DNA from: Nemertoderma westbladi
Lineage: Eukaryota; Animalia; Xenacoelomorpha
Length of the DNA stretch: 64,000 bases
Direction of reading: 5' to 3'
NCBI GenBank assembly: GCA_032718475.1
Contig: JAUCBJ010006798.1
Span: 1-64,000, forward strand
Shown: positions 1-64,000 of the stretch, in pieces
Numbering within the stretch: the first letter of the stretch is position 1
How the letters are laid out: every line of letters starts with the position of its first letter
Notes under the pieces: model-generated
The model's input: the letters and a program-made list of their open reading frames with translations, nothing else
Database searches by the model: none
What the model was told of the DNA's origin: nothing
Position numbers and translations under genes: made by a program

Positions 1-555
1 GCTCGCTCGACAAAGCGCCATCTAGCGGATATCTCAGGATTCTCCACGATTTTACGTACCGGACAGTTTTCAGTGTTTCACGGATTGACAGACTGCCGAT
101 CTGTGGTACGGTGCAATATTTATTCGTACCACGGGCCTATAGGACTGATTTTCCTGTATTCAGCACAACACATACTGACACATTCAGATATGTGATTGTG
201 CCGACGATAGATACAGTTACAGTTCGAGGACATAGCCTGATAGCTGCATAGTCTCTAGTTACTAGTTAGCGGTGCATATTTGTATGTACGGTCATCGATA
301 TATGGGTCGTATTACAGTCTGGTAACTTACATTATACCAGTCTGTCAGTATATTCATCGTTTTTACTATTGTACTAGACTTTACGGCTAAATATACTTCC
401 ATGTATGTCTGTGCGTTAGCGAAAAATATTATTAGTATATCGGGACTACCACACGCATCTAGACCTACACCGCAGTTCGGCCTGTCAGCCTGTCCTTCTG
501 TCTTTTCGTTATAGCTCATCCTGCCATCCGTCCGTATACCTGTGTGGTCGTCACA
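1..555 (+). repeat. 5' LTR of element A (left-truncated by window edge)
   Basis: Matches 10715-11269; ends ...GTCGTCACA. Confidence 0.95.
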
Positions 556-569
556 GTACGAATAAATAT
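556..569 (+). promoter_or_regulatory. Non-tRNA primer-binding site of A, complementary to LTR 116-129
   Basis: GTACGAATAAATAT directly after the LTR CA is the exact reverse complement of ATATTTATTCGTAC (116-129); no TGG start. Confidence 0.75.
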
Positions 570-1224
570 AAAATTTATACGAAAACCGGCAACCGGTACT
601 GAAATACTGACAGATTTAGGCTAGGCCTAATACTGTAATACAGTAGTACCGACGGGTCAAAATTTTATTGACCCACCGCCCACCCGAAAATAAGTACAAA
701 GTACCGGGTACTAAAGTCTGAAAGTACTGCAGTACTGTACCGGTACTGAAGTACGACGATATATATTTAACAAATTGTCGTACCCTACCCTGCCGCCCTG
801 CTGGCTGCCTAATCCTGGTACGAGTATGCCTATTCCTGTATTCGACAGGAAAGTTATATCTGTCTATCAGTCTATAGCTCAGTAGATCTGTAGATAGATA
901 GGCTATATCAGTATATACCCTGATTTATATATCATATATATATATACATCAGCCAGTCAGCATATCTGCCCTATCTCAGTATCTGCCTATTGCAGTACTG
1001 CCTGCTAAATAGGGATAGGCCTAGACTTGAACCGCTAAATGATACTCGGTCTTGTCTAACTGTCTAAGGTCAGAAGTTCTAAAAATAAATTACAGAATTA
1101 TATAAATATATTACTGGTAACTTTCGTTTTTATATGAAACCCATACTGCCAGTCTATCATTCTATCTGTCAGTCTGTCTATCATTTCAGCATTTCCAACT
1201 ACATCGATTTTGTTTATGTAGGCT

Positions 1225-4200
1225 ATGGAGCACACTTCGGAAATCGATGATTCTCTACAATATATTGATAGTACAATCAGGCCTATCAGTAATACCCTTC
1301 CCACTTGTACATCGTTAGGCCTACAGAGAAACTACTTAGAAAACCCTCTATGCACATCTGGCCCGGCCGTTGTACGACCCAGAGTAACCAGTACCGATCA
1401 GTATAGGCATAACCCCATTTCGGTAACCTCTGATCAATATATACCGGTTCAGGTAACTTCAACCACCGTCACTACCGGTACTGATGTTATATTTCCGGCA
1501 ACATGGTCTAATATTAATAGTTCTACATTGAAAGCTACTATTAGAGGCCATAAAGCGCATTTTACGCGCATTTTCAATCAATTTACGAGTTTGGAATCTC
1601 TAGGGACTACCGGTTCCCACAATGAAACACTTTTACAAAAACATAGAGCTGCCATTAATATCAAACATAAGATATCTGAACTCTATATCTCAGCTATAGA
1701 AATACTTACTGGTCTTAAGTACTATCAGGAATCTGAGGATTATAAACTCGAATTTCACTCCTTGATGGATGTCCTACATAAAAAATGTTTGTATATGGAA
1801 AGATCCATCGAGGGCTTACAGTCCGAACCTGGTGTGTTTTTTGCAGCAGATATACCACTTCCTCTTCATTCAACACAAATATTTAACAATGATGATGATC
1901 GTAGGTCGGAATCAGACTCACACTCAGTTTCTCGTTCTGCTAAATCTTCCTCAACTCAGGTCACTGCAGGGAATCGTACCCTCCGTGCAAGTCATAGACA
2001 ACGCAGGGCCGAATTAAAATTAAAACAATTGGAACGCCAAGCACAAATAAGGCTAGAAATTGAATTACAAACAGCCAGAGATCTAGCAGAACAAACTCAA
2101 TTAGATTCACAGCTGGCAATCGAATCACTGAGACAATCTGAGGTTTTTGAAGGACTTATCGATGATGACTGGTTGGCTCAGCAGGAATATCCAAATGATG
2201 ACATCATCCCAGTTTCTCATATTTCGACAGAAATTTCAGACCCCCCTTCTACCAGCATCGACTTCAACCCAAATTTACCACCTGTATCCAACACACTTCA
2301 TGCACCAGCAGTAATTACCACTGTATCTCAAACAACTGTAGGTACTAGTGCATATTGGGCCCAACCAAAGTTATATAAAGAACACCCTTCTGCTCCATTA
2401 ATTGATACAGATATCTATCTTCCAAACCCTCAAGAGGGTCATTTAGGTGCAGGTATATGTGATGCAGGTGTTCACTATACTCCACAACATCCCATCTTGA
2501 GCACAAGGACATCATGTCTTCCTAAAACGACCACTCTGACAGATTTCCTGCTCGGTACTAACCCTAATCCTAGTGTTCCCTTTTCAAATACTAGTCTTGG
2601 TGACGGGCCAAGACTAAACACGGATCTATTCGTAACCTCATCACATTCCCAGCTTCAGGATTATAACTTGGGTGATAAAGCCATTATCGGTGGTGACAGG
2701 TTATCAACAAGCTTATTCGGGGGTAATAATGACACGTGCAGTGCTCCCATTCTACCAATGCCTACTAATTTGTTAAATCAACTGTCTGAGCCTCTACGTA
2801 GAACTATTATTACTAAAGGTTCTAAACAACCAAACAATTTAGATTACTCAACTATCCCAGGGTCAGTTGTGCACCAGTTGCAATATCCAGCCAGTCGACA
2901 CGCAATTTGGACTGGTATTAATAATGAGTACACAACAACCCAATCTACTCCAGTAGCGTCACTCATATCTGGATTAAATCAACCAATCATCGACCCTGGA
3001 GGCAGTCCCTCTATCCCATGCACCTTAAATTTAGTTAGTAATAATCCTAACTTAACTCCGCATGACACATTCCGGAATAGCCCTGTACATGGCAGAGACC
3101 TACTGTTATTCTCAACCCCTCCAAACAGCCATATTAATACTGGTGGTTTCCCATTACAATCACACAGCCGTGACCTGTCTGATAACAATAATAACCAGTT
3201 TGATCTGATCAACGCCTTTCAGATGTGTAATGCTCAAAATATCGCAGCCATCGAACGACTTAATGCCAAATTGTCTATGCCAAATTTAGGGGTCCCACAG
3301 AAATTCAATGGAGAACCAGGGTTGTATGTGAATTTCGTAGCATCATTCATTGCAGATGTTGAGTCCAAACGCTTCTCCGAAAGTGAAAAGATGATGGCAC
3401 TTCAACATTATCTGGGACCTGAACCATTGGAACTCATTAAGTACTTTATGGGGATTCCTGGTGGTTATGAGGCCGCCTGGAATGTACTACATGACCGCTA
3501 TGGTCATCCCAGCATTATCATTCAGCAAGTAATTCAAGAACTAATTGGAAGCGTCGATCTTCGTTCTGGGAATTATAACCTAAAGAAAATTAAACTTCGA
3601 GCCTTTTCGGACAAAATTATCCAGAAAGTATTAGTCCTACAGTACTTCAAGTCAACTCATGAAATTAATTCCTCAGAGAATTTAAAGAAGATTACATCCA
3701 ACTTTGAAAATTGGATGTATGTCCGCTGGAAACGAGTAGCAGCTGGTATCAGGAAACAAAAAAACAGAGAGCCTCTAATAACCGAACTCGCTGTCTTTAT
3801 TAAAGAAGAGTCAGATATAATGAATGACGCTGTCTATGACCAACCTTCCAGCAATGGAAATCAGAATTTATCATCAGGTTCTCAAATTCAAAACACCACA
3901 ATGAACGTAATAGCATCAGTGGGACACGTAACCAGAAACAACTCAGCGAATCCTACTACAACCACTTCAACGCAAAGTCGACAAGCCAGCCTTACCGCTC
4001 GATTGGATCGCCAGCCTCAGCACAATAATCAGACCAATAGAGATAACAACAGACCCAATCAGAACCGTTATGGTCCTCAGTATAGAGCTCAAAATCAACA
4101 ACAAACACGTACAAGTGCTGTCATAAATAGAGGTAATGTTGTTATAAATACAAATTCTGAAGCTCAAGCCGCACCTAAATCCAGCGCCAACCAGACAAAT

Positions 4201-5973
4201 CCAGTCAATACATCAACTCCACGAGCTCCTTTACAGTCAAGAGCTCCACCACAGTCTTCTAGACCACCCCCAACTTGCTCATACTGTACTGACTCCCATA
4301 CCTTATATCATTGTCAACCATTTAATACACTCTCAAGACGCCAACAAGCCGAGTGGTTATTGAACACGGAATTGTGTTTAAAGTGCACGAATAAGGACCA
4401 CAAGACAGCAGATTGTACTGGTAGGAGTTACCGTTGTAATATAAACAATTGTCAGGAGACACACAATAAGGTCCTGCACTGGGCAATTGACCGTATCCAA
4501 ACATCTCAGGAAACATCAAATATATCCTGCATCACAACCGATAACTTCTCAAGAGTACCATCTGTCATTCCGACTAAGGATCTAAATCCCTACATGGTGT
4601 GGCTATCAGTTGTCCCTGTGAGTGTGTCTGTGGAAGACAAGGTGGTAACAACCTACGCATTGCTGGACGGTGGAGCCACATCTACTTTAATTGACGAAAG
4701 TGTTATACATAGTCTTGATGTCCAAGCTGGACCCAATATCCAAATGAAAACAAAGAGTGTTTTTTCTACCAGCATACAAAGTGCGTGTCTTTTTAATTGT
4801 GTCTTTTCACCAGTTATGAACAAACCGGGTTGTGATATGAACTTCAATATTGTGGCCAAAAATGCATTAGTGGTGAAAAACTTCAAATATGAATTTACTA
4901 ATGACATAGACACCATCGATCTGGCTAAATTGTGTCAGATCGAAGATTATCTGGAATTTCTGCGCACCGATGATGTTCGAGTCGATATTCCTGAGGTGAC
5001 CATTCTCATTGGAAGAGACAATCAAGAAGCTATTGAAGAGCATCTTGTGATCCAAGGAGACTCAGAAAGACCCTCACTCGTGCGTACTAATTTTGGGTAT
5101 TGTCTTGTTGGCAAAGTTCCAACCATTAAAGGTTCTATTAAAAATTTAATGACTCCTATCAGTGTAAATAATACTGAATCAGAAATACATATCAATCATA
5201 TAAGTTGCGGTCTAAATCCAACAACACTGAATATGATTGAACAGTCCATTGGAATGGGCACCATCTCAAGTACAAAAATTGACGACAAAGAGATGGCCTT
5301 ATCAAAGGATGATTTAGAAGCACTAAGAATCCTTCAAGATACAACTAAACTAACAAATGGTCGTTATACCGTATCTATGCTCTGGAAAAAAAACCCACCA
5401 GAACTAGTCAACAATTATCGACTTGCAAAGAAACGCCTTGATCAATTAATCGAACGGTTAACAAAAAAACCGGAATTGTACATCCGATACCATGAGAATC
5501 TTATTGACTATATAACCAAGGGCTATGCTATTAAAATCGAACCTGATACCCCTACTCTTCCTGGGAGAACATACTACCTCCCCCATCACTTCGTAATACA
5601 TCAACTAAAGGACAAACTTCGAATTGTCTTTGATGCTGCTGCTGTATATAAAGATATATCCTTGAACACACAATTGTACAGTGGCCCATGTCAAATAAAC
5701 TCTCTCATTGGTATATTAATGCGTTTTAGATGTGGGAGCATAGCCTTCGTATGTGACATAGAAGGCATGTTTCACCAGATTAACGTGACAAACGAAGACA
5801 GAGATAGCTTACGATTTATCTGGAAGTCTCCTGGCTCTGATCTAATTGAGCACTACCAAATGGTACGTCACATTTTTGGCGCTAATGATTCGCCATGTGT
5901 CGCAGGTCATACACTGAAACAGTGTGGGACGGATCACATCGATCAGTTGGACCAGAAGTTGATTCAGCAATAA
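1225..5973 (+). CDS. BEL/Pao polyprotein, part 1: Gag with CCHC-type knuckles, aspartic protease, N-terminal RT
   Basis: KFNGEP...AWNVLHDRYG Gag motif; CSYCTDSHTLYHC, CLKCTNKDHKTADC; ALLDGGAT protease; YYLPHH, RIVFDA, DIEGMFHQ, FGANDSP RT motifs. Confidence 0.93.
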   Translation: MEHTSEIDDSLQYIDSTIRPISNTLPTCTSLGLQRNYLENPLCTSGPAVVRPRVTSTDQYRHNPISVTSDQYIPVQVTSTTVTTGTDVIFPATWSNINSSTLKATIRGHKAHFTRIFNQFTSLESLGTTGSHNETLLQKHRAAINIKHKISELYISAIEILTGLKYYQESEDYKLEFHSLMDVLHKKCLYMERSIEGLQSEPGVFFAADIPLPLHSTQIFNNDDDRRSESDSHSVSRSAKSSSTQVTAGNRTLRASHRQRRAELKLKQLERQAQIRLEIELQTARDLAEQTQLDSQLAIESLRQSEVFEGLIDDDWLAQQEYPNDDIIPVSHISTEISDPPSTSIDFNPNLPPVSNTLHAPAVITTVSQTTVGTSAYWAQPKLYKEHPSAPLIDTDIYLPNPQEGHLGAGICDAGVHYTPQHPILSTRTSCLPKTTTLTDFLLGTNPNPSVPFSNTSLGDGPRLNTDLFVTSSHSQLQDYNLGDKAIIGGDRLSTSLFGGNNDTCSAPILPMPTNLLNQLSEPLRRTIITKGSKQPNNLDYSTIPGSVVHQLQYPASRHAIWTGINNEYTTTQSTPVASLISGLNQPIIDPGGSPSIPCTLNLVSNNPNLTPHDTFRNSPVHGRDLLLFSTPPNSHINTGGFPLQSHSRDLSDNNNNQFDLINAFQMCNAQNIAAIERLNAKLSMPNLGVPQKFNGEPGLYVNFVASFIADVESKRFSESEKMMALQHYLGPEPLELIKYFMGIPGGYEAAWNVLHDRYGHPSIIIQQVIQELIGSVDLRSGNYNLKKIKLRAFSDKIIQKVLVLQYFKSTHEINSSENLKKITSNFENWMYVRWKRVAAGIRKQKNREPLITELAVFIKEESDIMNDAVYDQPSSNGNQNLSSGSQIQNTTMNVIASVGHVTRNNSANPTTTTSTQSRQASLTARLDRQPQHNNQTNRDNNRPNQNRYGPQYRAQNQQQTRTSAVINRGNVVINTNSEAQAAPKSSANQTNPVNTSTPRAPLQSRAPPQSSRPPPTCSYCTDSHTLYHCQPFNTLSRRQQAEWLLNTELCLKCTNKDHKTADCTGRSYRCNINNCQETHNKVLHWAIDRIQTSQETSNISCITTDNFSRVPSVIPTKDLNPYMVWLSVVPVSVSVEDKVVTTYALLDGGATSTLIDESVIHSLDVQAGPNIQMKTKSVFSTSIQSACLFNCVFSPVMNKPGCDMNFNIVAKNALVVKNFKYEFTNDIDTIDLAKLCQIEDYLEFLRTDDVRVDIPEVTILIGRDNQEAIEEHLVIQGDSERPSLVRTNFGYCLVGKVPTIKGSIKNLMTPISVNNTESEIHINHISCGLNPTTLNMIEQSIGMGTISSTKIDDKEMALSKDDLEALRILQDTTKLTNGRYTVSMLWKKNPPELVNNYRLAKKRLDQLIERLTKKPELYIRYHENLIDYITKGYAIKIEPDTPTLPGRTYYLPHHFVIHQLKDKLRIVFDAAAVYKDISLNTQLYSGPCQINSLIGILMRFRCGSIAFVCDIEGMFHQINVTNEDRDSLRFIWKSPGSDLIEHYQMVRHIFGANDSPCVAGHTLKQCGTDHIDQLDQKLIQQ

Positions 5974-8825
5974 CCGACAACTTCTACGTTGACGATGGCT
6001 TGCTGTCTACGGATTCGCGGGACAGCGCCATACTTCTGGCAAAGAATATCATCAACTGCTTAGCACTTGGAGGTTTTGTCCTGAAGAAGTTTATCTCCAA
6101 TAGTAAACAGTTCTTAGAACAACTCAGTGTTGAACAATTAAGCCCACAGTTAGACCTTGACTTAGATAAACTGCCTGTTAGCAGAGCACTTGGCATCACC
6201 TGGGATACCGAATCAGACACCTTTACCTTCATAAGCACTATCACCCCTCGACCACTAACAAAGGCTGGATGTCTCAGTCAACTTGCGTCAATCTTTGACC
6301 CCATTAACTTCCTCGCACCATTCTTGCTGAAGGGCAAACTTATTCTTCAGTCAATATGGCGAGCAGGGACTGATTGGTCTGCACAAATTCCAAATGATCT
6401 TCAATCTAAATGGTCGAAGTGGATATCCCAAGTTCCTTGCCTATCAGAGATTAAAGTTCCACGAGTTTATCGTCAAGATCTATCCGTAGTTGCATCCTAT
6501 CAAGTGCACTTGTTCTGTGATGCTTCGGATGTTGCTTATGGTGCAGTTGGCTACACACGGTGTGTCGAAGAGAATAATATAAGAACTTCATTCATATTTA
6601 GCAAATGCAAGGTTGTCAGTATATCTGCTGAAAAGAGAACTCCTCGACTTGAGCTCGAAGCAGCCGTTGTTTTAGTTGACATTCTTTGTTTAATTAGAAC
6701 TGAATTAATGCGTTCCCTCAATATCGGTGAGATTCATTGCTGGACTGACTCCACCGTCGTGCTCGGATATATTACAAACACAACCAAATCATTCAAGCGG
6801 TATGTTGCAAATCGAGTTAGCTACATACAATCTCATACCAGTTCTAATATGTGGCATCATATCAAAGGGTCTCTAAATCCCGCTGATAAACTCAGCCGAG
6901 GCCTAAGTGCTGTTGACCTCATGAACTGTATTTCATGGTGGAATGGTCCGATGTTTCTCAAACAAACCCAGGCTGAATGGCCAAACAAGTTACACCTAAC
7001 CCCCACTATGTTTGAAGTCTCTGCCGAAGACCCCGAGGTTAAATTATCATCCTTGAACATAGAATCCATTCCTCACGGTGGGGCTGACCCTGACCCTATG
7101 TCTATAAACGATAATGGAAACTCACAGACTCTGACGTGTGACTACACCGACATGTTACAACAGTTCCACTATCACTGTATGATTCAGATCAATTCCAGCT
7201 CTTTGTCCCCAAATTGTGATTCCAAGCCTAGAGTCAGCATATTTGACCGAACAAAGGGTCTAACCTCCATGGAACGACTGGAGTTTGTGATCAATACTGA
7301 ATCGAACTGGAATAAACTTAAACATAAAATAGCATGGCTCGTTCGCCTTGCCAAGTTTTCAATAAACCCACAATTTGGTCAAAACATCACACGTAAAGTA
7401 CCATGCAATGAATTAGACAATGCAGAAGCGTGTCTAGTTAGGTTTGTTCAGAAATGTGAATTTCAGAAAGATATTGAACGACTTGAGGCAAACCTACCAG
7501 TTTTAAAGAAGAGCTCACTACGCCGTCTCTCTCCATTCCTGGACCCTAAGGGTATACTCCGTGTCGGCAGCCGTATTGAACATGCTGCTGTTCCTTACTC
7601 TACGGCCTTTCCAGCCATCTTACCAAAAGGGAGTCAAGTAACTCGTTCCTTAATTTGGCACACACATACCACAATGGGTCACATGGGTTACTCGGTCATC
7701 CTTTCCGAAATTAGGAAACGTTATTGGATAATTACAGCTCAGAGAGTCATTAAGTCGCTCATTACTAAGTGCTTCATATGTCGAAAGGTGCATGGGCGTG
7801 CTCTCGAACAGATTCAGGCCCCTTTGCCTATGACTAGAGTCACGGCTTATCTGCCACCATTCAGCTATATCGGTCTGGATATGTTTGGACATATGAACGT
7901 TAAATATGGCCGAGGGGTTATTAAGCGGTATGGAATTATATTCACCTGCCAGAATAGCCGCGCGGTTCATCTAGAACTCACTGTAGACAAATCAGCCGAC
8001 GCCTTTCTAAATTCTTTACGTCGATTTTGTGGCCGTCGAGGAACCCCCCTGCAAATTATATCTGACAATGGCACCAATTTCACTGGTGCAGAATCAACAA
8101 TTCGCTTGTTTCGTGAGTATGTGGAGGATGACTCTGTAAACTCATATACCACTCATAATAATATAGATTGGAAGTTCAATGATGCGGACACTACTATGTC
8201 CAATCACCTAGAATGGAAATTTCTTACCCCCACTGCGGCACATACCGGCGGATTTTACGAACGCCTTATACAAACTACAAAACGTATCCTGCTATCCGTA
8301 ATGGAGGGTAAACTTGTGACTGAAGACGTGTTACATACTTACCTCGTCGAGGCCGAATCAACTATTAATAAGCGGCCGCTCACCATGCTTAATAGTGACC
8401 CCACATCGAACGAGCCTCTAACCCCTCAACATTTATTAATTCAGCGTCCTGCAGCAAACGTTCCGATCGAGGATGAGATAGACGATTCCCAAATTTACAG
8501 CGAACTGACATGGAAACAAAGTCAATATCTCGCCAATAAATTTTGGGAGAGATGGGTACAAGAATATCTCACACTACTCCTCGATCGTCAGAAATGGAAT
8601 GTTCGACGCGACAACGTACAAATCAATGATGTCGTTCTAATTCAATACGAACCCAGTAATATGACTCCTCGTTCGCAATGGCCTTGGGGTCGTGTCGTCG
8701 AAACATTCCCAGATATCGACGGCAACATTCGCACAGTTCGCATCAAACTCAAGACTGGGACGTTTCTAGAAAGGCCAATCCAGCGAATTTGTCTCCTGGA
8801 ACAGGCTGATAATAATCCTAATTAA
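5895..8825 (+). CDS. BEL/Pao polyprotein, part 2 (after a 1-nt frameshift near 5945): RT YVDD, RNase H, integrase
   Basis: NFYVDD; LFCDAS, PRLEL, WTDS, NPADKLSRG RNase H; H..H..C..C zinc finger; LDMFG, SDNGTNF, GGFYER integrase; C-terminal RPIQRICLLE. Confidence 0.93.
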   Translation: MCRRSYTETVWDGSHRSVGPEVDSAITDNFYVDDGLLSTDSRDSAILLAKNIINCLALGGFVLKKFISNSKQFLEQLSVEQLSPQLDLDLDKLPVSRALGITWDTESDTFTFISTITPRPLTKAGCLSQLASIFDPINFLAPFLLKGKLILQSIWRAGTDWSAQIPNDLQSKWSKWISQVPCLSEIKVPRVYRQDLSVVASYQVHLFCDASDVAYGAVGYTRCVEENNIRTSFIFSKCKVVSISAEKRTPRLELEAAVVLVDILCLIRTELMRSLNIGEIHCWTDSTVVLGYITNTTKSFKRYVANRVSYIQSHTSSNMWHHIKGSLNPADKLSRGLSAVDLMNCISWWNGPMFLKQTQAEWPNKLHLTPTMFEVSAEDPEVKLSSLNIESIPHGGADPDPMSINDNGNSQTLTCDYTDMLQQFHYHCMIQINSSSLSPNCDSKPRVSIFDRTKGLTSMERLEFVINTESNWNKLKHKIAWLVRLAKFSINPQFGQNITRKVPCNELDNAEACLVRFVQKCEFQKDIERLEANLPVLKKSSLRRLSPFLDPKGILRVGSRIEHAAVPYSTAFPAILPKGSQVTRSLIWHTHTTMGHMGYSVILSEIRKRYWIITAQRVIKSLITKCFICRKVHGRALEQIQAPLPMTRVTAYLPPFSYIGLDMFGHMNVKYGRGVIKRYGIIFTCQNSRAVHLELTVDKSADAFLNSLRRFCGRRGTPLQIISDNGTNFTGAESTIRLFREYVEDDSVNSYTTHNNIDWKFNDADTTMSNHLEWKFLTPTAAHTGGFYERLIQTTKRILLSVMEGKLVTEDVLHTYLVEAESTINKRPLTMLNSDPTSNEPLTPQHLLIQRPAANVPIEDEIDDSQIYSELTWKQSQYLANKFWERWVQEYLTLLLDRQKWNVRRDNVQINDVVLIQYEPSNMTPRSQWPWGRVVETFPDIDGNIRTVRIKLKTGTFLERPIQRICLLEQADNNPN

Positions 8826-9227
8826 CCTTGTGCTTTGATACCGGTACGTTGTGTCACATAAATATTGATATTCCCAGCTCAGTGCATTGTATGGTTTTTA
8901 AATCACTGGTATATTATATATTATACTGCACATGATTCAAATAATAAATATAGATAATTAAAGAAAAAACATGACCTGTAAACCTTTTTAATCCCAACTA
9001 AACGTGACATAACTGTAAGTTTACCGTAAGTACTTACTGGTACCGTACCGTATATATTTTGCAATGTTTGGTAATTTTATTTAACGGTTACTACGGTGTT
9101 GGCTGCCCTAGCTGCAGCCGAAGATCGGTCAACATTTCAGGATCCACTATCTGATCGATAACTGAATATATATAAATTCATAAATTTTATGGTAGCTCGA
9201 TTTCAACTATAGCAAGATGTTTAACAG

Positions 9228-9352
9228 TGGATATTCGACTTCCCTTGGATATCCGTCTTCTCTTGGATATTCGTCTTCTCGTGGATATTCGTCTTCTCGT
9301 GGATATTCGTCTTCTCTTGGATATTCGTCTTCTCGTGGATATTCGTCTTCTC
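9228..9352 (+). repeat. 18-bp tandem repeat (TGGATATTCGTCTTCTCK, ~7 copies) in the 3' noncoding region of A
   Basis: Visible period 18; produces the spurious DIRLL ORF. Confidence 0.9.
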
Positions 9353-10704
9353 TCAACCCCGGTGATGTCTAACCAGAACCAAGTTGTTCAACATCTCAAA
9401 GGGGGGGGGGGGGGGGGCGACTCAGATCATCAATCTTCACTTCAACATCGGGAATGGGAACTTAGATGACTTGGGTCTCCGTGCTTCACCATTCCCAGAC
9501 TGGAAGTTCGCCGATCACGAGACAATACCAACTCCCTGACGATTACTGAGTATATATCTATCCTTCTCATTTATCCTATATATATTACAACGTGTAACTT
9601 CGTTATATTCCGTATATCGATGGCTATTTTTTTTTTTTTTTCAATTCCATTCGTGTACTACATTGTCTATGACATAACATTTATGGTGATGGTTTATATA
9701 GTTAGTATATAGTATAGTTAGTTTATATAGTTAGTATATAGTTAGTTTATATAGCTCACATATATTCCTGGAAGTGGAAAAAGTTCTGGGAAGATTTTTA
9801 GTTAGTTAGTAGTGAATATATTCGGTAGTTATTTTCAATTACTTTTCAGTTGTTAATTTTTTGATACCGTCGTTCGAAACGAAGTGCATTTAAATAACAG
9901 TTATTTTATGTAAAACGGACTCATTTGGTGTAGCTCATATATCATTAGGATACTCATATAATTTCTGATCCACCTTCGGCAATGGACCTCTCTATTAGAA
10001 CTCAGGCCGAAAGATCATTAAAATAATGTATTTAAAAAAAAAAAAAGTTTAGCTCTAGAGACTTACTCCAGTTGTCCTGTCTGTTCCTTTGTTGTCTGTC
10101 CACTGTACAGGGTTTTTAGGGAGAAATCCAGGACCAACCTATGATGCATTATAAGACAACCCCCAGGCTAGGCAACCCTCAAGAGGGCTCTGTTAACCTA
10201 CACCCTGAGGTGTCTTAAGGATCGGTCAACCGTAATTAGGGCGTTCATTCTTAACGGTGTAGCCCATTCCTCCGACCCAAGGTTGGAAGACCAAGACCTT
10301 CCAGTATAGCGTTAAAATGCAATATACTTGGAAACGGTCCTTATGCATGAGTATTATATCATCCATCCTATCACCCTACCTCCAGTATCTCCCTTCTCCC
10401 GACAACCTGGCTACAGTATATTTGTTCAGTTCAATGTTGTATTGTTGGACAACTGGTCGTCTCCAAGAGTTATAACAACGTAAAAAAAAACCCATGGCTC
10501 CTACCTTTCTAAATTTATGTGCAATATATACATTATAAATAAATATATTAATTACAATATTTTCCAAACATTTCGCGGTTTGTGCAATTTATTTTCCTTA
10601 GTCATACTCTTGTCTCAAATTATTTTACAAGTTAGCTTAAACATCTTATCTACTCTACTTAGATTTCGTGTTTACACCGGTGCACCCGAAAATCTAGGTG
10701 GGGC

Positions 10705-11269
10705 TGTGAAATCCGCTCGCTCGACAAAGCGCCATCTAGCGGATATCTCAGGATTCTCCACGATTTTACGTACCGGACAGTTTTCAGTGTTTCACGGATT
10801 GACAGACTGCCGATCTGTGGTACGGTGCAATATTTATTCGTACCACGGGCCTATAGGACTGATTTTCCTGTATTCAGCACAACACATACTGACACATTCA
10901 GATATGTGATTGTGCCGACGATAGATACAGTTACAGTTCGAGGACATAGCCTGATAGCTGCATAGTCTCTAGTTACTAGTTAGCGGTGCATATTTGTATG
11001 TACGGTCATCGATATATGGGTCGTATTACAGTCTGGTAACTTACATTATACCAGTCTGTCAGTATATTCATCGTTTTTACTATTGTACTAGACTTTACGG
11101 CTAAATATACTTCCATGTATGTCTGTGCGTTAGCGAAAAATATTATTAGTATATCGGGACTACCACACGCATCTAGACCTACACCGCAGTTCGGCCTGTC
11201 AGCCTGTCCTTCTGTCTTTTCGTTATAGCTCATCCTGCCATCCGTCCGTATACCTGTGTGGTCGTCACA
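10705..11269 (+). repeat. 3' LTR of element A (565 bp, TGTGA...TCACA), preceded by short PPT AGGTGGGGC
   Basis: TG...CA ends with 5-bp terminal inverted repeat; matches 1-555. Confidence 0.95.
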
Positions 11270-12439
11270 AACTTACCAAATGCAGGTAAGAGTATTCGGA
11301 GCCAGGGACAGCCCCAACTGCACCATGTACGCATTAAAGCAGACCGCATTAGACAGACGAGACCAATTTGACCCAGAAGTAGTTCGGACCGTGGAACGAG
11401 ATTTCTACGTGGATGACGGCCTCAAGAGTTGTGACACCTTGGAGCGCGCTACAACCGTAGCACACCAACTCCAGGATTGTCTCGCTAAGGGCGGATTTCA
11501 CCTGACGAAGTTCGCTTCCAACGAACCCGAACTGGTGAACTCATTTGACCCGACGGATCGCAGTGGAGGTGACCTAGACTTAGACCTAGAACCTCTGCCG
11601 ACGACCAAAGTATTAGGACTTAGTTGGGACCCTAACACCGACAATTTTAGGGTACGTGTAAGGTCCAACGACCAGACTAGGCCTCTCACTAAGAGGACTT
11701 TTCTCACTAAGAGAAAAGTTAGCTGAGCGATGGAGGGACTGGGAAGCCCAACTGACGTTCCTACAAGACTATACCATACCGAGGGTATACTTTCCTTTGC
11801 AAACCACCTTTCCTGCCGATTTAGAGCTTCACAGCTTTAGTGACGCTAGCAAGGATGGATTGGGGGTTACTTTATACCTTAGACGACAAGTGACATCGGA
11901 CAGCTACGAAGTGTCTCTCGTTACTTCAAGGGCTAGAACAATGCCATTGAAGTATATGACCGTACCTCGTGGGGAGCTGCAAGCCGGAACGATATCCACC
12001 GATATTGTCAGTCTAGTTCAACGCGAGCTGGAAGCTAACTTGAAGGTCACGTATTGGACGGATGCGACGTTGGTACTTTGGTACATAAACTACGAAGCGT
12101 TTGAGTTCAAGACTTTCGTAGCCAACAGACGGGCTGAAATACTAGACCGGTCGCTCAAACAAGATTGGCGTCACTGTCCAGGGAAGCTGAACCCAGCTGA
12201 CATCGCGTCACGGGGGATGCAACCGCTTGACTTTTGTAAATCAATAAATCCTTTTGGTTTAGAGGACCCGATTTCCTACAACGACCATCAGACGAATGGC
12301 CACCGTTATTCGACGCGACAACCAACACCATACCAGAGGGTGCCGAGATAAAAATCGACAAGGTTGTCAAGTCTAAAGCGAAAGCCAACGCCAAGGTCAA
12401 GAGGAAAAAGAGACGGACGAAATCTGATGACCTGGACGC

Positions 12440-12860
12440 CAGACCTGACATTATGCCAGACGTCTCACCAGACATTCGACCAGACGCTTGTACGAATCCG
12501 TCGCCGGATGTTCCGCAGGAGATTTCACCAGATGTTTCGCCAGATTGTTCACCAGATTACTCGCCAGACTATTCACCAGAAGAGACACCAGATTGTTCTC
12601 CGGATTGTTCGCCAGATTGTTTGATGGAACTCACGACAGAATGTCTACCGGACATCTCACCAGACTTTCCACCAGACATCTCGACAGACTGTCCACCAGA
12701 CTTTAGACCAGATTTTGAACCAGACTTTCTGACGGAAGTTACGCTAGACAGACTTTGGGACCGACGACAAGACATTTTGCTGGAAGTTCCACGCTATGTC
12801 TCACCAGACGTCTCACCAGACTGTTCACCAGACGCTTCACCAGACTGTCTACTAGACACT
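12440..12860 (+). repeat. 12-bp coding minisatellite (SPDx repeats) in the RNaseH-integrase linker of B
   Basis: Repeated TCACCAGAYNNN units encoding SPDV/SPDC/SPDY. Confidence 0.85.
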
Positions 12861-13821
12861 CCATTAGAAGACCCATTGGAGCGGACCTTTAGAGACTTAC
12901 CGAATTTGACTTCTTTGGACGACAAAGGTGTGGCCACAGCGATTACACTCCGCTCGAAGAAGGTACTTGACTTACCACCTACAGGTAAGCGTGTGACTAA
13001 GGTTAGGAAGCTTACAGGCTCACAGGAACACACTGACACTGTAGAGTTGAAACCGTTACTGCCAGTCGACACATTAGGTGCGGATGGTAAAGGTAAGACC
13101 GTAGAGATTGACGTACTTGGGGACTCAGACAAACCTACTGGAAGGCCCGTGGGCCTACCAAGTCCAGACAAGTATCCACACTACGACTACACCTTACCCG
13201 ATGACGTCACTAACACTTACGTTGACAGGATAGTGAACCTAACTAGATCATGGACTGACGCGTGCCGCAAGTTAGCATGGCTCAAACGATTGAGACAATA
13301 TGCCAGAGGCAAACGCGACTTTCCTAGAAGACTTACCTTAAAGGAAATTGGCCAATGTGAAGTTGATATCATTAGACATTATCAATTGCGATATTTCGCA
13401 CGAGAGTTCACAGCAAGGTAAAGGTAAACAGATTAAGTCTTCACCGATTTTGAGTTGGAGTCCGATTATTTACCGGGGCTTACTTTGTCACAAGTCCAGA
13501 CTCCAAAACATCGACTTTGCACTTGACTTTAGGTATCCTATCATCAAACCGCAACACCATGAATTACAGCGCGCTATGATACTGGACGCACATGTACAAC
13601 TCAAACACGTGGGTAGACACCACTGTCTATCACACTTACGCTCGAGGTTTGTACTGATTAGACCTAGTAAGGCACTGAGTTCGGTAACACGGAACTGTAT
13701 TATTTGTAAGAAGGTGCACGCGAGGATAGGACACCAAGAAATGAGTGAACTACCACTAGCAAGATTACAGGCGTTTAGACCCCCTTTCACTGAGACAGGG
13801 ATAGACTGTTTTGGACCCATA

Positions 13822-15003
13822 CCTAAAGAGTTGAGGTCTCTATAGGGGTGTGGGTAACAGGCGGCGGCGGACTCGTGAGGGTCTGGGGGCACGTTAAATC
13901 CAAATATAGTGCTAGGGAGTCACTGAAGGCCCTCGTGTCTAACGAACCATGAATTGCCATGGTGCCGTGGTTCCGTCTAGTCGGCATGTTGCCGTACTGC
14001 CAGTCCTGTACACAGTAGGGGTGGTGGCATGGCGTGATTTGTGGTTCATGTGGCGTGAACTATGTTTTGTATGTGAGCAACCAGTGGCAGTTGGCTTTGG
14101 GGCTTGGATGGTTCCATTGGCCATCAGCTGTTCCGTTTTTTTGATACTATATGTTATTGTCTCCATGTTCAGCTGATTGGTCTTTGGAGTGTGTTGAACT
14201 TCTGGGTCTCTGAGTCTCTGTTGCTGTAGGTACGTGAGTACACGTGATTGTATGTGTGGCCACTGCGAGTGAGTATGGGAACCCTTGCCAGTTGGACCAG
14301 ACGCCGCTGGTATTAGTAGGACCATATCTCTACTGCGCCCCAGCATACTTTGTGCACACAAAGATATTTTGCCCTGATGGCAAAATAAGGTACTCTCGAC
14401 TCTTTATGAGTTGATACAATTTTGTCCCCTCTGATTTGACCCCGATTTTGTCTTACCCGATTTTGTCTTCTGTGTGTACGTGGTATGTGTTCGATTTTGT
14501 GCTTACCGTTGTGTACTTGATTTCGTGAACATCTGTTGAGTACACGTGTACAGTGACTGGTAAGTGGTTACTTGTTCAGTAGCTTTTGAGCTACAGACAG
14601 TATTGTCTTTTCAATACTGCCGGCGAGGCAGGTGAAAACGAGTCAAAATTCCATGTTGGGTAGCGCAAGCCCACATGGGACAAGACCATCGGTTAGGCCC
14701 AAGGGCGACCTTGGTGCTCGATCGCTATCGACTGGTCCACCTGCCGGTTGACTCTTTGTTATACTTTTGAGTTGGCTCAATGTACAGTCAGGCCACAGTA
14801 AGTTGACAGTAGCCGCCCATCTGGCTACACGTTCGACGAGCTGTGCCGGTGTGATCGGGGGACCGAAAACAGAACCCGGGAAGCATCGGGCCACCCTCCG
14901 GCCCGGTCTGATAATAACATCAGTCGGACTGGCCCCAGGGGTGGTGGAAACACGTCCGCCTCGTGGGTGCGCCTCGGGGAGGAGCCCAGAAGGACGAAAG
15001 CGA
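13822..15003. mobile_element. Unidentified 1.18-kb insertion without TSD in the integrase of B
   Basis: Removing it restores IDCFGPI|IAKRGRVQVKRWG in frame; terminal hairpin CCTAAAGAG-TTGAGGT-CTCTATAGG; many internal hairpins. Confidence 0.75.
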
Positions 15004-15872
15004 ATCGCGAAACGCGGAAGGGTACAGGTAAAACGTTGGGGATTGATCTTCACTTGCATGGCCAGCAGAGCTGTCCATATAGAGCGAGTGACAGACTTGA
15101 CCACCAATGCCTTTATCCTAGCCTTACGGCGATTTATCGCTAGACGTGGATTGGTCAAATCCATATACTGCGACCAAGGGACAAACTTTGTGGGTGCACG
15201 GAACGAAATAACCAGAGCTTTGAGAAAGTTGGACCAAAACCAGATTTCCGAGGAACTACGTCCTCACCGTATTGTTTGGAATTTCAACACTCCAGACAGT
15301 CCGTGGAGAGGTGGCGTTTGGGAAAGGCTGATTGGCTAAATTAAGACAGCTATGGCTAAAGTCGTACCGACGCAACACATCTTGACAGACGACCAACTGA
15401 CGACGTTACTTATAGAAATCGAAGCAATCTTAAATACAAGACCGATCGCTTTGATCCCAGACAATAACGACGTACAGTTCGCCTTGACACCAGCGCACCT
15501 GCTTATGCAGGCGCCGAAGACATTGTTGCCCATTTCGGTACCCGTTGATAGTGACGGATACAGCAACAAGGCTTGGAAAATCACTCAATTGCTTGCAAAT
15601 AAATTCTGGGAAATATGGCAGAAATATTATTTGCCCTCTATTTCGACCAGAACCTCTTGGTATCTAAATACCCGATGTTTAAGACGTGGTGACCATGTTT
15701 TATTGGCTGAAGAAAATCTGAAAAGACGGTTTTGGCTGACTGGAGTCATTTTGACCACGCACCCTACATCTGGTGTAGTGAGGACAGTTACTGTAAGGAC
15801 TATCGACGGACGTACCGTAGATAGGCCTGTACAACGTCTCGTGCTCCTTGAGGAGACTAGAAACGAGACAGG

Positions 15873-17088
15873 TGTTCGCGCTTTCAGACCTTTGGCAGTT
15901 TAACCCGCCAAATTAAGATGTCTTCTAGATATTAAATCGCTTTTTAGCCTATGACAAGTATTTGATTCACTACACTAGTCGAAACCAATCCGTGCGCGAC
16001 CATTCACCCGCTGGATATTCCCGGGAGATTGGGTTCGACGGTTTAATTTTGTTGCTATGTAAGCCTAATGTATTATTCGACTGACAGTATTATATAATCT
16101 CTGACAATATTATTTACCTTCGGGAATATTAACAGTTCCTTTAGGACGTGGCGCTTTATCTACATAAACAGAGTTATGACTTAAACTACTCACAACGATA
16201 TGGCTTAATTATAATTCACATATATGGCGCATTCTTTAGGAATGCTTCTTTAACAGACTCACTCATACACAATGCTGCACAATACTGCACACTAATCTGC
16301 CGATCTTCACTGATTTTAGTCACATATAAAAGAAACACAGACTGACTCATGTAGGGTCTATCAAATAACATTAGATTCACTTCAAACCACCTTAACATAA
16401 GTCACAATCGTTTATCTGTAACCCTTCTCTCTTACCTTCGGTATATCAAGAATATTGGGTTTCGGGGTTATTTATCGTTATTCCAAATATAATAATTCAT
16501 CAACCATGTTATGAAGAACTGACAGTAAATAGCAGTATAACAATATAAAAGTATGCACAGTATTACACAGTATGCAGTGTATGCAGTACTGCAGTATGCA
16601 GTGATTACGAAATTGCAGAGTGTTTGTTTCGTCAGTTAAAGGATATATGTCCTTGTAATTAAACCTACTAGTGTTGAGCTAAAAAGCAGAAAGCACAAAA
16701 CACTAAAAAGCCGTTCTTTCGTGGCTTTGAAAAACTCGTGACTACTGCTCTATACGAGGATACCAACTCCCTTATTCCACGAAGCTCCCGTTCAACACAG
16801 AGAAAGAGCAGTGAGATAGGAAATTTTCAGTTCAGTACTCTGTGATTGGTCAAAATCAAGGCTAACTCAAAATTCTATTGGGAGATACAAAAACAAGGCT
16901 ATGACGCAACCTCCCTAGGCTTGTTGGCCGATTAAACAGAGCCCAGATGCCTGCGTACAGCAAATCAGCCAATAAGCTGGTAACTTGCACTATTTTTAGC
17001 TGTAGATCACTTTGAGAGTATTCTTAGCGACTGGGGGGGAACTGGCCAACAAGGCAAACGAATCAGTTATCCCACAAAAGCTTTTACA
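15873..17088 (-). repeat. 3' LTR of element C
   Basis: TG...CA ends; offset 9535 to the other copy. Confidence 0.95.
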
Positions 17089-20038
17089 CCGCTCCCAGAA
17101 AATGGGATTTAAGTCTATAAAATATACAAAATCACAGTTTCTAAAATATAAAAATACTCTAAACAGTTAGTCTATCTTGCGCGGACGGCGTTTACGCAGT
17201 TTCTTAAGGCTAGCAAGAGTCCTTTTCTCTTTGGGGGAAGCCACTTTACTAGGAGGGCCATAACTCCTGGGTGAAGGGTGCAATATGATTGCATTAAAAG
17301 GTTTGGGTTTACGGTCGGTGTCTCGTCCATTTCGATATGCTTCTCCTCGAGCTGATTTTCCTCCGCTTGTCATGGGATACGTTCGTCCAAAACTCTCGCA
17401 GAGAATAGGGTTTTCTAAGCTTGATATCTTCTTTGAGATTCGAGGTTTCCCAATCGAACTGAGATAAGGCCAATTCGTTTATCGATTGGACTTAATGTTA
17501 TAACTTACGTTTATCTGAACAAACGCAGGTTTCTTTGTTGATCTTTATAGAATAGCGTTTAACTCGTGTCGTACAACGCTCTCCTTCACTTTGATGAAGG
17601 GTTGTATCGCGTTAAACGGGACGACCATACGGTTGGATAATGATATTAGGTGTCTGCGTCATAATCCAGCTAGGTAAGATGGGCGGCTAGCTAGAAATCA
17701 CTGTCGGAGTGTTACCGATTAATTGTTAGGGTAGCACTAGATCTTGAACAGTGAATACCGTCCGCGAGGATCCGCGACACCACCAGGATCGCAGGTCTGA
17801 GGTCCAACTAAGGAATGAGGAGGTTTGACCGAGTATTCCGGGACTCTGATCGTAGGTTTACTCTAGGATCGTTAGAGCCGAGTGAGCATAGGTGATACGT
17901 CAAACAAGTTTCGCTCGAAACTCCAGTAAATATAACGAACACAACTGTGTTTAACACGACGTTTCCGTGGATGTTTATGTCTTTCCGTTTATTGGCTGGG
18001 TCTAGGACATTTATCGTAATAATACCAAAGACGCACGTCTGGTAGGGGAAACACGGGTGATATTTATTTGTTGTTACAACGCTTCTATCAAGAATTCCAA
18101 ATATACGTTGGAGTTACCGCGTCCATTTGTTTCTTTAGTGTCTTTTCTTTCGAGTCGATTTCGAATAGAATTTTCGCATTCGAATTTCAGTTTATGGTTC
18201 CGACTCCGCTGGGCAGGATATATAGTCGACATAGTCCGTATTGTGTAAATCGATAGGATGACCAGTAGTTAAGAAGACCACATACGTACCATTACGCTGC
18301 GTATAAGCTATCAACAAACGCTTGCAAAAGTAGAGTATATCGCTCCCCGATACCAAGAACATCTGCTATCAACTCCATCATGTCTGCTATATATGAGTTT
18401 ATCCACATTATAAGGAGTTTATATTCAGGCTAGCGAGCGTCGCTGCCTACTCCAATTAACCCCCGGACAGTACGAGATCCTCAGCGCCGATGTGTCGTCG
18501 CCGCTGTACTTTCGCCAACGACGTAGCCGCACAACGACAACGACAACCGGCACAAGTCACTCGACTGTCCGTCCCAAAGGCTTAGATGTACTTCAGGTTT
18601 TCCTTGGAGAGTTAGGTTACTTTTACGATTGCGACTAGCTACTGTAAACACACCTTAGTAGTAACATTCGCCTATAAACTCACAAGTACCACACACACAA
18701 CTTGTCACAAATTACACACACTCGGGTCACTTGTCCGTTAGTCAATGCCTTCCAGAATGTCACTATATTATTATGTATCCTTGGATACTATCAGTGCACT
18801 ATTTATTCCCTATGCTATTCAATGGGACAAGCTTTCTATTGTTCTTTTAACTCAATTCTAATTCTAGCGTGGTTGTTGCTATGGTGACATTATGCAAAGC
18901 TAGCGGTAGAATTAGAGCAATTCCAATGCATACAGATCTGGGATGTTATTTAATAGTATTCTTTAATAGTCAATGTTCTGTTTTATACATGACTTTATGA
19001 ATTTTATCGGCTATTGACTATGTTTGGGAGACTTTCGCACACTCATACACATAATAAGATAAATCTCCGCTCCCTTGATCTATTAATTAATGGAATTTTG
19101 GGAATGTTATAAATTGCGTAAAAATGGCAATTTATTAAATTCATTAAAAGGCATGAATTTAAATTTATTCCCTGAAATTTTATTATTTGATAATTAAATT
19201 GACATATTTTGATTCTAGAATATGTCTGGGGACACAAGATCCTTAATTCTATGACAATTGTCTTTTTAAGAATATCGGTAAATGCTACGATATCTTAATT
19301 GACTAGAATTGCTGAAGGATCTGAATTTTACAGATTTTGATTTATTAGATTTGCAAATATTAAATAATTAATATTTGAGATGGGCACCGATTTATTCCAG
19401 AACTTGTCTGGGGACGTTAACCACTGATTCTAGAATTTGTCTTTCAAGTATATCGGTGGGTGCCGCGATATCTTAATCGACTAGAATTACAGATGGTCAA
19501 AGGGTTTAACAGATTTATTTTGCGTTATACGCTACTGTTAAAGGGACATCACGCTACTATATGTATTATTTAATATACGGTATGAGAGCAATATCGCACG
19601 AAGCAATGTCAGTGTGAAGAGGCAAGTCGTTTCCAAGGTCTACCCAGAGCTTGGTTTAGCCGAGACACGAGGATCTGAACTTTGCATTCCTAATACTCTG
19701 CCTACCAATAATACTTGAATATAGTAGTGGCTTTATTGTACTTTAATAAGTACGGACATTTCATCTTACTGTAGTTACGTATTTGTAATGTAATACGGAC
19801 AGTAAGGAAGAAGGAAAAGAATTATTTCTTGCCGTCGCATTAAATATAATATATACGTAATTAAGTAATAAACGCGAATATATATTGCACTAATCTACTA
19901 AATAATCGCTAAAATAACATTCTACTGAATAAAATTAAAGAAAACGATTATAATAAAATTACATAGTAATACATACATAAATATAAAAATAATAAAATAA
20001 TATAAAATAATAGAGTCACACACCCACTCCATATGTTG

Positions 20039-23000
20039 TTACGTTATGGAGTCCCTAGATGTTTGAAGGATTAGGGAGGTGGTCGTGGGAAGAGAATCTT
20101 GCCTTCCACAGTTTCCGGAGAGTCCTCCATTCCCTTCCGATAAACACAAACGACCGACTGGGTGATTGAGTCGCTGCATCCTGAATACAATTCCAGGTTT
20201 CCTCTTCGTCCTGGAATAGTGACGATAGAAACATCGCTCAAAGTATATGACGGCGTCACAAAGCCGATTCCAGGAGCTATAGTGGTCCGTCGCTCTCTGC
20301 AGGAGAGGTGAGAGTCCCTGCGAGACGTCTGATGTTCCAGAGCTCCAATCGCTCTCTCTGATCTTCATGAAGGATCCACTCGCGGAGGGGAGGCCCAGAT
20401 CCACGGCGTCGTCCCTGGCAACATGTAATACCGACAGATCTATCCCGGGTTCAAATAACTCCGATCCACCCGTCCGGGTTTCAGGTTCGACTTTCTCCGC
20501 TCCCTTGGCTGGTCTAATCTCAGTCGGAGTAAGATGGGGAGGCCATTCATTCTCCTTACTCAGGAAGTCGGGTTCACCTAACCGGTCTATAGTATCTGTC
20601 AGTTCTTGAGGAGTTGCTCCTCTGGAAGCGATGTCCGTTGGATTAAACTTCTTGGGGCAATATCTCCATTGATCTACATTGGAGCTAAGATTGTCATTAT
20701 CTGAGGAGTGTGGTGTTCCCTCAGTTGGGTCGTCTCCCTCACTAGTATCATCTTCCCATTCACTCACCTGGCAGACGCGATCTTGAAGCAGTCTTTCCCT
20801 GAGCGTTCTACCGGAAGGTCCAGTAAGGTACCAACCTACTCTAGTTCTTACCGCATAGGTCTGTAGTGGCTGCGGTTGAGCAGGCCGTTTCTCTAATGTC
20901 TCCAGCGCCTCATGCGCGTTTTGGCCGATGAGTATTTGCACTCCAGGATAATCAGTCTGGAATCGAGGTATGTTAAGATGTTGGATGCTCTCATCCTCGT
21001 CCCAATTATAAAGGTCTGCTTGAGTAGTAGCGAAGTTCTTTATAGCCACCATTTTCACTGACCTTATACTGTATTCTCCTAGTTTATCCTGTGGAGTGGA
21101 CAACTCACCTATATAATAGTCGGCAGCTACAGTAGAATTCCAAACCTGCATGATCCCTGACATGTTTAGCTTGGTTCGGAACTTGGGTTGTCCAGCAAAG
21201 ATGACTTCGGCTAGTTCCCTATCGATGAATGTTCCTGTGCTACCGGAGTCCAGGAGGGCGTTCACTATATAGCTCTTCTGAGGTCCGTGGACCCGTAACT
21301 GGACTACAGGAAATTCTCGGATTCCTATATTGGAAGTTGGCGCTTTCCAAGATGGTTGTTGATCGGAAGTAGTTAAGGTAAGGTCGCTGTCTGTGTCTTT
21401 CTCATACACGAGTGCTCGATACACTGCGGTGGTGTTTATTAGGTAACAGGATTCGTTTTGGTCGGAGAACTCGTCCGTATAGAATCCTTCCATCTCAGAT
21501 TGATCAGTGTCGTTCACATCACTGAATTGGACATGTAGTTCGGACTCACTTACCTGACTCGGGCTGTTTTGTTCGAATTCCGTGTGCAACAAGATATGAT
21601 GTTTTGCGCCGCACTTTGCACACCTTGCGTCGGAGTTACAGGTTCGCCGTTGGTGTCCTCGTCTGAGGCAATTATAACACAACCGCTTATCCCACATGAC
21701 TTCACGTCTATCCTCGAGTGATTTCCTCAGGAATTTATCACACGCATTTAAACGGTGGGGCCCGTCGCACAGCACACATTTCGGCTTGATGTTACTTACT
21801 TTAACCTGTGCTATGTGGTGCACACTTGTTCTTTCCTCGGGCTTTCTCACCTGAATTCCTTTAGGAGACGTAGGAGGGGTTTTTTGTACCGGTTCCCTTC
21901 TGTCATTGGGTCGAGACTTGGATTTACTTACCTGTTCTTTAGGCATTTTATTGACATAATAAGGCCTGTCAGTGTCTTTCCCGCTGTCCTCTCCTTGAGA
22001 GGTTTGGCTTTCACCGTCGTCGGTATAACATACTGGTGTTACCCTTCTCCTAGAAACGGGTTTCTCACTTACCTTGTTTTCCAATGTCTTCTCTCTGGAC
22101 TGCCTTAGGAGCTGTAATTTCACTTCTCTATCTAAGAATGACATGAGATCAGTCATGGTAGGGTCTCGTCGTTGTTGTTCCATCATATATAACACCTTCT
22201 TATCCCAGCGTGTACCTACTCCACCCTTGGGCAAAGCAGATGCTAAGGCTCTTACAACCATAGAATTCTGGTATTCATGAGACTTACCTAGCCAATCTAA
22301 TTGTCTACAGATCTCCTGAATCTCATCGGAAAACTCTATAATCCCGCTGCTAAGAAACTTTCGGGGCGCCATTAATTTTGCATACAAATACCCAGCTATG
22401 TCATTCCTATTACCATACCTGATGTTTAGTGTATCCCAAACTTGTCTTAATCCATCTGGATGTCCAATAAATTTTAACGCCATTGACTTGGGAGGTCCTT
22501 CCAAACATTCGATGAGGAATCTAAGTTTCTCTCCGTTAGATAGTACAGAGGTGAATTATATTTTAATTTGTTTTGTGAACTACTGTTTATTTAAATATTG
22601 TCTGTAAATTGTGTGCGGTCATTCTGGAACAAAATATAAGAGCCCTTACAGGCTCACATCAATCAATCAAAACAGAGTTCTGTATGTTATCTTTGTAATA
22701 TTCATTAAAAGGTAACCATTTCATCTCATCTCCATTGAACTTGACAATCTCTCCAACCTTTACCGCTTGCCGGGCTTCGGTTCTAGCCATTTGACGCGTA
22801 AAACTTTCTTGGGCCATCGTGCTATTTAATATCGAGTTATCGGTATATAAATTTCTCGGATTATGATCAGTTCTATAGGGAATATCATTATCAACAGGTC
22901 TATAATTACCCTTAATAGGGTTCACTATAGGAGTTTCTACTTCGCTAGCAGTATAAATGCGTGTAGGCTCCACACCTTGCGCATGAGATACTTCAGACCT

Positions 23001-23219
23001 AACAGGTTGACACATTGTTACAGAGGGTGGTGGTATACCCTTTTGGGTATTTACTAATTTATCGCGTTCAAGCGCGATACTTTGCTGCACTTCTTGCAAC
23101 TCTAGCCTACTTTCCCTTACTGTGCCCTTGAATTGCTGGACAGTCTCCTGCATCTGCCCGAGCAGGATATCCATTGTATCTAGTAGACTGTCTGACAGGT
23201 TCTGCTTAGTATCAGACAT
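20039..23219 (-). pseudogene. Gag-protease ORF of C fused to remnants of RNase H and the integrase C-terminus; split by a 121-bp insertion
   Basis: KFNGD..W..F, WDTLNIRYG, CVLCDGPH..C, CYNC..GH..C, ALLDSGST; jumps to WRYCPKKFNPTDIASRG, then to HPVGRLCL. Confidence 0.88.
22551..22671 (+). mobile_element. 5'-truncated non-LTR retroelement 3' end inserted in the gag of C
   Basis: TSD ACAGAG (22545-22550, 22672-22677); GAGCC-CTTACA-GGCTC stem-loop followed by a (TCAA)n tail; removal restores the gag frame. Confidence 0.75.
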
Positions 23220-24551
23220 GACTAGGTATGTACAGTTGAATGCCTACTGCTATATTACAGTCTAAGCAAGTCTAGTAACTCAGTATGAACTGCTAGCCTA
23301 GTAATTAATTACCGTTACTGCTACTCAATGTAGCGAGATATATATATAATATATTAGAATACCGGTATACTTATAGTATATATAACTATATAAGTATTAT
23401 TACAGACTAGGTTTATCTCCGAATACCGGTATAATTTTAGCATAAAATATATATAAATATATAATAGGCCTATCGGAATACCGGTATACAGCTTACAGTT
23501 TATAGTATATATAATTCTGAAATAGAATTAATTACAAGTACCGGTATAATTTCAGCCTAGATTTATAGAAATAAAGATAATAGGCCTATCGTAAATACCG
23601 GTATATCAATTGTTTCAAATAATTGAATTTCTGTTACTTTAGGGTTACTTGGTTACTCTAACTTACTTTATTACCGTTATTTAAGCAGTAATCCAACTGA
23701 TATTAAGACCTAATGGTTGTATGGTAGGCCTACTATTTATAAATCTTTAGATTTGATTTATAATATATATATACCCGTTTTAATGGGTTTTGTCAATGTT
23801 TGAAATAAATGTTATTATTTCTGGGGAGTAATCACTACACAAAGCGGTGCGCTTTCAGTGAAGTGTTACTTATGAGACACTAAAACAAATAATACTAATT
23901 TACCTAAGTTACTTAATACTACAAATTACGTACAATTCGGGTTGAGATTACAATCTCTAAATAAACACAAAAATTTACAAAAAACACAAAATACGAATTT
24001 TTAGGGTAATTTTACAAGAAGTCTACAAACCAGCCTAACAAAGGGTTAGAATACCGGTTATTACAACGGACAGGGTACTACGGTATTTGAAATAATAAGT
24101 AGTAGTAAATACACTGCGTTGTCTAGATAGGAAAATACCACCGCCTGACGACCTATAGCCGTATCGCTATAGGTACTACGTTATGTATCACGGAGTGTTC
24201 CTACCTAGAAGTTAATAGAGCTAATCGAATGTGCCTATCAACCACTTTACAACACAAATATAATGCCTACACTTACTTTCGGAAAGCACTGTACACTAAA
24301 CCCTAAATTAGGTACGAGTACTTGTACAACAGATAATCAGTAGTTAAATATACTTGAACAGCTAAAAGAACCACGGCATCTGCTGGAGTGACCGATGCAC
24401 AAAATCACCAGTCTTTACCTACGCCGAGCAGCCCGTGTAGTACCGGGGTTAATTTAACTATAGCGGTATGTATAACAAACACAATTACTGTAGGAACAAA
24501 CTTGGGGAATGAATGTTGCGGATAATCGCATAAACTCTGAATAATAAATAT

Positions 24552-25110
24552 TACGCTACGCGTACAAACTACTCAAACAAAATACAGACAGAACACTGAC
24601 AGACTACTATCAAGCCTAAACAAACTACGGTATATGCAGACTCCGAAATGATTAGGGAGTATGCGCTCTAACCCAGTAGTGCGACTTATTCTTTAGTTGG
24701 GGGATTACCTTACAGCGTTCGCTGCCCCTACTGCCTAATCGTACTTAATCGGACAGATGATCTACACACGCGGCAATCCGTTCAGACCTAATAACAGCCA
24801 GACAACTATCCAGCCTACAAATTATCTAAATAAAATTATACGCTACCCGTACAGACTTACACAAACAAAGTACAGACTAAACGATGGCAGACCACTCTCA
24901 AGCCTAAATAAACCACAGGACATGCAGACTCCGAAATGATTAGGGAGTATACGCTCTAACCCAGTAGTGCGACTTATTCTTTAGTTGGGGGATTACCTTA
25001 CAGCGTTCGCTGCCCCTACTGCCTAATCGTACTTAATCGGACAGGTGATCTACACACACTGCAATTCGTTCGGACTTAACAGCAATCAGACAACAGCTCA
25101 GCCTACAAAT
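24552..25110. repeat. Tandem duplication (~288-bp unit x2) in the 5' leader of C
   Basis: TCCGAAATGATTAGGGAG...GATCTACACAC occurs at ~24642 and ~24930. Confidence 0.85.
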
Positions 25111-25395
25111 CGTCTGTACTATCTGATCAGGCTTACACGCCTTCTGTTCAATACTGGCCTACAAATAAATAAAACTTGACAGAAATAAGTAAACCATATA
25201 AAGGTATAAGGGGTGATCAATCCCTAATCCCCTAAACAGCCTACCGGTATACAACAATCAAATCGAATAATACTAGTGTACTTATACGGCAGTACCGGTT
25301 AGAACAGTTAGGCCTACTGACCTACAGAGTGTACCGGTTCAGGTTTACCGGTTGACCGGTACTTTCAACTTTATTGCTTACTGCAACAAAGAAGC

Positions 25396-25407
25396 TATAT
25401 CCTTTAA
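25396..25407 (-). promoter_or_regulatory. Non-tRNA primer-binding site of C, complementary to an LTR-internal segment
   Basis: Minus-strand TTAAAGGATATA directly follows the LTR end; the LTR sense strand carries TATATCCTTTAA (16636-16647; one G.U variant at 26171-26182). Confidence 0.72.
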
Positions 25408-26623
25408 TGTTCGCGCTTTCAGACCTTTGGCAGTTTAACCCGCCAAATTAAGATGTCTTCTAGATATTAAATCGCTTTTTAGCCTATGACAAGTATTTGA
25501 TTCACTACACTAGTCGAAACCAATCCGTGCGCGACCATTCACCCGCTGGATATTCCCGGGAGATTGGGTTCGACGGTTTAATTTTGTTGCTATGTAAGCC
25601 TAATGTATTATTCGACTGACAGTATTATATAATCTCTGACAATATTATTTACCTTCGGGAATATTAACAGTTCCTTTAGGACGTGGCGCTTTATCTACAT
25701 AAACAGAGTTATGACTTAAACTACTCACAACGATATGGCTTAATTATAATTCACATATATGGCGCATTCTTTAGGAATGCTTCTTTAACAGACTCACTCA
25801 TACACAATGCTGCACAATACTGCACACTAATCTGCCGATCTTCACTGATTTTAGTCACATATAAAAGAAACACAGACTGACTCATGTAGGGTCTATCAAA
25901 TAACATTAGATTCACTTCAAACCACCTTAACATAAGTCACAATCGTTTATCTGTAACCCTTCTCTCTTACCTTCGGTATATCAAGAATATTGGGTTTCGG
26001 GGTTATTTATCGTTATTCCAAATATAATAATTCATCAACCATGTTATGAAGAACTGACAGTAAATAGCAGTATAACAATATAAAAGTATGCACAGTATTA
26101 CACAGTATGCAGTGTATGCAGTACTGCAGTATGCAGTGATTACGAAATTGCAGAGTGTTTGTTTCGTCAGTTAAAAGATATATGTCCTTGTAATTAAACC
26201 TACTAGTGTTGAGCTAAAAAGCAGAAAGCACAAAACACTAAAAAGCCGTTCTTTCGTGGCTTTGAAAAACTCGTGACTACTGCTCTATACGAGGATACCA
26301 ACTCCCTTATTCCACGAAGCTCCCGTTCAACACAGAGAAAGAGCAGTGAGATAGGAAATTTTCAGTTCAGTACTCTGTGATTGGTCAAAATCAAGGCTAA
26401 CTCAAAATTCTATTGGGAGATACAAAAACAAGGCTATGACGCAACCTCCCTAGGCTTGTTGGCCGATTAAACAGAGCCCAGATGCCTGCGTACAGCAAAT
26501 CAGCCAATAAGCTGGTAACTTGCACTATTTTTAGCTGTAGATCACTTTGAGAGTATTCTTAGCGACTGGGGGGGAACTGGCCAACAAGGCAAACGAATCA
26601 GTTATCCCACAAAAGCTTTTACA
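25408..26623 (-). repeat. 5' LTR of element C
   Basis: Copy of 15873-17088; CCAAT-like boxes around 26380-26510. Confidence 0.95.
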
Positions 26624-27547
26624 ACAGGAGACTACAAATCTCCACCCAATATTGGTAAATAGATGTGGGACCTTGATTGGCATTGGGATTTATTCATTTC
26701 GTATTTTCTTTTACTAACCACAGCAATTAATTTAACTGTGTGTTTCCTATTTTTTACTATTCCGCTGGAGTTTCTGACAAATATATATATATATTTTTTT
26801 CCATTCAAATTTTAACATTGAAACATAATTTCCTGGAATACCTTAATCATAATACTATAAATACTTACATTCATTACTATTTATATATGTTGCAGTTTGA
26901 GTCACGCACTAGCTATGCTATGTGCCTTAAACTGTAGATATACTGAGCTACATAAATATTAGTTTATTTGTGCAGTAGGCCCATACACCATTATATTCTG
27001 TAATGTCTGTTATGTAAATTAAATTAAATGAATTAAATGAATTAAATGAATAAATGAATAAATGAATTGGCCGCCACATAGACCTACTGTATTTTAGTTA
27101 TTTGTATTTGTATTACTGTATGTGCATTTGTAATCCTCTTCACTGTAGATAGAGACAGCGGTGGAATTCCATTGTCTTTATACGTGAACATGGAGGGTAG
27201 TACCCTTATGTATCACATAGGAGCGGGATTGTGTGTACAGTAGGAATGGAATTCCACTTGGAACCCACAAGTGAGACATTTTTTCAAAAATTATTAGACA
27301 AATCCATTTATTTGGATTAAAATTTAAGAAAAACGATTCTCCAGTGAAAGCAAATTCTAGAATACAGCTAGATAATAATTAAAATTGGGGAGGACAAGAG
27401 CGGATGGAAGGCTTGCGAGCCTACCGATAAATTTTTTTTGGAAAAGAAAATCGGCCTTGTTCTACGTAGTCGTGTCTACTATTATTTAGACCAATTAATT
27501 CTCGACTGCACTATTTTCTTGGGAAATGTAGCATGGGAAATTAAAAG

Positions 27548-27745
27548 GTGAGTATTTTAGACTCGCGGCTAGTTTACCCGGAATTCGTTTTTTTATTGGC
27601 ACATTTTTTGGATTAGGAGCCAGTGCGAAATCACGCGAACCCGAAATCATTAGGCAAATGGGTTGGGGTTTAGAGCAGAGTTGAGCCAAAAGCCGACAAA
27701 CTCTAAGTCACCTCACATCTAACCTCTATTTTGTGCTTCATCTAG
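27548..27745 (+). other. Predicted 198-nt intron in the leader of the accessory ORF of B
   Basis: AAAAG|GTGAGT donor, CATCTAAC branch site, pyrimidine tract, TAG acceptor 42 nt before the ATG; same signals and spacing in E. Confidence 0.65.
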
Positions 27746-27787
27746 TAGAAACGTAACGATATGTAACCACATATATATTCGTATACG

Positions 27788-30700
27788 ATGGAGAAGATGT
27801 ATAAAGAGTTACGTCAAGGGTTTACGCAAGAACAAGAGCACCAGGCGCCATTCAATCGTTATGGAGCTAAAAACTTTAGTGTGTTTGGAGTGGAGAGTAT
27901 GGCTAGGAGTACGGCCATGCTCGCTAAATCCAAGGCGGACCCGAATGTTACGCGACAGCGGTTGGACGCATACAACAAAAGAACGGAGGAATTACGCGTG
28001 GAGTTCAATGCGTTATATCCCTACGATGCGTTATGCGACGCTAGCGACATTTGCGAGGATCCAGACACCGAAATATGCCGATTGTATCATACGCTGCAAT
28101 ATTTGACAGTAAACGAACCCTTACCTGCAGCTAGAGACGAATTTGAAGGAATGCATCTTTATAGACGCGCTCAAGGAGCGGATCCAGAGACCAAGGACGC
28201 GTTCTCCATATACAAACTGTTTTATAAATGTGGAGCGTGTATGCGCGAGCAAGACAACGCGATTCCTATGCGGTTGAACTCGGAGAACCCCGAGCCGATA
28301 TTAGCGCGATGTTCACACCACCAAAGTCTACGTTACCAAGAAGGCGGATACCCTTTGACAAATCCGTATCATTCGTTTAAAATGAGTGGACCGAACGCGG
28401 GTGAGATCGTTATTTACGAACCCAAATTAGTCGAACCAGACGTCTACAGCATGGTAGTGGACGAGTCTAATAAGTCGACACAAGAGAAACGGGAAGCTTT
28501 GAGCCTCTACAGGGCGTACAAGGCGTACGAGAAAGGCGAGATCGAGGAGTTCGGTGGAAGGCTCGCGAGCCTACCATTCTATTGGATATCCCACGATCAA
28601 ACCGAACCCAAGGAGATGACACCCGAGCTCTTCGATAGTATCACCTTTGCTCAGCGTTTGTCGCAGAGACTACAGATACCTCATGTCGAGATGACGCGAG
28701 AACCTCAGCCCCATTCTACTGGAGCGATAGTACCGGTTGCGAGACCAACTAGTTTTCCTATTAGTATACCAACCTGGAAGGAGACAACTTACGAGATCCC
28801 TATAGTTGAACACCCGGAGATCATCTCGAACCTGGATTTCCTCCCATCGGTTACCTTTGGTGATGTGTTAGAGTCAGCCGAGTTGCGTAAAGTAATAGTT
28901 CAAAAAATCGTACGCAACGTGCCTCCACATATTATGGACTTTAAGGAAGTGGATCGCGCGGGGACGGATATCGCACCTTGTATCTTGCGAGGATATCTGA
29001 CGAAGACGATTCGATTATGGATCGGAGTTGGAACGTTTGAGACCGACACCGATATCGCGACCAATTGGACCGGTAAACCTATTAGTTTCGATGATGAAAA
29101 GTCGATTGGGAGAATTTGGAACCCTACCGACGATTTACTCGACGATTGGGACGTGACTAGCCGATCTCTGAAAGAGAATGGTTATATGTTTTACGATAAT
29201 GAAGGAGGAAGCCATCAGCAAAGCCTCACTTCAAAGACTATACAGATTAGACCACCAGATGGCGTGTTACATGTCTTCAGCCGACAGAGGAGTGATAGGA
29301 AGATGCCTATGCCGGAAGGAACGACGCAAAGACACGCGATGATAAAACGGATAGTTAAATCCATGGACCTGGCTTGTAGCATAGAAGCTAGGATGTTGCC
29401 AAAGGCCGTGCGAGACGTTGTGTTGGACAAGAGCATCGTCAAGATCAGATCCGGTGTACGGGATGACCTTATTAGCGATTTTGCAGGGATGCCCACGGAA
29501 GAGGACCAATTGCCTACGCCATACGTGGATACTAGACCATTGTTGCTTTGGGCTATTGAGCAAGGATATTTTAGGGAGTATAACACGCTAAAAACTGGGA
29601 CGGGTTATATCTCATATCTAATGTTCAGTTGGGATTACAAGGAGAGTAAGAGGAACAAATACATGGACGTATACAGAGAGGGAGATACCCCCGGCGTAAA
29701 CGAGTTCGAGTCACAGTTGAAGTGACGAGGTTGTGTGTATTGGGCGATTACTTCACCTCCGCGGATAATCTTGCAATACTATTTAGCGATAGAATCTTCG
29801 GTTAACGTTTGTTTCATCGCGGACGTAGTATCCAGAACCCTAAAGCGACACCCGTTATGTCTTGGCGAAGGACATACCTTTTACGATGGAGGAAGGACGC
29901 ATACTGATGTATTCCGACGATTTCTCCAACCCTTTTATAACACTGCTGCGCACTGCGAAGTTTTCAAGCGAGCGGGACTTAGCATTTTCAGGGACGTCTA
30001 TCTCTCTCACGCGGCAAGTCTAGTCGACAGACCGTCGATGTTAACGTTAGTACCCTATGACGGGGAACGCCACGTGGAATTCGAACGCCCGGAAGGATCC
30101 TGGAAGGCTCGCGAGCCTACCGCCCATCACGACGATGTGGATCCGACCGAGTTGGCGCTAATAGACGAACCGTTACAGCAACTCATAGAGATAGGGGAGA
30201 ACCTTCCGAGGAAGACGCGAACTGAGATACGCGAGTTGGAGAAAAGCGATGCCATGGTTTGTGTACAACCTACGGAGACGAACATACCGACTGACCCGGA
30301 TGATGAGAATTATCACGTGGACGGTAGCGCTTGCCCCATCGGAGATCTCATCTATGAGCGAGTTTGGTATCCTGCCAACACTATTTGTGGCAGATGCGGA
30401 GCAACTGGCCATCGCAGTGCGGAGCGAAGCACATATCTCTACCGGATTTAGTATGCAACTGGTGCGGGGATCAGCGTTCGCACACTTTCTACACTTGCTG
30501 GCGTTTCGTGGCGCAGTGTACTTATTGTAATATTAAGGGCCATAGGGCATCCGAATGTCAACTTAGAGACGTCCCCTATGAGCACATGTCAGTTAAAATC
30601 GTTCGACAATTATTCGACCATTGGGAGGATCTAGCAGACGAGCATGTATCGACGCAGCGACGCCGCTTCCCTATGAGAGCACATTTGGGATTTTGGGCCG

Positions 30701-31533
30701 TAAACCCTCTCATAATGTCAAAGGAAGGATATGTATCGGCTATGCCTCAGTATGATGAATTGTTGGAGGTATTGGATATATTGCCGTTGGACAGTGGATT
30801 CAAAGTTGTGCGGGACTATTTCTTACAAGTGCACCCCGACAACAAGAATACTTGGAACTTTCAAACTGTGGTGAACAAGATTACCGCCGGAGAATTCGAT
30901 AAACTGCGAGTTGAACAGCGGAATCGAGGAGCCTGGCATTCGATAGCTTGGGCATACCGGAGCGCATTTTATCACAAACGCGTAACCTCGTGTATTCTGG
31001 ACGAGACCGACGTTTTGCGTGAGACTGGCTTCAAGGCCACGCCATTAGCAGAAAAGACGCGTCACCCACAGGATGATCAGCAATTTCGTATACTCAAAGC
31101 CCAGAAGGCCGGACAAGAGATAAAGAAGATAGTGAATGTCGCCGAGAGGACGACATCGAAGTCGCAAATCCGGATGACTCGGGGCACGGTTTCCCTTGCT
31201 AGAGAACCACGCGGAGGGACAGGATACGCTTTGACTGAACCCATTAGGATTCAAACGACGTCAGAGAGCGAGGTGTCAACGGACGGAACGGTCCTACCCT
31301 TTCGACTTCCTCCTAGCGTTGTAGAGACTCGATCCGATGTTAAGCCGACAGTTGGAATCGGACGAGGATTTAGAGGATTGAGCGCACGACGGATGTGCAA
31401 AACTCCCGTCGTCCCCTTTCCTAGCGTTTTGGAACCACCGACGACTCGACGCCGAAGTCCGAGCCCAGTTCGACCTCGACCACCCCCCAATCGCACTAGA
31501 GGACGTGGACGAGCCCGCTCAGCGAAGGAATAG
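27788..31533 (+). pseudogene. Accessory ORF of B (~1250 aa if repaired): unknown N-terminal domain, DEDD/DnaQ-like 3'-5' exonuclease, three CCHC knuckles, basic tail; in-frame TGA at 29723 and a frameshift near 30425
   Basis: FYDNEGG..IQI..LHVF..LPKAVRDVVLDKSIVK..GVRDDL..YVDT..YW..LQYYLAIES follows the WRN/RNase D exonuclease motif order; CGRCGATGHRS.., CNWCGDQRSHTFYTC, CTYCNIKGHRASEC. Confidence 0.8.
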
Positions 31534-31569
31534 GAAGCGAGGAGAAGGAAGGCTTGCGAGCCTACCGAT

Positions 31570-31640
31570 TTGGATATTATATTTGGATATTATATTTGGA
31601 TATTATATTTGGATATTATATTTGGATATTTATATTGGAC
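31570..31640 (+). repeat. 14-bp tandem repeat (TGGATATTATATTT, ~5 copies)
   Basis: Visible period 14 right after the accessory ORF. Confidence 0.85.
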
Positions 31641-32184
31641 ATTATGTTTGAATGTTGGGTTTGGAGGAGCGAGATATGGAAAGGAAGGCTTGCGAGCCTA
31701 CCGTTAGCAATTGGTGCTCAGGAGAAGATATCCAGACCAGCAGGACGAACTTTTAAGATCGTCAGGAGGACTCTTTAAGACTCATTTTAAAGTTATTAGC
31801 GCATTGTGTTTATATTATATTTGAACTGATTTAATTTGGTGGAAGTTTATTATGTATATTTACAATATGTAAAGATTTATCGAAAGAGATTTGAAATTAT
31901 TTGTTTGATTTATTCTAATTTGTTTTGATTCTAATTTGTTTAATTTGCTTACCTTGATAACCGAAAGCCTTTTTTGTATTTTAGGCACTAAAGTTAATTA
32001 GTAAATTTGTATTTGTATGTACGATCGATTGTATTTACGCCGTATCTGCAATATTAAGTATGCAATAATTAGATAGTGATTATATTTTATATTTTAGGCC
32101 CCACCAGTAGATTTAGAAGTAGTTTGTAAATATTTTATATTTCGATTGGTGAAAACAGTCTTACTTACTGTTTTCATGGAGCGG

Positions 32185-34460
32185 TGATGAATTATTTCAC
32201 TATAAGATAGCATTTGTAGTTTAACTTTAACGTAAAAACTTTCGAAAATCCGACGCATTTTGATTAAGTTACAGTAATGTAATATGCCTATTCATATTTG
32301 TACACATAAATCCCTTAGGTACTCTCGTGGCGTAGTGGTCAGATGGTTAAGGCGTTGGTTACATTACATAGGTTACGAGTTCGAATCCCAGTCGGGAAAT
32401 TTGTATTTTGGGGCCATTTATTTTCATTTGGTGCAAATTGGTGGACCAATGAGAAGCGTACAACGTAGCGAAAGATGAGCCAGGCCAATCATAGGGCATA
32501 AAATATCTTATTGCTCAAATGTGAGGCTATGGAAAATTCTGTTAGGATTCCATGTCCCAGATTAGTGTAAGGGCCGGATTGCGTTGAACGATGAGCTGGG
32601 CCAATCATAGGGCATAAAGCACTTTATTGCTCAAATGTGAAGCTGTGGAAAATTCTGTTTGGTTTCCATGTGCGATATTTAGTATAAAAAGGCCGGTTTG
32701 CCTTCGGTTATCACCCCCTTATAACACCACTTCTTAGATCTACCTTATACTTCTAAATTGTTGTTAGTTTATTTGGTTTCTTGTTGAAACTTTGTTAATC
32801 TGTTTGATAAATCCTTTGTAAAACTGTAAATATACTGCAAATTCCTGAACATGTTTTCTTTTGGTCCAACTTCGGGACAGCCAAACATCGGGAAGATGGC
32901 AGCCTAGACCGTTAGGCCGTCAGCAACGCAGGGGAAAGATGTCCACAACACGCTAGCGCCCACATTGGATTTGACCGCGCACCCCCTTTGCCCTTCGAAA
33001 TACTCCACTTGCCATGCAGCGCCCGCTTTGTGAGAAAGGTAAGACTTTGTTCGACGCCCTTGCCCGCCGTAAGACCTATAGATCAGGGTAAGCGTGACGC
33101 CGTCCTGGACGCCGCAAATTTTAGGATCAAATAATTATATTTTAGACAGGACCCCCCCCCCCCCCCCCCCCCCCCCCTTGTCAAATCCTACGAACCCCTG
33201 GGTTAACCTGTACTTCCTACAGGTGCGAACTATTGCCATTCGTCAGTACGCGAGTACATAGGTACGGACAGCATATGTTCCATAATTTAGTGATTCGTAG
33301 TACTGACTGTTTGGTACCGGTTCGCTTTGTAGAACGTACATTAGTACCCCCCCCCCCCCCCCCCCCCCCCCCTGTCTGGAGTTAGCTATTTGATCAGGCA
33401 AGGAGTATTTCTGCTACCGGCACACTGCTTGGCCTAGGGAGGTTTATTTATATCCTACCGCGCCTTGCCACGTACTGATAGGTATTGCTGCTAACTACCG
33501 CGGCAACAAAGTTCTAGAATTAAATTTGTATACCAGATCAGCTAACGTACGGTAGCGATTAACCCCTATTTCTTATCTTACAACCAGAATCTGGTATTAG
33601 TGCCGATTGACGTCATTTGTGAGTATAAAAGTTCTACAAAACGCGACTAGTTTATTTTAGTAGCTAGCGCACGGTATCATTTCGGTCAGAAAATCACTAA
33701 AACCTAGTAAAAGAAATACACGAAATTGTTTTATTTGTAACACACCCACACACACACGCCCTAAAACATATTCGCCCTTAGAGTTCTACTAGCTATAGCG
33801 CACTATACATTATTTTAGGTAGAAATTATCTGTATTTGTAAATTAGGATCTGATATTTAGTTGCGGCAAGAGAGAGTATTTCATTTCGTTATTAAACTGT
33901 TGGTTCCTGTTCAGCAGTATTGTTACATTTAGGCTTGACCCTTTAGACTGATTTCGTACAGGGGGATCAGTTATTGTTACATTTAGGCACGACCCTTTTT
34001 CGACTGATTTAGGATTGAATCAGTGTTGTTACGCTAGGTCTGTTAACCCACTAGCTCGTATATAAACCATATAAATCACACCGCGGCAAGTTACTGTATT
34101 TAGGACTGTCAGTGATAGTTAGGATTCGCTGCGCGGGGATTGTTTTCCCGTGAGTTTGGTCTGTTACTGTAACTGTACATCTGCCTCACCGGTTAGAGGA
34201 CAGGTATCCTTTTGTCTAGTACGTAGGCATTAGACCCGCTCACGTACATAGAATAGATACTAGGCTCTGTTCCTCGCCAGTAGTCGTTTGTGTATTGTAT
34301 CTGTTTGTTTAGATATCCTGGACTGGGATTTGTTGTCAGATACTGTACGAGCCCGTATACATTACTAGAGTCTCATAGTAAGATACATCGTTACTAGGAT
34401 CTGGTAAGCGGTATACTACTGGACCTTACAGTTTCGATGTTTGTTTACGCTGGTTTTTCA
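32185..34460 (+). repeat. Probable 3' LTR of B (~2.3 kb); right boundary inferred
   Basis: Follows PPT GGAGCGG (same as in C and E); CCAAT boxes in a duplicated ~118-bp unit; TATAAAA near 32683; ends TTTTTCA; length similar to the E LTR. Partner LTR not in the window. Confidence 0.6.
32323..32397 (+). other. tRNA-like (Pol III A-box/B-box) segment inside the LTR of B; SINE head or tRNA pseudogene
   Basis: TGGCGTAGTGG A box and GAGTTCGAATCCC B box at tRNA-like spacing; cloverleaf not intact. Confidence 0.55.
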
Positions 34461-34945
34461 TTTATTGGTGTTCCTCTTCGATTCCCCGCCTCTAAATTTA
34501 CAACTAATATTAAAGCTCTAAGATGCTACCTAAAGTAAAATTAGGATATCCAAAGCATAATAATTTTATTTTGTTACTTATTAGGCCAATTTTAAAGTAA
34601 CGTATACAAATGTATACGAAAGGAAGGAAAGGGATAAATTATAAAAGTTAAATACAATATTTATTTTAAAAAATTTCCAGAAAATTTTTGCAACTGAACG
34701 GTAAAAACCAACTATTTTTCACATGTGCGATCGTACACTTTCGTACGAGCCAACAGCTAACATCAAATAATAATAATAATATATATAATATTAATGTATA
34801 TATATTCAAGATAAATGGTCTAAGTATTGTTTTATCTTGACTAAAACTCAGATTTTATCAGCTAACTCATCTAACAATACAATCCAATAATTTATTCAGC
34901 CAACCTTCTTTACCTAACCCATCAACCCTCACTTATACGTAAACT

Positions 34946-35595
34946 TTATTGTATAAATTTGGACCAACCTTGAATCAGTATTTTCATTTCAACCATTTGA
35001 ACTGGGTTAATCCCGGATAGGCTATTCCATCTAGGTCCTTTATTATCTAACGCTCCGTATAATCCATTAAGATTGGAATGATGGCAATTGTTGTACCACC
35101 ACGCCCCGTTATACTCCTGAGCGCAGTTCTTTTGTAACTCCATATCTAAATCGTTGTCATATGTTGTAAACGCCATTCCATTGTGGACTTGTTTTGGAGA
35201 ATTATCGTTGGTCAGCGAATCGCCGGCAGTAGAATCCTGGTCATTGTATCCTGATATCTTTAGCTCATAGTTGGTGGCAGCAGATAGAACTTCAAAGGAT
35301 GAATATTCTGCATAACTCACAATATTATTGTAGCAAAGTCCTACTCTCAGTTGAACTCCTCCCTGCTGGGTGAGCTGGTGAATATTTTCGAGGCCAAGCC
35401 AAAACTCGTTGTTTATGTCTCCGAACCCAGTTACGTATTCATCCCAATTTCTATAGAAATCAACAATCCCATTCATTCTTCGTTGAATGACGATCCATTG
35501 ATCTCCTTGTTGATCGTCGTAACGAAGATAACCGTTGAGACTGTTTACAGTGGCAGGAAGAACTTCTCCATTAGATTGTAACTCCGCGCATGTTA
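34946..35595 (-). CDS. Host exon encoding a fibrinogen C-terminal (FReD) domain; terminal exon
   Basis: WIVIQRR..G.VDFYRNW..Y..GFG...EFWLGLE, AGDSL, F.TYDND, GAWWYNNCHHSNLNG; phase-1 acceptor TTTTCATATAG; no stops. Confidence 0.92.
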
Positions 35596-36465
35596 CTATA
35601 TGAAAAGAGGTAACGATGAAATATAAAATAATGAAACATTATGAAATAATTATTAAGAAATTCAAACAATTTATACAATCTATGGATGTTAAAACATATA
35701 AACATTATAAAATAATATTTTATATTAGACGACACTACAGACTTGTAACTAATGATTAATTGTAATAAGAAAATGTTAACTGATACTTTCTTTTTAACTG
35801 TATTAAAATTTGGAACACGTTGCCTAATAAAATAAAAAACCTCGATATTCGCCCTTTTTTTTATTTTTTTAGGATAATTTATTGAACATTAAATAATAAT
35901 ATAAATAATATATTACTATCACAATATATTATATAAAGTTTTAATAAACGATTCAATATTGATACTAAATCTCTATTTTAAATACTCTATTTCCTTGGAA
36001 ACGGGACATCAACCAATAGGATTGCAGGCGGGTTGCGGGGGGGGGGGGGGGTGGAGGGGGGGGGGGGGATTCTACCACCACTACATTGGCAAGAAAGGCT
36101 GTCGTCTACACCATTAGCAGTCACTGTTGCTCCAAACCTAAATACTGTCAGGTATTCGATTCAAATACTGTCAGCTCTTGAAAGTGTCTTAATGTGTAAG
36201 TAATGTTACAATTTTGGAATAAAACTACCTACATGCTTGTTGCAAAGTACTTTACAGTGTTCTGATCCTCGTGGCTTTATTTTCACTCACTCACTAACGT
36301 TCGTTCGTGTAACAAAGCAATCGGATCATCACACTGTAAAGTGCTGGTTCGATCTCTAGATATGGTAGAAGTATTTGGGAACAGTGCTTTTTTTAAATGC
36401 TGCATGCTAGACCAACCCTGGCTTTAATCCTTCACTGGTCGGTAAATGGGAACCAAGGCAACTTG

Positions 36466-39205
36466 GGAAACGAGTGGAAGGGTTTACTGTGGAAGATCAC
36501 CCATGGTGTGGTGAACAGGCATTCCTTTAGGAAACAGAGTGGAAGGGTTTACTGTGGAAGATCACCCATGGTGGTGAACAGGCATTCCTTTATGAAACAG
36601 AGTGGAAGGGTTTACTGTGGAAGATCACCCATGGTGGTGGTGAACAGGCATTCCTTTAGGAAACAGAGTGGAAGGGTTTACTGTGGAAGATCACCCATGG
36701 TGGTGAACAGGCATTCCTTTATGAAACAGAGTGGAAGGGTTTACTGTGGAAGATCACCCATGGTGGTGAACAGGCATTCCTTTAGGAAACCGAGTGGAAG
36801 GGTTTACTGTGGAAGATCACCCATGGTGTGGTGAACAGGCATTCCTTTATGAAACAGAGTGGAAGGGTTTACTGTGGAAGATCACCCATGGTGGTGAACA
36901 GGCATTCCTTTAGGAAACAGAGTGGAAGGGTTTACTGTGGAAGATCACCCATGGTGGTGAACCGGCATTCCTTTAGGAAACAGAGTGGAAGGGTTTACTG
37001 TGGAAGATCACCCATGGTGGCGAACAGGCATTCTTTTAGGAAACCGAGTGGAAGGGTTTACTGTGGAAGATCACCCATGGTGTGGTGAACAGGCATTCCT
37101 TTATGAAACAGAGTGGAAGGGTTTACTGTGGAAGATCACCCATGGTGGTGAACAGGCATTCCTTTAGGAAACAGAGTGGTAGGGTTTACTGTGGAAGATC
37201 ACCCATGGTGGTGAACCGGCATTCCTTTAGGAAACCGAGTGGAAGGGTTTACTGTGGAAGATCACCCATGGTGTGGTGAACAGGCATTCCTTTATGAAAC
37301 AGAGTGGAAGGGTTTACTGTGGAAGATCACCCATGGTGGTGAACAGGCATTCCTTTAGGAAACAGAGTGGAAGGGTTTACTGTGGAAGATCACCCATGGT
37401 GTGGTGAACAGGCATTCCTTTATGAAACAGAGTGGAAGGGTTTACTGTGGAAGATCACCCATGGTGGTGAACAGGCATTCCTTTAGGAAACAGAGTGGAA
37501 GGGTTTACTGTGGAAGATCACCCATGGTGTGGTGAACAGGCATTCCTTTATGAAACAGAGTGGAAGGGTTTACTGTGGAAGATCACCCATGGTGATGAAC
37601 AGGCATTCCTTTAGGAAACAGAGTGGTAGGGTTTATTGTGGAAGATCACCCATGGTGGTGAACCGGCATTCCTTTAGGAAACCGAGTGGAAGGGTTTACT
37701 GGGGAAGAGCACCCATGGTGGTGAACAGGCATTCCTTTATGAAACAGAGTGGAAGGGTTTACTGGGGAAGAGCACCCATGGTGGCGAACAGGCATTCTTT
37801 TAGGAAACCGAGTGGAAGGGTTTACTGTGGAAGATCACCCATGGTGTGGTGAACAGGCATTCCTTTATGAAACAGAGTGGAAGGGTTTACTGTGGAAGAT
37901 CACCCATGGTGGTGAACAGGCATTCCTTTAGGAAACAGAGTGGTAGGGTTTACTGTGGAAGATCACCCATGGTGGTGAACCGGCATTCCTTTAGGAAACA
38001 GAGTGGAAGGGTTTACTGGGGAAGAGCACCCATGGTGGCGAACAGGCATTCTTTTAGGAAACCGAGTGGAAGGGTTTACTGTGGAAGATCACCCATGGTG
38101 TGGTGAACAGGCATTCCTTTATGAAACAGAGTGGAAGGGTTTACTGTGGAAGATCACCCATGGTGGTGAACAGGCATTCCTTTAGGAAACAGAGTGGTAG
38201 GGTTTATTGTGGAAGATCACCCATGGTGGTGAACCGGCATTCCTTTAGGAAACAGAGTGGAAGGGTTTACTGGGGAAGAGCACCCATGGTGGCGAACAGG
38301 CATTCTTTTAGGAAACCGAGTGGAAGGGTTTACTGTGGAAGATCACCCATGGTGTGGTGAACAGGCATTCCTTTATGAAACAGAGTGGAAGGGTTTACTG
38401 TGGAAGATCACCCATGGTGATGAACAGGCATTCCTTTAGGAAACAGAGTGGTAGGGTTTATTGTGGAAGATCACCCATGGTGGTGAACCGGCATTCCTTT
38501 AGGAAACCGAGTGGAAGGGTTTACAGTGGAAGAGCACCCATGGTGTGGTGAACAGGCATTCCTTTATGAAACAGAGTGGAAGGGTTTACTGTGGAAGATC
38601 ACCCATGGTGGTGAACAGGCATTCCTTTGGGAAACAGAGTGGAAGGGTTTACTGTGGAAGAGCAACCATGGTGTGGTGAACAGGCATTCCTTTATGAAAC
38701 AGAGTGGAAGGGTTTACTGTGGAATATCACCCATGGTGGTGAACAGGCATTCCTTTGGGAAACAGAGTGGAAGGGTTTACTGTGGAAGAGCAACAATGGT
38801 GTGGTGAACAGGCATTCCTTTGGGAAACAGAGTGGAAGGGTTTACTGTGGAAGAGCAACCATGGTGTGGTGAACAGGCATTCCTTTATGAAACAGAGTGG
38901 AAGGGTTTACTGTGGAAGATCACCCATGGTGGTGGACCGGCATTCCTTTAGGAAACCGAGTGGAAGGGTTTACTGTGGAAGAGCAACCATGGTGTGGTGA
39001 ACAGGCATTCCTTTATGAAACAGAGTGGAAGGGTTTACTGTGGAAGATCACCCATGGTGGTGAACAGGCATTCCTTTGGGAAACAGAGTGGAAGGGTTTA
39101 CTGTGGAAGAGCAACCATGGTGTGGTGAACAGGCATTCCTTTAGGAAACAGAGTGGAAGGGTTTACTGTGGAAGAGCAACCATGGTGTGGTGAACAGGCA
39201 TTCCT
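36466..39205. repeat. Minisatellite, 63-65-bp unit, roughly 42 copies, partly in a 254-bp higher-order repeat
   Basis: Unit GGTGAACAGGCATTCCTTTAGGAAACAGAGTGGAAGGGTTTACTGTGGAAGATCACCCATGGT head to tail, no spacers. Confidence 0.97.
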
Positions 39206-39625
39206 TGACTTAACGAGCCTAAAATATTATCCCATTCATTACTATTTATTTCAATAACAATAAGTATATGTAAAAATATGTTTGAGAATAACAAAATAAA
39301 ACCAATACAAATGTTACAGTAGTTTGTATTTGGTGAATTTCCAGCTTTGCTTTGCTTTGCAGTAGAGCTGAGGTAAATAGACTATGTATGTATTGTAATT
39401 ACAACAGGTGGATCTATCAGTAAAATTTATAACTCTCATTATTATAAGTTTACTCTACTTGAGGAATTATCGATTTATAGCAGATATTATCTTTACTATT
39501 AGTATTTCGCTCCTATTTAAGTAGTATAATCTAATAATGTCCGAGGCCCGTGCTGGGCGAAGGGCCCACGGATGTGTTCTACTCTAGTGGAGCAGTCTCA
39601 GGGCGGACTAATATTTCTATATTCA

Positions 39626-40302
39626 CTAACTTAAGTTTTGATCCAGTGTCATGATTTCTGAATATACAACATCCAATTGGTCCGGTGTTAGAGGGCAATC
39701 ATACCAACGGGCGTGGCAGATGTATCCAGGGAAACGTTGGGTGTGTGAATGTTCAATTCCCAAAAGTAAAGGAGTTGTTTGATCATAAGCTGATCTTAAC
39801 AAGAATGGATCTCCAGAATAATCTGTTGTCTCAACGACTTCCGTAACAACATTCTTGGAGTAAAGTGTTGTCATTTTATCATCGGGTGTTACACTAACAG
39901 CAACCATATGCCATTCACTGACAGTTACAGCATTTTGAAGTTCCTTACAATAAGCGTCATCCCCAGTTCCAGGATTGTACCACAAGGTAGTACCAATTGG
40001 ATGGTTGAATAAATGAGAACCTCTGAATGCCGCATTGCCAAACTCATATATTGGACCAGATCCACCATTGTTTCTGATAAACGCCACGAACGTGAATGTG
40101 TTTGAGGTAAATTCCAAGTTTGTATGGTCAATTGAAATGTAACTAATAGAGAAATCAATCGCGCCATTGGGATTCCCATTTATTCCATACGGGTAATCGA
40201 AAGGAATTGGAAATATCTCACCATTAAACTTTCGCAATAAGTCTTTCGCCATATAATCCGAATTCAATGGCCAGTGTGCTGCATATTTGCATGATGGTAA
40301 AA
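39626..40302 (-). CDS. Host exon encoding a concanavalin A-like/LamG (pentraxin-like) domain
   Basis: AHWPLN, GAIDF, FTFVAFI, GPIYEF, WHMVAVS, LLLG, F.GYICHARWYD.PLT..QL; phase-1 acceptor TTGTTTACAG; open frame. Confidence 0.8.
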
Positions 40303-40631
40303 CTGTAAACAAGTAAATATTTATTGAGTAATAATATATAAATAATTCATTTCGACTTTTGTGTAATCCAGAACTATTTATGATGACAATGCGCACCGAA
40401 GCACAATTCAAAATGAATTTATCGACCTCTATCTATACTGACTATGAGAAAGCTTCATTCTGGCTAAAGCTGCGTAGCCACGGAATTAGTGGTAGGTTAC
40501 AAAGGTTACAACGTTTTAATAATTTTTTTTTAAGAGAATCAACTCAACACCCCATGTCGGGGTATAATATATTTATATATTATACAGTTATAGCACAAAA
40601 TAAAATAATAATAAATAATAAAATTGCTAGT

Positions 40632-41420
40632 TTACTACTACTAGGTCGAGCGAACTCGGACAGTGGAAATGAGATCCTTCCAGGCTTCCCGATTCTCCAT
40701 AGTTGTCGCAATTTCGTTTCTCCCAAGTTCAGTATCCCTTTCAAGTTGTTCAAGTGATTTAGTCAGTGTCCAGGTCTCACCCCCGTATAAAAATACACTT
40801 TCAACTGTGGCTCGAAAGAACTTAGTCTTCAGGTGCCTGGAAAGATCTGATTTCCAGATGGTATCCATTTTTGATAGAGCTACCCAAGCCTTTGAAGAAA
40901 GAACTTAGTCTTCAGGTGACTGGAGAGATCTGATTTCCAGATGGTATCCATTTTTGATAGAGCTACCCAAGCCTTTGCTTTCCTAACTTCTATGTCCTTT
41001 TTGTTACTTTCTATCCATAATCCAAGGTACTGGAAGTCATCGACCTTCCTTAGTTGATTATTATCAATGGTTGTCAAGTTTCCATCAACATTAAAGGTCA
41101 TGAATTCGGTCTTGGTAGCATTTATATGCAATCCAACCTCCTTAGCAGCCCTCTCCACTTTATTTAGTAGAAGCTGTGCATCTGCTAGCGTATTAGAGAG
41201 CAGGGCGATTTCATCCGCAAAGTCGGTGTCTGTGACTGTAGTTGCCGGATATCTACTGCTTCTGCGTTCTTGAAGTGTGAATCCCAGATCTTCACCCTTT
41301 GTGGCCGTCCTCATTGCGTAATCCAGCACAATTACAAATAGTAATGGTGCTAATGTGTCACCTTGCAGTACGCCAGCCAGGATTGAGAAAAACTCAGTTT
41401 CTCACCATCTGGTGACACAG
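40632..41420 (-). mobile_element. 5'-truncated RTE-like LINE (RT C-terminal half) with an internal ~80-bp duplication
   Basis: GVLQGDTLAPLLF, DFADEIALL, GLHINATKT, FQYLG, VFLYGGETW; (TAG)n tail. Confidence 0.88.
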
Positions 41421-41844
41421 CGACATCTCTCTATCATTCCCATGAAAATCCTAATTTCCTATTCTATAACATTAACCAGGAATTGCAGAATATGACGACT
41501 GCTTGGCAGATAATTGACTGTCCCTCAATCTCACGAAAAAATAATACATCCTTATTACAAACTAATCAATTCTTACAGAAATTTTACAAAATTAAAAATA
41601 ATATAAAGCATAAAATAAAATTTCTGATGCTACTAAATTATTAGGGGTCTCCAAAGCTCTCCAAAACAATGGGAATATTTTACAAACTTAGATACCTATT
41701 TTCCCCCAACAGTATACGCTTATTATATGTTTCGTTGATCCATTCATATAATATTCTCTATGGTATAGTGTTGTAGAGAAATGCATCTAAAAGTTACACT
41801 ATCCCTATAAAAATAAATAAGTTATTACGAACAATAACCTTTAA

Positions 41845-43410
41845 CCCTATTAGTACCGGGCTATAACATGTACAAATACCGGGGGGAGGGGGGGTCATTA
41901 TTGACCTTTCCTTCTAAAATCTACAAATTTTAACAAAGACGTCTGATTTTTTTGTTTGTACGTAGACTACTAGTCCGACTCGGACTCACTCGGACTCGGA
42001 CTCGGACTCACTAGTCCGAATGCTCACAATATATTTGCTGCACCAAAATTACAAGTAGTGAACAATTTTCATAAAAATTGAAGGTTATAATTTTCGTCCA
42101 ATTGTTTTTTTTCAATACACGTTTTCTGGGGCGCAAAATCCATTGGAAAGTGTTTAGAAATGATCCCATTACTATAAATGGCTGTTTCAGTCCTCTCTAC
42201 TTAGGCAAAAAAACGAAAAAAACAAGTAACCAGCACTTTTCAGTTTTAAAATAAAATTTTTAATTCACTTTATACAATGCTATAAATTTAGGTTTTCTGG
42301 GGCGCTGTTTCTAATGGAATACATTTCTAATTTGCCAGAACATTGCTAGGTGTATTTTTCAGCGTAATATGGCAAATTTTGGTGCTATCACCGAACTTCG
42401 TACCCATCACCAATAGTACAAATTGTAGATGTCCTGTCCAGTGCGGTTTTTATTGATTCCATCGGATTCAGGACCCTCATAAACCCGTATAACGCAAGAA
42501 AGAAGATGATACTATCTATTGATCAATTTGCTTATATTCAAAAATTTGGCGCTTGCACAACAATTTCCACCCACCAGCGAAAAATTCAGGTTTGAAAACT
42601 CTTATGGAATTTTTACATATTCCATTAAATTCAGAACCCTTACAAAGCCGTATAACACAAAAAACAAGGTGATTCAATACATTGATTTATTTGGTGGTTT
42701 TCAAAATTTGGTGCTAGCACAAAAATTTTGCACCCACTTCCGAAAAATACAAGTTTGAGATGTCTAGTTATATAATTCCATTGAATTCAGAACCACCATA
42801 AACCTCTAAAACGCGAGAAATAAGTTGCAACAATCAATTTAACTATTGAATGGATTTTTTCAAAATTTCATGCTGGCACCAAATTTTGCACACCGCACCG
42901 AAAAATACAAGTTTAATTGGTGCAAATCGTATATATTCCATCGAAATCAGAGCCCTAATAAACCCCTAATGCGCAAAAAAACATGTTCAAACAATCAATT
43001 TACAAATTTGACATATTTCAAAATTTGGTGCTGGCACCCAAATTGGCACCCGCCGATAAAAACAACTTTGAAATTTCTAAATTTATTTAGATCAATTCCA
43101 TCAAACACCAAAAAACCGGTGTAAATCAAAAATTGAGATGTTACAAATCAAATTGAATGAAATGTAATTTTCAAAAAACGCCTCAAAAAAGTGCCAAAAG
43201 TAGGATTAAAAAATGGTGTCTCGAAAAATTCCCTTCCCAATATTTTTGAAAACCGTTTTCACTATTAGGAAGAAAATAGATTTTTAGGAAAAGTAAAATA
43301 ATTTAAGATTTCCCACTGCGTTTGTTTCAGAATTATAACAAAAAAACCACGGGGGGGGGGGTCATATTGACCCCTCCCCCCCCCCCCCCCCCCCCTGGGG
43401 TTTAATAGGG
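41845..43410. mobile_element. Non-autonomous piggyBac-like DNA transposon
   Basis: TTAA at 41841-41844 and 43411-43414; termini CCCTATTA/TAATAGGG; subterminal GGGGTCA..TGACC motifs at both ends; no transposase ORF. Confidence 0.75.
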
Positions 43411-44073
43411 TTAACCTTTATGAGGCACACTCTAATCCAAATTAAAAATACTCCAAATAGAAACACTTTTTGAGCTAAAAACACCACAATATTTACTATT
43501 TTATTTATTGACATTAATAAAAGAGAAAAACCCAGCCCCCTTTCGAAATTATTCATTAGAATTATTCATTATTCAGTATCCATTCACATTTAAATTGCTC
43601 CGTAGCGTTGGATAATTACCACCCCCCTCTCCGCATCTCCTAGTTCTGACAGATATGAAGGACCGAAAATATATATATATATATAAAATAAGTCAATCAA
43701 TAAAGTAAACTAAAAAGTAAAAATATAAAATAAAATAAACATTCTTTATATATTATAAATTAAAGAGTAGAAGTGATCACACATATTATCTATGCATATT
43801 GGTATATCATTCAGTTACTCAGATTGTCAGTTTTAGTGCAGACCAATAACATTCTTCACCGTCACCAATATCAGTACAGCATACCGGTATCCATCAAATC
43901 TGTACTTCCTCTTTTATTGTGCTATCATTATCAACATTTAGTATATCAAGAGACAACATCGAACTCTCATTATTTTACTACATCAGCCTCGGCCTAGCTG
44001 CTAGCACTATCCCTAAAGCAAAACGGTGATACGTAGTATATTTATCCGGTCGGGATCCCTTGATCAAGTCACA

Positions 44074-44082
44074 GTGAAGAAT
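44074..44082 (+). promoter_or_regulatory. Candidate non-tRNA PBS of D, complementary to 43851-43859
   Basis: GTGAAGAAT after ...GTCACA is the reverse complement of ATTCTTCAC. Confidence 0.5.
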
Positions 44083-46163
44083 TGCCAACTGAACTGAACT
44101 GAACTGTGATTGCCAGACGCCAGAGATAAAGAAAAGATGAGCACAGGAGAACCCCGATTATCAGAGGGAGAGAGGACGCCGCCGCGGACCCCGGACGACA
44201 CCAACCAAACGATCCGCGAGGCCGCGACGAGACAGTATCAATCTGCGACACCGGATTCGCCAACGAGGGACGATCCGGTACCCAAAGTGGAGGGCGGCTG
44301 TCAACCACGAGGGAGAGACGAGTCGACGCACAACGGCGGTCGGAGTACCGAAGTCGCCGGCCAGCCACAGGCCGAGGGCGATGGACGGCCCACTGGAATG
44401 GCGACGGTGGGGCCGCCGGTATGACGCCGAACCAGGAGAGGAGAAGGAGATGTCGGCGAAGAGGACGTCGGGACCAGCGATCGGCTACGACGGGCCTACA
44501 ATGCCACGAAGAAACTGCTAAAGGAGGCCAGAGAGGGAGAGAAGGTAAACCAGGGAAAGTTGAGCCAGTGGCTAGGTGAGTCGAATAAACATTTTCGGTA
44601 TCTAGTTCGTTTTGGGCAGGGAGAACTGGCGAGTGAGAGAGCGAGGGGGGTCGCCACCGAACTATTCGAACTGTGGCGATCCAGGGTTATGGAGCCTGAA
44701 ATAGTGTTCGTAGGGCCGTATTTAGTGGATGCCAGGGGAATTAAGTTAGTGGGTTGGGCGGATCCGCACGAGGGTGAACCCAAGGTTAACCCCGAGGATT
44801 CGGTCTCGTCGGTTAGCGAGATCCCAAGAAATTTGTGTCTTTTAAAAATCGCTTTATGGCTCAAGTGCATTCGAAAGATGTCACTGATGACATCATATTA
44901 CGCCATTTGGTCACCTATGTTAAAGGTGAACCTCTGGACCTCATAGAGCATTTTGAGGGTATGACTAATGGATATCAGCTGGCATGGGAAACCCTAGAAA
45001 AGAACTATGGGAATCCGGCTTTAATAATTAAGGCTGTCATTGAGGATGTCACATGATGTCGCTTTCCCATAGAAACACCTAGAGATGTAAGGAAGTATGC
45101 CCATGATGTGCGACACACTATGGATGTGCTATGGAATTTAAATTGCCCACAGTACGTCAACAACCCCGATTTTATTCAGCGAGTAGCTGTGAACCTTAAT
45201 GATAGGATGAGGTTACGGTGGGCGAGGAGAGTTACTAGGTTTAGACAGGACCAAGGAAGTGACCCAGGACTTAGACAGTTAGTGGCTTTCTTAGAAGAGG
45301 AATCTGACGTCCTAAACTGTCCTATGTATGGTAGGCCAGCCGCTGAATCTATTCTCAGAGAAAGGATGGGGGACAAATTCCATGGTTTTGGGACAAAACC
45401 ATTGCCATTAGCAGGTGACAAGTGTGACCGCCAGGCTGCTCGTCATATTCATCACGTCCCGGAGACACCACGCTTCCCCTCAATCGATGGTAAACAATGG
45501 CTTATGACGTCATTCCATGAGGAACATTGTGTAGTTCCTGAGGTTATGGAGGAACCATCCTTTTCAGAAGCTAGCGGTGTAGATACTGACAACATTGATA
45601 AATTTTCCTGTGAGACTTATGCAGTAAATCCACATCATTCCTGCCAAATGTGTAAGGAGAATCATGGTTTATTTAACTGTCAGCAGTTTTGTGAAATATC
45701 TCCGAGGGCAAGGTGGGAGTTTGTAGTTGAACATAAGCTATGTCTGAGATGTTTGAGACGTGGACATTGGCGTGATGGGTGCAAAGCCCAGTTCCGTTGC
45801 AAGGAGTGTCAGTGACCCCATTCCTCACTGCTGCACCCCGAAAATTTTGAAACAAAGGACACTGATGAGCGACTAAAAAACTTTTATGCAGCGAAACGAG
45901 ACGATGCCTCTTTGTGACTAAAGGATTACTTACCAGATAAGGTAACACAGAGTAGGCCACCATATGGAATATATCAAAGAGTAACAGCTATGGCTACTGA
46001 TCTGATGGACCGCAGAGTCAAGGGGACAGATCAGACTGCTTTAGCTGCGGTATTCCTTAAGGTACTCCCTCTAGCGGTTTCCAATGCCGCAACAGGGGCA
46101 GTACTGACTACATTTGTGCTGCTCGATGACGGTTCTACAGGTACGTTTTTGGATGCCCATGCT

Positions 46164-46388
46164 GCCCAGCTGCCCAATTTCACACAAATTAATTAAAGCT
46201 TATATTTGTCACGGTATTTTGCCTGTCAGTTAATGTACCGTCATTTTAATATTATCTGTCCATTTGGCTATTGTTTTGTTTGTTTTTGTTACATTGTTTT
46301 CCATTGTTACGTCTCTTCTTGTCAGTTGCTTGTGGCTATTTACTGGTAATTTTTATCGTCAATAAACTTAATAATAATAATAATAATA
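46164..46388 (+). mobile_element. Short non-LTR retroelement 3' end inserted in the protease of D
   Basis: T-rich UTR-like sequence, AATAAA and a (TAA)n tail; flanks rejoin as DAHA|AKCLDM. Confidence 0.55.
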
Positions 46389-47103
46389 GCGAAGTGTTTA
46401 GACATGAACTTACAGGCGCTAAATATTTCAATTAATACTGTACTTACTAAGGATGAAACCAGAACTGTTATGCAGAGTAACTGTCGAGTATCATCAGTAA
46501 TGCCAAACACCGACATGGTTCTGGCGCTAAATGGACTAAGTTTGAGGTATTCTAGACCGGGGTCGTGGACTCTAGAACAACTGTCTTATTTGAGGGACAT
46601 AGACCTAACATATCCAGAAGTGGATGTTGACAAGATTTCCATGATTGTTGGCTTAAATAATCCATTGGTGCACAAAACACTTGAGGAGGTGTGAGGTCCA
46701 ACAGATTATGACAAGTTGCACAATCCTCATGCAGTTAGAACACCTTTAGGTTGGACATTAGCAGGTCCCATTACATCAACTGTGGCAAACTCATGCTTGG
46801 GCTCGAATGAAAATTATAAGGCATCTGCTGATTCATCCCCTCGCATACGAAATGGCTCAGTAGCTCAACCTCTTCAATTATTAGGAGCATCAACTAATTT
46901 TGCTGGTACAATAAGGATAAAGTCTTTGTATATCGTATAGACTGTTGTCCCTGGAGGGGAGACAACAGAATGGACGACGAAATAACATCGGACTTGATGA
47001 CTAAGTATTTTGACTCAGAAGCATTTTATTGTCCATCTAAAATGCAGACCAAATCAGTAGAGGATCGCAGGTGTGAGGAAATTTTAGACGCCACTACAAC
47101 CTT

Positions 47104-49282
47104 TGTTAAACAACCTACCCCTGTACTAACTGCAGAACCGCTAAAACATACAAAGACGTGCTTTACTGTTAAACTAGCGGGTCCCTGCCTAACCAATAAA
47201 GACACAAAGACTGCTCTACTGTTAAACAGGGGTAATCAGGAGCGTGTTATTACTAATGTAGGGCTGCTAAATACAAAACCGCTACTCACCGTTGGATGGC
47301 GCTAATCTGCCGTCCGCTAATATATTTTACTAATTTTCTACGGCTCCTGCTAATCGCTTGTTCCTTTCTCTACCGATCACTCGATAGAGAGCTAACTGTT
47401 CGAACAAATGAGCCACGCGGGAATAACCAAAACAATAAACCCGAATCGGCTCCCTAAGCTTACTTAAAACGAGTGTGAGAGGCTTTACACTCTGAGTATA
47501 TTCTTATGGCATAATCTTACTGTTAAAACGCGCTAATAATTACGTCTTTTCTAATCTAATCTAATCGCGTCTAATCGCAAAGACTGGGGTTCCCTAACGG
47601 AATGTGTGAATGTGAGAATATTTAAATAATCATATTTTATTTGCAGTGTTTATTAGGGCTAATACCTACAGTGGGACTAAACTTGCCTACGGCTGGCTTT
47701 AGGCCAGCAAATTACTAATGCGTGTTGCGTACTGCATACTGCGATCTAACTTATTGTCCGCTAATTAAATAACCGCCCAGCGTGAATAGTGTACTGTACT
47801 CCAAATTAATACCTTAACTACTCTCCGCTATGCTGCGTACAAATTCTTAATTTTACTAATTAATTACAGTCACAAATATGTTACAGCATACTAATTACTA
47901 AGTATTCCAGAATGCGCAATTCTAATTTATTACGTAACTGGTTATACTAGTAACAGTCTAAATACCGTATTACTTTCGACCTAATCAGTAATTATTTACA
48001 GTAAACTAAGAAATAGAAATCAATCAAAGGGGAAAAGAGCACCTATCCAAACATTCGTGATTTATTAGGCACACTTTAGTAACACACCAATCAGCGTAAC
48101 AATCAATATTTTATACTTACCAATTTAGTTCCTAATGCACAATTCTCAATTAGCGATCAACAGTTCACAACTCGCAGTCTACTACTCAGCTCGCAATGCA
48201 CAATCCACAATTCGCAATTCGCAATGTAAGGCACGTAGGCCTCTCCCGAGTACATCTAGGCTTCCTAACTAACCCGATTCCTGCCCCACTAATACTACAA
48301 AATAGAGACAAAATCTGGATCATCAGCCCCTAACTATTGTACCAACGAGCGGTCTCCACTCTACACTGCAAACTGCCCGACCGCAACGCGACCTTCCCGC
48401 CAGCATTGCCCGCCCTTGAATTACTACCGTAACGGAACATGCAAATCACAAGTCTGACAGTCTAAGAAAATCCGGTAGGATTATTGCATAGAAAGGAATC
48501 ACGTAGAACCATTAACTAAAGGGTAGAAATCATAGTTCCAGTTGTAATTGACAGTAATCATTGGGATTGATTGAGAAACACAAGCAAGAATAATCAAATT
48601 AGCGAATCATTGCAAGAAATAATCGAAAAAGCAGAAAATACAAAATTTACAACGAATTACGCACAAAATGTACTTAGGTGAGGTGGGAGAAAGTAGAACA
48701 GCACTGCAAGCTAGCTAGAGACTGGACTGGTGTGTGTTGTACATACCGGCAAAACGCCAATTTATAGGTGATTCGAGAGGGATGATGCAATCGTTCTCTC
48801 ATTGGCTCCCCAATCCGAGCTATCATTAGACCAACTTGGAAGCAGTTAGGCCAATAAGAAAGCCGGATCGTGAACCTATTGCTCCTAAAATCCACAATTC
48901 GTCACCATATAAGGTTATTTTGCCGATGCTTAATTTAGCGGTACTAATAACATGATGCACAAAGGTTAATTTAGCGCAATTATAGAGAAAATTAAAACCA
49001 ATAGCTAGCCCCATCAAGGCTAATAACAGCAAGCCCATATCCAGGGTCCAGCAGGAAACTTGCTACCCTGGAACTATCTACTTATATCCTATTACAAAAC
49101 TACATAGGTAGGGCTACATACTATACAAAATGGATGAATTCAAAATATATGGGCGTTTTATTTTCCTTATCTAAATGTCACTGCGATATTATGTCTTATC
49201 TAAATAATTATACTGCATAACGGACTAATATATTATACTGTATAACGGACTAATATATGTATACAGCGCATATACCGTAACA
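47104..49282 (-). repeat. 3' LTR of E (2179 bp, TGTTA...TAACA)
   Basis: 5-bp terminal inverted repeat; aligns with 62862-64000; PPT adjacent. Confidence 0.85.
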
Positions 49283-49550
49283 CCGCTCCAAGGGAAAACA
49301 TGCAATGTTTCCCTCCAATTGTAGAAGAGTATAAGGCGATATATACAAACAAAATAAATTCGCTTCCAAATAATCTAAATAACTATAATAATTCTATTAT
49401 ATTATATGCATATATACATATATTGCATAATGGATTGCATACAAATTAAATTTACAAAATATTATTTCCTTCAATGTTAACGATTATTACATACAAATTA
49501 AATTTACAAAATATTGTTTCTCGTTTGTTCTACATAATGATTACACTTTT

Positions 49551-52500
49551 CTAGTTTCCGAGTACACCCTTTGTTATGCGGTCGCAAATAGCAACAAAGT
49601 TCCAAGTGTACTTGTTATCCATATTTAATTGTCTGAAGTATTCCCGAACTTCGATGACTCCAGTGTTCTGTGGAAGGTCTTGAGCGGTCAGTATGAGCTC
49701 CTGATATTGTGGTAACGACTGACTGCAGATACGTCTCATACGCAACGTGTGATGGGTCCACTGCCCAAAATCCATATCCCGCCTTAAATGGTAACCAATG
49801 CATCTGCGCTTGGATGTGGTAGTCAGCCACACTCTCCCACTTATCTAGCATCTCCCGAAGTAGGTTAGCGCTATGGTTTTGGAAGGAATCGTCTCGCAGT
49901 TGGCATCTCGCGCTACGATGTCCCTTTACTCCACAATATCCACATTGAGAAATGAATACGGTGCACGTATGAAACGAATGGTCGGTCTCATTGCACCAAC
50001 GGCAGACCTTATGCGCCGCCTCCACTACCGCTTCGCACGATTTTTGATTGTGCCTTGTGCTGCCGCACAACTTGCACCTACGCGCTTGTGGAAACCAGGC
50101 CCTCTCGTATATGAGGTCTCCAATCGGTTTCGCACTTCCTTCTTTCCCAATGTCTAATACGATGTCATCCTCTCCGGTCAGTGGTTGTCGATCCGGAACA
50201 AAGTAAACATCATCGCCCTTGTCCTCTATCTCCAATATTTCCTCCCGCGTTCGTTTCGGATATGTCTTCTCCACTGGAAGATCCACTCCAAACACTTCTA
50301 CTAACATCTCCGGCCAACCCTCTCTAATAGGTCTATCAGCTTCCGAGTGGAAGGGAGTACCAAACCCGCGGGTTTGATTCCCGAACCACTTCTCTAAAGC
50401 CTCTGGCGTCGGATATTCCATCGACGGTCGGTCTCCCAAATCTCCGATGTTCTGTCGATATATTCCTTCGAATATCGCTAATCCTCTCCTAACCATCAAC
50501 GTATTCTCTAACGATTGGTTGAAGAACGGGGTTAAGAAACGCTTCATCACGTCGGATTGGATTCCCCCTTTCGAGCGAACGTATTGATCTCCTCCGAATA
50601 CCAATGGATGACACTTCAAAACTCGCGCAACGATATCCGCTAATAAACAAGTTACCGTGTTCGACTCAAGCACCAAATAATATTGTAGTGACGCACGGGG
50701 TGGCGCGCAAATGTTCCAATACACTACGCTTGCCGCTTGAAGTGGGATTTGAACTCCGCTCCCGGTGGCGTGTTATATTCACCATACGCCTCCTCGTACT
50801 TCTTCTGTGTCTTCAACTTAAAGTCCCAATTATACAATAAATGGGCTATGAAGCCCATGCCAGTCTTGGCAGAGTTGGGATACTCCCTATAAATTCCAAT
50901 ATCCTGTGCCCATAGCAACAATAGGTTGGTGTCGACAAACGGTCTCGGCAATCTATCTTCAAAATCAGTCATGGCGTTGAAGTCACTCTCCAAATCGCTC
51001 TGGACTCCCGATCCCACCTTGACGTAATCTTGGTTAAGAATAGCCTCTCTAACCTTCTTGGGTAGCATCCTGGTGTCGATACGCTCCGCTCCGTGCATAC
51101 CTCCTCGCCTGCATACCTCCAAAATCTGTTCCCTAGGATCCTTCCCCTTCCGATATTGTGTCGTTATTATGGGTTCCGGTCTCTCTCGATCCAGCCTTAC
51201 GCGCATAAACACATGAGTCACACCATCGGCCGCGCGAATTTGAATGCATTTGCTAGTCAAGCATTCCTGATGAGACCCTCCTTCATTGTCGTAGAACATC
51301 ACTCTCCAATCCTGCAGTGATTCCTCCGTTTTCCTCCACTGACGCTGAATCTCGTCTGATGGGGTCCAAATGCGCTCGATAGCCTTGTGGTCATCATATC
51401 GGGTGTAAGAACCCTTCCTCCTCAGCCACGTCTGGTCTACCTCCACGTCATCTGGGAACGTAGCCACCGCGACCCATACCTTGATGTACTTATCCAACCA
51501 TCCGAATAACTTACTCTCCTTCCCCGGAGCTCCAATCTTGTCCAGTGTGTCGTAGTCCGTGATCTGCATCGGGACATCACGCAAGAACTTTGCGCATAAA
51601 AATTCCCGTAGACAGTCGACGTTCCAATGATCCGACATCCTCACCATCGGCAAGAATCTAATCGCTTCTCGCGACTCCGGGTGATCTACCAATATTGCAG
51701 GTTCGTTGCCGTCGGAATAATACACCAGTCGGGGTTGAGATACGGCCTGTGGAACAAATCCAGTCACTCTCCTCGTCTCCTCCTGATGTCTATACGTGGT
51801 CTTATTATATTCCGCTACCCGCGCTTCGAATAACTGTTTCGCCTTCGCCGCTCGCTCCTCCTGCCGCAACGCGTCTATGTCGTCCTGATGCTCAGGCGTG
51901 AGGTTTCTCGCTCGATGAGGCGAAGTAAACGTAGTCCAGGGACTCGAGAGCTCCAAACCCGCGGGTTTGGTACCCGAGTCCCGTGCCGCTTCGCGCCGCG
52001 CCTCTAGGTCCTTGTAGACTCGGTATAGCGAAATGGCCGCTGCCGTCTCTATCAAACTGGGTGTCGAACAGGGTTTAATCTCCATATACGGATCTAATGT
52101 CGTAACGGTCGGTGTAATGGGTCTTAGAGGTCGCTTTCCGCTGAAGTCGATACTGATCATCGGGTTGCTCATTGGGTAACCTCCTCGTTGTATCTAAGGA
52201 ATTGGTGAGCTTGACATTGCGTTAATATCGGTTCAGGATGTTGCTCGTCCAGTCGGTCGGGAATCGCCACGTCTTGTTTGTTCATGCATTCACCACACTT
52301 GTAAAACAGCTTGTACACGCTGAAGATTTTCGGCGTCTCCTGATCCTCGCCTCGAGTCCTCCGGTACAGATGCATTCCGTCGAACTGATCTCGGACTGCA
52401 GGTAGAGGTTTGTCGTGTCGTAAATACATGTTCATATGGTACAGCCGCGCAATCTCCTCGTCCGGGTCTCCACATCGCAAACGTCCAATGCAAAATCGTA

Positions 52501-52737
52501 GGGATACCGAGTGCGATACTCTTTCCGCAAAACTTCCATACGGTCTCCCAACGCTCTCATTCTTTCCCTCCTTAATTCCTTATCGTACGCGGGTTTGTAC
52601 TTCCCATTTAGCTCCATTACTGACCTTCCATGTTAGTAAACGTTCGAATCTTTACATCCCGGTCAGGCAAATGGTAGTTCCGCCTCCTCTCTAGCAGTAA
52701 ATCCTCTCCGCGGTTGCGCTCTAATTTCCTTCTCCAT
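49551..52737 (-). pseudogene. Accessory exonuclease-CCHC ORF of E, several frameshifts, shorter C-terminus than in B
   Basis: Colinear with 27788-30900: FYDNEGGSHQ, KVGSGVQSDL, LQYYLVLES, CKLCGSTRHNQKSC, CRWCNETDHSFHTC, CGYCGVKGHRSARC. Confidence 0.82.
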
Positions 52738-52796
52738 TATGAGCCGCGTATATACATATATATATCCCAATAGGTTCCGTTACGTAACTAATTACA

Positions 52797-52994
52797 CTGT
52801 GGCGATGTGGGTAAATCAGTTAGATGTCGCCGAAGGTCAGACCTCCTAAGCCCCCCCCCCCCCCCCCCCCCCCACCCGCCTTCCAGCAGTTCAGGTTCGA
52901 CTCTCTAGATCCTGTCTCATTCCTAACTATCATCTAACCTATTCCCATGCATAGCGCAAAAACTTTGGAGATAAACTGGCCGTGACCAACTCAC
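52797..52994 (-). other. Predicted 198-nt intron in the leader of the accessory ORF of E
   Basis: AAAAG|GTGAGT donor, CATCTAAC branch site, CACAG acceptor; mirrors 27548-27745. Confidence 0.65.
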
Positions 52995-53519
52995 CTTTTG
53001 ATGCCCAACCTACTCCCATTACTCGTACTAAACTACAGTAGTTAGAAAGGACAATAGTCTCAACGCTCGACTATACCAAACCCACAGGTTTGTTAATCGA
53101 ACCTCACACTTCACTGCAAACTACTGAGTGGGGTCGTGTATGCCTCTGGTGCTACTAACCTTTAGCACCTTAGTTGCACTGTTGGCACCAATCTGTGGAA
53201 GTTGCTAAACTCAATTTATACTCCTACGTAATATAGCCATCACCATGGTTTCTAAATGCTATTTTCCAGGCTTCACGACTTTTCAAATTACTGTATATCT
53301 ATAGACGAATTCTAAAACGCGTCTATACACAGGGTCTGGAATTGTCTTGGGTTCATTTCTAAATTTTTAAAATTTTCTAATTTTCCAAAATTTTTGAAAT
53401 AAAATTTTGTTTTTGATACCCACCAGACAAAACTCAACGCAAATCACCGCAAACTCGCTCCTATGCATTTCCTAGTATTTGCATACAAGGAATGCATACA
53501 AAGTGAGTTGCGTCCAACA

Positions 53520-56500
53520 CTAATTTTTGATTGAGGCAGGAGACAAATTATAATCTCCCGTCTCGTTGCGTGTCTCCTCTAATAACACGATATCTTGGAC
53601 CGGTCGGTCCAAGGTGTGTAAACCATTAGTTTTACACTTCTTTGGGTGCGGACACTTGCACCTAATTTTCACAGTAACTGTGCGCACTATGTTTTGCACG
53701 TCTGGGTGTATATGCAAGATGACTCCTGTTTCCCAATATTTTCTCTTGACAATCGGTTCGGTTATCAATATGTAGTCTCCTCTTTGGAGGCTCCGAACCG
53801 TTTTGTACCACTTTGATCTGGTGGATATGGTGGGAAGATAGTATTCCCGCCAATATTCCCAGAATGTGTACGCGACTAATTGTGTTACTTTCCAGCTTTT
53901 ACGACTATATAGGTCAGCACTAATGGGTTCTGATGCCGGCACAAGAAATGCTGGACTCTGCATTAGCAAATGATTCGGCGTTAATGCAACACCGTCTGGC
54001 AACATAGCTATCGGCCTCGAGTTTAGTGTATGCTCGATTTCGATGAAAGCTGTGACCAGCTCGTCGTCAGTAAGTTGTTTGTTTACAGGCAAGGTTTTAG
54101 CAATGGCCTGCTTTATGGAACGAACCAAACGCTCCCAACTTCCTCCTCTCCAAGGACTTTCTGGAGTGTTGAATCTCCATTTTACTCTTTGCGGCAAAAG
54201 TGCTGCAGAAATTTCTCTATTCTGCGCTGCTTTGTGAGCCGCGTTTAACTCGCTATTCCCCCCGACAAAGTTTGTACCCTTATCAGAGTAGAACGCCTTT
54301 ACTAGTCCTCTCCTGGCCATAAATCTCTTTAAGGCCAGGAGCAGAGATTTGGTCGACATGTCTGCCACATGCTCGATATGTATGGCTCTACTAGCCATGC
54401 ATGTCAGTAGCAGGCCCCATCGCTTGTGGGTCAGCCGTCCTACTACTAGGATCGGCATGCTGCATTGCAGCTGCATTTTTAAGAATGCTGTGCCGGCTTG
54501 TCAACAAAATTGCACCGCCACAACTCCCTATCACCCATGACATTTGCTAGATCATCCGCATCTTTAAGGCCAGTGTCCTTTAAGATGCGTCTCAAGAAAG
54601 TCATGGGCTGTCCACCATGCTTATTCACTCCATGAGGCTGCCAAAGTACAAGATTATGCACTGGCTGGTCCTCACGGCGAAAGCAATGTCCTGCAAAGCG
54701 GAGGCGATTTTGTTCTAGTGTCAAGCTTGGGGGAACCAATGAGACACCTCCAATGTTATATAGTGTCTGGTTGGAGATGTGTGCATTGTACTTGACACAA
54801 TGTACCCGGCGTAGCATTCTTGTGAATGTGCCATCCAGAGATTTGGTGTCCTCAGCAGTTAGAGCCCAGCATGGACTCCCGTAGAGGAGTACTGGAACTA
54901 CTGCTGCTCTAAATAATCGGACCTTAAGTTTCCGATTAATTCTCGGTGACTTCCAAATCCTGGAAAGCCTATTCAAGGCTGCCCATGCCTTTCCCTTATG
55001 TATTCGAAGGTCCTCACCTGACTTCCTCAGCCGTCCACTCTTTGCCTCAATCGGACCAAAACAATCCACCCCTGTATTTGTAAAAGGTGGGTTATATGCC
55101 TGCACTCTCGCTTCCGGGAGTTCAGCCATCTCCTGTTCCAATACTCTGGCGTTCACCCTCTTGCAAACCAGACAGGCGTCGTACATGGTGCCTACTGCCC
55201 TGCTTGGCTGCAATAGAATGAATCGCTGTCTCGCTGCCGACAAACAGTGTAACTTTCCCGCAAACAGTGCAACCTCTTGTGTATATCCCATAGAATCGCT
55301 CTTTGCAATTCTATTGGGTGACTAGGGATTATCACTGGGAACCTAAACTGTGAGTTTAGGTCGACAGTCTGGATTCTCGATCTATGACAAATCAAACCCT
55401 TATGGATTAATGGACTCCATTTTCTAAGGGGTTTATAGAGAACTGGTCGTTGAGCCGATAATAGATAGAATTTCTTTGGGAAGGCACACATTTGATAATG
55501 TTTCAAATGCTTTAATTCCGCTTGATCAATCTCATCCTCTGTCAGAGGTTGTTTCAATTTCTGAATTCGCTCACTATTGACGCTCATTTGTTCTCCCAAA
55601 TGTTTCGAATGTTTTATACAAAGGTACGAAATGTATCGGCTTAACCACGCAGTTCTTTTACAAATTGTCAGCCAAGAGGCAGACGAATTTAGTAATTTGT
55701 CATAAATACTACATGGCTCTAATGCCAGCGATGGTTGCCCGCTAACTAATGGAAGTTTCGAATCCAAACCCGCAGGTTTGAAAACCAAAGGCTCCATTGT
55801 GTCGGTCATTTTCTGTCCGTCACTTACCAACTGTGACTCTGGTTTAGTCTGTAAGGGTGGTTTTATGTCATAACTTACCCTTCCGGACCTAGTCGTCACG
55901 TAAGTCTGTAGGTCTGACAGGTCTCCGGGCCGCTCCAATGACTCTTCAGGCTGCTCCAATGACTCTTCAGGCCGCTCCAATGACTTGAGTTTGGCTTTAG
56001 ACTTTGACTTAGAGACTTTCTCCACCTTGACTTCTGCATCGTCTGGCATCGGATTGGTCACTATCTTCAGTCGCTCTGGCCAATGTTCCTGTGTCCTCGT
56101 TAGAAAATCAGGTCTATGCAACCAAAACTCCTGGGACTCTTCCTGACAGAATTCCGCCGGCATTGCACCTCTCGAAGTTATGTCGGCCGGGTTTAACACT
56201 CCCGGACAATGTCTCCATTGTTCCTTCATCGAAAAGTCGACGATCTGAGCGCATCTGTTGGCCACAAATGTCTTTAGTGCAATATTGTCGGCCGCGATAT
56301 ATACTAACACTAAGGATGCGTCCGTCCAATAGAATAAGGTCAATGTCGTGTCTAACTCCTCTGTTATCTGCTTACTTACCTCAACTGAAACTACTGTCGC
56401 CTGTAACTCTGCACGAGGGACAGTCATGTATTTGACCGGCATTGTCTTTGATCTAGAAGTCACAAAAGCCGTCTCAAACTTGTCCTGACTTACCTCTCGG

Positions 56501-59500
56501 CAAAGGTAGGCTACCATACCAAAGCCGGTGTCACTTGCGTCACTAAATAAGTGCAGCTCGAGATCCGCTGGAAATACCAGCTGATTCGGAAAGTAGGAAC
56601 GGGGTACATCTATGTTTTACAATAGATGCAACTCGGCTTCCCACTCTCTCCACTGCTTTGCATGTATAGGAGATATTGGTTCATCTCACCCTAAGTCGGA
56701 CAACCAAATTTTCCTCATGCACGCTCGTGCCTGTAATATTACCGGACTGATAAAGTTCATCGGGTCAAATAGTCTACTTAACATCGATAAGCAAATTCTC
56801 TTTGTCAAAACTTTGTCTGGACTACTGGGCTCAAATCTAACTCTTACCTGGAACTTGTCCATGTTCGGGTTCCAAGTGAGTCCCAGTACTCGCGCCATGG
56901 GGATGGGTTCTACCCCCAATTCTATGTCTCCGCTCCCGCGATCTTTCACCGGGAATGACTCTAATAGGGCCTCCGAATTAGTGGTGAACTTGGTTAGAGG
57001 AAAACCCCCTGTAGCCAAGCACTCTTGCAGGCCGTGAGCCACTTCTATGGCTTGTTCCGCTGTGTCCTTGGACACCAATCCGTCGTCCATGTAGAAGTTT
57101 CTCAATATAGACTCGATAACCTCTACTGGGTACTTACCAATCTGGGCTGTTGTCGTTTTCTTTAGAACAAACAGCGTGCCATTTGGACTATCGCGGGCGC
57201 CAAATATCCTAACGTACATTTGGTATATAACCACTGGGCCGGATAAGTCTTCATTCTCAAACCAGAGAAATCGAAGGCTATCCTGGTCTGCCTTACAGGC
57301 TCTTACCTGGTGGAACATCGCCTCGATTTCACAAGTAAATGCGAATCGCCGCTGTCTAAAACGTAACAGTATACCTATCAAATAATTATTCAGGTTGGGT
57401 CTGTCCATCAACTCTGAATTCAGGGACATGCCTCTATAGACTGCTGCGCAGTCATTGACTACTCGGACTTTGTCAGGGTGAGTCACATAGTGGTGTGGGA
57501 GGTAATAAGTCTGGTCTGTCACTAAGTCAGGGTCCTCTACCTTCCCAGCAAATCCCTTGGCGAAATAGTTGTTGATCTGGGCGCAATACTTCTCCCTAAT
57601 GTCCGGATCCTTTAACAACCGAGCCCTTACTCCGTTCAATCTTTTCAAGGCTAAGCTGTAGTTGTTCTCCAACTTAGGAGGTTGTCGACGCCACAACATT
57701 CCAACTTCAAAATGTCCAGTCGGTAGCAGACGTATGGTATCTTCCATCATCTCCAGCAACCGTTTCTCATCAGCAGACATGGTTAGGTCATATCCACCGG
57801 GTTCCATTGCGTCCCTATCCAGCCATTCGACGGTTCTGGCTCCTGTCTCGAGGTCCTGACGTATCAATTCCTTCTGCAATTCCTCCTCACTGTATTGGAA
57901 AATGTCAAGGTCTCGATATTTAGCCACCTGACCCTCCACTATGTCGGTATAAGTCAAAACGTTACTCAGATAAGTAGCGTGGGCCGCTGAACCAGACCCA
58001 CGGGTCTGATAACAGTAGTCCTCGGGTTCACTATCTGTCCGGTCATTGTGGAGTGGTTCCGACAACCTAACATTATCGGGAATCAACTCCTTGTCCGACT
58101 CGCTAACGTCACTATAATGGTCAATACAGGTTCTCCTAAACTCGTCTATGTCTGGTGGTTCTACTAACGGTGGTTCAGTTATAGGCTGTAATCCGTCGTA
58201 TCTATCTATTGGCTTGTCACCACCTGTAAACTCGTAGGACATGGGTACTCTTGTATACCAACCTAATATAGTCCTATGGGCATGTGGTTCACATGTGTCC
58301 GCATGTGGTTACATGCGGTTCAGCTGGTCTCGTTTCCCATATCTGGTGTGCGATCAGCTGTTCTGCACCAATCAACATAGAAACATTCCTATAACCTACC
58401 TGGTGTCTGGATACTCTGAGCTTGTCAAAATACTCCTGTGCTATGGGACTCATCGGCGGCACCTTACCTAACTGCCTGCCGAACCCCTTCCTAGCTAGAC
58501 ACTTAAATCCGTCCAATGGCAAAGCTCTCCGTTCTTGTCGAGTATGTTGGTCTCTCGGAAGTAGGGAGTCTAGTTCTACCGAAATTCTGTGTCCCTTGAG
58601 GTCCCCTACCCCGTGCATAGACTTTAACTCTAATTAGATTTCCTCGGCGTCTTGGAAGCTAGAAACGGCTCTCGCCACTTCCTCGTCGATATAAGATAAT
58701 GTCTACGCAGTGTCCAACATCACATATATTCGCTTTGATCCCTTATCGCCAGTAAGTTTCACCGGAATAACTCTAAATATTTCCGACGTGGCCAATGATA
58801 AATACGTCCACGCACTGGTCGATGAACTATCCGCGGTAAAACCTTGGCAGGTCACTTCTCTCGCGCTCGACTCACCATCCTCGTCCAACGAACCTGGTTG
58901 ATAACCATCGTCCTGAATGCCGGTGTACGTATTTCTATACGATATTTTATCTATTTCGATACGGGTTCTTTGCTCCCCTTCCTTTGAGGATTTTGCTGTA
59001 AGTAACAATCCGTTGGAGTGTGGAAATCCGCATGTAGCAACTTGTGATGTAGTCTGCCGCATTCCATGCATCCGTCCTTGCTGTTTGGGCACTGCCGCCG
59101 TACATGACCTGGCGCAAGACATGCCCAACAGGTGTCCAACGTCCGTACTTGAACTCTTCTCTGTTCCGAATTTAATTCTTTGAACCGTCTGCAACTATCT
59201 AACTTATGGTCGTCAGATCTTACCTCCTTTAGTAAGCAGAATTGGCAACCTACAAATCCATCCGGCAACTCCTGTTGCTTTAACCTAGGTCTATCTAATC
59301 GCTCACCTGACCATACTCGCGAGTCTGATCTAAAGGCTGTGGTACTCGAATTATATCTGTCTACTGAGTTAAATGTCACAGTGGTCCTGTCATCGTCAAA
59401 ACTTACCATAGACTTACCGGTAACAGGTTTAGACTCTCTCATATTCTCCTCTGAGAAATTTGATTTCATCTCTGCTACTACTGCGTCTGTGGCTATCATG

Positions 59501-62411
59501 TCATGAATGTGCTGAAGTGTCAACACCTTACCTTGACCCTCCAACTTATTCTCTAATTTGCACCATTTTTGTCTGTAACGCATGTTTAAACGTCTTATTA
59601 CGCTCTTCAAAACTTCGGCATGATCACCATGGTGAGGTAGATTCACCGTCCTCAAGATGTCCAATGCGTTCGAAATAGCGTTCGCTGAGTTCAACAGCTC
59701 TAACGGAGTTGTAATCCTTCCACCCTTACCCAAGTCTTCCACTATCGACTGTGCCATCTTGGTTTTATTCCCGTAGATGTTGCTAAGCGTCTTCATTGCC
59801 AACTCAAACGCTCTTTCATTGCCGACGAAGTTGTCAGCAATGGCTCTAGGTTCTCGATGGAGCATTTGAAGCAAATAGTTGAACTTCTCATTGGGAGTAA
59901 AGGTTCTGTTGGTCAGCTGTTCGTCGACATAGGTTTTGAAAGTCCTCCAATGCTTATGGTTGCCCATAAACTTCTGGGGTTGTTGCGTCGTTCCGGGTTA
60001 ACAAATGGTTTAGTTCTGCAGGATTATTAAGTCTGGTCCTTTCCCGGGGATTAAAACTTACCTGCTCCGCGTCCGTCCTTCTTTCCTTATAGTTTCGGGA
60101 CTTCTGACGTCTCATTTCTTCCTCTTCATCGCTTGAGTCAGTATCAGTTATCAGCCCTCGCGTTGGTTTGCGCGCCGAAGCCCTGACCCAAGCCTCCTGT
60201 ATAAACTTCTCTGCCGAATTTTCGAAATTTGGATTATGGATAATCGGGACAGGCGTCCTTACCTGAGGTCTATGTGGTATAGTTGCCTCCGATATACGTA
60301 CTCGTTGACTAGGTTGGACTTTATCTAACTCAGGCTTGCTAGGATTGGAATTACTTCTTACCTGGGCTGCTTCCTTTAACTGCAGGTTGCTAAGCATGTC
60401 CGTTATAGGTTGGATGTGCGGCGATATAGCTTGCGCTAAACTAGCACGTAACTCATCCCTCGTAATAAATTCCTGGCTAGGGTTCTGTTGTATAGTCGGC
60501 TCTATCTGAGTAATCCGCTGTCTCTCATATGATCCCTCTTCCGGTTTAACCCGGAAGTTCTCCGTCGAACTGGGTCGGCGCTCCGTCTGCGTATTCCAAA
60601 CCCGCGGGTTCGGTTCGCCCAATACTCGTCCTGTCGGAGTTTCTCCCCTAAATTCTTCGTTCTCGCATTCGGTATGTAGTGGTGCGGTGTTCCGATGACG
60701 TGGATCCTGCGCGATGGGTGAAGCACTAATACCAACTGGTGTGCGATATGTAGAGAACGGTTTAGCGATCCGTGTACTCGTAATAGCTGGACCGGGTATA
60801 GGAATTATGGTCGTCGTCGACTCGCGTATGGTCGGAGTTCTCGCTTCCTGTTCGGCCTTCTGGAGTGCGAACAGTTCTCGCAACTCGGTACCTACACTCG
60901 CCCCACATTCTTCGATCATTCGCATCCCCTTCTCGGCGATTTCATTCGCCTTCCTAGTCCGTTCTTCGCTCTCTAGATTTAATCTCGCACTTTCTAACTG
61001 CGCCAGTTTACGTTCTTCTTCTTCCCTTGCTCGTCTCGCTGCGCTCTCTTCTTCCACACATGCCTTCTCTTCATACAACGCCTGTCGCTCCTTCTCGATC
61101 TCGCGTTCGCGTTCTTTATGCTCGTGTTCGAGTTGAAGTTCGTATTCCTTTTGTTCGCGTTCCTTGCGCTCACGCTCGACTTGAAGTTCGCGTTCCTTGC
61201 ACTCGCGCTCGAGTTGAAGTTCGCATTCCTTGCGCTCGCGTTCCGCTCGTTCACGCTTACCTTTATCCTCCAACTCTCGCAACTTCGCGTCTAACTTACG
61301 TGTGAGCTCCCGTTCCCGCTCGGCTTCCTTCCGTGCTTCCGATGCACGCAAAACTTCCGCCTCTTGTTCGTCCAGTCGGCGTCTTCTCTCCTCTGCCGAG
61401 TTGTGAGAAACAAGGGATCTAGCACATATAACCTTACCGCGCGCGTGACTAACCTGGGAATCGCCACTGTCTCTAGATGCGTCGTCGGGTGGAGTCAACG
61501 TTCTCTGTTGGATGTTCTCCGTAGTCGGTAGCACCTGGCCCGGTACCACCACTCCACTCTGCATCAACCAGCCGGTAACTTCCCGTTGATACCTGCACTC
61601 CTCTTTATCTTACGTTTCTTCCCGCTCCACTAAGTTTCTTGACTCTGCGTCACTCACCTGAGTCGCCTGCGCTTGTGATGCCCATAGCAGCCAGTTCTCC
61701 GTCCTAACTCGTCGAAATCGCTCCGATAACGTGCGATACTCCAACAAGGCTGCTAAAACCCTGTCGTAAATCCTCATCGCCACGTCGCTCGACTGAGACT
61801 CCACTGCTCTCTTTGCCAGGACTGCAAGCTCCTCTGTCTGCTTGAATAACGCTGAGTTGTATCCTCTTCTAATCTCTTAAACCTCTCCTAAACCCTTCCC
61901 TTCCGATGTTCGCTGAGTCGGCTAGCATCTTCCTTACCTTGTCCGCCGTCCGGGTTATATGTCCGTCATGAGCGCGAAGTTTCTTCTTTATCGCGATGTC
62001 AAGTTCTCTCTCGCTTACCTGACTTACACTTGGTGGACTTGAAGGATTATTCCAGGAACTACGGGTACTCCTTACAGCCGCTGGGACCACGGCACTTACC
62101 ATACCCACAGGTCTGGAAACCAGGCTCCGGGCTCTCACTTCTGCTACACTTCCCTCCCTATCACTCACCTCTGGTCGGGCTGTTGTACAATCCTTCCTTA
62201 CAGTAGTGGTAGGGGATTCTAATACTATTACTTCTACTTGCTCTTCCTCACTAGTTACTGTCTCGTCCTCCTGTTCACTTACGTCAGCGTCGCTCGCTGC
62301 GTCGTCATAGTCGGCATTATCGTCAACAGTAATATTATCGCTATCGTCAGTCGGCGGTCCAGCCGCCGTCTCATAGCTGTCCTCTAGTGCCTCCTTCTCT
62401 GAGACACTCAT
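53520..62411 (-). pseudogene. Disrupted gag-pol of E (coiled-coil Gag, CCHC, protease, RT YMDD, RNase H, integrase)
   Basis: CWACLAPGHVRRQC, VMLDTA, YYLPHH, FGARDSP, FYMDD, PRAEL, YWTDA, VDCFGP, SDKGTNF, GGSWER; many frameshifts and stops. Confidence 0.9.
54441..55026 (-). mobile_element. 5'-truncated RTE-like LINE inserted in the integrase of E
   Basis: 10-bp TSD TCAGCCGTCC (54431-54440, 55027-55036); VLLYGSPCW, RLRFAGHC, DRELWR; (TAG)n tail. Confidence 0.9.
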
Positions 62412-62861
62412 AGTCTAAATAATATTTGCCTTCCGGCCAAAATCTCGCAAAAATTCGAGATATATATATAATTTAATCGAAATACGATTAAATTATTTGT
62501 CAAATAATTAGTTGTCCAAATGTCAAAATAAATTCGCAATGCAATATTGTGAATTTAATAGGATACGGTTATAGCAAATACCAATACAATATTTAAACAA
62601 AAATATTATTCTATAGCTATTATATAGCATTTAAATACCGGTATAGCACAAAATAACTTTGAATCTAATACAAAATATTCAAAATAAACTTGCCACCCAA
62701 ATATTTCTAATTTTGCATATATAGCTCTAATCAACGCAATTTTAATTACAAATATTATATGTATCCACTAGCGCGTGGCTACATCTTCGGGCTGCGACTC
62801 TCTATCTCTCTAACTTGAGCGATTCAAAAAACCATGGCAGGCTAAACCTAACTAACCTAAC

Positions 62862-64000
62862 TGATAAACAACCGCGACCTCTATACTAACAGCAGAACTG
62901 TTGAACAGACCAATACCCGTTAATATCCTTCTGCCAACCTAATAAGTTCTCGTCTAACCAATAAGACACAAAGACTGCTCTACTGTTAAGTAAAGGGGAT
63001 CAGGAGCGTGCTATTACTAAATTGTAAGGGTTGCTAAATACAAAACCGCTACTTACCGTTAGATGGCGCTAATCTGCCGTCCACTAATATATTTTACTAA
63101 TTTTACACTACTCCTGCAAAATCGCTTGTTCCTTTCTCTACCGATCGCTCGATAGAGAGCTAACTGTTCGAATCTATGAGCCACGCGGGAATAACCAAAA
63201 CAATAAACCCGAGTCGGCTCCCTAAGCTTACTTAAGACGAGTGCGAGAGGCCTTGCACTCAGAGTATTCTTACGCCTAATTTTATCACTATTAAAGCACG
63301 CTATTACCTACGTCTTTCTAATCGCGAATACTGGAGGTTCCCTAACGTAATGTGTGAATGCGAGAATATTTAAAATATCAAAATGGTACAGTATCTGTTT
63401 CTACGTGGATAATACCACTCCGGGTCTAAAACTGCCCGCGACTGGCTTTAGGCCAGCAAAATTACTAGCGTATCGTGCGTACCGAATAGTGCGTTCTAGC
63501 TGATTGTCCGCTAATGCAAATAACCGCTCAGCGTGAATAGTTTACAGTACACTAATTATTACCTTAGCTACTCTCTGCTATGCTGCGTACTAATTCTTAA
63601 TTTTTTACTAATTAATTACAGTCACAAATATTTAACAGCGTACTAATTACTAAGAGTTCCAGAATACGTAATTCTAATTTATCACGCAACAGGTTTCGCT
63701 AGTAATAGCCTAATTTGCCGTATTACTTTGACCTAATCAATAACTAATTATTGTAACTAAGAAATAGAAATCAATCAAAGGAAAAGAGCGCCTATCTAAG
63801 CATTCGTAATCTTAGGCACACTTCAATAACACACCAATCAGCGTTAGAAATCACAGTTTACAATTGTGCAATTCACTACTCGTACTCCACACTCAACGTT
63901 ATAATACGCGCAGGCCTCTCCCGGGTACATCTAGGATTCCTAACTAACCCAATTCCTGCCCCCTAATACTAAATAGAGACAAAACCTGGATCATCAGCCC
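62862..64000 (-). repeat. 5' LTR of E (partial), noticeably diverged from the 3' LTR
   Basis: Aligns with 47104-48329 with many substitutions and indel blocks. Confidence 0.85.

Follow-up and report, generated by a model that had tools for sequence, protein, structure and literature searches.

How an LTR retrotransposon begins minus-strand DNA synthesis when no tRNA-type primer-binding site (PBS) follows its 5' LTR is the question raised by the start of the window, that is, the whole stretch of 64,000 nucleotides of Nemertoderma westbladi DNA analysed here (contig JAUCBJ010006798.1, positions 1 to 64,000). Element A occupies the window from its start to 11269. Its 5' LTR (1..555, + strand) ends in CA and has its first 10 nt before the window, and its 3' LTR (10705..11269, +; 565 bp, TG..CA) is preceded by a polypurine tract (10690..10704, +) lying directly before the TG. 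The two copies are 100% identical across the 555 bases that they have in common (1..555 and 10715-11269). ORF 1 (1222..5973, +) encodes Gag with DUF1759 and a triple Cys-His box, a protease motif and the first part of reverse transcriptase (RT), and ORF 2 (5889..8825, +) encodes the rest of RT with its YVDD, RNase H, whose acidic residues can be read in the ORF, and integrase. The reading frame shifts within RT, indicating that the copy is broken or misassembled there.

The proteins assign the element clearly. The domain order Gag-PR-RT-RNase H-IN (PF03564, PF05380, PF18701), the Pfam families DUF1759, Peptidase_A17, the integrase families and DUF5641, and the TG..CA ends with a polypurine tract are those of BEL/Pao, and the three Cys/His motifs in the Gag translation match the published pattern (PMC554778). 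Element A, with its identical LTRs, is a young retrotransposon of this superfamily. Membership of the Tf1/sushi group was considered and rejected, the Pfam matches being BEL/Pao ones and a chromodomain match being absent. The 18-nt PBS for tRNA-Arg or tRNA-Gly described by the ICTV is missing, no TGG following the LTR; since the family is delimited by proteins, the element stays in BEL/Pao despite departing from the described priming. Its closest named proteins come from fish, echinoderms, molluscs and cnidarians, and its lineage is probably the aquatic Sinbad/Sailor or Suzu, although it forms a long, unplaced branch in a quick tree of relatives. Element A sits inside the RT region of element B, in a nest of BEL/Pao elements (window 11270-15864 and 26629-31533).

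Directly after the 5' LTR, the PBS at 556..569 (+) is the exact complement of the LTR segment 116..129 (+), the predicted self-primer, whose 3' end would lie at 129. The earlier note had claimed that TGG is lacking here, that the two segments form a perfect 14-nt reverse complement and that the pairing is flush with the LTR's CA. All three statements were borne out by the sequence, with the refinement that the main contigs of DNA runs X1-X3 (two samples) carry A at 569, which makes 13 nt the length that can be relied on. A flush 14-nt match to the LTR was found at 0 of 3367 internal control positions of the element, and 0 of 300 controls reached 14 nt under the wider rule given below for relatives. 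Complementarity of at least 10 nt between the own LTR and a PBS adjacent to the LTR end, as in Tf1, is present in element A. Moreover, segment 116-129 is unchanged in a contig of a diverged subfamily that shows 9 substitutions and 3 gaps across 31-198. The PBS contains an AATAAA (561-566) that occurs after the 5' LTR only and would be masked by a primer duplex. No tRNA genes were found in the window, and an Rfam search over 1-1300 returned two matches, both far under threshold.

The same geometry had been proposed for elements C and D, but these two carry little weight for self-priming. The boundaries of element C are sound (1216-bp LTRs, 5-bp target duplication), and a candidate PBS (25396..25407, -) follows its 5' LTR (25408-26623). 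Its 12-nt match to 26171-26182, however, needs one G-U pair and is equalled at 48 of 2757 control positions; with Watson-Crick pairs alone the best match is 6 nt, which 259 of 300 controls equal. A second, imperfect duplex at LTR positions 314-332 (3/150 shuffles) competes with the one first proposed, and no convincing spliced primer was found at offsets 0-11. Element C is young (LTRs 99.9% alike), and its LTR carries four consensus-like splice donors. Its 8.3-kb interior (17089-25407, -) contains Gag and a weak protease match, searches for RT, RNase H and integrase gave no match, and the element is possibly non-autonomous.

For element D, the nine bases claimed are present at a candidate primer segment (43851..43859, +) and a candidate PBS (44074..44082, +), the PBS starting with GT and the primer ending in AC, a pattern shared with most relatives. 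Position 44073 is nevertheless an inferred LTR end, with no second LTR within the window, and the match, a weak one, is equalled by 2 of 1019 flush controls and, when the wider rule is applied, by 8 of 300; the same PBS pairs equally well (9 nt) with the LTR of element C. Element E (LTR end ~62861, LTRs 83% alike) gave no match beyond chance. Element C is inserted at the end of the integrase of element B, and element E in element D near 47100. Long ORFs behind the integrases of B (27767-31533, +) and E (49615-52193, -) are partly alike in DNA, have no Pfam match at threshold and are possibly env-like extra genes. In addition, host-like ORFs with Fibrinogen_C and Laminin_G_3 domains (34946-35638, -; 39626-40432, -) flank an array of 63-65-bp repeats at 36443-39000.

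Distant relatives provide the wider evidence. A 31-protein alignment, with relatives 36-40% identical from fish, echinoderms, molluscs, cnidarians and unnamed contigs, retrieved 80 metagenome loci and 24 animal-type BEL/Pao contigs in prokaryote assemblies (L081-L104), the latter apparently representing host contamination. A search of viral contigs yielded no relatives. LTR ends were set from the comparison of 5' with 3' copies belonging to one locus or one family. A first pass without splicing gave Watson-Crick matches of 9-11 nt near the LTR end in 3 of 12 rows, a 9-nt match in L032 being set aside, and the scarcity of unspliced matches led to a splice test. The resulting rule demanded a PBS start 0-5 nt past the LTR end and Watson-Crick pairs only, forming either one uninterrupted stretch or one that bridges a consensus-like GT-AG intron no shorter than 50 nt; its offsets and splicing were devised on the first 11 families. 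L032 was dropped because its direct repeat has no CA end and is 4 kb away from pol, and same-family duplicates were dropped before the count (L003, L007, L011, L025, L029, L031, L038, L042, L056, L064, L067, L086, L102). A nested repeat in L087 was likewise rejected (4 nt, equalled by 298 of 300 controls). Two misses were retained, namely L037, with 5 nt strictly and 10 nt if a non-consensus donor is allowed, and L101, with 8 nt, or 10 of 11 if one mismatch is allowed. Among the 104 loci, no tRNA-primed BEL/Pao element with both LTRs was found that could serve as a control.

Under this rule, 14 of 16 distant external families with an LTR end fixed by copy comparison carry own-LTR complementarity of 10-15 nt, 12 of them across a GT-AG intron junction and two contiguously. 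Swapped PBS/LTR pairs reached at least 10 nt in 1 of 342 cases and 11 nt in 0 of 342, whereas own pairs reached 10 nt in 15 of 19 (14/16 external plus element A), or in 3 of 19 unspliced. Among the first 11 families 10 reach 10-15 nt, each equalled by at most 1 of 300 controls; in held-out loci, for which the rule was fixed beforehand, four of five new families reach 11 nt, the fifth being the one-mismatch case L101. The complementarity, its position and its specificity to each family are thus established, and so is its dependence on removal of the GT-AG segment. The LTR/PBS pairing that the earlier note wished to see checked across relatives was found in these families.

The split structure itself can be followed in natural copies. 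The predicted LTR introns measure 76-697 nt, and exon 2 supplies 3-8 nt of the primer. In two families the LTR occurs both with and without a segment that opens with a GTAAG donor and closes with a pyrimidine tract and AG, located exactly inside the PBS-complementary stretch. The segment is precisely lost in L067 (compared with L022/L042) and in the 3' LTR of L031 (compared with L054), leaving a contiguous 11-nt complement in each, although the two LTRs of L031 may derive from different copies because the assemblies are short-read ones. Between L084 and L086, whose LTRs are ~85% alike, two PBS differences are mirrored by two differences within the last three bases of exon 1. The PBS begins 0-5 nt after the LTR end, varying by family, and TGG is absent from the first 8 nt in 17 of 19 PBSs; L037 and L095 are external families with TGG at +1. 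Of 27 elements, 9 of them with an LTR end inferred from the match, 20 have an AATAAA or ATTAAA downstream of the primer end, 15 of these within 60 nt; upstream the frequency is 0.07 per 60 nt. LTRs ending in TA, not CA, were seen in L004/L003, L067 and L079. Scans without a known LTR end detected 11 nt in 14 of 35 contigs against 1 of 35 decoys, and in 4 of 16 against 0 of 16 in a second set; these are supporting data only, since at least three hits (L005, L087 and L071) look unrelated to an LTR end and several contigs are close kin. Positive families are spread across the whole quick tree with contiguous and split forms intermixed, and the long unplaced branch of element A makes its kinship with the spliced families a loose one (at most 44% identity).

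Where the RNA of element A starts bears on how such a primer could be made. Initiator-like pentamers had been proposed as start sites in A (70-74), D (43811-43815) and C (26237-26241). The pentamers are located there, but the sole RNA-end hint in A lies at 27..29 (+), ~45 nt upstream of the proposed initiator and upstream, not downstream, of the primer segment. It comes from a single contig of run X5 (a different sample that bears the same species label) that starts at 27 and bears a 19-nt loose end matching a cDNA 5' primer printed in the accessible text of a preprint (bioRxiv 10.1101/2023.02.05.527185); contigs alone cannot prove an RNA start. X5 contigs spanning 27-540 showed no joint, 547-760 lying outside them. 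The single contig hints that + strand RNA begins at or before 27-29, in which case the primer would be a 5' fragment of ~100 nt. This fits the earlier suggestion of a primer longer than that of Tf1, though not the 45-70 nt proposed for it. The LTRs of A and E share a GCGCCATC-type motif (15-28; ~63055-63075, -; 47290-47305, -) that may resemble a CTCF site, and in element A this motif (window 15-28) adjoins the hinted start.

Folding predictions give a mixed picture. A predicted local hairpin (101..134, +) competes for the primer 3' end at -15.0 kcal/mol versus -14.5 for primer:PBS, and two changes in the diverged subfamily are retained in it as G-U pairs. The predicted pairing probability of primer and PBS is 0.18, 0.66 or 0.94, varying with the stretch folded. 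Of the two flanking duplexes of the Tf1 'pretzel', the one tested reached p 0.03 in element A and p<=0.1 in 8 of 24 elements, which is weak overall. No AATAAA or ATTAAA was found in the LTR of element A itself, and elements A and D are without a canonical poly(A) signal after the primer.

Taken together, it is likely that element A uses its own RNA, and not a tRNA, to start minus-strand DNA synthesis, with a primer that in relatives would often be built by splicing; priming from an internal LTR segment, as the earlier note had supposed, is supported by A and by 14 of 16 families of differing sequence. The transcript of element A would start upstream in the LTR, perhaps near 27, and 116-129 would fold onto 556-568/569. 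Cleavage immediately 3' of 129, by analogy with Tf1 most plausibly by the element's RNase H, would then free a 3'-OH on the ~100-nt 5' fragment, from which RT would copy back through U5 and R as far as the cut before jumping to the 3' LTR copy. We infer splicing in vivo, duplex formation, the cut at the primer 3' end and RT extension from this arrangement. In most relatives a GT-AG intron of the LTR splits the 11-15 pairing bases, so that splicing would build the primer. With the cut placed immediately beyond the intron, strong-stop DNA would not extend across the junction, and 3' LTR RNA would be the template from which the intron is copied again; an LTR without the intron but with a contiguous primer would result where the 3' LTR copy was spliced. 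A poly(A) signal downstream of the primer end would leave the R overlap needed for strand transfer. Element A is the contiguous-primer form. Fairly likely, too, the BEL/Pao elements of aquatic animals include a broad branch that has replaced tRNA priming with a spliceosome-assembled self-primer inside R: splicing of the 5' LTR would license reverse transcription, the intron would be passed on via the unspliced 3' LTR, and A-like lineages would arise by intron loss, their primer becoming constitutive.

Other readings of the pairing fare less well. It is improbable that the element's RNA primes in trans, short LTR-only transcripts from solo or 3' LTRs being cut, possibly by a host nuclease, and annealing to the PBS of full-length RNA. 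Such priming predicts the same sequence pattern, and in element A the cis pairing has to span ~430 nt with the hairpin competing; most relatives, however, have only 45-225 nt from primer to PBS, the bases after the primer in A can pair with U5 (-14.5 kcal/mol, p 0.03) as in a cis fold, and in the Tf1 precedent, as far as its available descriptions go, RNase H cuts a fold made in cis. Quite improbable as well is a pairing that serves as RNA structure for a different task (packaging, dimer formation, poly(A)-signal masking or splicing sensing) while a host RNA or protein primes. The AATAAA in the PBS of A that a duplex would mask is consistent with such a job, and the ICTV gives tRNA-Arg/Gly priming for the family (PMC8742986). 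Yet in every positive family the paired stretch starts 0-5 nt past the LTR end, at the place where priming has to occur, the great majority of the PBSs have no early TGG, and the PBSs differ by family, each fitting its own LTR only, a diversity that a small number of host RNAs would not account for. Chance, or some by-product arising at the DNA level, for instance a short inverted copy from template switching, accommodates elements C and D, which are in or near the chance range, but is largely refuted and very improbable given the controls for A and the swapped pairs, the 12 families in which the complement is absent as contiguous DNA and present only across an intron junction, and the compensatory change across the intron in L084/L086.

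If self-priming of this kind operates, reverse transcription would be tied to host RNA processing in a manner without a described counterpart among known self-primers, and the persistence of an intron in a sequence that passes through RNA in each cycle would be explained. LTR finders based on tRNA would miss or mislabel such BEL/Pao elements. The model also predicts exact RNA ends and junctions for each family.

The literature describes self-priming in other groups. In Tf1 the RNA's first 11 bases anneal to the PBS, and cleavage by RNase H falls between bases 11 and 12, according to the accessible portion of one account (PMC7175516), and duplexes flanking primer:PBS form a 'pretzel' according to that of another (PMC10085805). 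Tf1 has been shown to self-prime, and the same has been proposed of Tf1/sushi, Tj1, Tcn1 and copia TAR elements, as stated in the available sections of further papers (PMC6317226, PMC4600332, PMC6934838). For BEL/Pao, the ICTV profile calls replication poorly understood and the family tRNA-primed (PMC8742986). The main texts of PMC3118150, PMC6238403, PMC8556966 and PMC554778, whose supplements may contain PBS annotations, do not discuss the PBS, and introns are not mentioned in the main texts of PMC6238403 and PMC8556966. The accessible parts of PMC8220671, PMC3286476, PMC3601003 and PMC12451622 contain nothing on BEL/Pao self-priming. Within the listings, abstracts and open papers covered, no report of BEL/Pao self-priming or of a splice-built primer was found, in keeping with the earlier note, which was aware of no self-priming in BEL/Pao.

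Compared with these systems, element A resembles Belpaoviridae in its domain order, Pfam families, triple Cys-His Gag, YVDD and TG..CA LTRs, and differs from the ICTV profile in having no 18-nt tRNA-Arg/tRNA-Gly PBS (PMC8742986). The predicted elements Tcn1 (gypsy) and TAR/Houba/Osr-1 (copia) were likewise recognized from at least 10 bp of LTR complementarity 0-5 bp after the LTR; they are plant elements of other superfamilies with contiguous primers, and the available text mentions no splicing step (PMC6317226). With Tf1/Tf2/Tj1 and the Tf1/sushi group (Ty3/gypsy chromoviruses), the available descriptions show a shared plan: no tRNA PBS, an LTR-CA-adjacent PBS that pairs over ~11 nt with the element's own LTR RNA, and the need for a cut (PMC7175516, PMC10085805, PMC4600332). 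Unlike Tf1, element A belongs to BEL/Pao, its primer is internal, ~90-100 nt from the start hinted at by one contig instead of comprising the first 11 nt, and the three-duplex 'pretzel' is not clearly conserved in it and its relatives. In most BEL/Pao relatives, again unlike Tf1, the primer lies across an exon-exon junction to which the upstream exon contributes part. Tf1-like self-priming likely extends to another superfamily, through an internal and often splice-built primer.

Follow-up and report, generated by a model that had tools for sequence, protein, structure and literature searches.

A third gene under purifying selection in two BEL/Pao elements of Nemertoderma westbladi likely encodes a diverged DEDDy-type exonuclease domain

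We found that two retrotransposons of Nemertoderma westbladi, B and E, carry an old third gene, ORF3, that has been held by purifying selection. Both lie in a stretch of 64,000 nucleotides (contig JAUCBJ010006798.1, positions 1 to 64,000, forward strand; hereafter the window). The protein very likely contains a remote exonuclease domain of the DEDDy (RNase D/EXD2/WRN-like) class, to judge from profile comparisons, and has three CCHC zinc knuckles. Our reading of the whole, an old selected third gene that likely encodes a DEDDy nuclease with knuckles and most likely trims RNA against silencing, is offered tentatively.

On sequence grounds, B (plus strand) and E (minus strand) are sister BEL/Pao (Belpaoviridae) retrotransposons (Table 1). 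The assignment was made by a Pfam scan of E, which matched DUF1759 (E 4e-10), Peptidase_A17 (E 1e-18) and DUF5641 (E 3e-17), and B was placed by the identity of its pol to that of E. The reverse transcriptase, RNase H and integrase pieces of B pol were 52-58% identical to E pol, as against 30-40% to the pol of the nested element A. In both B and E the polypurine tract ends in GGAGCGG and is followed by the TG of the LTR; the two LTRs had no similarity to each other except for one 16-nt match. Because the two LTRs of E match (80.7% identity over 1024 columns), its ORF3 lies inside the LTR-bounded unit. For B, the window holds the polypurine tract and the 3' LTR, with the 5' LTR beyond it, and the end of the 3' LTR is taken from its TG...CA boundary and a drop in contig depth after about 34430. 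Contigs from two sequencing runs connect the end of B pol directly to the DNA on the right of the nested element C (loose ends at 26627); therefore, ORF3 belongs to B. Summed contig depth in X1 was 17,500-36,700 over ORF3 and 27 past the LTR, which indicates a many-copy family and gives no copy number. One run, which we guess to be RNA, covered ORF3 in short pieces only and is no measure of expression. In the spacer ahead of B ORF3, a CTAAC 69 nt and an AG about 45 nt upstream of the ATG form a possible splice acceptor, and the protein might be made, like env, from a spliced subgenomic RNA.

Table 1 Features of elements B, C and E in the window
Feature	Position	Strand	Remarks
B pol (RT end, RNase H, integrase), broken	11229..15872	+	upstream part interrupted by nested element A
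Nested BEL/Pao element C	15873..26623	-	sits within last codons of B pol; 5-bp target duplication
End of B pol, then non-coding spacer	26624..27787	+	spacer ~1.1 kb
B ORF3	27788..31533	+	~1,240 codons; ATG at 27788, in-frame stop 29723-29725, frameshift near 30420-30450
N-terminal Cys/His domain, B	28052..28342	+	B/E 63% identical
Probable diverged DEDDy-type 3'-5' exonuclease domain, B	29105..29850	+	of its parts, profiles show the ExoII core only
ExoI candidate FYDNE, B	29189-29203	+	putative
ExoII core, B	29400-29620	+	profile-supported
ExoIII candidate YLAIE, B	29780-29794	+	putative
Three CCHC knuckles, B	30386..30558	+	30386 (frameshift-cut), 30454-30498, 30517-30558
Arg/Pro-rich basic tail	30900..31533	+	~210 residues; B only, absent from E
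B polypurine tract and 3' LTR	32170..34430	+	tract ends 32184; LTR from TG 32185 to CA 34430, 2,246 nt
E 3' LTR and polypurine tract	47104..49298	-	LTR 49282-47104, 2,179 nt
E ORF3	49551..52737	-	runs from 52737 to about 49551; several frameshifts
E motifs		-	FYDNE 51296; KVGSG 51020; YLVLE 50679
E CCHC knuckles		-	50076, 50004, 49944
E gag and pol, degenerate	53520..62414	-	DUF1759, Peptidase_A17, DUF5641; LINE fragment within integrase
E 5' LTR, visible part	62862..64000	-	80.7% identical to 3' LTR

An initial annotation of this DNA had described a long same-sense ORF between pol and the 3' LTR of both elements, colinear, homologous, well diverged and long selected, and this description held. 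The two copies are colinear, with 37-63% identity per piece (tblastn, E 1e-35 to 1e-108) and 42% identity across 922 aligned codons. Over these codons pN was 0.43 and pS, which is saturated, was 0.80; identity at the first, second and third codon positions was 0.52, 0.62 and 0.32. Among the 40 listed of 822 variant rows, 26 sites fell in ORF3; of these, all 11 polymorphic in other copies of B's family were third positions, whereas 13 of the 15 private to the window copy were first or second positions (Fisher p 2e-5). We conclude that ORF3 is under purifying selection because all of the listed polymorphic sites are third positions. The ORF3 copies of both B and E in the window are pseudogenes. 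That of B reads on in the same frame past its stop as far as the frameshift and continues to its end in a changed frame; the stop was absent from contigs spanning the site in three DNA runs. A joint that skips 28347-31403, seen in two runs, shows that the family also has copies with most of ORF3 deleted. ORF3 is thus an accessory gene and not a core part of the element, because deletion copies exist and BEL/Pao neighbours that lack it have moved recently. Neither A nor C shows a long frame from the end of pol to the LTR, and their LTR pairs are 100% and 99.9% identical, respectively.

The broken window copies and the deletion derivatives are what would be expected if ORF3 were a captured fragment of a host gene or an unrelated, functionless passenger. 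This explanation, together with that of an env-like protein, is already largely refuted, and we regard it as most unlikely: synonymous sites are saturated while the proteins retain their identity, variation among copies is biased to third positions, and two large protein searches returned no host-gene relative. Hydropathy found no transmembrane stretch in six ORF pieces (the highest 19-residue Kyte-Doolittle mean was 1.48, and the N-termini are charged), so ORF3 is not env, as had been proposed.

The N-terminal Cys/His domain contains, in both copies, the motifs RLYH and YKLFYKCG.CM to which attention had been drawn, and it had no match in Pfam, NCBIfam, PHROGs or PDB sequences. The three CCHC knuckles reported earlier were found as well: those of E are all exact (C-x2-C-x4-H-x4-C), and B has two whole knuckles (one exact, one with x5) and a first that is cut by the frameshift. 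The zf-CCHC match in Pfam had an E of 0.009, below cut-off. The knuckles are followed by a W/F-rich block that is common to B and E, and no HRDC domain was seen.

Searched alone, ORF3 of neither B nor E had a hit in Pfam, including PF01612, or in NCBIfam, PHROGs or PDB sequences. A HMMER search of 1.84 billion proteins, with no length limit, using a B+E profile built without the knuckles, returned two proteins, P0002 and P0003 (E 2-3e-4). P0002 has the layout S-I-D-V-E, LP...KVGS..I..D, LDTQ and Q-L-Y-Y-I-Y-C-E, then three CCHC knuckles and, weakly, the W/F-rich block. Its exonuclease part reached Atlas scores of 0.94-0.95, with 25 of 30 matches in PF01612-bearing clusters (34% of the members of the best cluster carry PF01612), and B's own domain scored only 0.75-0.76 and gave no lead. 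P0002 and P0003 themselves matched PF01612 weakly, below cut-off (best E 0.037). When a five-row profile was run against 177,635 PDB sequences, RNase D (E 0.58) and EXD2 (E 0.77) were the only matches at E <= 10. Compared by hhalign with 36 bacterial EXD2/WRN-like exonucleases, this profile gave a probability of 92.9% and B+E alone 73.8%, values that none of 60 column shuffles reached. A profile of 48 such bacterial enzymes ranked E ORF3 first of the window's 266 six-frame peptides (0/500 shuffles); B alone scored 1.3 bits, and 2 of 500 shuffles were equally high. Word-seeded searches found nothing for the first 645 residues of B among 7,995 candidates (354-1,129 residues long), and only P0002 itself for the P0002 exonuclease part among 1,414 candidates; scans of loci in metagenome contigs, viral contigs, prokaryote genomes and plasmids turned up no relative.

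Single-sequence folding gave a pLDDT of 32. A model seeded with the ExoII core only placed a helix, a strand (YMFY) and two further strands ahead of the core, and YYLAIE fell within a single long helix. The 21 chains that matched this model best, out of 48,161, were all of 3'-5' exonuclease type by title and aligned through the last helix, and its residues 104-263 matched DnaQ-type domains at Z 5.0-5.7, with the N-terminal strands unassembled. The mean pLDDT of this model was 54 (30-55 over ExoI and ExoIII), and its matches, with Foldseek E of at least 0.033 and best Z of 5.5-5.7 at an rmsd of 4-5 Å, fall below the tool's clear level. The fold evidence is also partly circular because the core of the model was seeded with exonuclease rows. 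Profile and fold comparisons returned almost exclusively DEDDy nucleases (RNase D, EXD2 and WRN), at modest scores; no subfamily can be named for ORF3, because RNase D and EXD2 score alike. The cellular enzymes of this class (PF01612: EXD2, WRN, Nibbler/Mut-7, RNase D and NrnC, and the inactive EXD1 and Egalitarian) align with ORF3 over the ExoII core, LP...L.d..I.KVG..I..D...P..vD...G, and their order of strands and helices agrees with that predicted by the ORF3 model. By contrast, the ORF3 domain is only ~10-20% identical to them, has insertions of ~25-35 residues ahead of both the ExoII core and ExoIII, carries Glu for the ExoIII Asp and is fused to knuckles. These data suggest that ORF3 very probably contains a DEDDy exonuclease domain, although a remote one.

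The DEDDy pattern had been called established. For the ExoII core this was borne out by the profiles, but automatic aligners did not place ExoI and ExoIII consistently, and Pfam gave no match. The ExoII pattern in B and E is LP...K(I/V)(R/G)SG...D, and its K, G and D columns are common to 34 bacterial rows; B has Arg before Ser-Gly. ExoI and ExoIII were placed by conservation, spacing and predicted secondary structure, and on this basis FYDNE is probably ExoI and Y-x3-E, which reads Y-L-(A/V)-(I/L)-E in B and E, probably ExoIII. MFYDNEGGSHQ is the sole window of 11/11 identity between B and E in 759 aligned columns, and an ExoI profile/PSSM scan ranked the D-x-E window of P0002 first of 637. 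The ExoIII candidate was located through its spacing from a conserved Trp and the modelled helix, and not through a profile score. Separate profiles and PSSMs for ExoI and ExoIII missed the proposed sites in both B and E, and only one of several MAFFT runs aligned ExoI properly. Plain BLOSUM scoring favours another register, in which ExoI has no acidic residues (10 vs 0 for B, 5 vs -4 for E). The last residue of the ExoIII candidate is Glu, and not the Asp of Y-x3-D, in B, E and P0002; the Y-x3-E had been quoted from both window copies, and we take it to be a family feature because P0002, an independent distant relative, also carries it. We found no published data on replacement of the Klenow ExoIII Asp by Glu, and we lean slightly towards an enzyme that would retain activity with Glu at the position of the last Asp.

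The same Glu, together with the register that leaves ExoI without acids, would fit a protein that keeps the DEDDy fold but has little or no nuclease activity left and serves, like EXD1 or Egalitarian, as an RNA-binding adaptor that carries, localizes or shields the element's RNA. The fold matches include Exd1 and Egalitarian, ~1 Z or less from the best, and a passage of the bdelloid rotifer study considered below places inactive DEDD derivatives in piRNA biology (PMC5408684). However, three proteins that have diverged widely all retain D-x-E, the ExoII Asp and the Y-x3-acid, and no stretch of ORF3 is better conserved than the D-x-E block. In the alternative register, moreover, the two strands after ExoI are left without a strand-like partner, and the third strand of P0003 aligned to DGVLHVF of B. 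We therefore consider an inactive adaptor unlikely.

Our preferred reading is that the ORF3 protein may combine a diverged 3'-5' exonuclease of DEDDy type with three CCHC knuckles and would act in trans as an RNA-trimming enzyme that aids the element against host small-RNA silencing, in line with the counter-defence role put forward in the initial annotation. By analogy to Air2 with Rrp6, the knuckles could bind single-stranded RNA and pass its 3' ends to the nuclease. The substrate might be small RNAs of the host or the precursors of these, or else element RNA tagged for decay.

It is also conceivable that the protein is packaged with the RNA of the element through nucleocapsid-like knuckles and, within the particle, edits or trims cDNA 3' ends or RNA:DNA hybrids; an element of unusual length would thereby gain the proofreading that reverse transcriptase lacks. 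The length of E is at least 16.9 kb and that of its LTRs 2.2 kb, in comparison with 4.2-10 kb and 0.2-1.2 kb stated for Belpaoviridae (ICTV profile, PMC8742986); retroviral nucleocapsids are the best match of the P0002 knuckles; and WRN, NrnC/diDNase and polymerase proofreading domains top the fold list. We find this improbable, as part of the length of E is ORF3 itself and the LINE fragment, ORF3 is a separate frame for which no way into the Gag-Pol polyprotein is apparent, A and C transposed although they lack it, and the fold ranking does not separate DNA from RNA enzymes. That a clade of oversized BEL/Pao elements packages its own D-E-D-E exonuclease to edit reverse-transcription products, like ExoN of large RNA viruses, seems quite improbable.

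The other of the two roles suggested in the initial annotation is trimming of a self-primer by the nuclease, in an element that dispenses with tRNA priming. In its favour, no TGG-type tRNA primer site was seen immediately downstream of the 5' LTR in A, C or E (E is degenerate and was checked by eye); in Belpaoviridae this site is 18 nt long and of tRNA-Arg/Gly type, and that of B would lie beyond the window. This proposal is disfavoured, and we rate it very unlikely, because ORF3 and a self-primer candidate do not occur together in A or E. A lacks ORF3, yet its post-LTR sequence has a perfect 14-nt match to its own LTR (-16.3 kcal/mol, 0/60 shuffles), whereas E has ORF3 but no such match in the 1,139 visible LTR bases (39/60 shuffles were as good). 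This evidence is not final, because E is old and the window misses ~1 kb of its 5' LTR.

A precedent cited in the initial annotation is real: a DEDDy-exonuclease ORF3 occurs in the bdelloid rotifer LTR retrotransposons Juno1/2 and Vesta2/5, and also in Terminons (Rodriguez, Kenefick and Arkhipova 2017, PMC5408684). In both cases a third, same-sense, non-env ORF after pol lacks a transmembrane segment, is family-specific and has an RNase D-like DEDDy domain, a probable one here, with one catalytic Asp changed to Glu. The carriers differ, Juno and Vesta there and BEL/Pao here, as does the catalytic set, DEED there and a putative D-E-D-E here with the change in ExoIII. ORF3 of B and E has ~1,240 codons, the Cys/His N-terminal domain and three CCHC knuckles, whereas 'CCHC' occurs 0 times in the main text of the bdelloid paper. 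Within its genome, the rotifer study saw no departure from neutrality for these ORFs (PMC5408684), whereas purifying selection is visible here, and no bdelloid ORF3 (Juno, Vesta, Athena) was among the matches of our protein searches. The elements conform to Belpaoviridae in gag-pol order, polypurine tract and third-gene position and, by the Pfam scan of E, in Pao peptidase A17 and DUF1759/DUF5641. Some members of that family have an env-like third gene (PMC8742986), whereas the third gene here is not env-like; in addition, the element and its LTRs exceed the stated ranges, and no tRNA-type primer site was seen adjoining the LTR of the degenerate E.

The concept of an exonuclease third gene has already been published for bdelloid rotifers, and we found no DEDDy third gene of BEL/Pao in print. 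BEL/Pao third genes have so far been described only as env-like and of unknown function; the third gene here is probably of enzyme type, and it carries a sign of selection that was not detected in the rotifer study. Its architecture, a Cys/His domain, a putative D-E-D-E nuclease and three knuckles, is common to at least one distant protein. ORF3 adds weight to the idea that exonucleases have been captured repeatedly in different LTR superfamilies. An enzyme that edited cDNA would have implications for the possible length of a reverse-transcribed genome; one that acted on small RNAs would give an animal retrotransposon an anti-silencing nuclease of its own.

The window holds a nest of BEL/Pao LTR retrotransposons from an animal genome, in which the minus-strand element E is nearly complete and two young insertions, elements A and C, interrupt the plus-strand element B. 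C is inserted in the last codons of B pol with a 5-bp target duplication. Because contigs of two runs join the B pol end directly to the DNA right of C, the sequence from 26624 onwards belongs to B, whose 3′ LTR lies in the window and whose 5′ LTR lies beyond it. B and E are sisters, as their pol pieces are 52–58% identical, versus 30–40% to A. As the initial annotation stated, both carry a same-sense accessory gene, ORF3, as a third gene between pol and the 3′ LTR, in the env position; in E, it lies between the two LTRs of the element.

Features of elements B and E, with the polypurine tract of element C
Feature	Position	Strand	Length	Remark
E 5′ LTR, part in window	64000–62862	−		LTR comparison
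E gag + pol	62414 to 53520	−		DUF1759, Peptidase_A17 and DUF5641 matches
E spacer, pol end to ORF3		−	780 nt	
E ORF3	52737 to about 49551	−		
E polypurine tract	49283–49298	−		Between ORF3 and 3′ LTR; ends GGAGCGG
E 3′ LTR	49282–47104	−	2,179 nt	80.7% identity to E 5′ LTR
B ORF3	27788–31533	+		
B polypurine tract	32170–32184	+		Same kind as that of E; ends GGAGCGG
B 3′ LTR	32185–34430	+		TG...CA; contig depth collapses at its end
C polypurine tract	17089–17105			Ends GGAGCGG, before 3′-LTR TG as in B and E

Several features surround these genes. A and C are very young (LTR identity 100% over 555 nt and 99.9% over 1,216 nt) and nested in B pol (1–26623); C looks non-autonomous because most of pol is missing, the protease being joined to a late fragment of RNase H. 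B pol carries a repeated 'SPDC/PDVS/PPDF' tetrapeptide insertion between the RNase H and integrase domains (12400–12900), where E pol has a shorter, different repeat. The E integrase holds a C-terminal fragment of a LINE reverse transcriptase (54479–55000; DUF6451, E 2e-5), and a second LINE fragment lies at 40880–41401. The plus strand also bears a separate BEL/Pao gag fragment at 44069–46700, with Cys/His motifs at 45057–45815 and no LTRs in the window. On the minus strand, single-frame fibrinogen C-terminal (34946–35638; E 1e-52) and LamG/concanavalin (39626–40432; E 7e-8) domains probably represent exons of a host gene that lies between the elements; a tandem array of about 39 copies of a 63–65-nt unit (36400–39200) separates them.

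The two ORF3 copies align collinearly from their start codons through the zinc knuckles and beyond, and their 42% protein identity over 922 aligned codons, compared piece by piece with each piece in its own frame, bears out the diverged homology first proposed. Identity by codon position was 0.52, 0.62 and 0.32, with pN 0.43 and a saturated pS of 0.80. Comparison of four public runs over 26300–34700 revealed a family with many copies. We used 40 of 822 variant rows, picked by support rather than at random, 26 of them inside ORF3, and separated polymorphic from window-private sites at 95% of depth in one run (X1). Among these ORF3 sites, those varying among family copies were all third positions (11/11), whereas 13 of the 15 at which almost every other copy disagrees with the window copy were first or second positions (Fisher p 2e-5). 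The pattern is one of selection, as the initial annotation had argued, in active lineages and of neutral decay after insertion. The in-frame stop of B is private to the window copy, being absent from covering contigs in three DNA runs, and ORF3 is a pseudogene in B as well as in E. In contigs of two DNA runs, a joint with 9 letters of other sequence jumps 28347–31403 and so removes most of the gene; a further joint skips 28054–28283. These are amplified deletion derivatives of the family. None of the ORF3 pieces has a hydrophobic stretch (the highest mean over 19 residues is 1.48), so ORF3 is not env, as already suspected.

Alone, neither ORF3 matched Pfam, NCBIfam, PHROGs or PDB sequences, and a word-seeded search of 5.8 billion proteins and the Atlas were both unsuccessful. 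A B+E profile built without the knuckles retrieved two of 1,835,955,588 proteins, P0002 and P0003 (E 2.2e-4 and 2.9e-4); the alignments cover the proposed nuclease, and each protein matches PF01612 below its cut-off. P0002 (648 aa, from one contig of an ENA assembly) carries a D-x-E strand, LP...KVGS..I..D, LDTQ, GLG, Trp and Q-L-Y-Y-I-Y-C-E; three CCHC knuckles and a W/F-rich block come next, and the knuckle region also aligns with that of E (pairwise E 5e-6). The nuclease part of P0002 scores 0.94–0.95 with PF01612-bearing Atlas clusters. The architecture and the unusual Y-x3-E, both noted initially, are thus family traits. A five-row profile found only RNase D and EXD2 at E ≤ 10 among 177,635 PDB sequences, each insignificant alone. 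As an outside reference, 120 bacterial loci with an EXD2/WRN-like motif yielded 48 proteins of sufficient length, of which 36 diverse ones were aligned. A profile of the 48 ranked E ORF3 first among the 266 peptides of the window (0/500 shuffles); for B ORF3 alone, 2/500 shuffles scored as high. Against the 36 aligned exonucleases, hhalign gave the five-row profile a probability of 92.9% and the B+E profile on its own 73.8%, and 0/60 column shuffles came near either.

These profile matches cover the ExoII core only (LP...K(I/V)(R/G)SG...D), so this part of the DEDDy pattern, initially called established, stands, whereas isolated ExoI and ExoIII profiles did not land on the sites proposed for either element. 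The labels ExoI, ExoII and ExoIII follow the DEDD literature; the bacterial alignment, with its conserved D, E, D, Y and D, served as their anchor. ExoI as FYDNE was recovered in one joint alignment and not in others, and the pairwise score favours a register leaving ExoI without acids. We favour FYDNE because it sits inside the sole fully identical 11-residue window among 759 columns, because an amphipathic helix comes before it and two strands with the I-Q-I pattern after it, and because the third strand of P0003 aligns to DGVLHVF of B. A structure model of the B domain, with X at the stop and bacterial rows seeding only the ExoII core, gave a helix (20–35), strands at 39–42 (YMFY), 56–60 and 67–71, and one long helix over YYLAIE, at a pLDDT of 54 overall and 30–55 over these elements. 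EXD2 was the top Foldseek match, albeit at an E value as high as 0.033, short of a clear match. With VIA-align, residues 104–263, which include the unseeded last helix, matched NrnC, WRN, RNase D, polymerase proofreading domains, Exd1, Egalitarian and Nibbler with middling Z (up to 5.7; rmsd 4–5 Å over about 110 residues), and the best 21 of 48,161 chains were all 3′–5′ exonuclease-type domains by title; the comparison is partly circular because of the seeding. A DEDDy-type fold is likely, and the proposed FYDNE and Y-x3-E register somewhat less so. ORF3 is probably a remote member of this fold; we leave it outside PF01612 and every subfamily, because it does not reach the Pfam threshold and reads Y-x3-E instead of Y-x3-D.

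The nuclease may be active, with the balance tipping slightly that way; a dead nuclease serving as an RNA adaptor is a less probable alternative. Canonical CCHC knuckles bind single-stranded RNA, and those of P0002 match retroviral nucleocapsids and, weakly, Air2; they would form the RNA-binding arm of a 3′–5′ nuclease. The best-conserved domain of ORF3 (63%, B versus E) is its N-terminal Cys/His domain, rightly singled out at the outset, which matched nothing in Pfam, NCBIfam, PHROGs, PDB sequences or the B+E profile search of 1,835,955,588 proteins. Upstream of ORF3 (B 27719–27790, E 52737–52823), both elements read ACATCTAAC, AG about 22 nt later, ACGTAACG, an AT-rich run and then ATGGAGAAG. 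The shared CTAAC...AG just before the ATG is possibly a branch point and splice acceptor, and we infer from it a spliced subgenomic RNA from which ORF3 protein would be made apart from Gag-Pol; CT(A/G)AC occurs three times in each spacer, so that the shared pattern could have arisen by chance.

A and C moved recently without ORF3, and copies that have lost most of it were amplified, so the gene is dispensable in cis and for BEL/Pao elements in general. An optional retroelement gene is usually retained through conflict with host silencing. We tentatively propose, at somewhat under even confidence for the whole chain, that ORF3 encodes a 3′–5′ nuclease with an RNA-binding arm, produced separately from Gag-Pol, which would act in trans on RNA 3′ ends, the task that suits it best, and be kept by such conflict. 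A role inside the particle, in editing the products of reverse transcription, would fit the length of E, at least 16.9 kb versus 4.2–10 kb for the family (PMC8742986), and seems improbable. Trimming of a self-primer, suggested initially, is very improbable because a perfect self-primer candidate occurs in A, which lacks ORF3, whereas E shows the reverse. In A, the 14 nt directly after the 5′ LTR (556–569) are the exact reverse complement of LTR stretch 116–129 (−16.3 kcal/mol; 0/60 shuffles as good); the match in C is weaker (2/60). A is thus a candidate for Tf1-like self-priming in BEL/Pao, a family described as tRNA-primed, for which our literature search returned no self-priming paper by title.

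Exonuclease capture has the precedent initially named: PMC5408684 describes ORF3s with RNase D-like DEDDy domains in Terminons and in two groups of bdelloid elements, Juno and Vesta, a case also cited in PMC6338049 and PMC6431247. For BEL/Pao, the ICTV profile gives only gag, pol and env-like genes (PMC8742986), and 'exonuclease' occurs 0 times in the main texts of three BEL/Pao surveys (PMC3118150, PMC8220671 and PMC6238403). In the literature searched, no exonuclease ORF3 was seen for BEL/Pao, although one could still be present in supplements, Repbase, GyDB or subscription journals. We propose that ORF3 of B and E works in the same way as those of Juno and Vesta. In the bdelloid report, DEDD is changed to DEED, activity is not demonstrated and there is no departure from neutrality, whereas ORF3 of B and E is under clear selection. 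Relative to the rotifer genes, the superfamily (BEL/Pao), the architecture and this clear selection are new.

Follow-up and report, generated by a model that had tools for sequence, protein, structure and literature searches.

Two sister families of BEL/Pao retrotransposons, represented by elements E and B in the window (64,000 nucleotides of Nemertoderma westbladi DNA, contig JAUCBJ010006798.1), carry a short hairpin that recurs along each element, is homogeneous within a family and keeps its loop between families while the outer stem diverges. The hairpin signal likely behaves as sense-strand RNA, and computation shows that each site can form a duplex of 16-20 bp with copies of its own family and not with those of the other. 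Our best explanation, offered tentatively and with well under even confidence, is that the hairpins are dispersed, family-specific RNA pairing sites, similar to SL-A/SL-B of MLV but multiplied and homogenised.

Element E, a BEL/Pao LTR retrotransposon, lies on the minus strand of the window. Its 5' LTR (62954-64000, truncated by the window end and containing a donor-like word at 63056) and 3' LTR (47189-48329) are 83-91% identical, and CpG change between them is strand-symmetric (7 TG, 6 CA). The broken gag-pol (53520-62414, minus) harbors DUF1759, zf-CCHC, Peptidase_A17 and DUF5641. The assignment to BEL/Pao follows from the order gag-PR-RT-RH-IN, with a DUF1759 gag, Peptidase_A17 and DUF5641; Gag has a zinc knuckle. 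The closest relatives are 41-42% identical and every one has a BEL/Pao-type domain set, and scanning viral contigs with the integrase gave no match. A LINE-like piece (DUF6451; 54431-55026) sits inside the integrase. Contigs of other copies skip this insert, and the resulting joint (54430-55027) was found in all four sequencing runs compared, out of seven listed. Contigs of two of these DNA runs cover 46500-64000 deeply, suggesting that E has many copies, although depth itself is not copy number.

E contains seven hairpins, one of them degenerate. A sequence-only reading had listed five CAAACC-YGYG-GGTTTG sites; all five exist at the given places, on the minus (sense) strand and one with a G.U pair, but two more were missed (57991-58010 and the degenerate 62099-62115). 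Following the genomic RNA, the copies are located in the first gag-region ORF (62099-62115, one G.A mismatch, loop UGUG), in gag (60596-60613, the G.U pair, loop CGCG), in the protease-RT linker (57991-58010, a compensated A-U to G-C pair, loop CGUG), in the RNase H-integrase linker (55763-55782, loop UGCG), in non-coding sequence (53076-53092, loop UGUG) and in an extra gene downstream of pol, past its SLYR (51953-51970, loop CGCG) and DRPSM (50359-50378, loop CGCG) residues. They thus span the whole genomic RNA in steps of 1.1-2.7 kb. Both E LTRs and the leader are free of intact copies, the first (degenerate) copy being within the first ORF. B, on the plus strand and with its 5' part outside the window, has six hairpins: in a pol linker (13140-13159, a compensated pair, loop CGUG), in non-coding sequence (27406-27425), past SLYR (28556-28575) and DRPSM (30102-30121) of its own extra gene, directly past the stop of that gene (31547-31566, without a counterpart in this copy of E) and further on (31683-31702). 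The last two are 136 nt apart, next to a small tandem repeat. All six B sites, which are not symmetric, are oriented in the sense direction. The extra gene holds or adjoins three of the seven E sites and five of the six B sites. Near-identical whole stems occur across all three reading frames, ruling out a peptide motif as the cause of the repeats. Hairpin sites fall in low-conservation linkers.

The repetition far exceeds chance. Exact matches to the E motif number 4, compared with 0.03 on average after shuffling (none of 100 shuffles as high), and the sites in E gag-pol number 3 against a mean of 0.08 in synonymous shuffles. In a pattern-free test, the largest family of hairpins with a 5-bp stem in common had 4 members in E and 5 in the 3' part of B, whereas 100 shuffles of each reached a maximum of 2. 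Whether the exonuclease-less elements A, C and D have an equivalent motif had been raised as a check; none was found there (largest family only 1), and the hairpin family is likewise absent from the 13 distant BEL/Pao loci compared. Covariation analysis shows 92.8% of cells paired and two-sided change in four of seven pairs, for sites preselected for pairing and with relatedness ignored. In a 61-nt context, a fold clearly better than those of shuffled sequence (z below -3) was reached by only 3 of the 13 sites, and 2 sites lacked the hairpin; the degenerate copy at 62099-62115 does not form this hairpin, and that at B 27406-27425 is absent from the minimum-energy fold. The hairpin at 51953-51970 sits atop a longer predicted helix. 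Rfam gave 0 matches at gathering score within the window.

Four E sites had been described as homologous to B sites. Region and, in all three coding pairs, codon phase are indeed kept. The loop starts at the same codon position in E 55763 and B 13140 (33 and 34 codons before the pol SW[TL] anchor), in E 51953 and B 28556 (22 and 20 codons past SLYR) and in E 50359 and B 30102 (21 and 28 codons past DRPSM); the non-coding pair, E 53076 and B 27406, lies 92 and 134 nt upstream of a donor-like site. Protein identity around the paired sites is only 16-28%, so the match is shown at the level of region rather than of alignment column. The flanks of the sites show no relationship, even immediately beside the motif. 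The pol proteins of B and E are 57% identical.

The stem was also said to differ completely from that of B. This is wrong for the inner five pairs, where the families differ by compensatory transitions only (198 transitions and 0 transversions in pairwise comparisons that leave out the degenerate copy); the outer pairs carry the large difference. In the inner five pairs the E site at 57991 is one base pair apart from B 13140. Counting the outer pairs, mean differences over 16 positions are 11.4 between families and 2.1 within, confirming that copies are homogeneous per family. The core RRRCY-YGYG-RGYYT is common to both families, the loop is kept as YGYG in 13/13, and neither loop G2, loop G4 nor the C-G second pair varies at any site. 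Judged by these alignments, the B and E stems are a single homologous stem that drifted. Of the family identity code first proposed, family-homogeneous sense RNA hairpins confined to B and E survive, whereas two unrelated stem codes do not; the two sister families, by which the proposed co-evolution with a binder would have to be judged, represent one evolutionary event.

All 13 loops are self- and cross-complementary counting G.U, a property of 36 of the 256 tetraloops (a 14% prior), and every stem-loop is self-complementary through its loop, as in a dimerisation signal. CGCG copies are perfect palindromes of 16-18 bp. Because every loop is self-complementary, own-family duplexes of 16-20 bp are possible: the computed energy of the duplex minus two hairpins averages -12.9 kcal/mol for E-E, -14.3 for B-B and +3.8 for E-B, a gap that is a consequence of stem homogeneity rather than separate evidence. 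Ranked among 256 loops by preference for duplex over hairpin, the C-to-U loops stand far ahead of their G-to-A mirrors (UGCG 24 vs CGCA 61, CGUG 18 vs CACG 58, UGUG 64 vs CACA 167). Sense-strand departures from a perfect palindrome comprise 14 G.U, 0 A.C and 2 others; the 14 are not independent events, UGCG being common to three B copies and an outer U.G to three E copies. We read the signal as RNA because departures are of the G.U type and never A.C, and copies occur in all three frames.

Hairpins and the extra gene co-occur in B and E only, among the five elements A-E, a pattern that amounts to a single gain, on the branch leading to these two sister families. The E gene (49566-52737, minus) encodes a Cys/His-rich N-terminal part, an exonuclease-like middle and zinc knuckles; it is frameshift-broken and its 3' end is shorter than that of B. 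The B gene (27788-31533, plus) is homologous (37-60% identity) and has one stop and one frameshift. Upstream of each lies a predicted 198-nt intron (E 52797-52994, minus; B 27548-27745, plus) of equal geometry, with a donor-like site, a branch-like word at +171 and YAG at +198; that of E has a further YAG at +207. Both introns are called from sequence only. The intron joint is absent among the 15 contig joints listed for 46500-64000 (443 others exist), and no hairpin position is among the 40 contig differences listed of 1446; neither is evidence either way. Relatives of the extra gene were absent from two word-based protein searches, viral or metagenome contigs and the Atlas; Pfam gave no hit, and a single-sequence search of the PDB gave no relatives beyond a chance hit at E 1.5. 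A single distant match, P0067, emerged among 1.84 billion representatives (E 7e-05; HHalign 96.6%), and its Atlas neighbours are PF01612 (score 0.90, an indirect link). The only PDB match was WRN exonuclease (E 1.1), the alignment supporting the ExoII stretch only. Structure predictions scored low (pLDDT 31.7 and 33.1). We take the motifs of DEDDy nucleases (PF01612) to be D-x-E in ExoI, D in ExoII and Y-x3-D in ExoIII. By eye, D-N-E and the ExoII D are common to B and E, and Y-x3-E replaces Y-x3-D.

Furthermore, E gag-pol is loaded with the donor-like word GGTAAG (21 sense, 0 antisense). Its coding segments hold 20 against a synonymous-shuffle mean of 4.4 (0 of 500 as high), and the extra gene holds 0. 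B pol fragments are weakly enriched (AGGTRAG 3 vs 0.7, 9 of 500 shuffles; GGTAAG 73 of 500), and C gag is enriched despite having no hairpins and, in this copy, no extra gene. A fixed spacing between hairpin and donor word was rejected, distances ranging from 7 to over 2000 nt. Together, the extra gene and the abundance of donor words hint that BEL/Pao elements have post-transcriptional control of a retrovirus-like kind; the mostly open-access literature searched held no description of either in this group.

We propose that the family-specific 16-20 nt self-complementary sequence, in its 6-7 dispersed copies per element, likely folds as an RNA hairpin, which would open, probably aided by a zinc-knuckle chaperone, and base-pair with any copy from its own family. 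On this view RNAs of one family would be joined and move as a group, to the exclusion of the sister family's RNA. Such pairing would have to occur in cells, the chaperone might be the Gag nucleocapsid or the extra protein, and the outcome might be dimerisation, co-packaging or RNA clustering. Pairing in trans demands near-identity of the whole stem, so near-identity across three frames favours this reading; it exceeds what proteins usually read from an A-form stem. Against pairing, in-register dimerisation needs no resemblance between sites, so that cross-site pairing must be assumed, and the two UGUG copies gain little from a duplex. The location is also unusual: known dimer signals are concentrated close to the packaging signal in the 5' leader, where E has no intact copy. 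In addition, spliced mRNA would carry some sites too, because many lie at or in the extra gene.

The clustering of sites at the extra gene speaks for a close rival, which we consider credible but still improbable on balance: the hairpins would be operators for the exonuclease-like, zinc-knuckle protein made from spliced RNA, in a Rev/CERV-like feedback. Export, stability or translation of unspliced genomic RNA would require this binding as a licence, and its specificity would drift from one family to the other. This is the proposal of the sequence-only reading, now with a named binder. The joint presence of hairpins and extra gene, their joint absence from A, C, D and the 13 distant loci, the predicted intron before the gene and the donor words in E gag-pol all agree with it, and Cer1 CERV (PMC10309623) and Egl (PMC13186709) are precedents as far as the covered parts of these papers go. 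An element-encoded protein binder is indeed plausible; it is unnecessary, because base pairing by itself could let the sites tell the families apart. The co-occurrence counts as only one gain in two sisters, donor words are weak in B pol and enriched in C gag regardless, self-complementary loops are left unexplained, and the acidic residues that an active nuclease should have seem, by eye, to be retained, unlike in RNA-binding pseudo-nucleases. It seems to us a poor bet that the sites are dispersed packaging signals whose hairpins Gag recognises, after the manner of packaging-signal-mediated assembly in RNA viruses. Sites along the whole E RNA, the Gag zinc knuckle and the multiple dispersed stem-loops of MS2, HBV and others fit, but known signals, in the portions of the sources covered, share a loop motif on degenerate stems (PMC5699041, PMC7612645), the extra-gene sites would mark its spliced mRNA as well, and A, C and the 13 other loci package without such hairpins.

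It is decidedly unlikely that the sites are read as palindromes in double-stranded DNA by a dimeric protein, be it a host factor or a transactivator of the element. DNA-binding dimers do read as many base pairs as the CGCG palindromes offer, and one site lies in the non-coding stretch upstream of the extra gene; the G.U bias, set beside the symmetric CpG change, argues against a DNA site, however, as do the uniform sense orientation in B, the two-sided compensated changes and the lack of sites in E LTRs. We give equally little credence to a host RNA-binding protein reading an NGNG loop on any short stem. The invariant positions fit it, and UGCG and CGCG belong to the UNCG/YNMG loop classes, but a single binder would not homogenise stems differently per family, and Rfam recognised nothing. 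A UNCG-type stability loop was rejected, most B copies closing with U-A and 4 of 13 loops having U at position 3. Least probable, to the point of being very doubtful, is that template switching or gene conversion inside each element left the repeats behind without any function. Location in poorly conserved linkers and the adjacent last two B copies beside their tandem repeat would agree with it; unrelated flanks up to the motif edge, region and codon phase kept between families so diverged in pol, and compensated pairs do not.

A broader version of the pairing reading is more speculative, and we regard it as unlikely as a whole: a BEL/Pao kin-recognition barcode, the exonuclease/zinc-knuckle protein and a donor-laden gag-pol would jointly decide on RNA export, packaging and destruction, the genome-dispersed palindrome, homogenised per family, letting co-resident families sort their RNAs by pairing. 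Outside Ty1, little is known of how LTR retrotransposon families that share a cell keep from packaging one another's RNA. The two sister families offer a natural swap experiment in 20-nt RNAs, with the same loop, a drifted stem and many copies. Pairing or binding, if specific to the family, would provide a route by which retroelement families divide and remain apart, and would account for concerted evolution of a motif within coding sequence.

Several known systems share parts of this arrangement, as described in the covered portions of the respective papers. Cer1 CERV, like retroviral Rev/RRE, involves a Cys-rich extra protein from spliced RNA (predicted in B/E) and splice sites kept in genomic RNA (PMC10309623). 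The Cer1 protein shares exons with Gag, unlike that of B/E, and the main text mentions no exonuclease domain and describes no RNA target (stem-loop and response element, 0 hits); an export role for the B/E protein would be by analogy. Egl makes contact with stem-loops through its exonuclease-homology domain and counts two of them on each transcript (PMC13186709). Bdelloid Juno/Vesta likewise have an exonuclease-like extra ORF downstream of pol, the DEDDy ORF3; they are gypsy-like with a short ORF3, whereas in B/E, which are BEL/Pao, the gene is far longer, includes zinc knuckles and is preceded by a predicted intron, and the covered text describes no repeated hairpins in Juno/Vesta (PMC5408684). 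Packaging signals of MS2, STNV and HBV resemble the B/E sites in that several stem-loops with one loop motif are spread over the genome; their stems are degenerate, while those of B/E are near-identical and family-specific with self-complementary loops. Pairing of RNAs in trans is documented for the self-complementary PAL1/PAL2 of the LTR retrotransposon Ty1 (PMC6844567) and for the palindromic loop of the localised oskar mRNA (PMC7357161), each at a single 5' UTR or 3' UTR locus, unlike the dispersed homogenised family of B/E. MLV has two unlike sites in the 5' leader, against 6-7 near-identical ones in coding and non-coding sequence, none in LTRs, in B/E, for which dimerisation is a prediction from computed duplexes. 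The likeness to MLV is that SL-A and SL-B are palindromic stem-loops of 10 and 16 nt that NC converts into extended duplexes (PMC5874298); B/E, likewise reverse-transcribing elements, carry whole stem-loops that are palindromic and predicted to be able to switch to an intermolecular duplex.

In sense-strand RNA of the two LTR elements E and B, short self-complementary hairpins recur at many places. The sequence-only reading had claimed five of them in E, and all five are present at their places; a fuzzy scan added two more in E, one at 57991-58010 that contains a compensated pair and a degenerate one at 62099. B carries six, of the form GG-A-AGGCY-YGYG-RGCCT-A-CC. With no motif presupposed, the largest hairpin family had four members in E and five in the 3' part of B, against at most two in shuffles (n=100); in elements A, C and D, where an equivalent motif was to be sought, the same test gave a largest family of one. 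The core pattern common to B and E, drawn up after the sites were seen, has 15 matches at 11 places, all inside B or E, where 0.03 were expected. Rfam gave no match in the window. Thirteen distant BEL/Pao loci (56,475 bases, integrase identity 30-40%, mostly short, with L001 and L002 near-copies) contain one unpaired pattern match and no sense-strand YGYG hairpin of at least 5 pairs; their hairpin families have at most two members, and the extra gene described below has no relative in them. A different palindrome, TACCGGTA, occurs five times within 240 nt of the C leader (23360-23603), with single further copies at 25242 and, in the E leader, at 62636; these repeats are possibly C's own signal, of another type.

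The window holds nested BEL/Pao LTR retrotransposons in eukaryotic DNA. E occupies the minus strand between LTRs 47189-48329 and 62954-64000. In the fragments of its gag-pol, DUF1759, zf-CCHC, Peptidase_A17 and DUF5641 are recognised, and its closest database relatives reach 41-42% identity at most. B, on the plus strand, is split by insertions of A and C. B and E are sisters, with support of 100/99 in an RNase H tree (61 rows) and 99 in a quick integrase tree (48 rows), both without C and D, which have no matching segment. Tblastn within the window found the extra gene 3' of pol in B and E and in no other element. Both copies are disrupted by stops and frameshifts. The E LTRs are 83-91% identical to each other, and this divergence exceeds the ~4-7% seen against some sequencing-run contigs, which suggests that this copy may be recombinant or old. 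A LINE-like piece lies at 54431-55026 inside the E integrase, its junction ambiguous over 10 bases; other copies are without it. Element C (15872-26623) lacks most of pol and is nested in the end of the B integrase; its LTRs are 99.9% identical, and the sequence shows a 5-bp target duplication. A is nested in the B RT. In the B pol linker, the stretch at 12440-12860 (plus), shortly upstream of a hairpin site, codes for a long peptide of (S/P)-P-D repeats. Elsewhere lie a tandem array of ~63-65 nt units (36443-39100) and, by eye, host-like ORFs of fibrinogen type (34946-35638) and LamG type (39626-40432).

The hairpins fall in all three reading frames and remain outliers against synonymous shuffling, ruling out a peptide motif. 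The loop is kept between families as claimed: in 13/13 sites its second and fourth bases are G, and its first and third are C or U. Departures from palindromy in loops and stems, not counting the constant A.A of B or the outermost E position, comprise 14 G.U, 0 A.C and 2 others, representing fewer independent events because the copies share descent. CpG change between the E LTRs is symmetric (7 TG, 6 CA), so the excess of G.U over A.C disfavours a DNA site. In the named structure 92.8% of cells are paired and 4/7 pairs show two-sided change, figures that are descriptive since the sites were selected for pairing and are related. Minimum-energy folds in 61-nt context keep the hairpin at 11/13 sites, with z below -3 against shuffles at 3/13. 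We judge the hairpins to be a real, selected RNA signal, from genomic sequence of two families in decayed copies.

Copies are homogeneous within each family, as had been noted (2.1 differences within and 11.4 between families over 16 stem positions). Homology of B and E positions held in part: four pairs lie 1-7 codons or 42 nt off the same anchors, and the three coding pairs share an identical codon phase, but the flanks align poorly (local identity 16-28%), so sites may have turned over inside linkers. The idea that the stem differs completely has to be abandoned. Over the inner five pairs, differences between families are transitions only (198 to 0), A-U and C-G pairs are common to both, and one E copy is a single base pair from one B copy. 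The B and E stems are one stem drifted through compensation, plus distinct outer pairs.

YGYG loops are self- and mutually complementary when G.U is allowed, and each site is therefore a full palindrome. In the energy calculation, forming a duplex instead of two hairpins gains a mean of 12.9 kcal/mol for E-E and 14.3 for B-B, and costs 3.8 kcal/mol for E-B. This gap restates stem homogeneity; loop ranking is separate evidence. When loops are ranked by duplex over hairpin, CGCG is 4th and UGUG 64th of 256, and each C-to-U variant stands well above its mirror variant. Site hairpins of one family would, by these computed duplexes, base-pair in trans with each other and exclude the sister family. 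Given the self-complementary loops, the loop ranking and the MLV, Ty1 and oskar precedents, we rank trans pairing first among mechanisms, though we would give it clearly less than an even chance: sites lie outside the leader, some of them within the extra gene, and cross-site pairing has to be assumed.

A close rival is that, by default, genomic RNA may undergo splicing or retention until an element protein frees it, with the hairpins as putative operators. This would fit an unexpected load of the donor-like word GGTAAG in E gag-pol (53500-62450, minus; 21 sense, 0 antisense), where coding segments hold 20 against a synonymous-shuffle mean of 4.4 (0/500 as high) and the E extra gene none. It also has precedents in CERV, which releases Cer1 genomic RNA (PMC10309623), and in Egl, whose exonuclease-like domain touches stem-loops (PMC13186709). 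However, C gag (20042-23243, minus) is likewise enriched (AGGTRAG, 7 vs 1.2) without hairpins, B pol is only weakly enriched and A not at all, and the link of extra gene to hairpins is one ancestral event. L001/L002 carry GGTAAG 4 times in sense and 0 in antisense. A predicted intron before the extra gene has equal geometry in B and E (donor-like word, branch-like +171, YAG +198). The extra gene's zinc knuckles match zf-CCHC weakly (E 0.009), and the middle of its protein may be linked, indirectly, to DEDDy exonucleases. Contigs of three sequencing runs skip 324 bases within 52266-52591, the first part of the E extra gene; this is a deleted subfamily. RNA pairing and protein operators can both be true together. 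The E gag-pol donor load, as U1 loading, may merit separate study. UNCG/YNMG loop classes, DEDDy motif spacing and U1/Rev links form the general background to these readings.

The BEL/Pao literature searched yielded no description of such an extra gene or of dispersed, homogenised palindromes. Exonuclease ORF3s are described in rotifer elements (PMC5408684, and mentioned in PMC6338049); those carriers are gypsy-like, whereas the gene of B and E sits in BEL/Pao elements. NC converts the palindromic stem-loops SL-A and SL-B of MLV to extended duplexes (PMC5874298), Ty1 employs PAL1/PAL2 (PMC6844567) and oskar has a palindromic loop (PMC7357161); all are palindromic, as are the B and E sites. The hairpin signal is akin to known palindromic or operator stem-loops.
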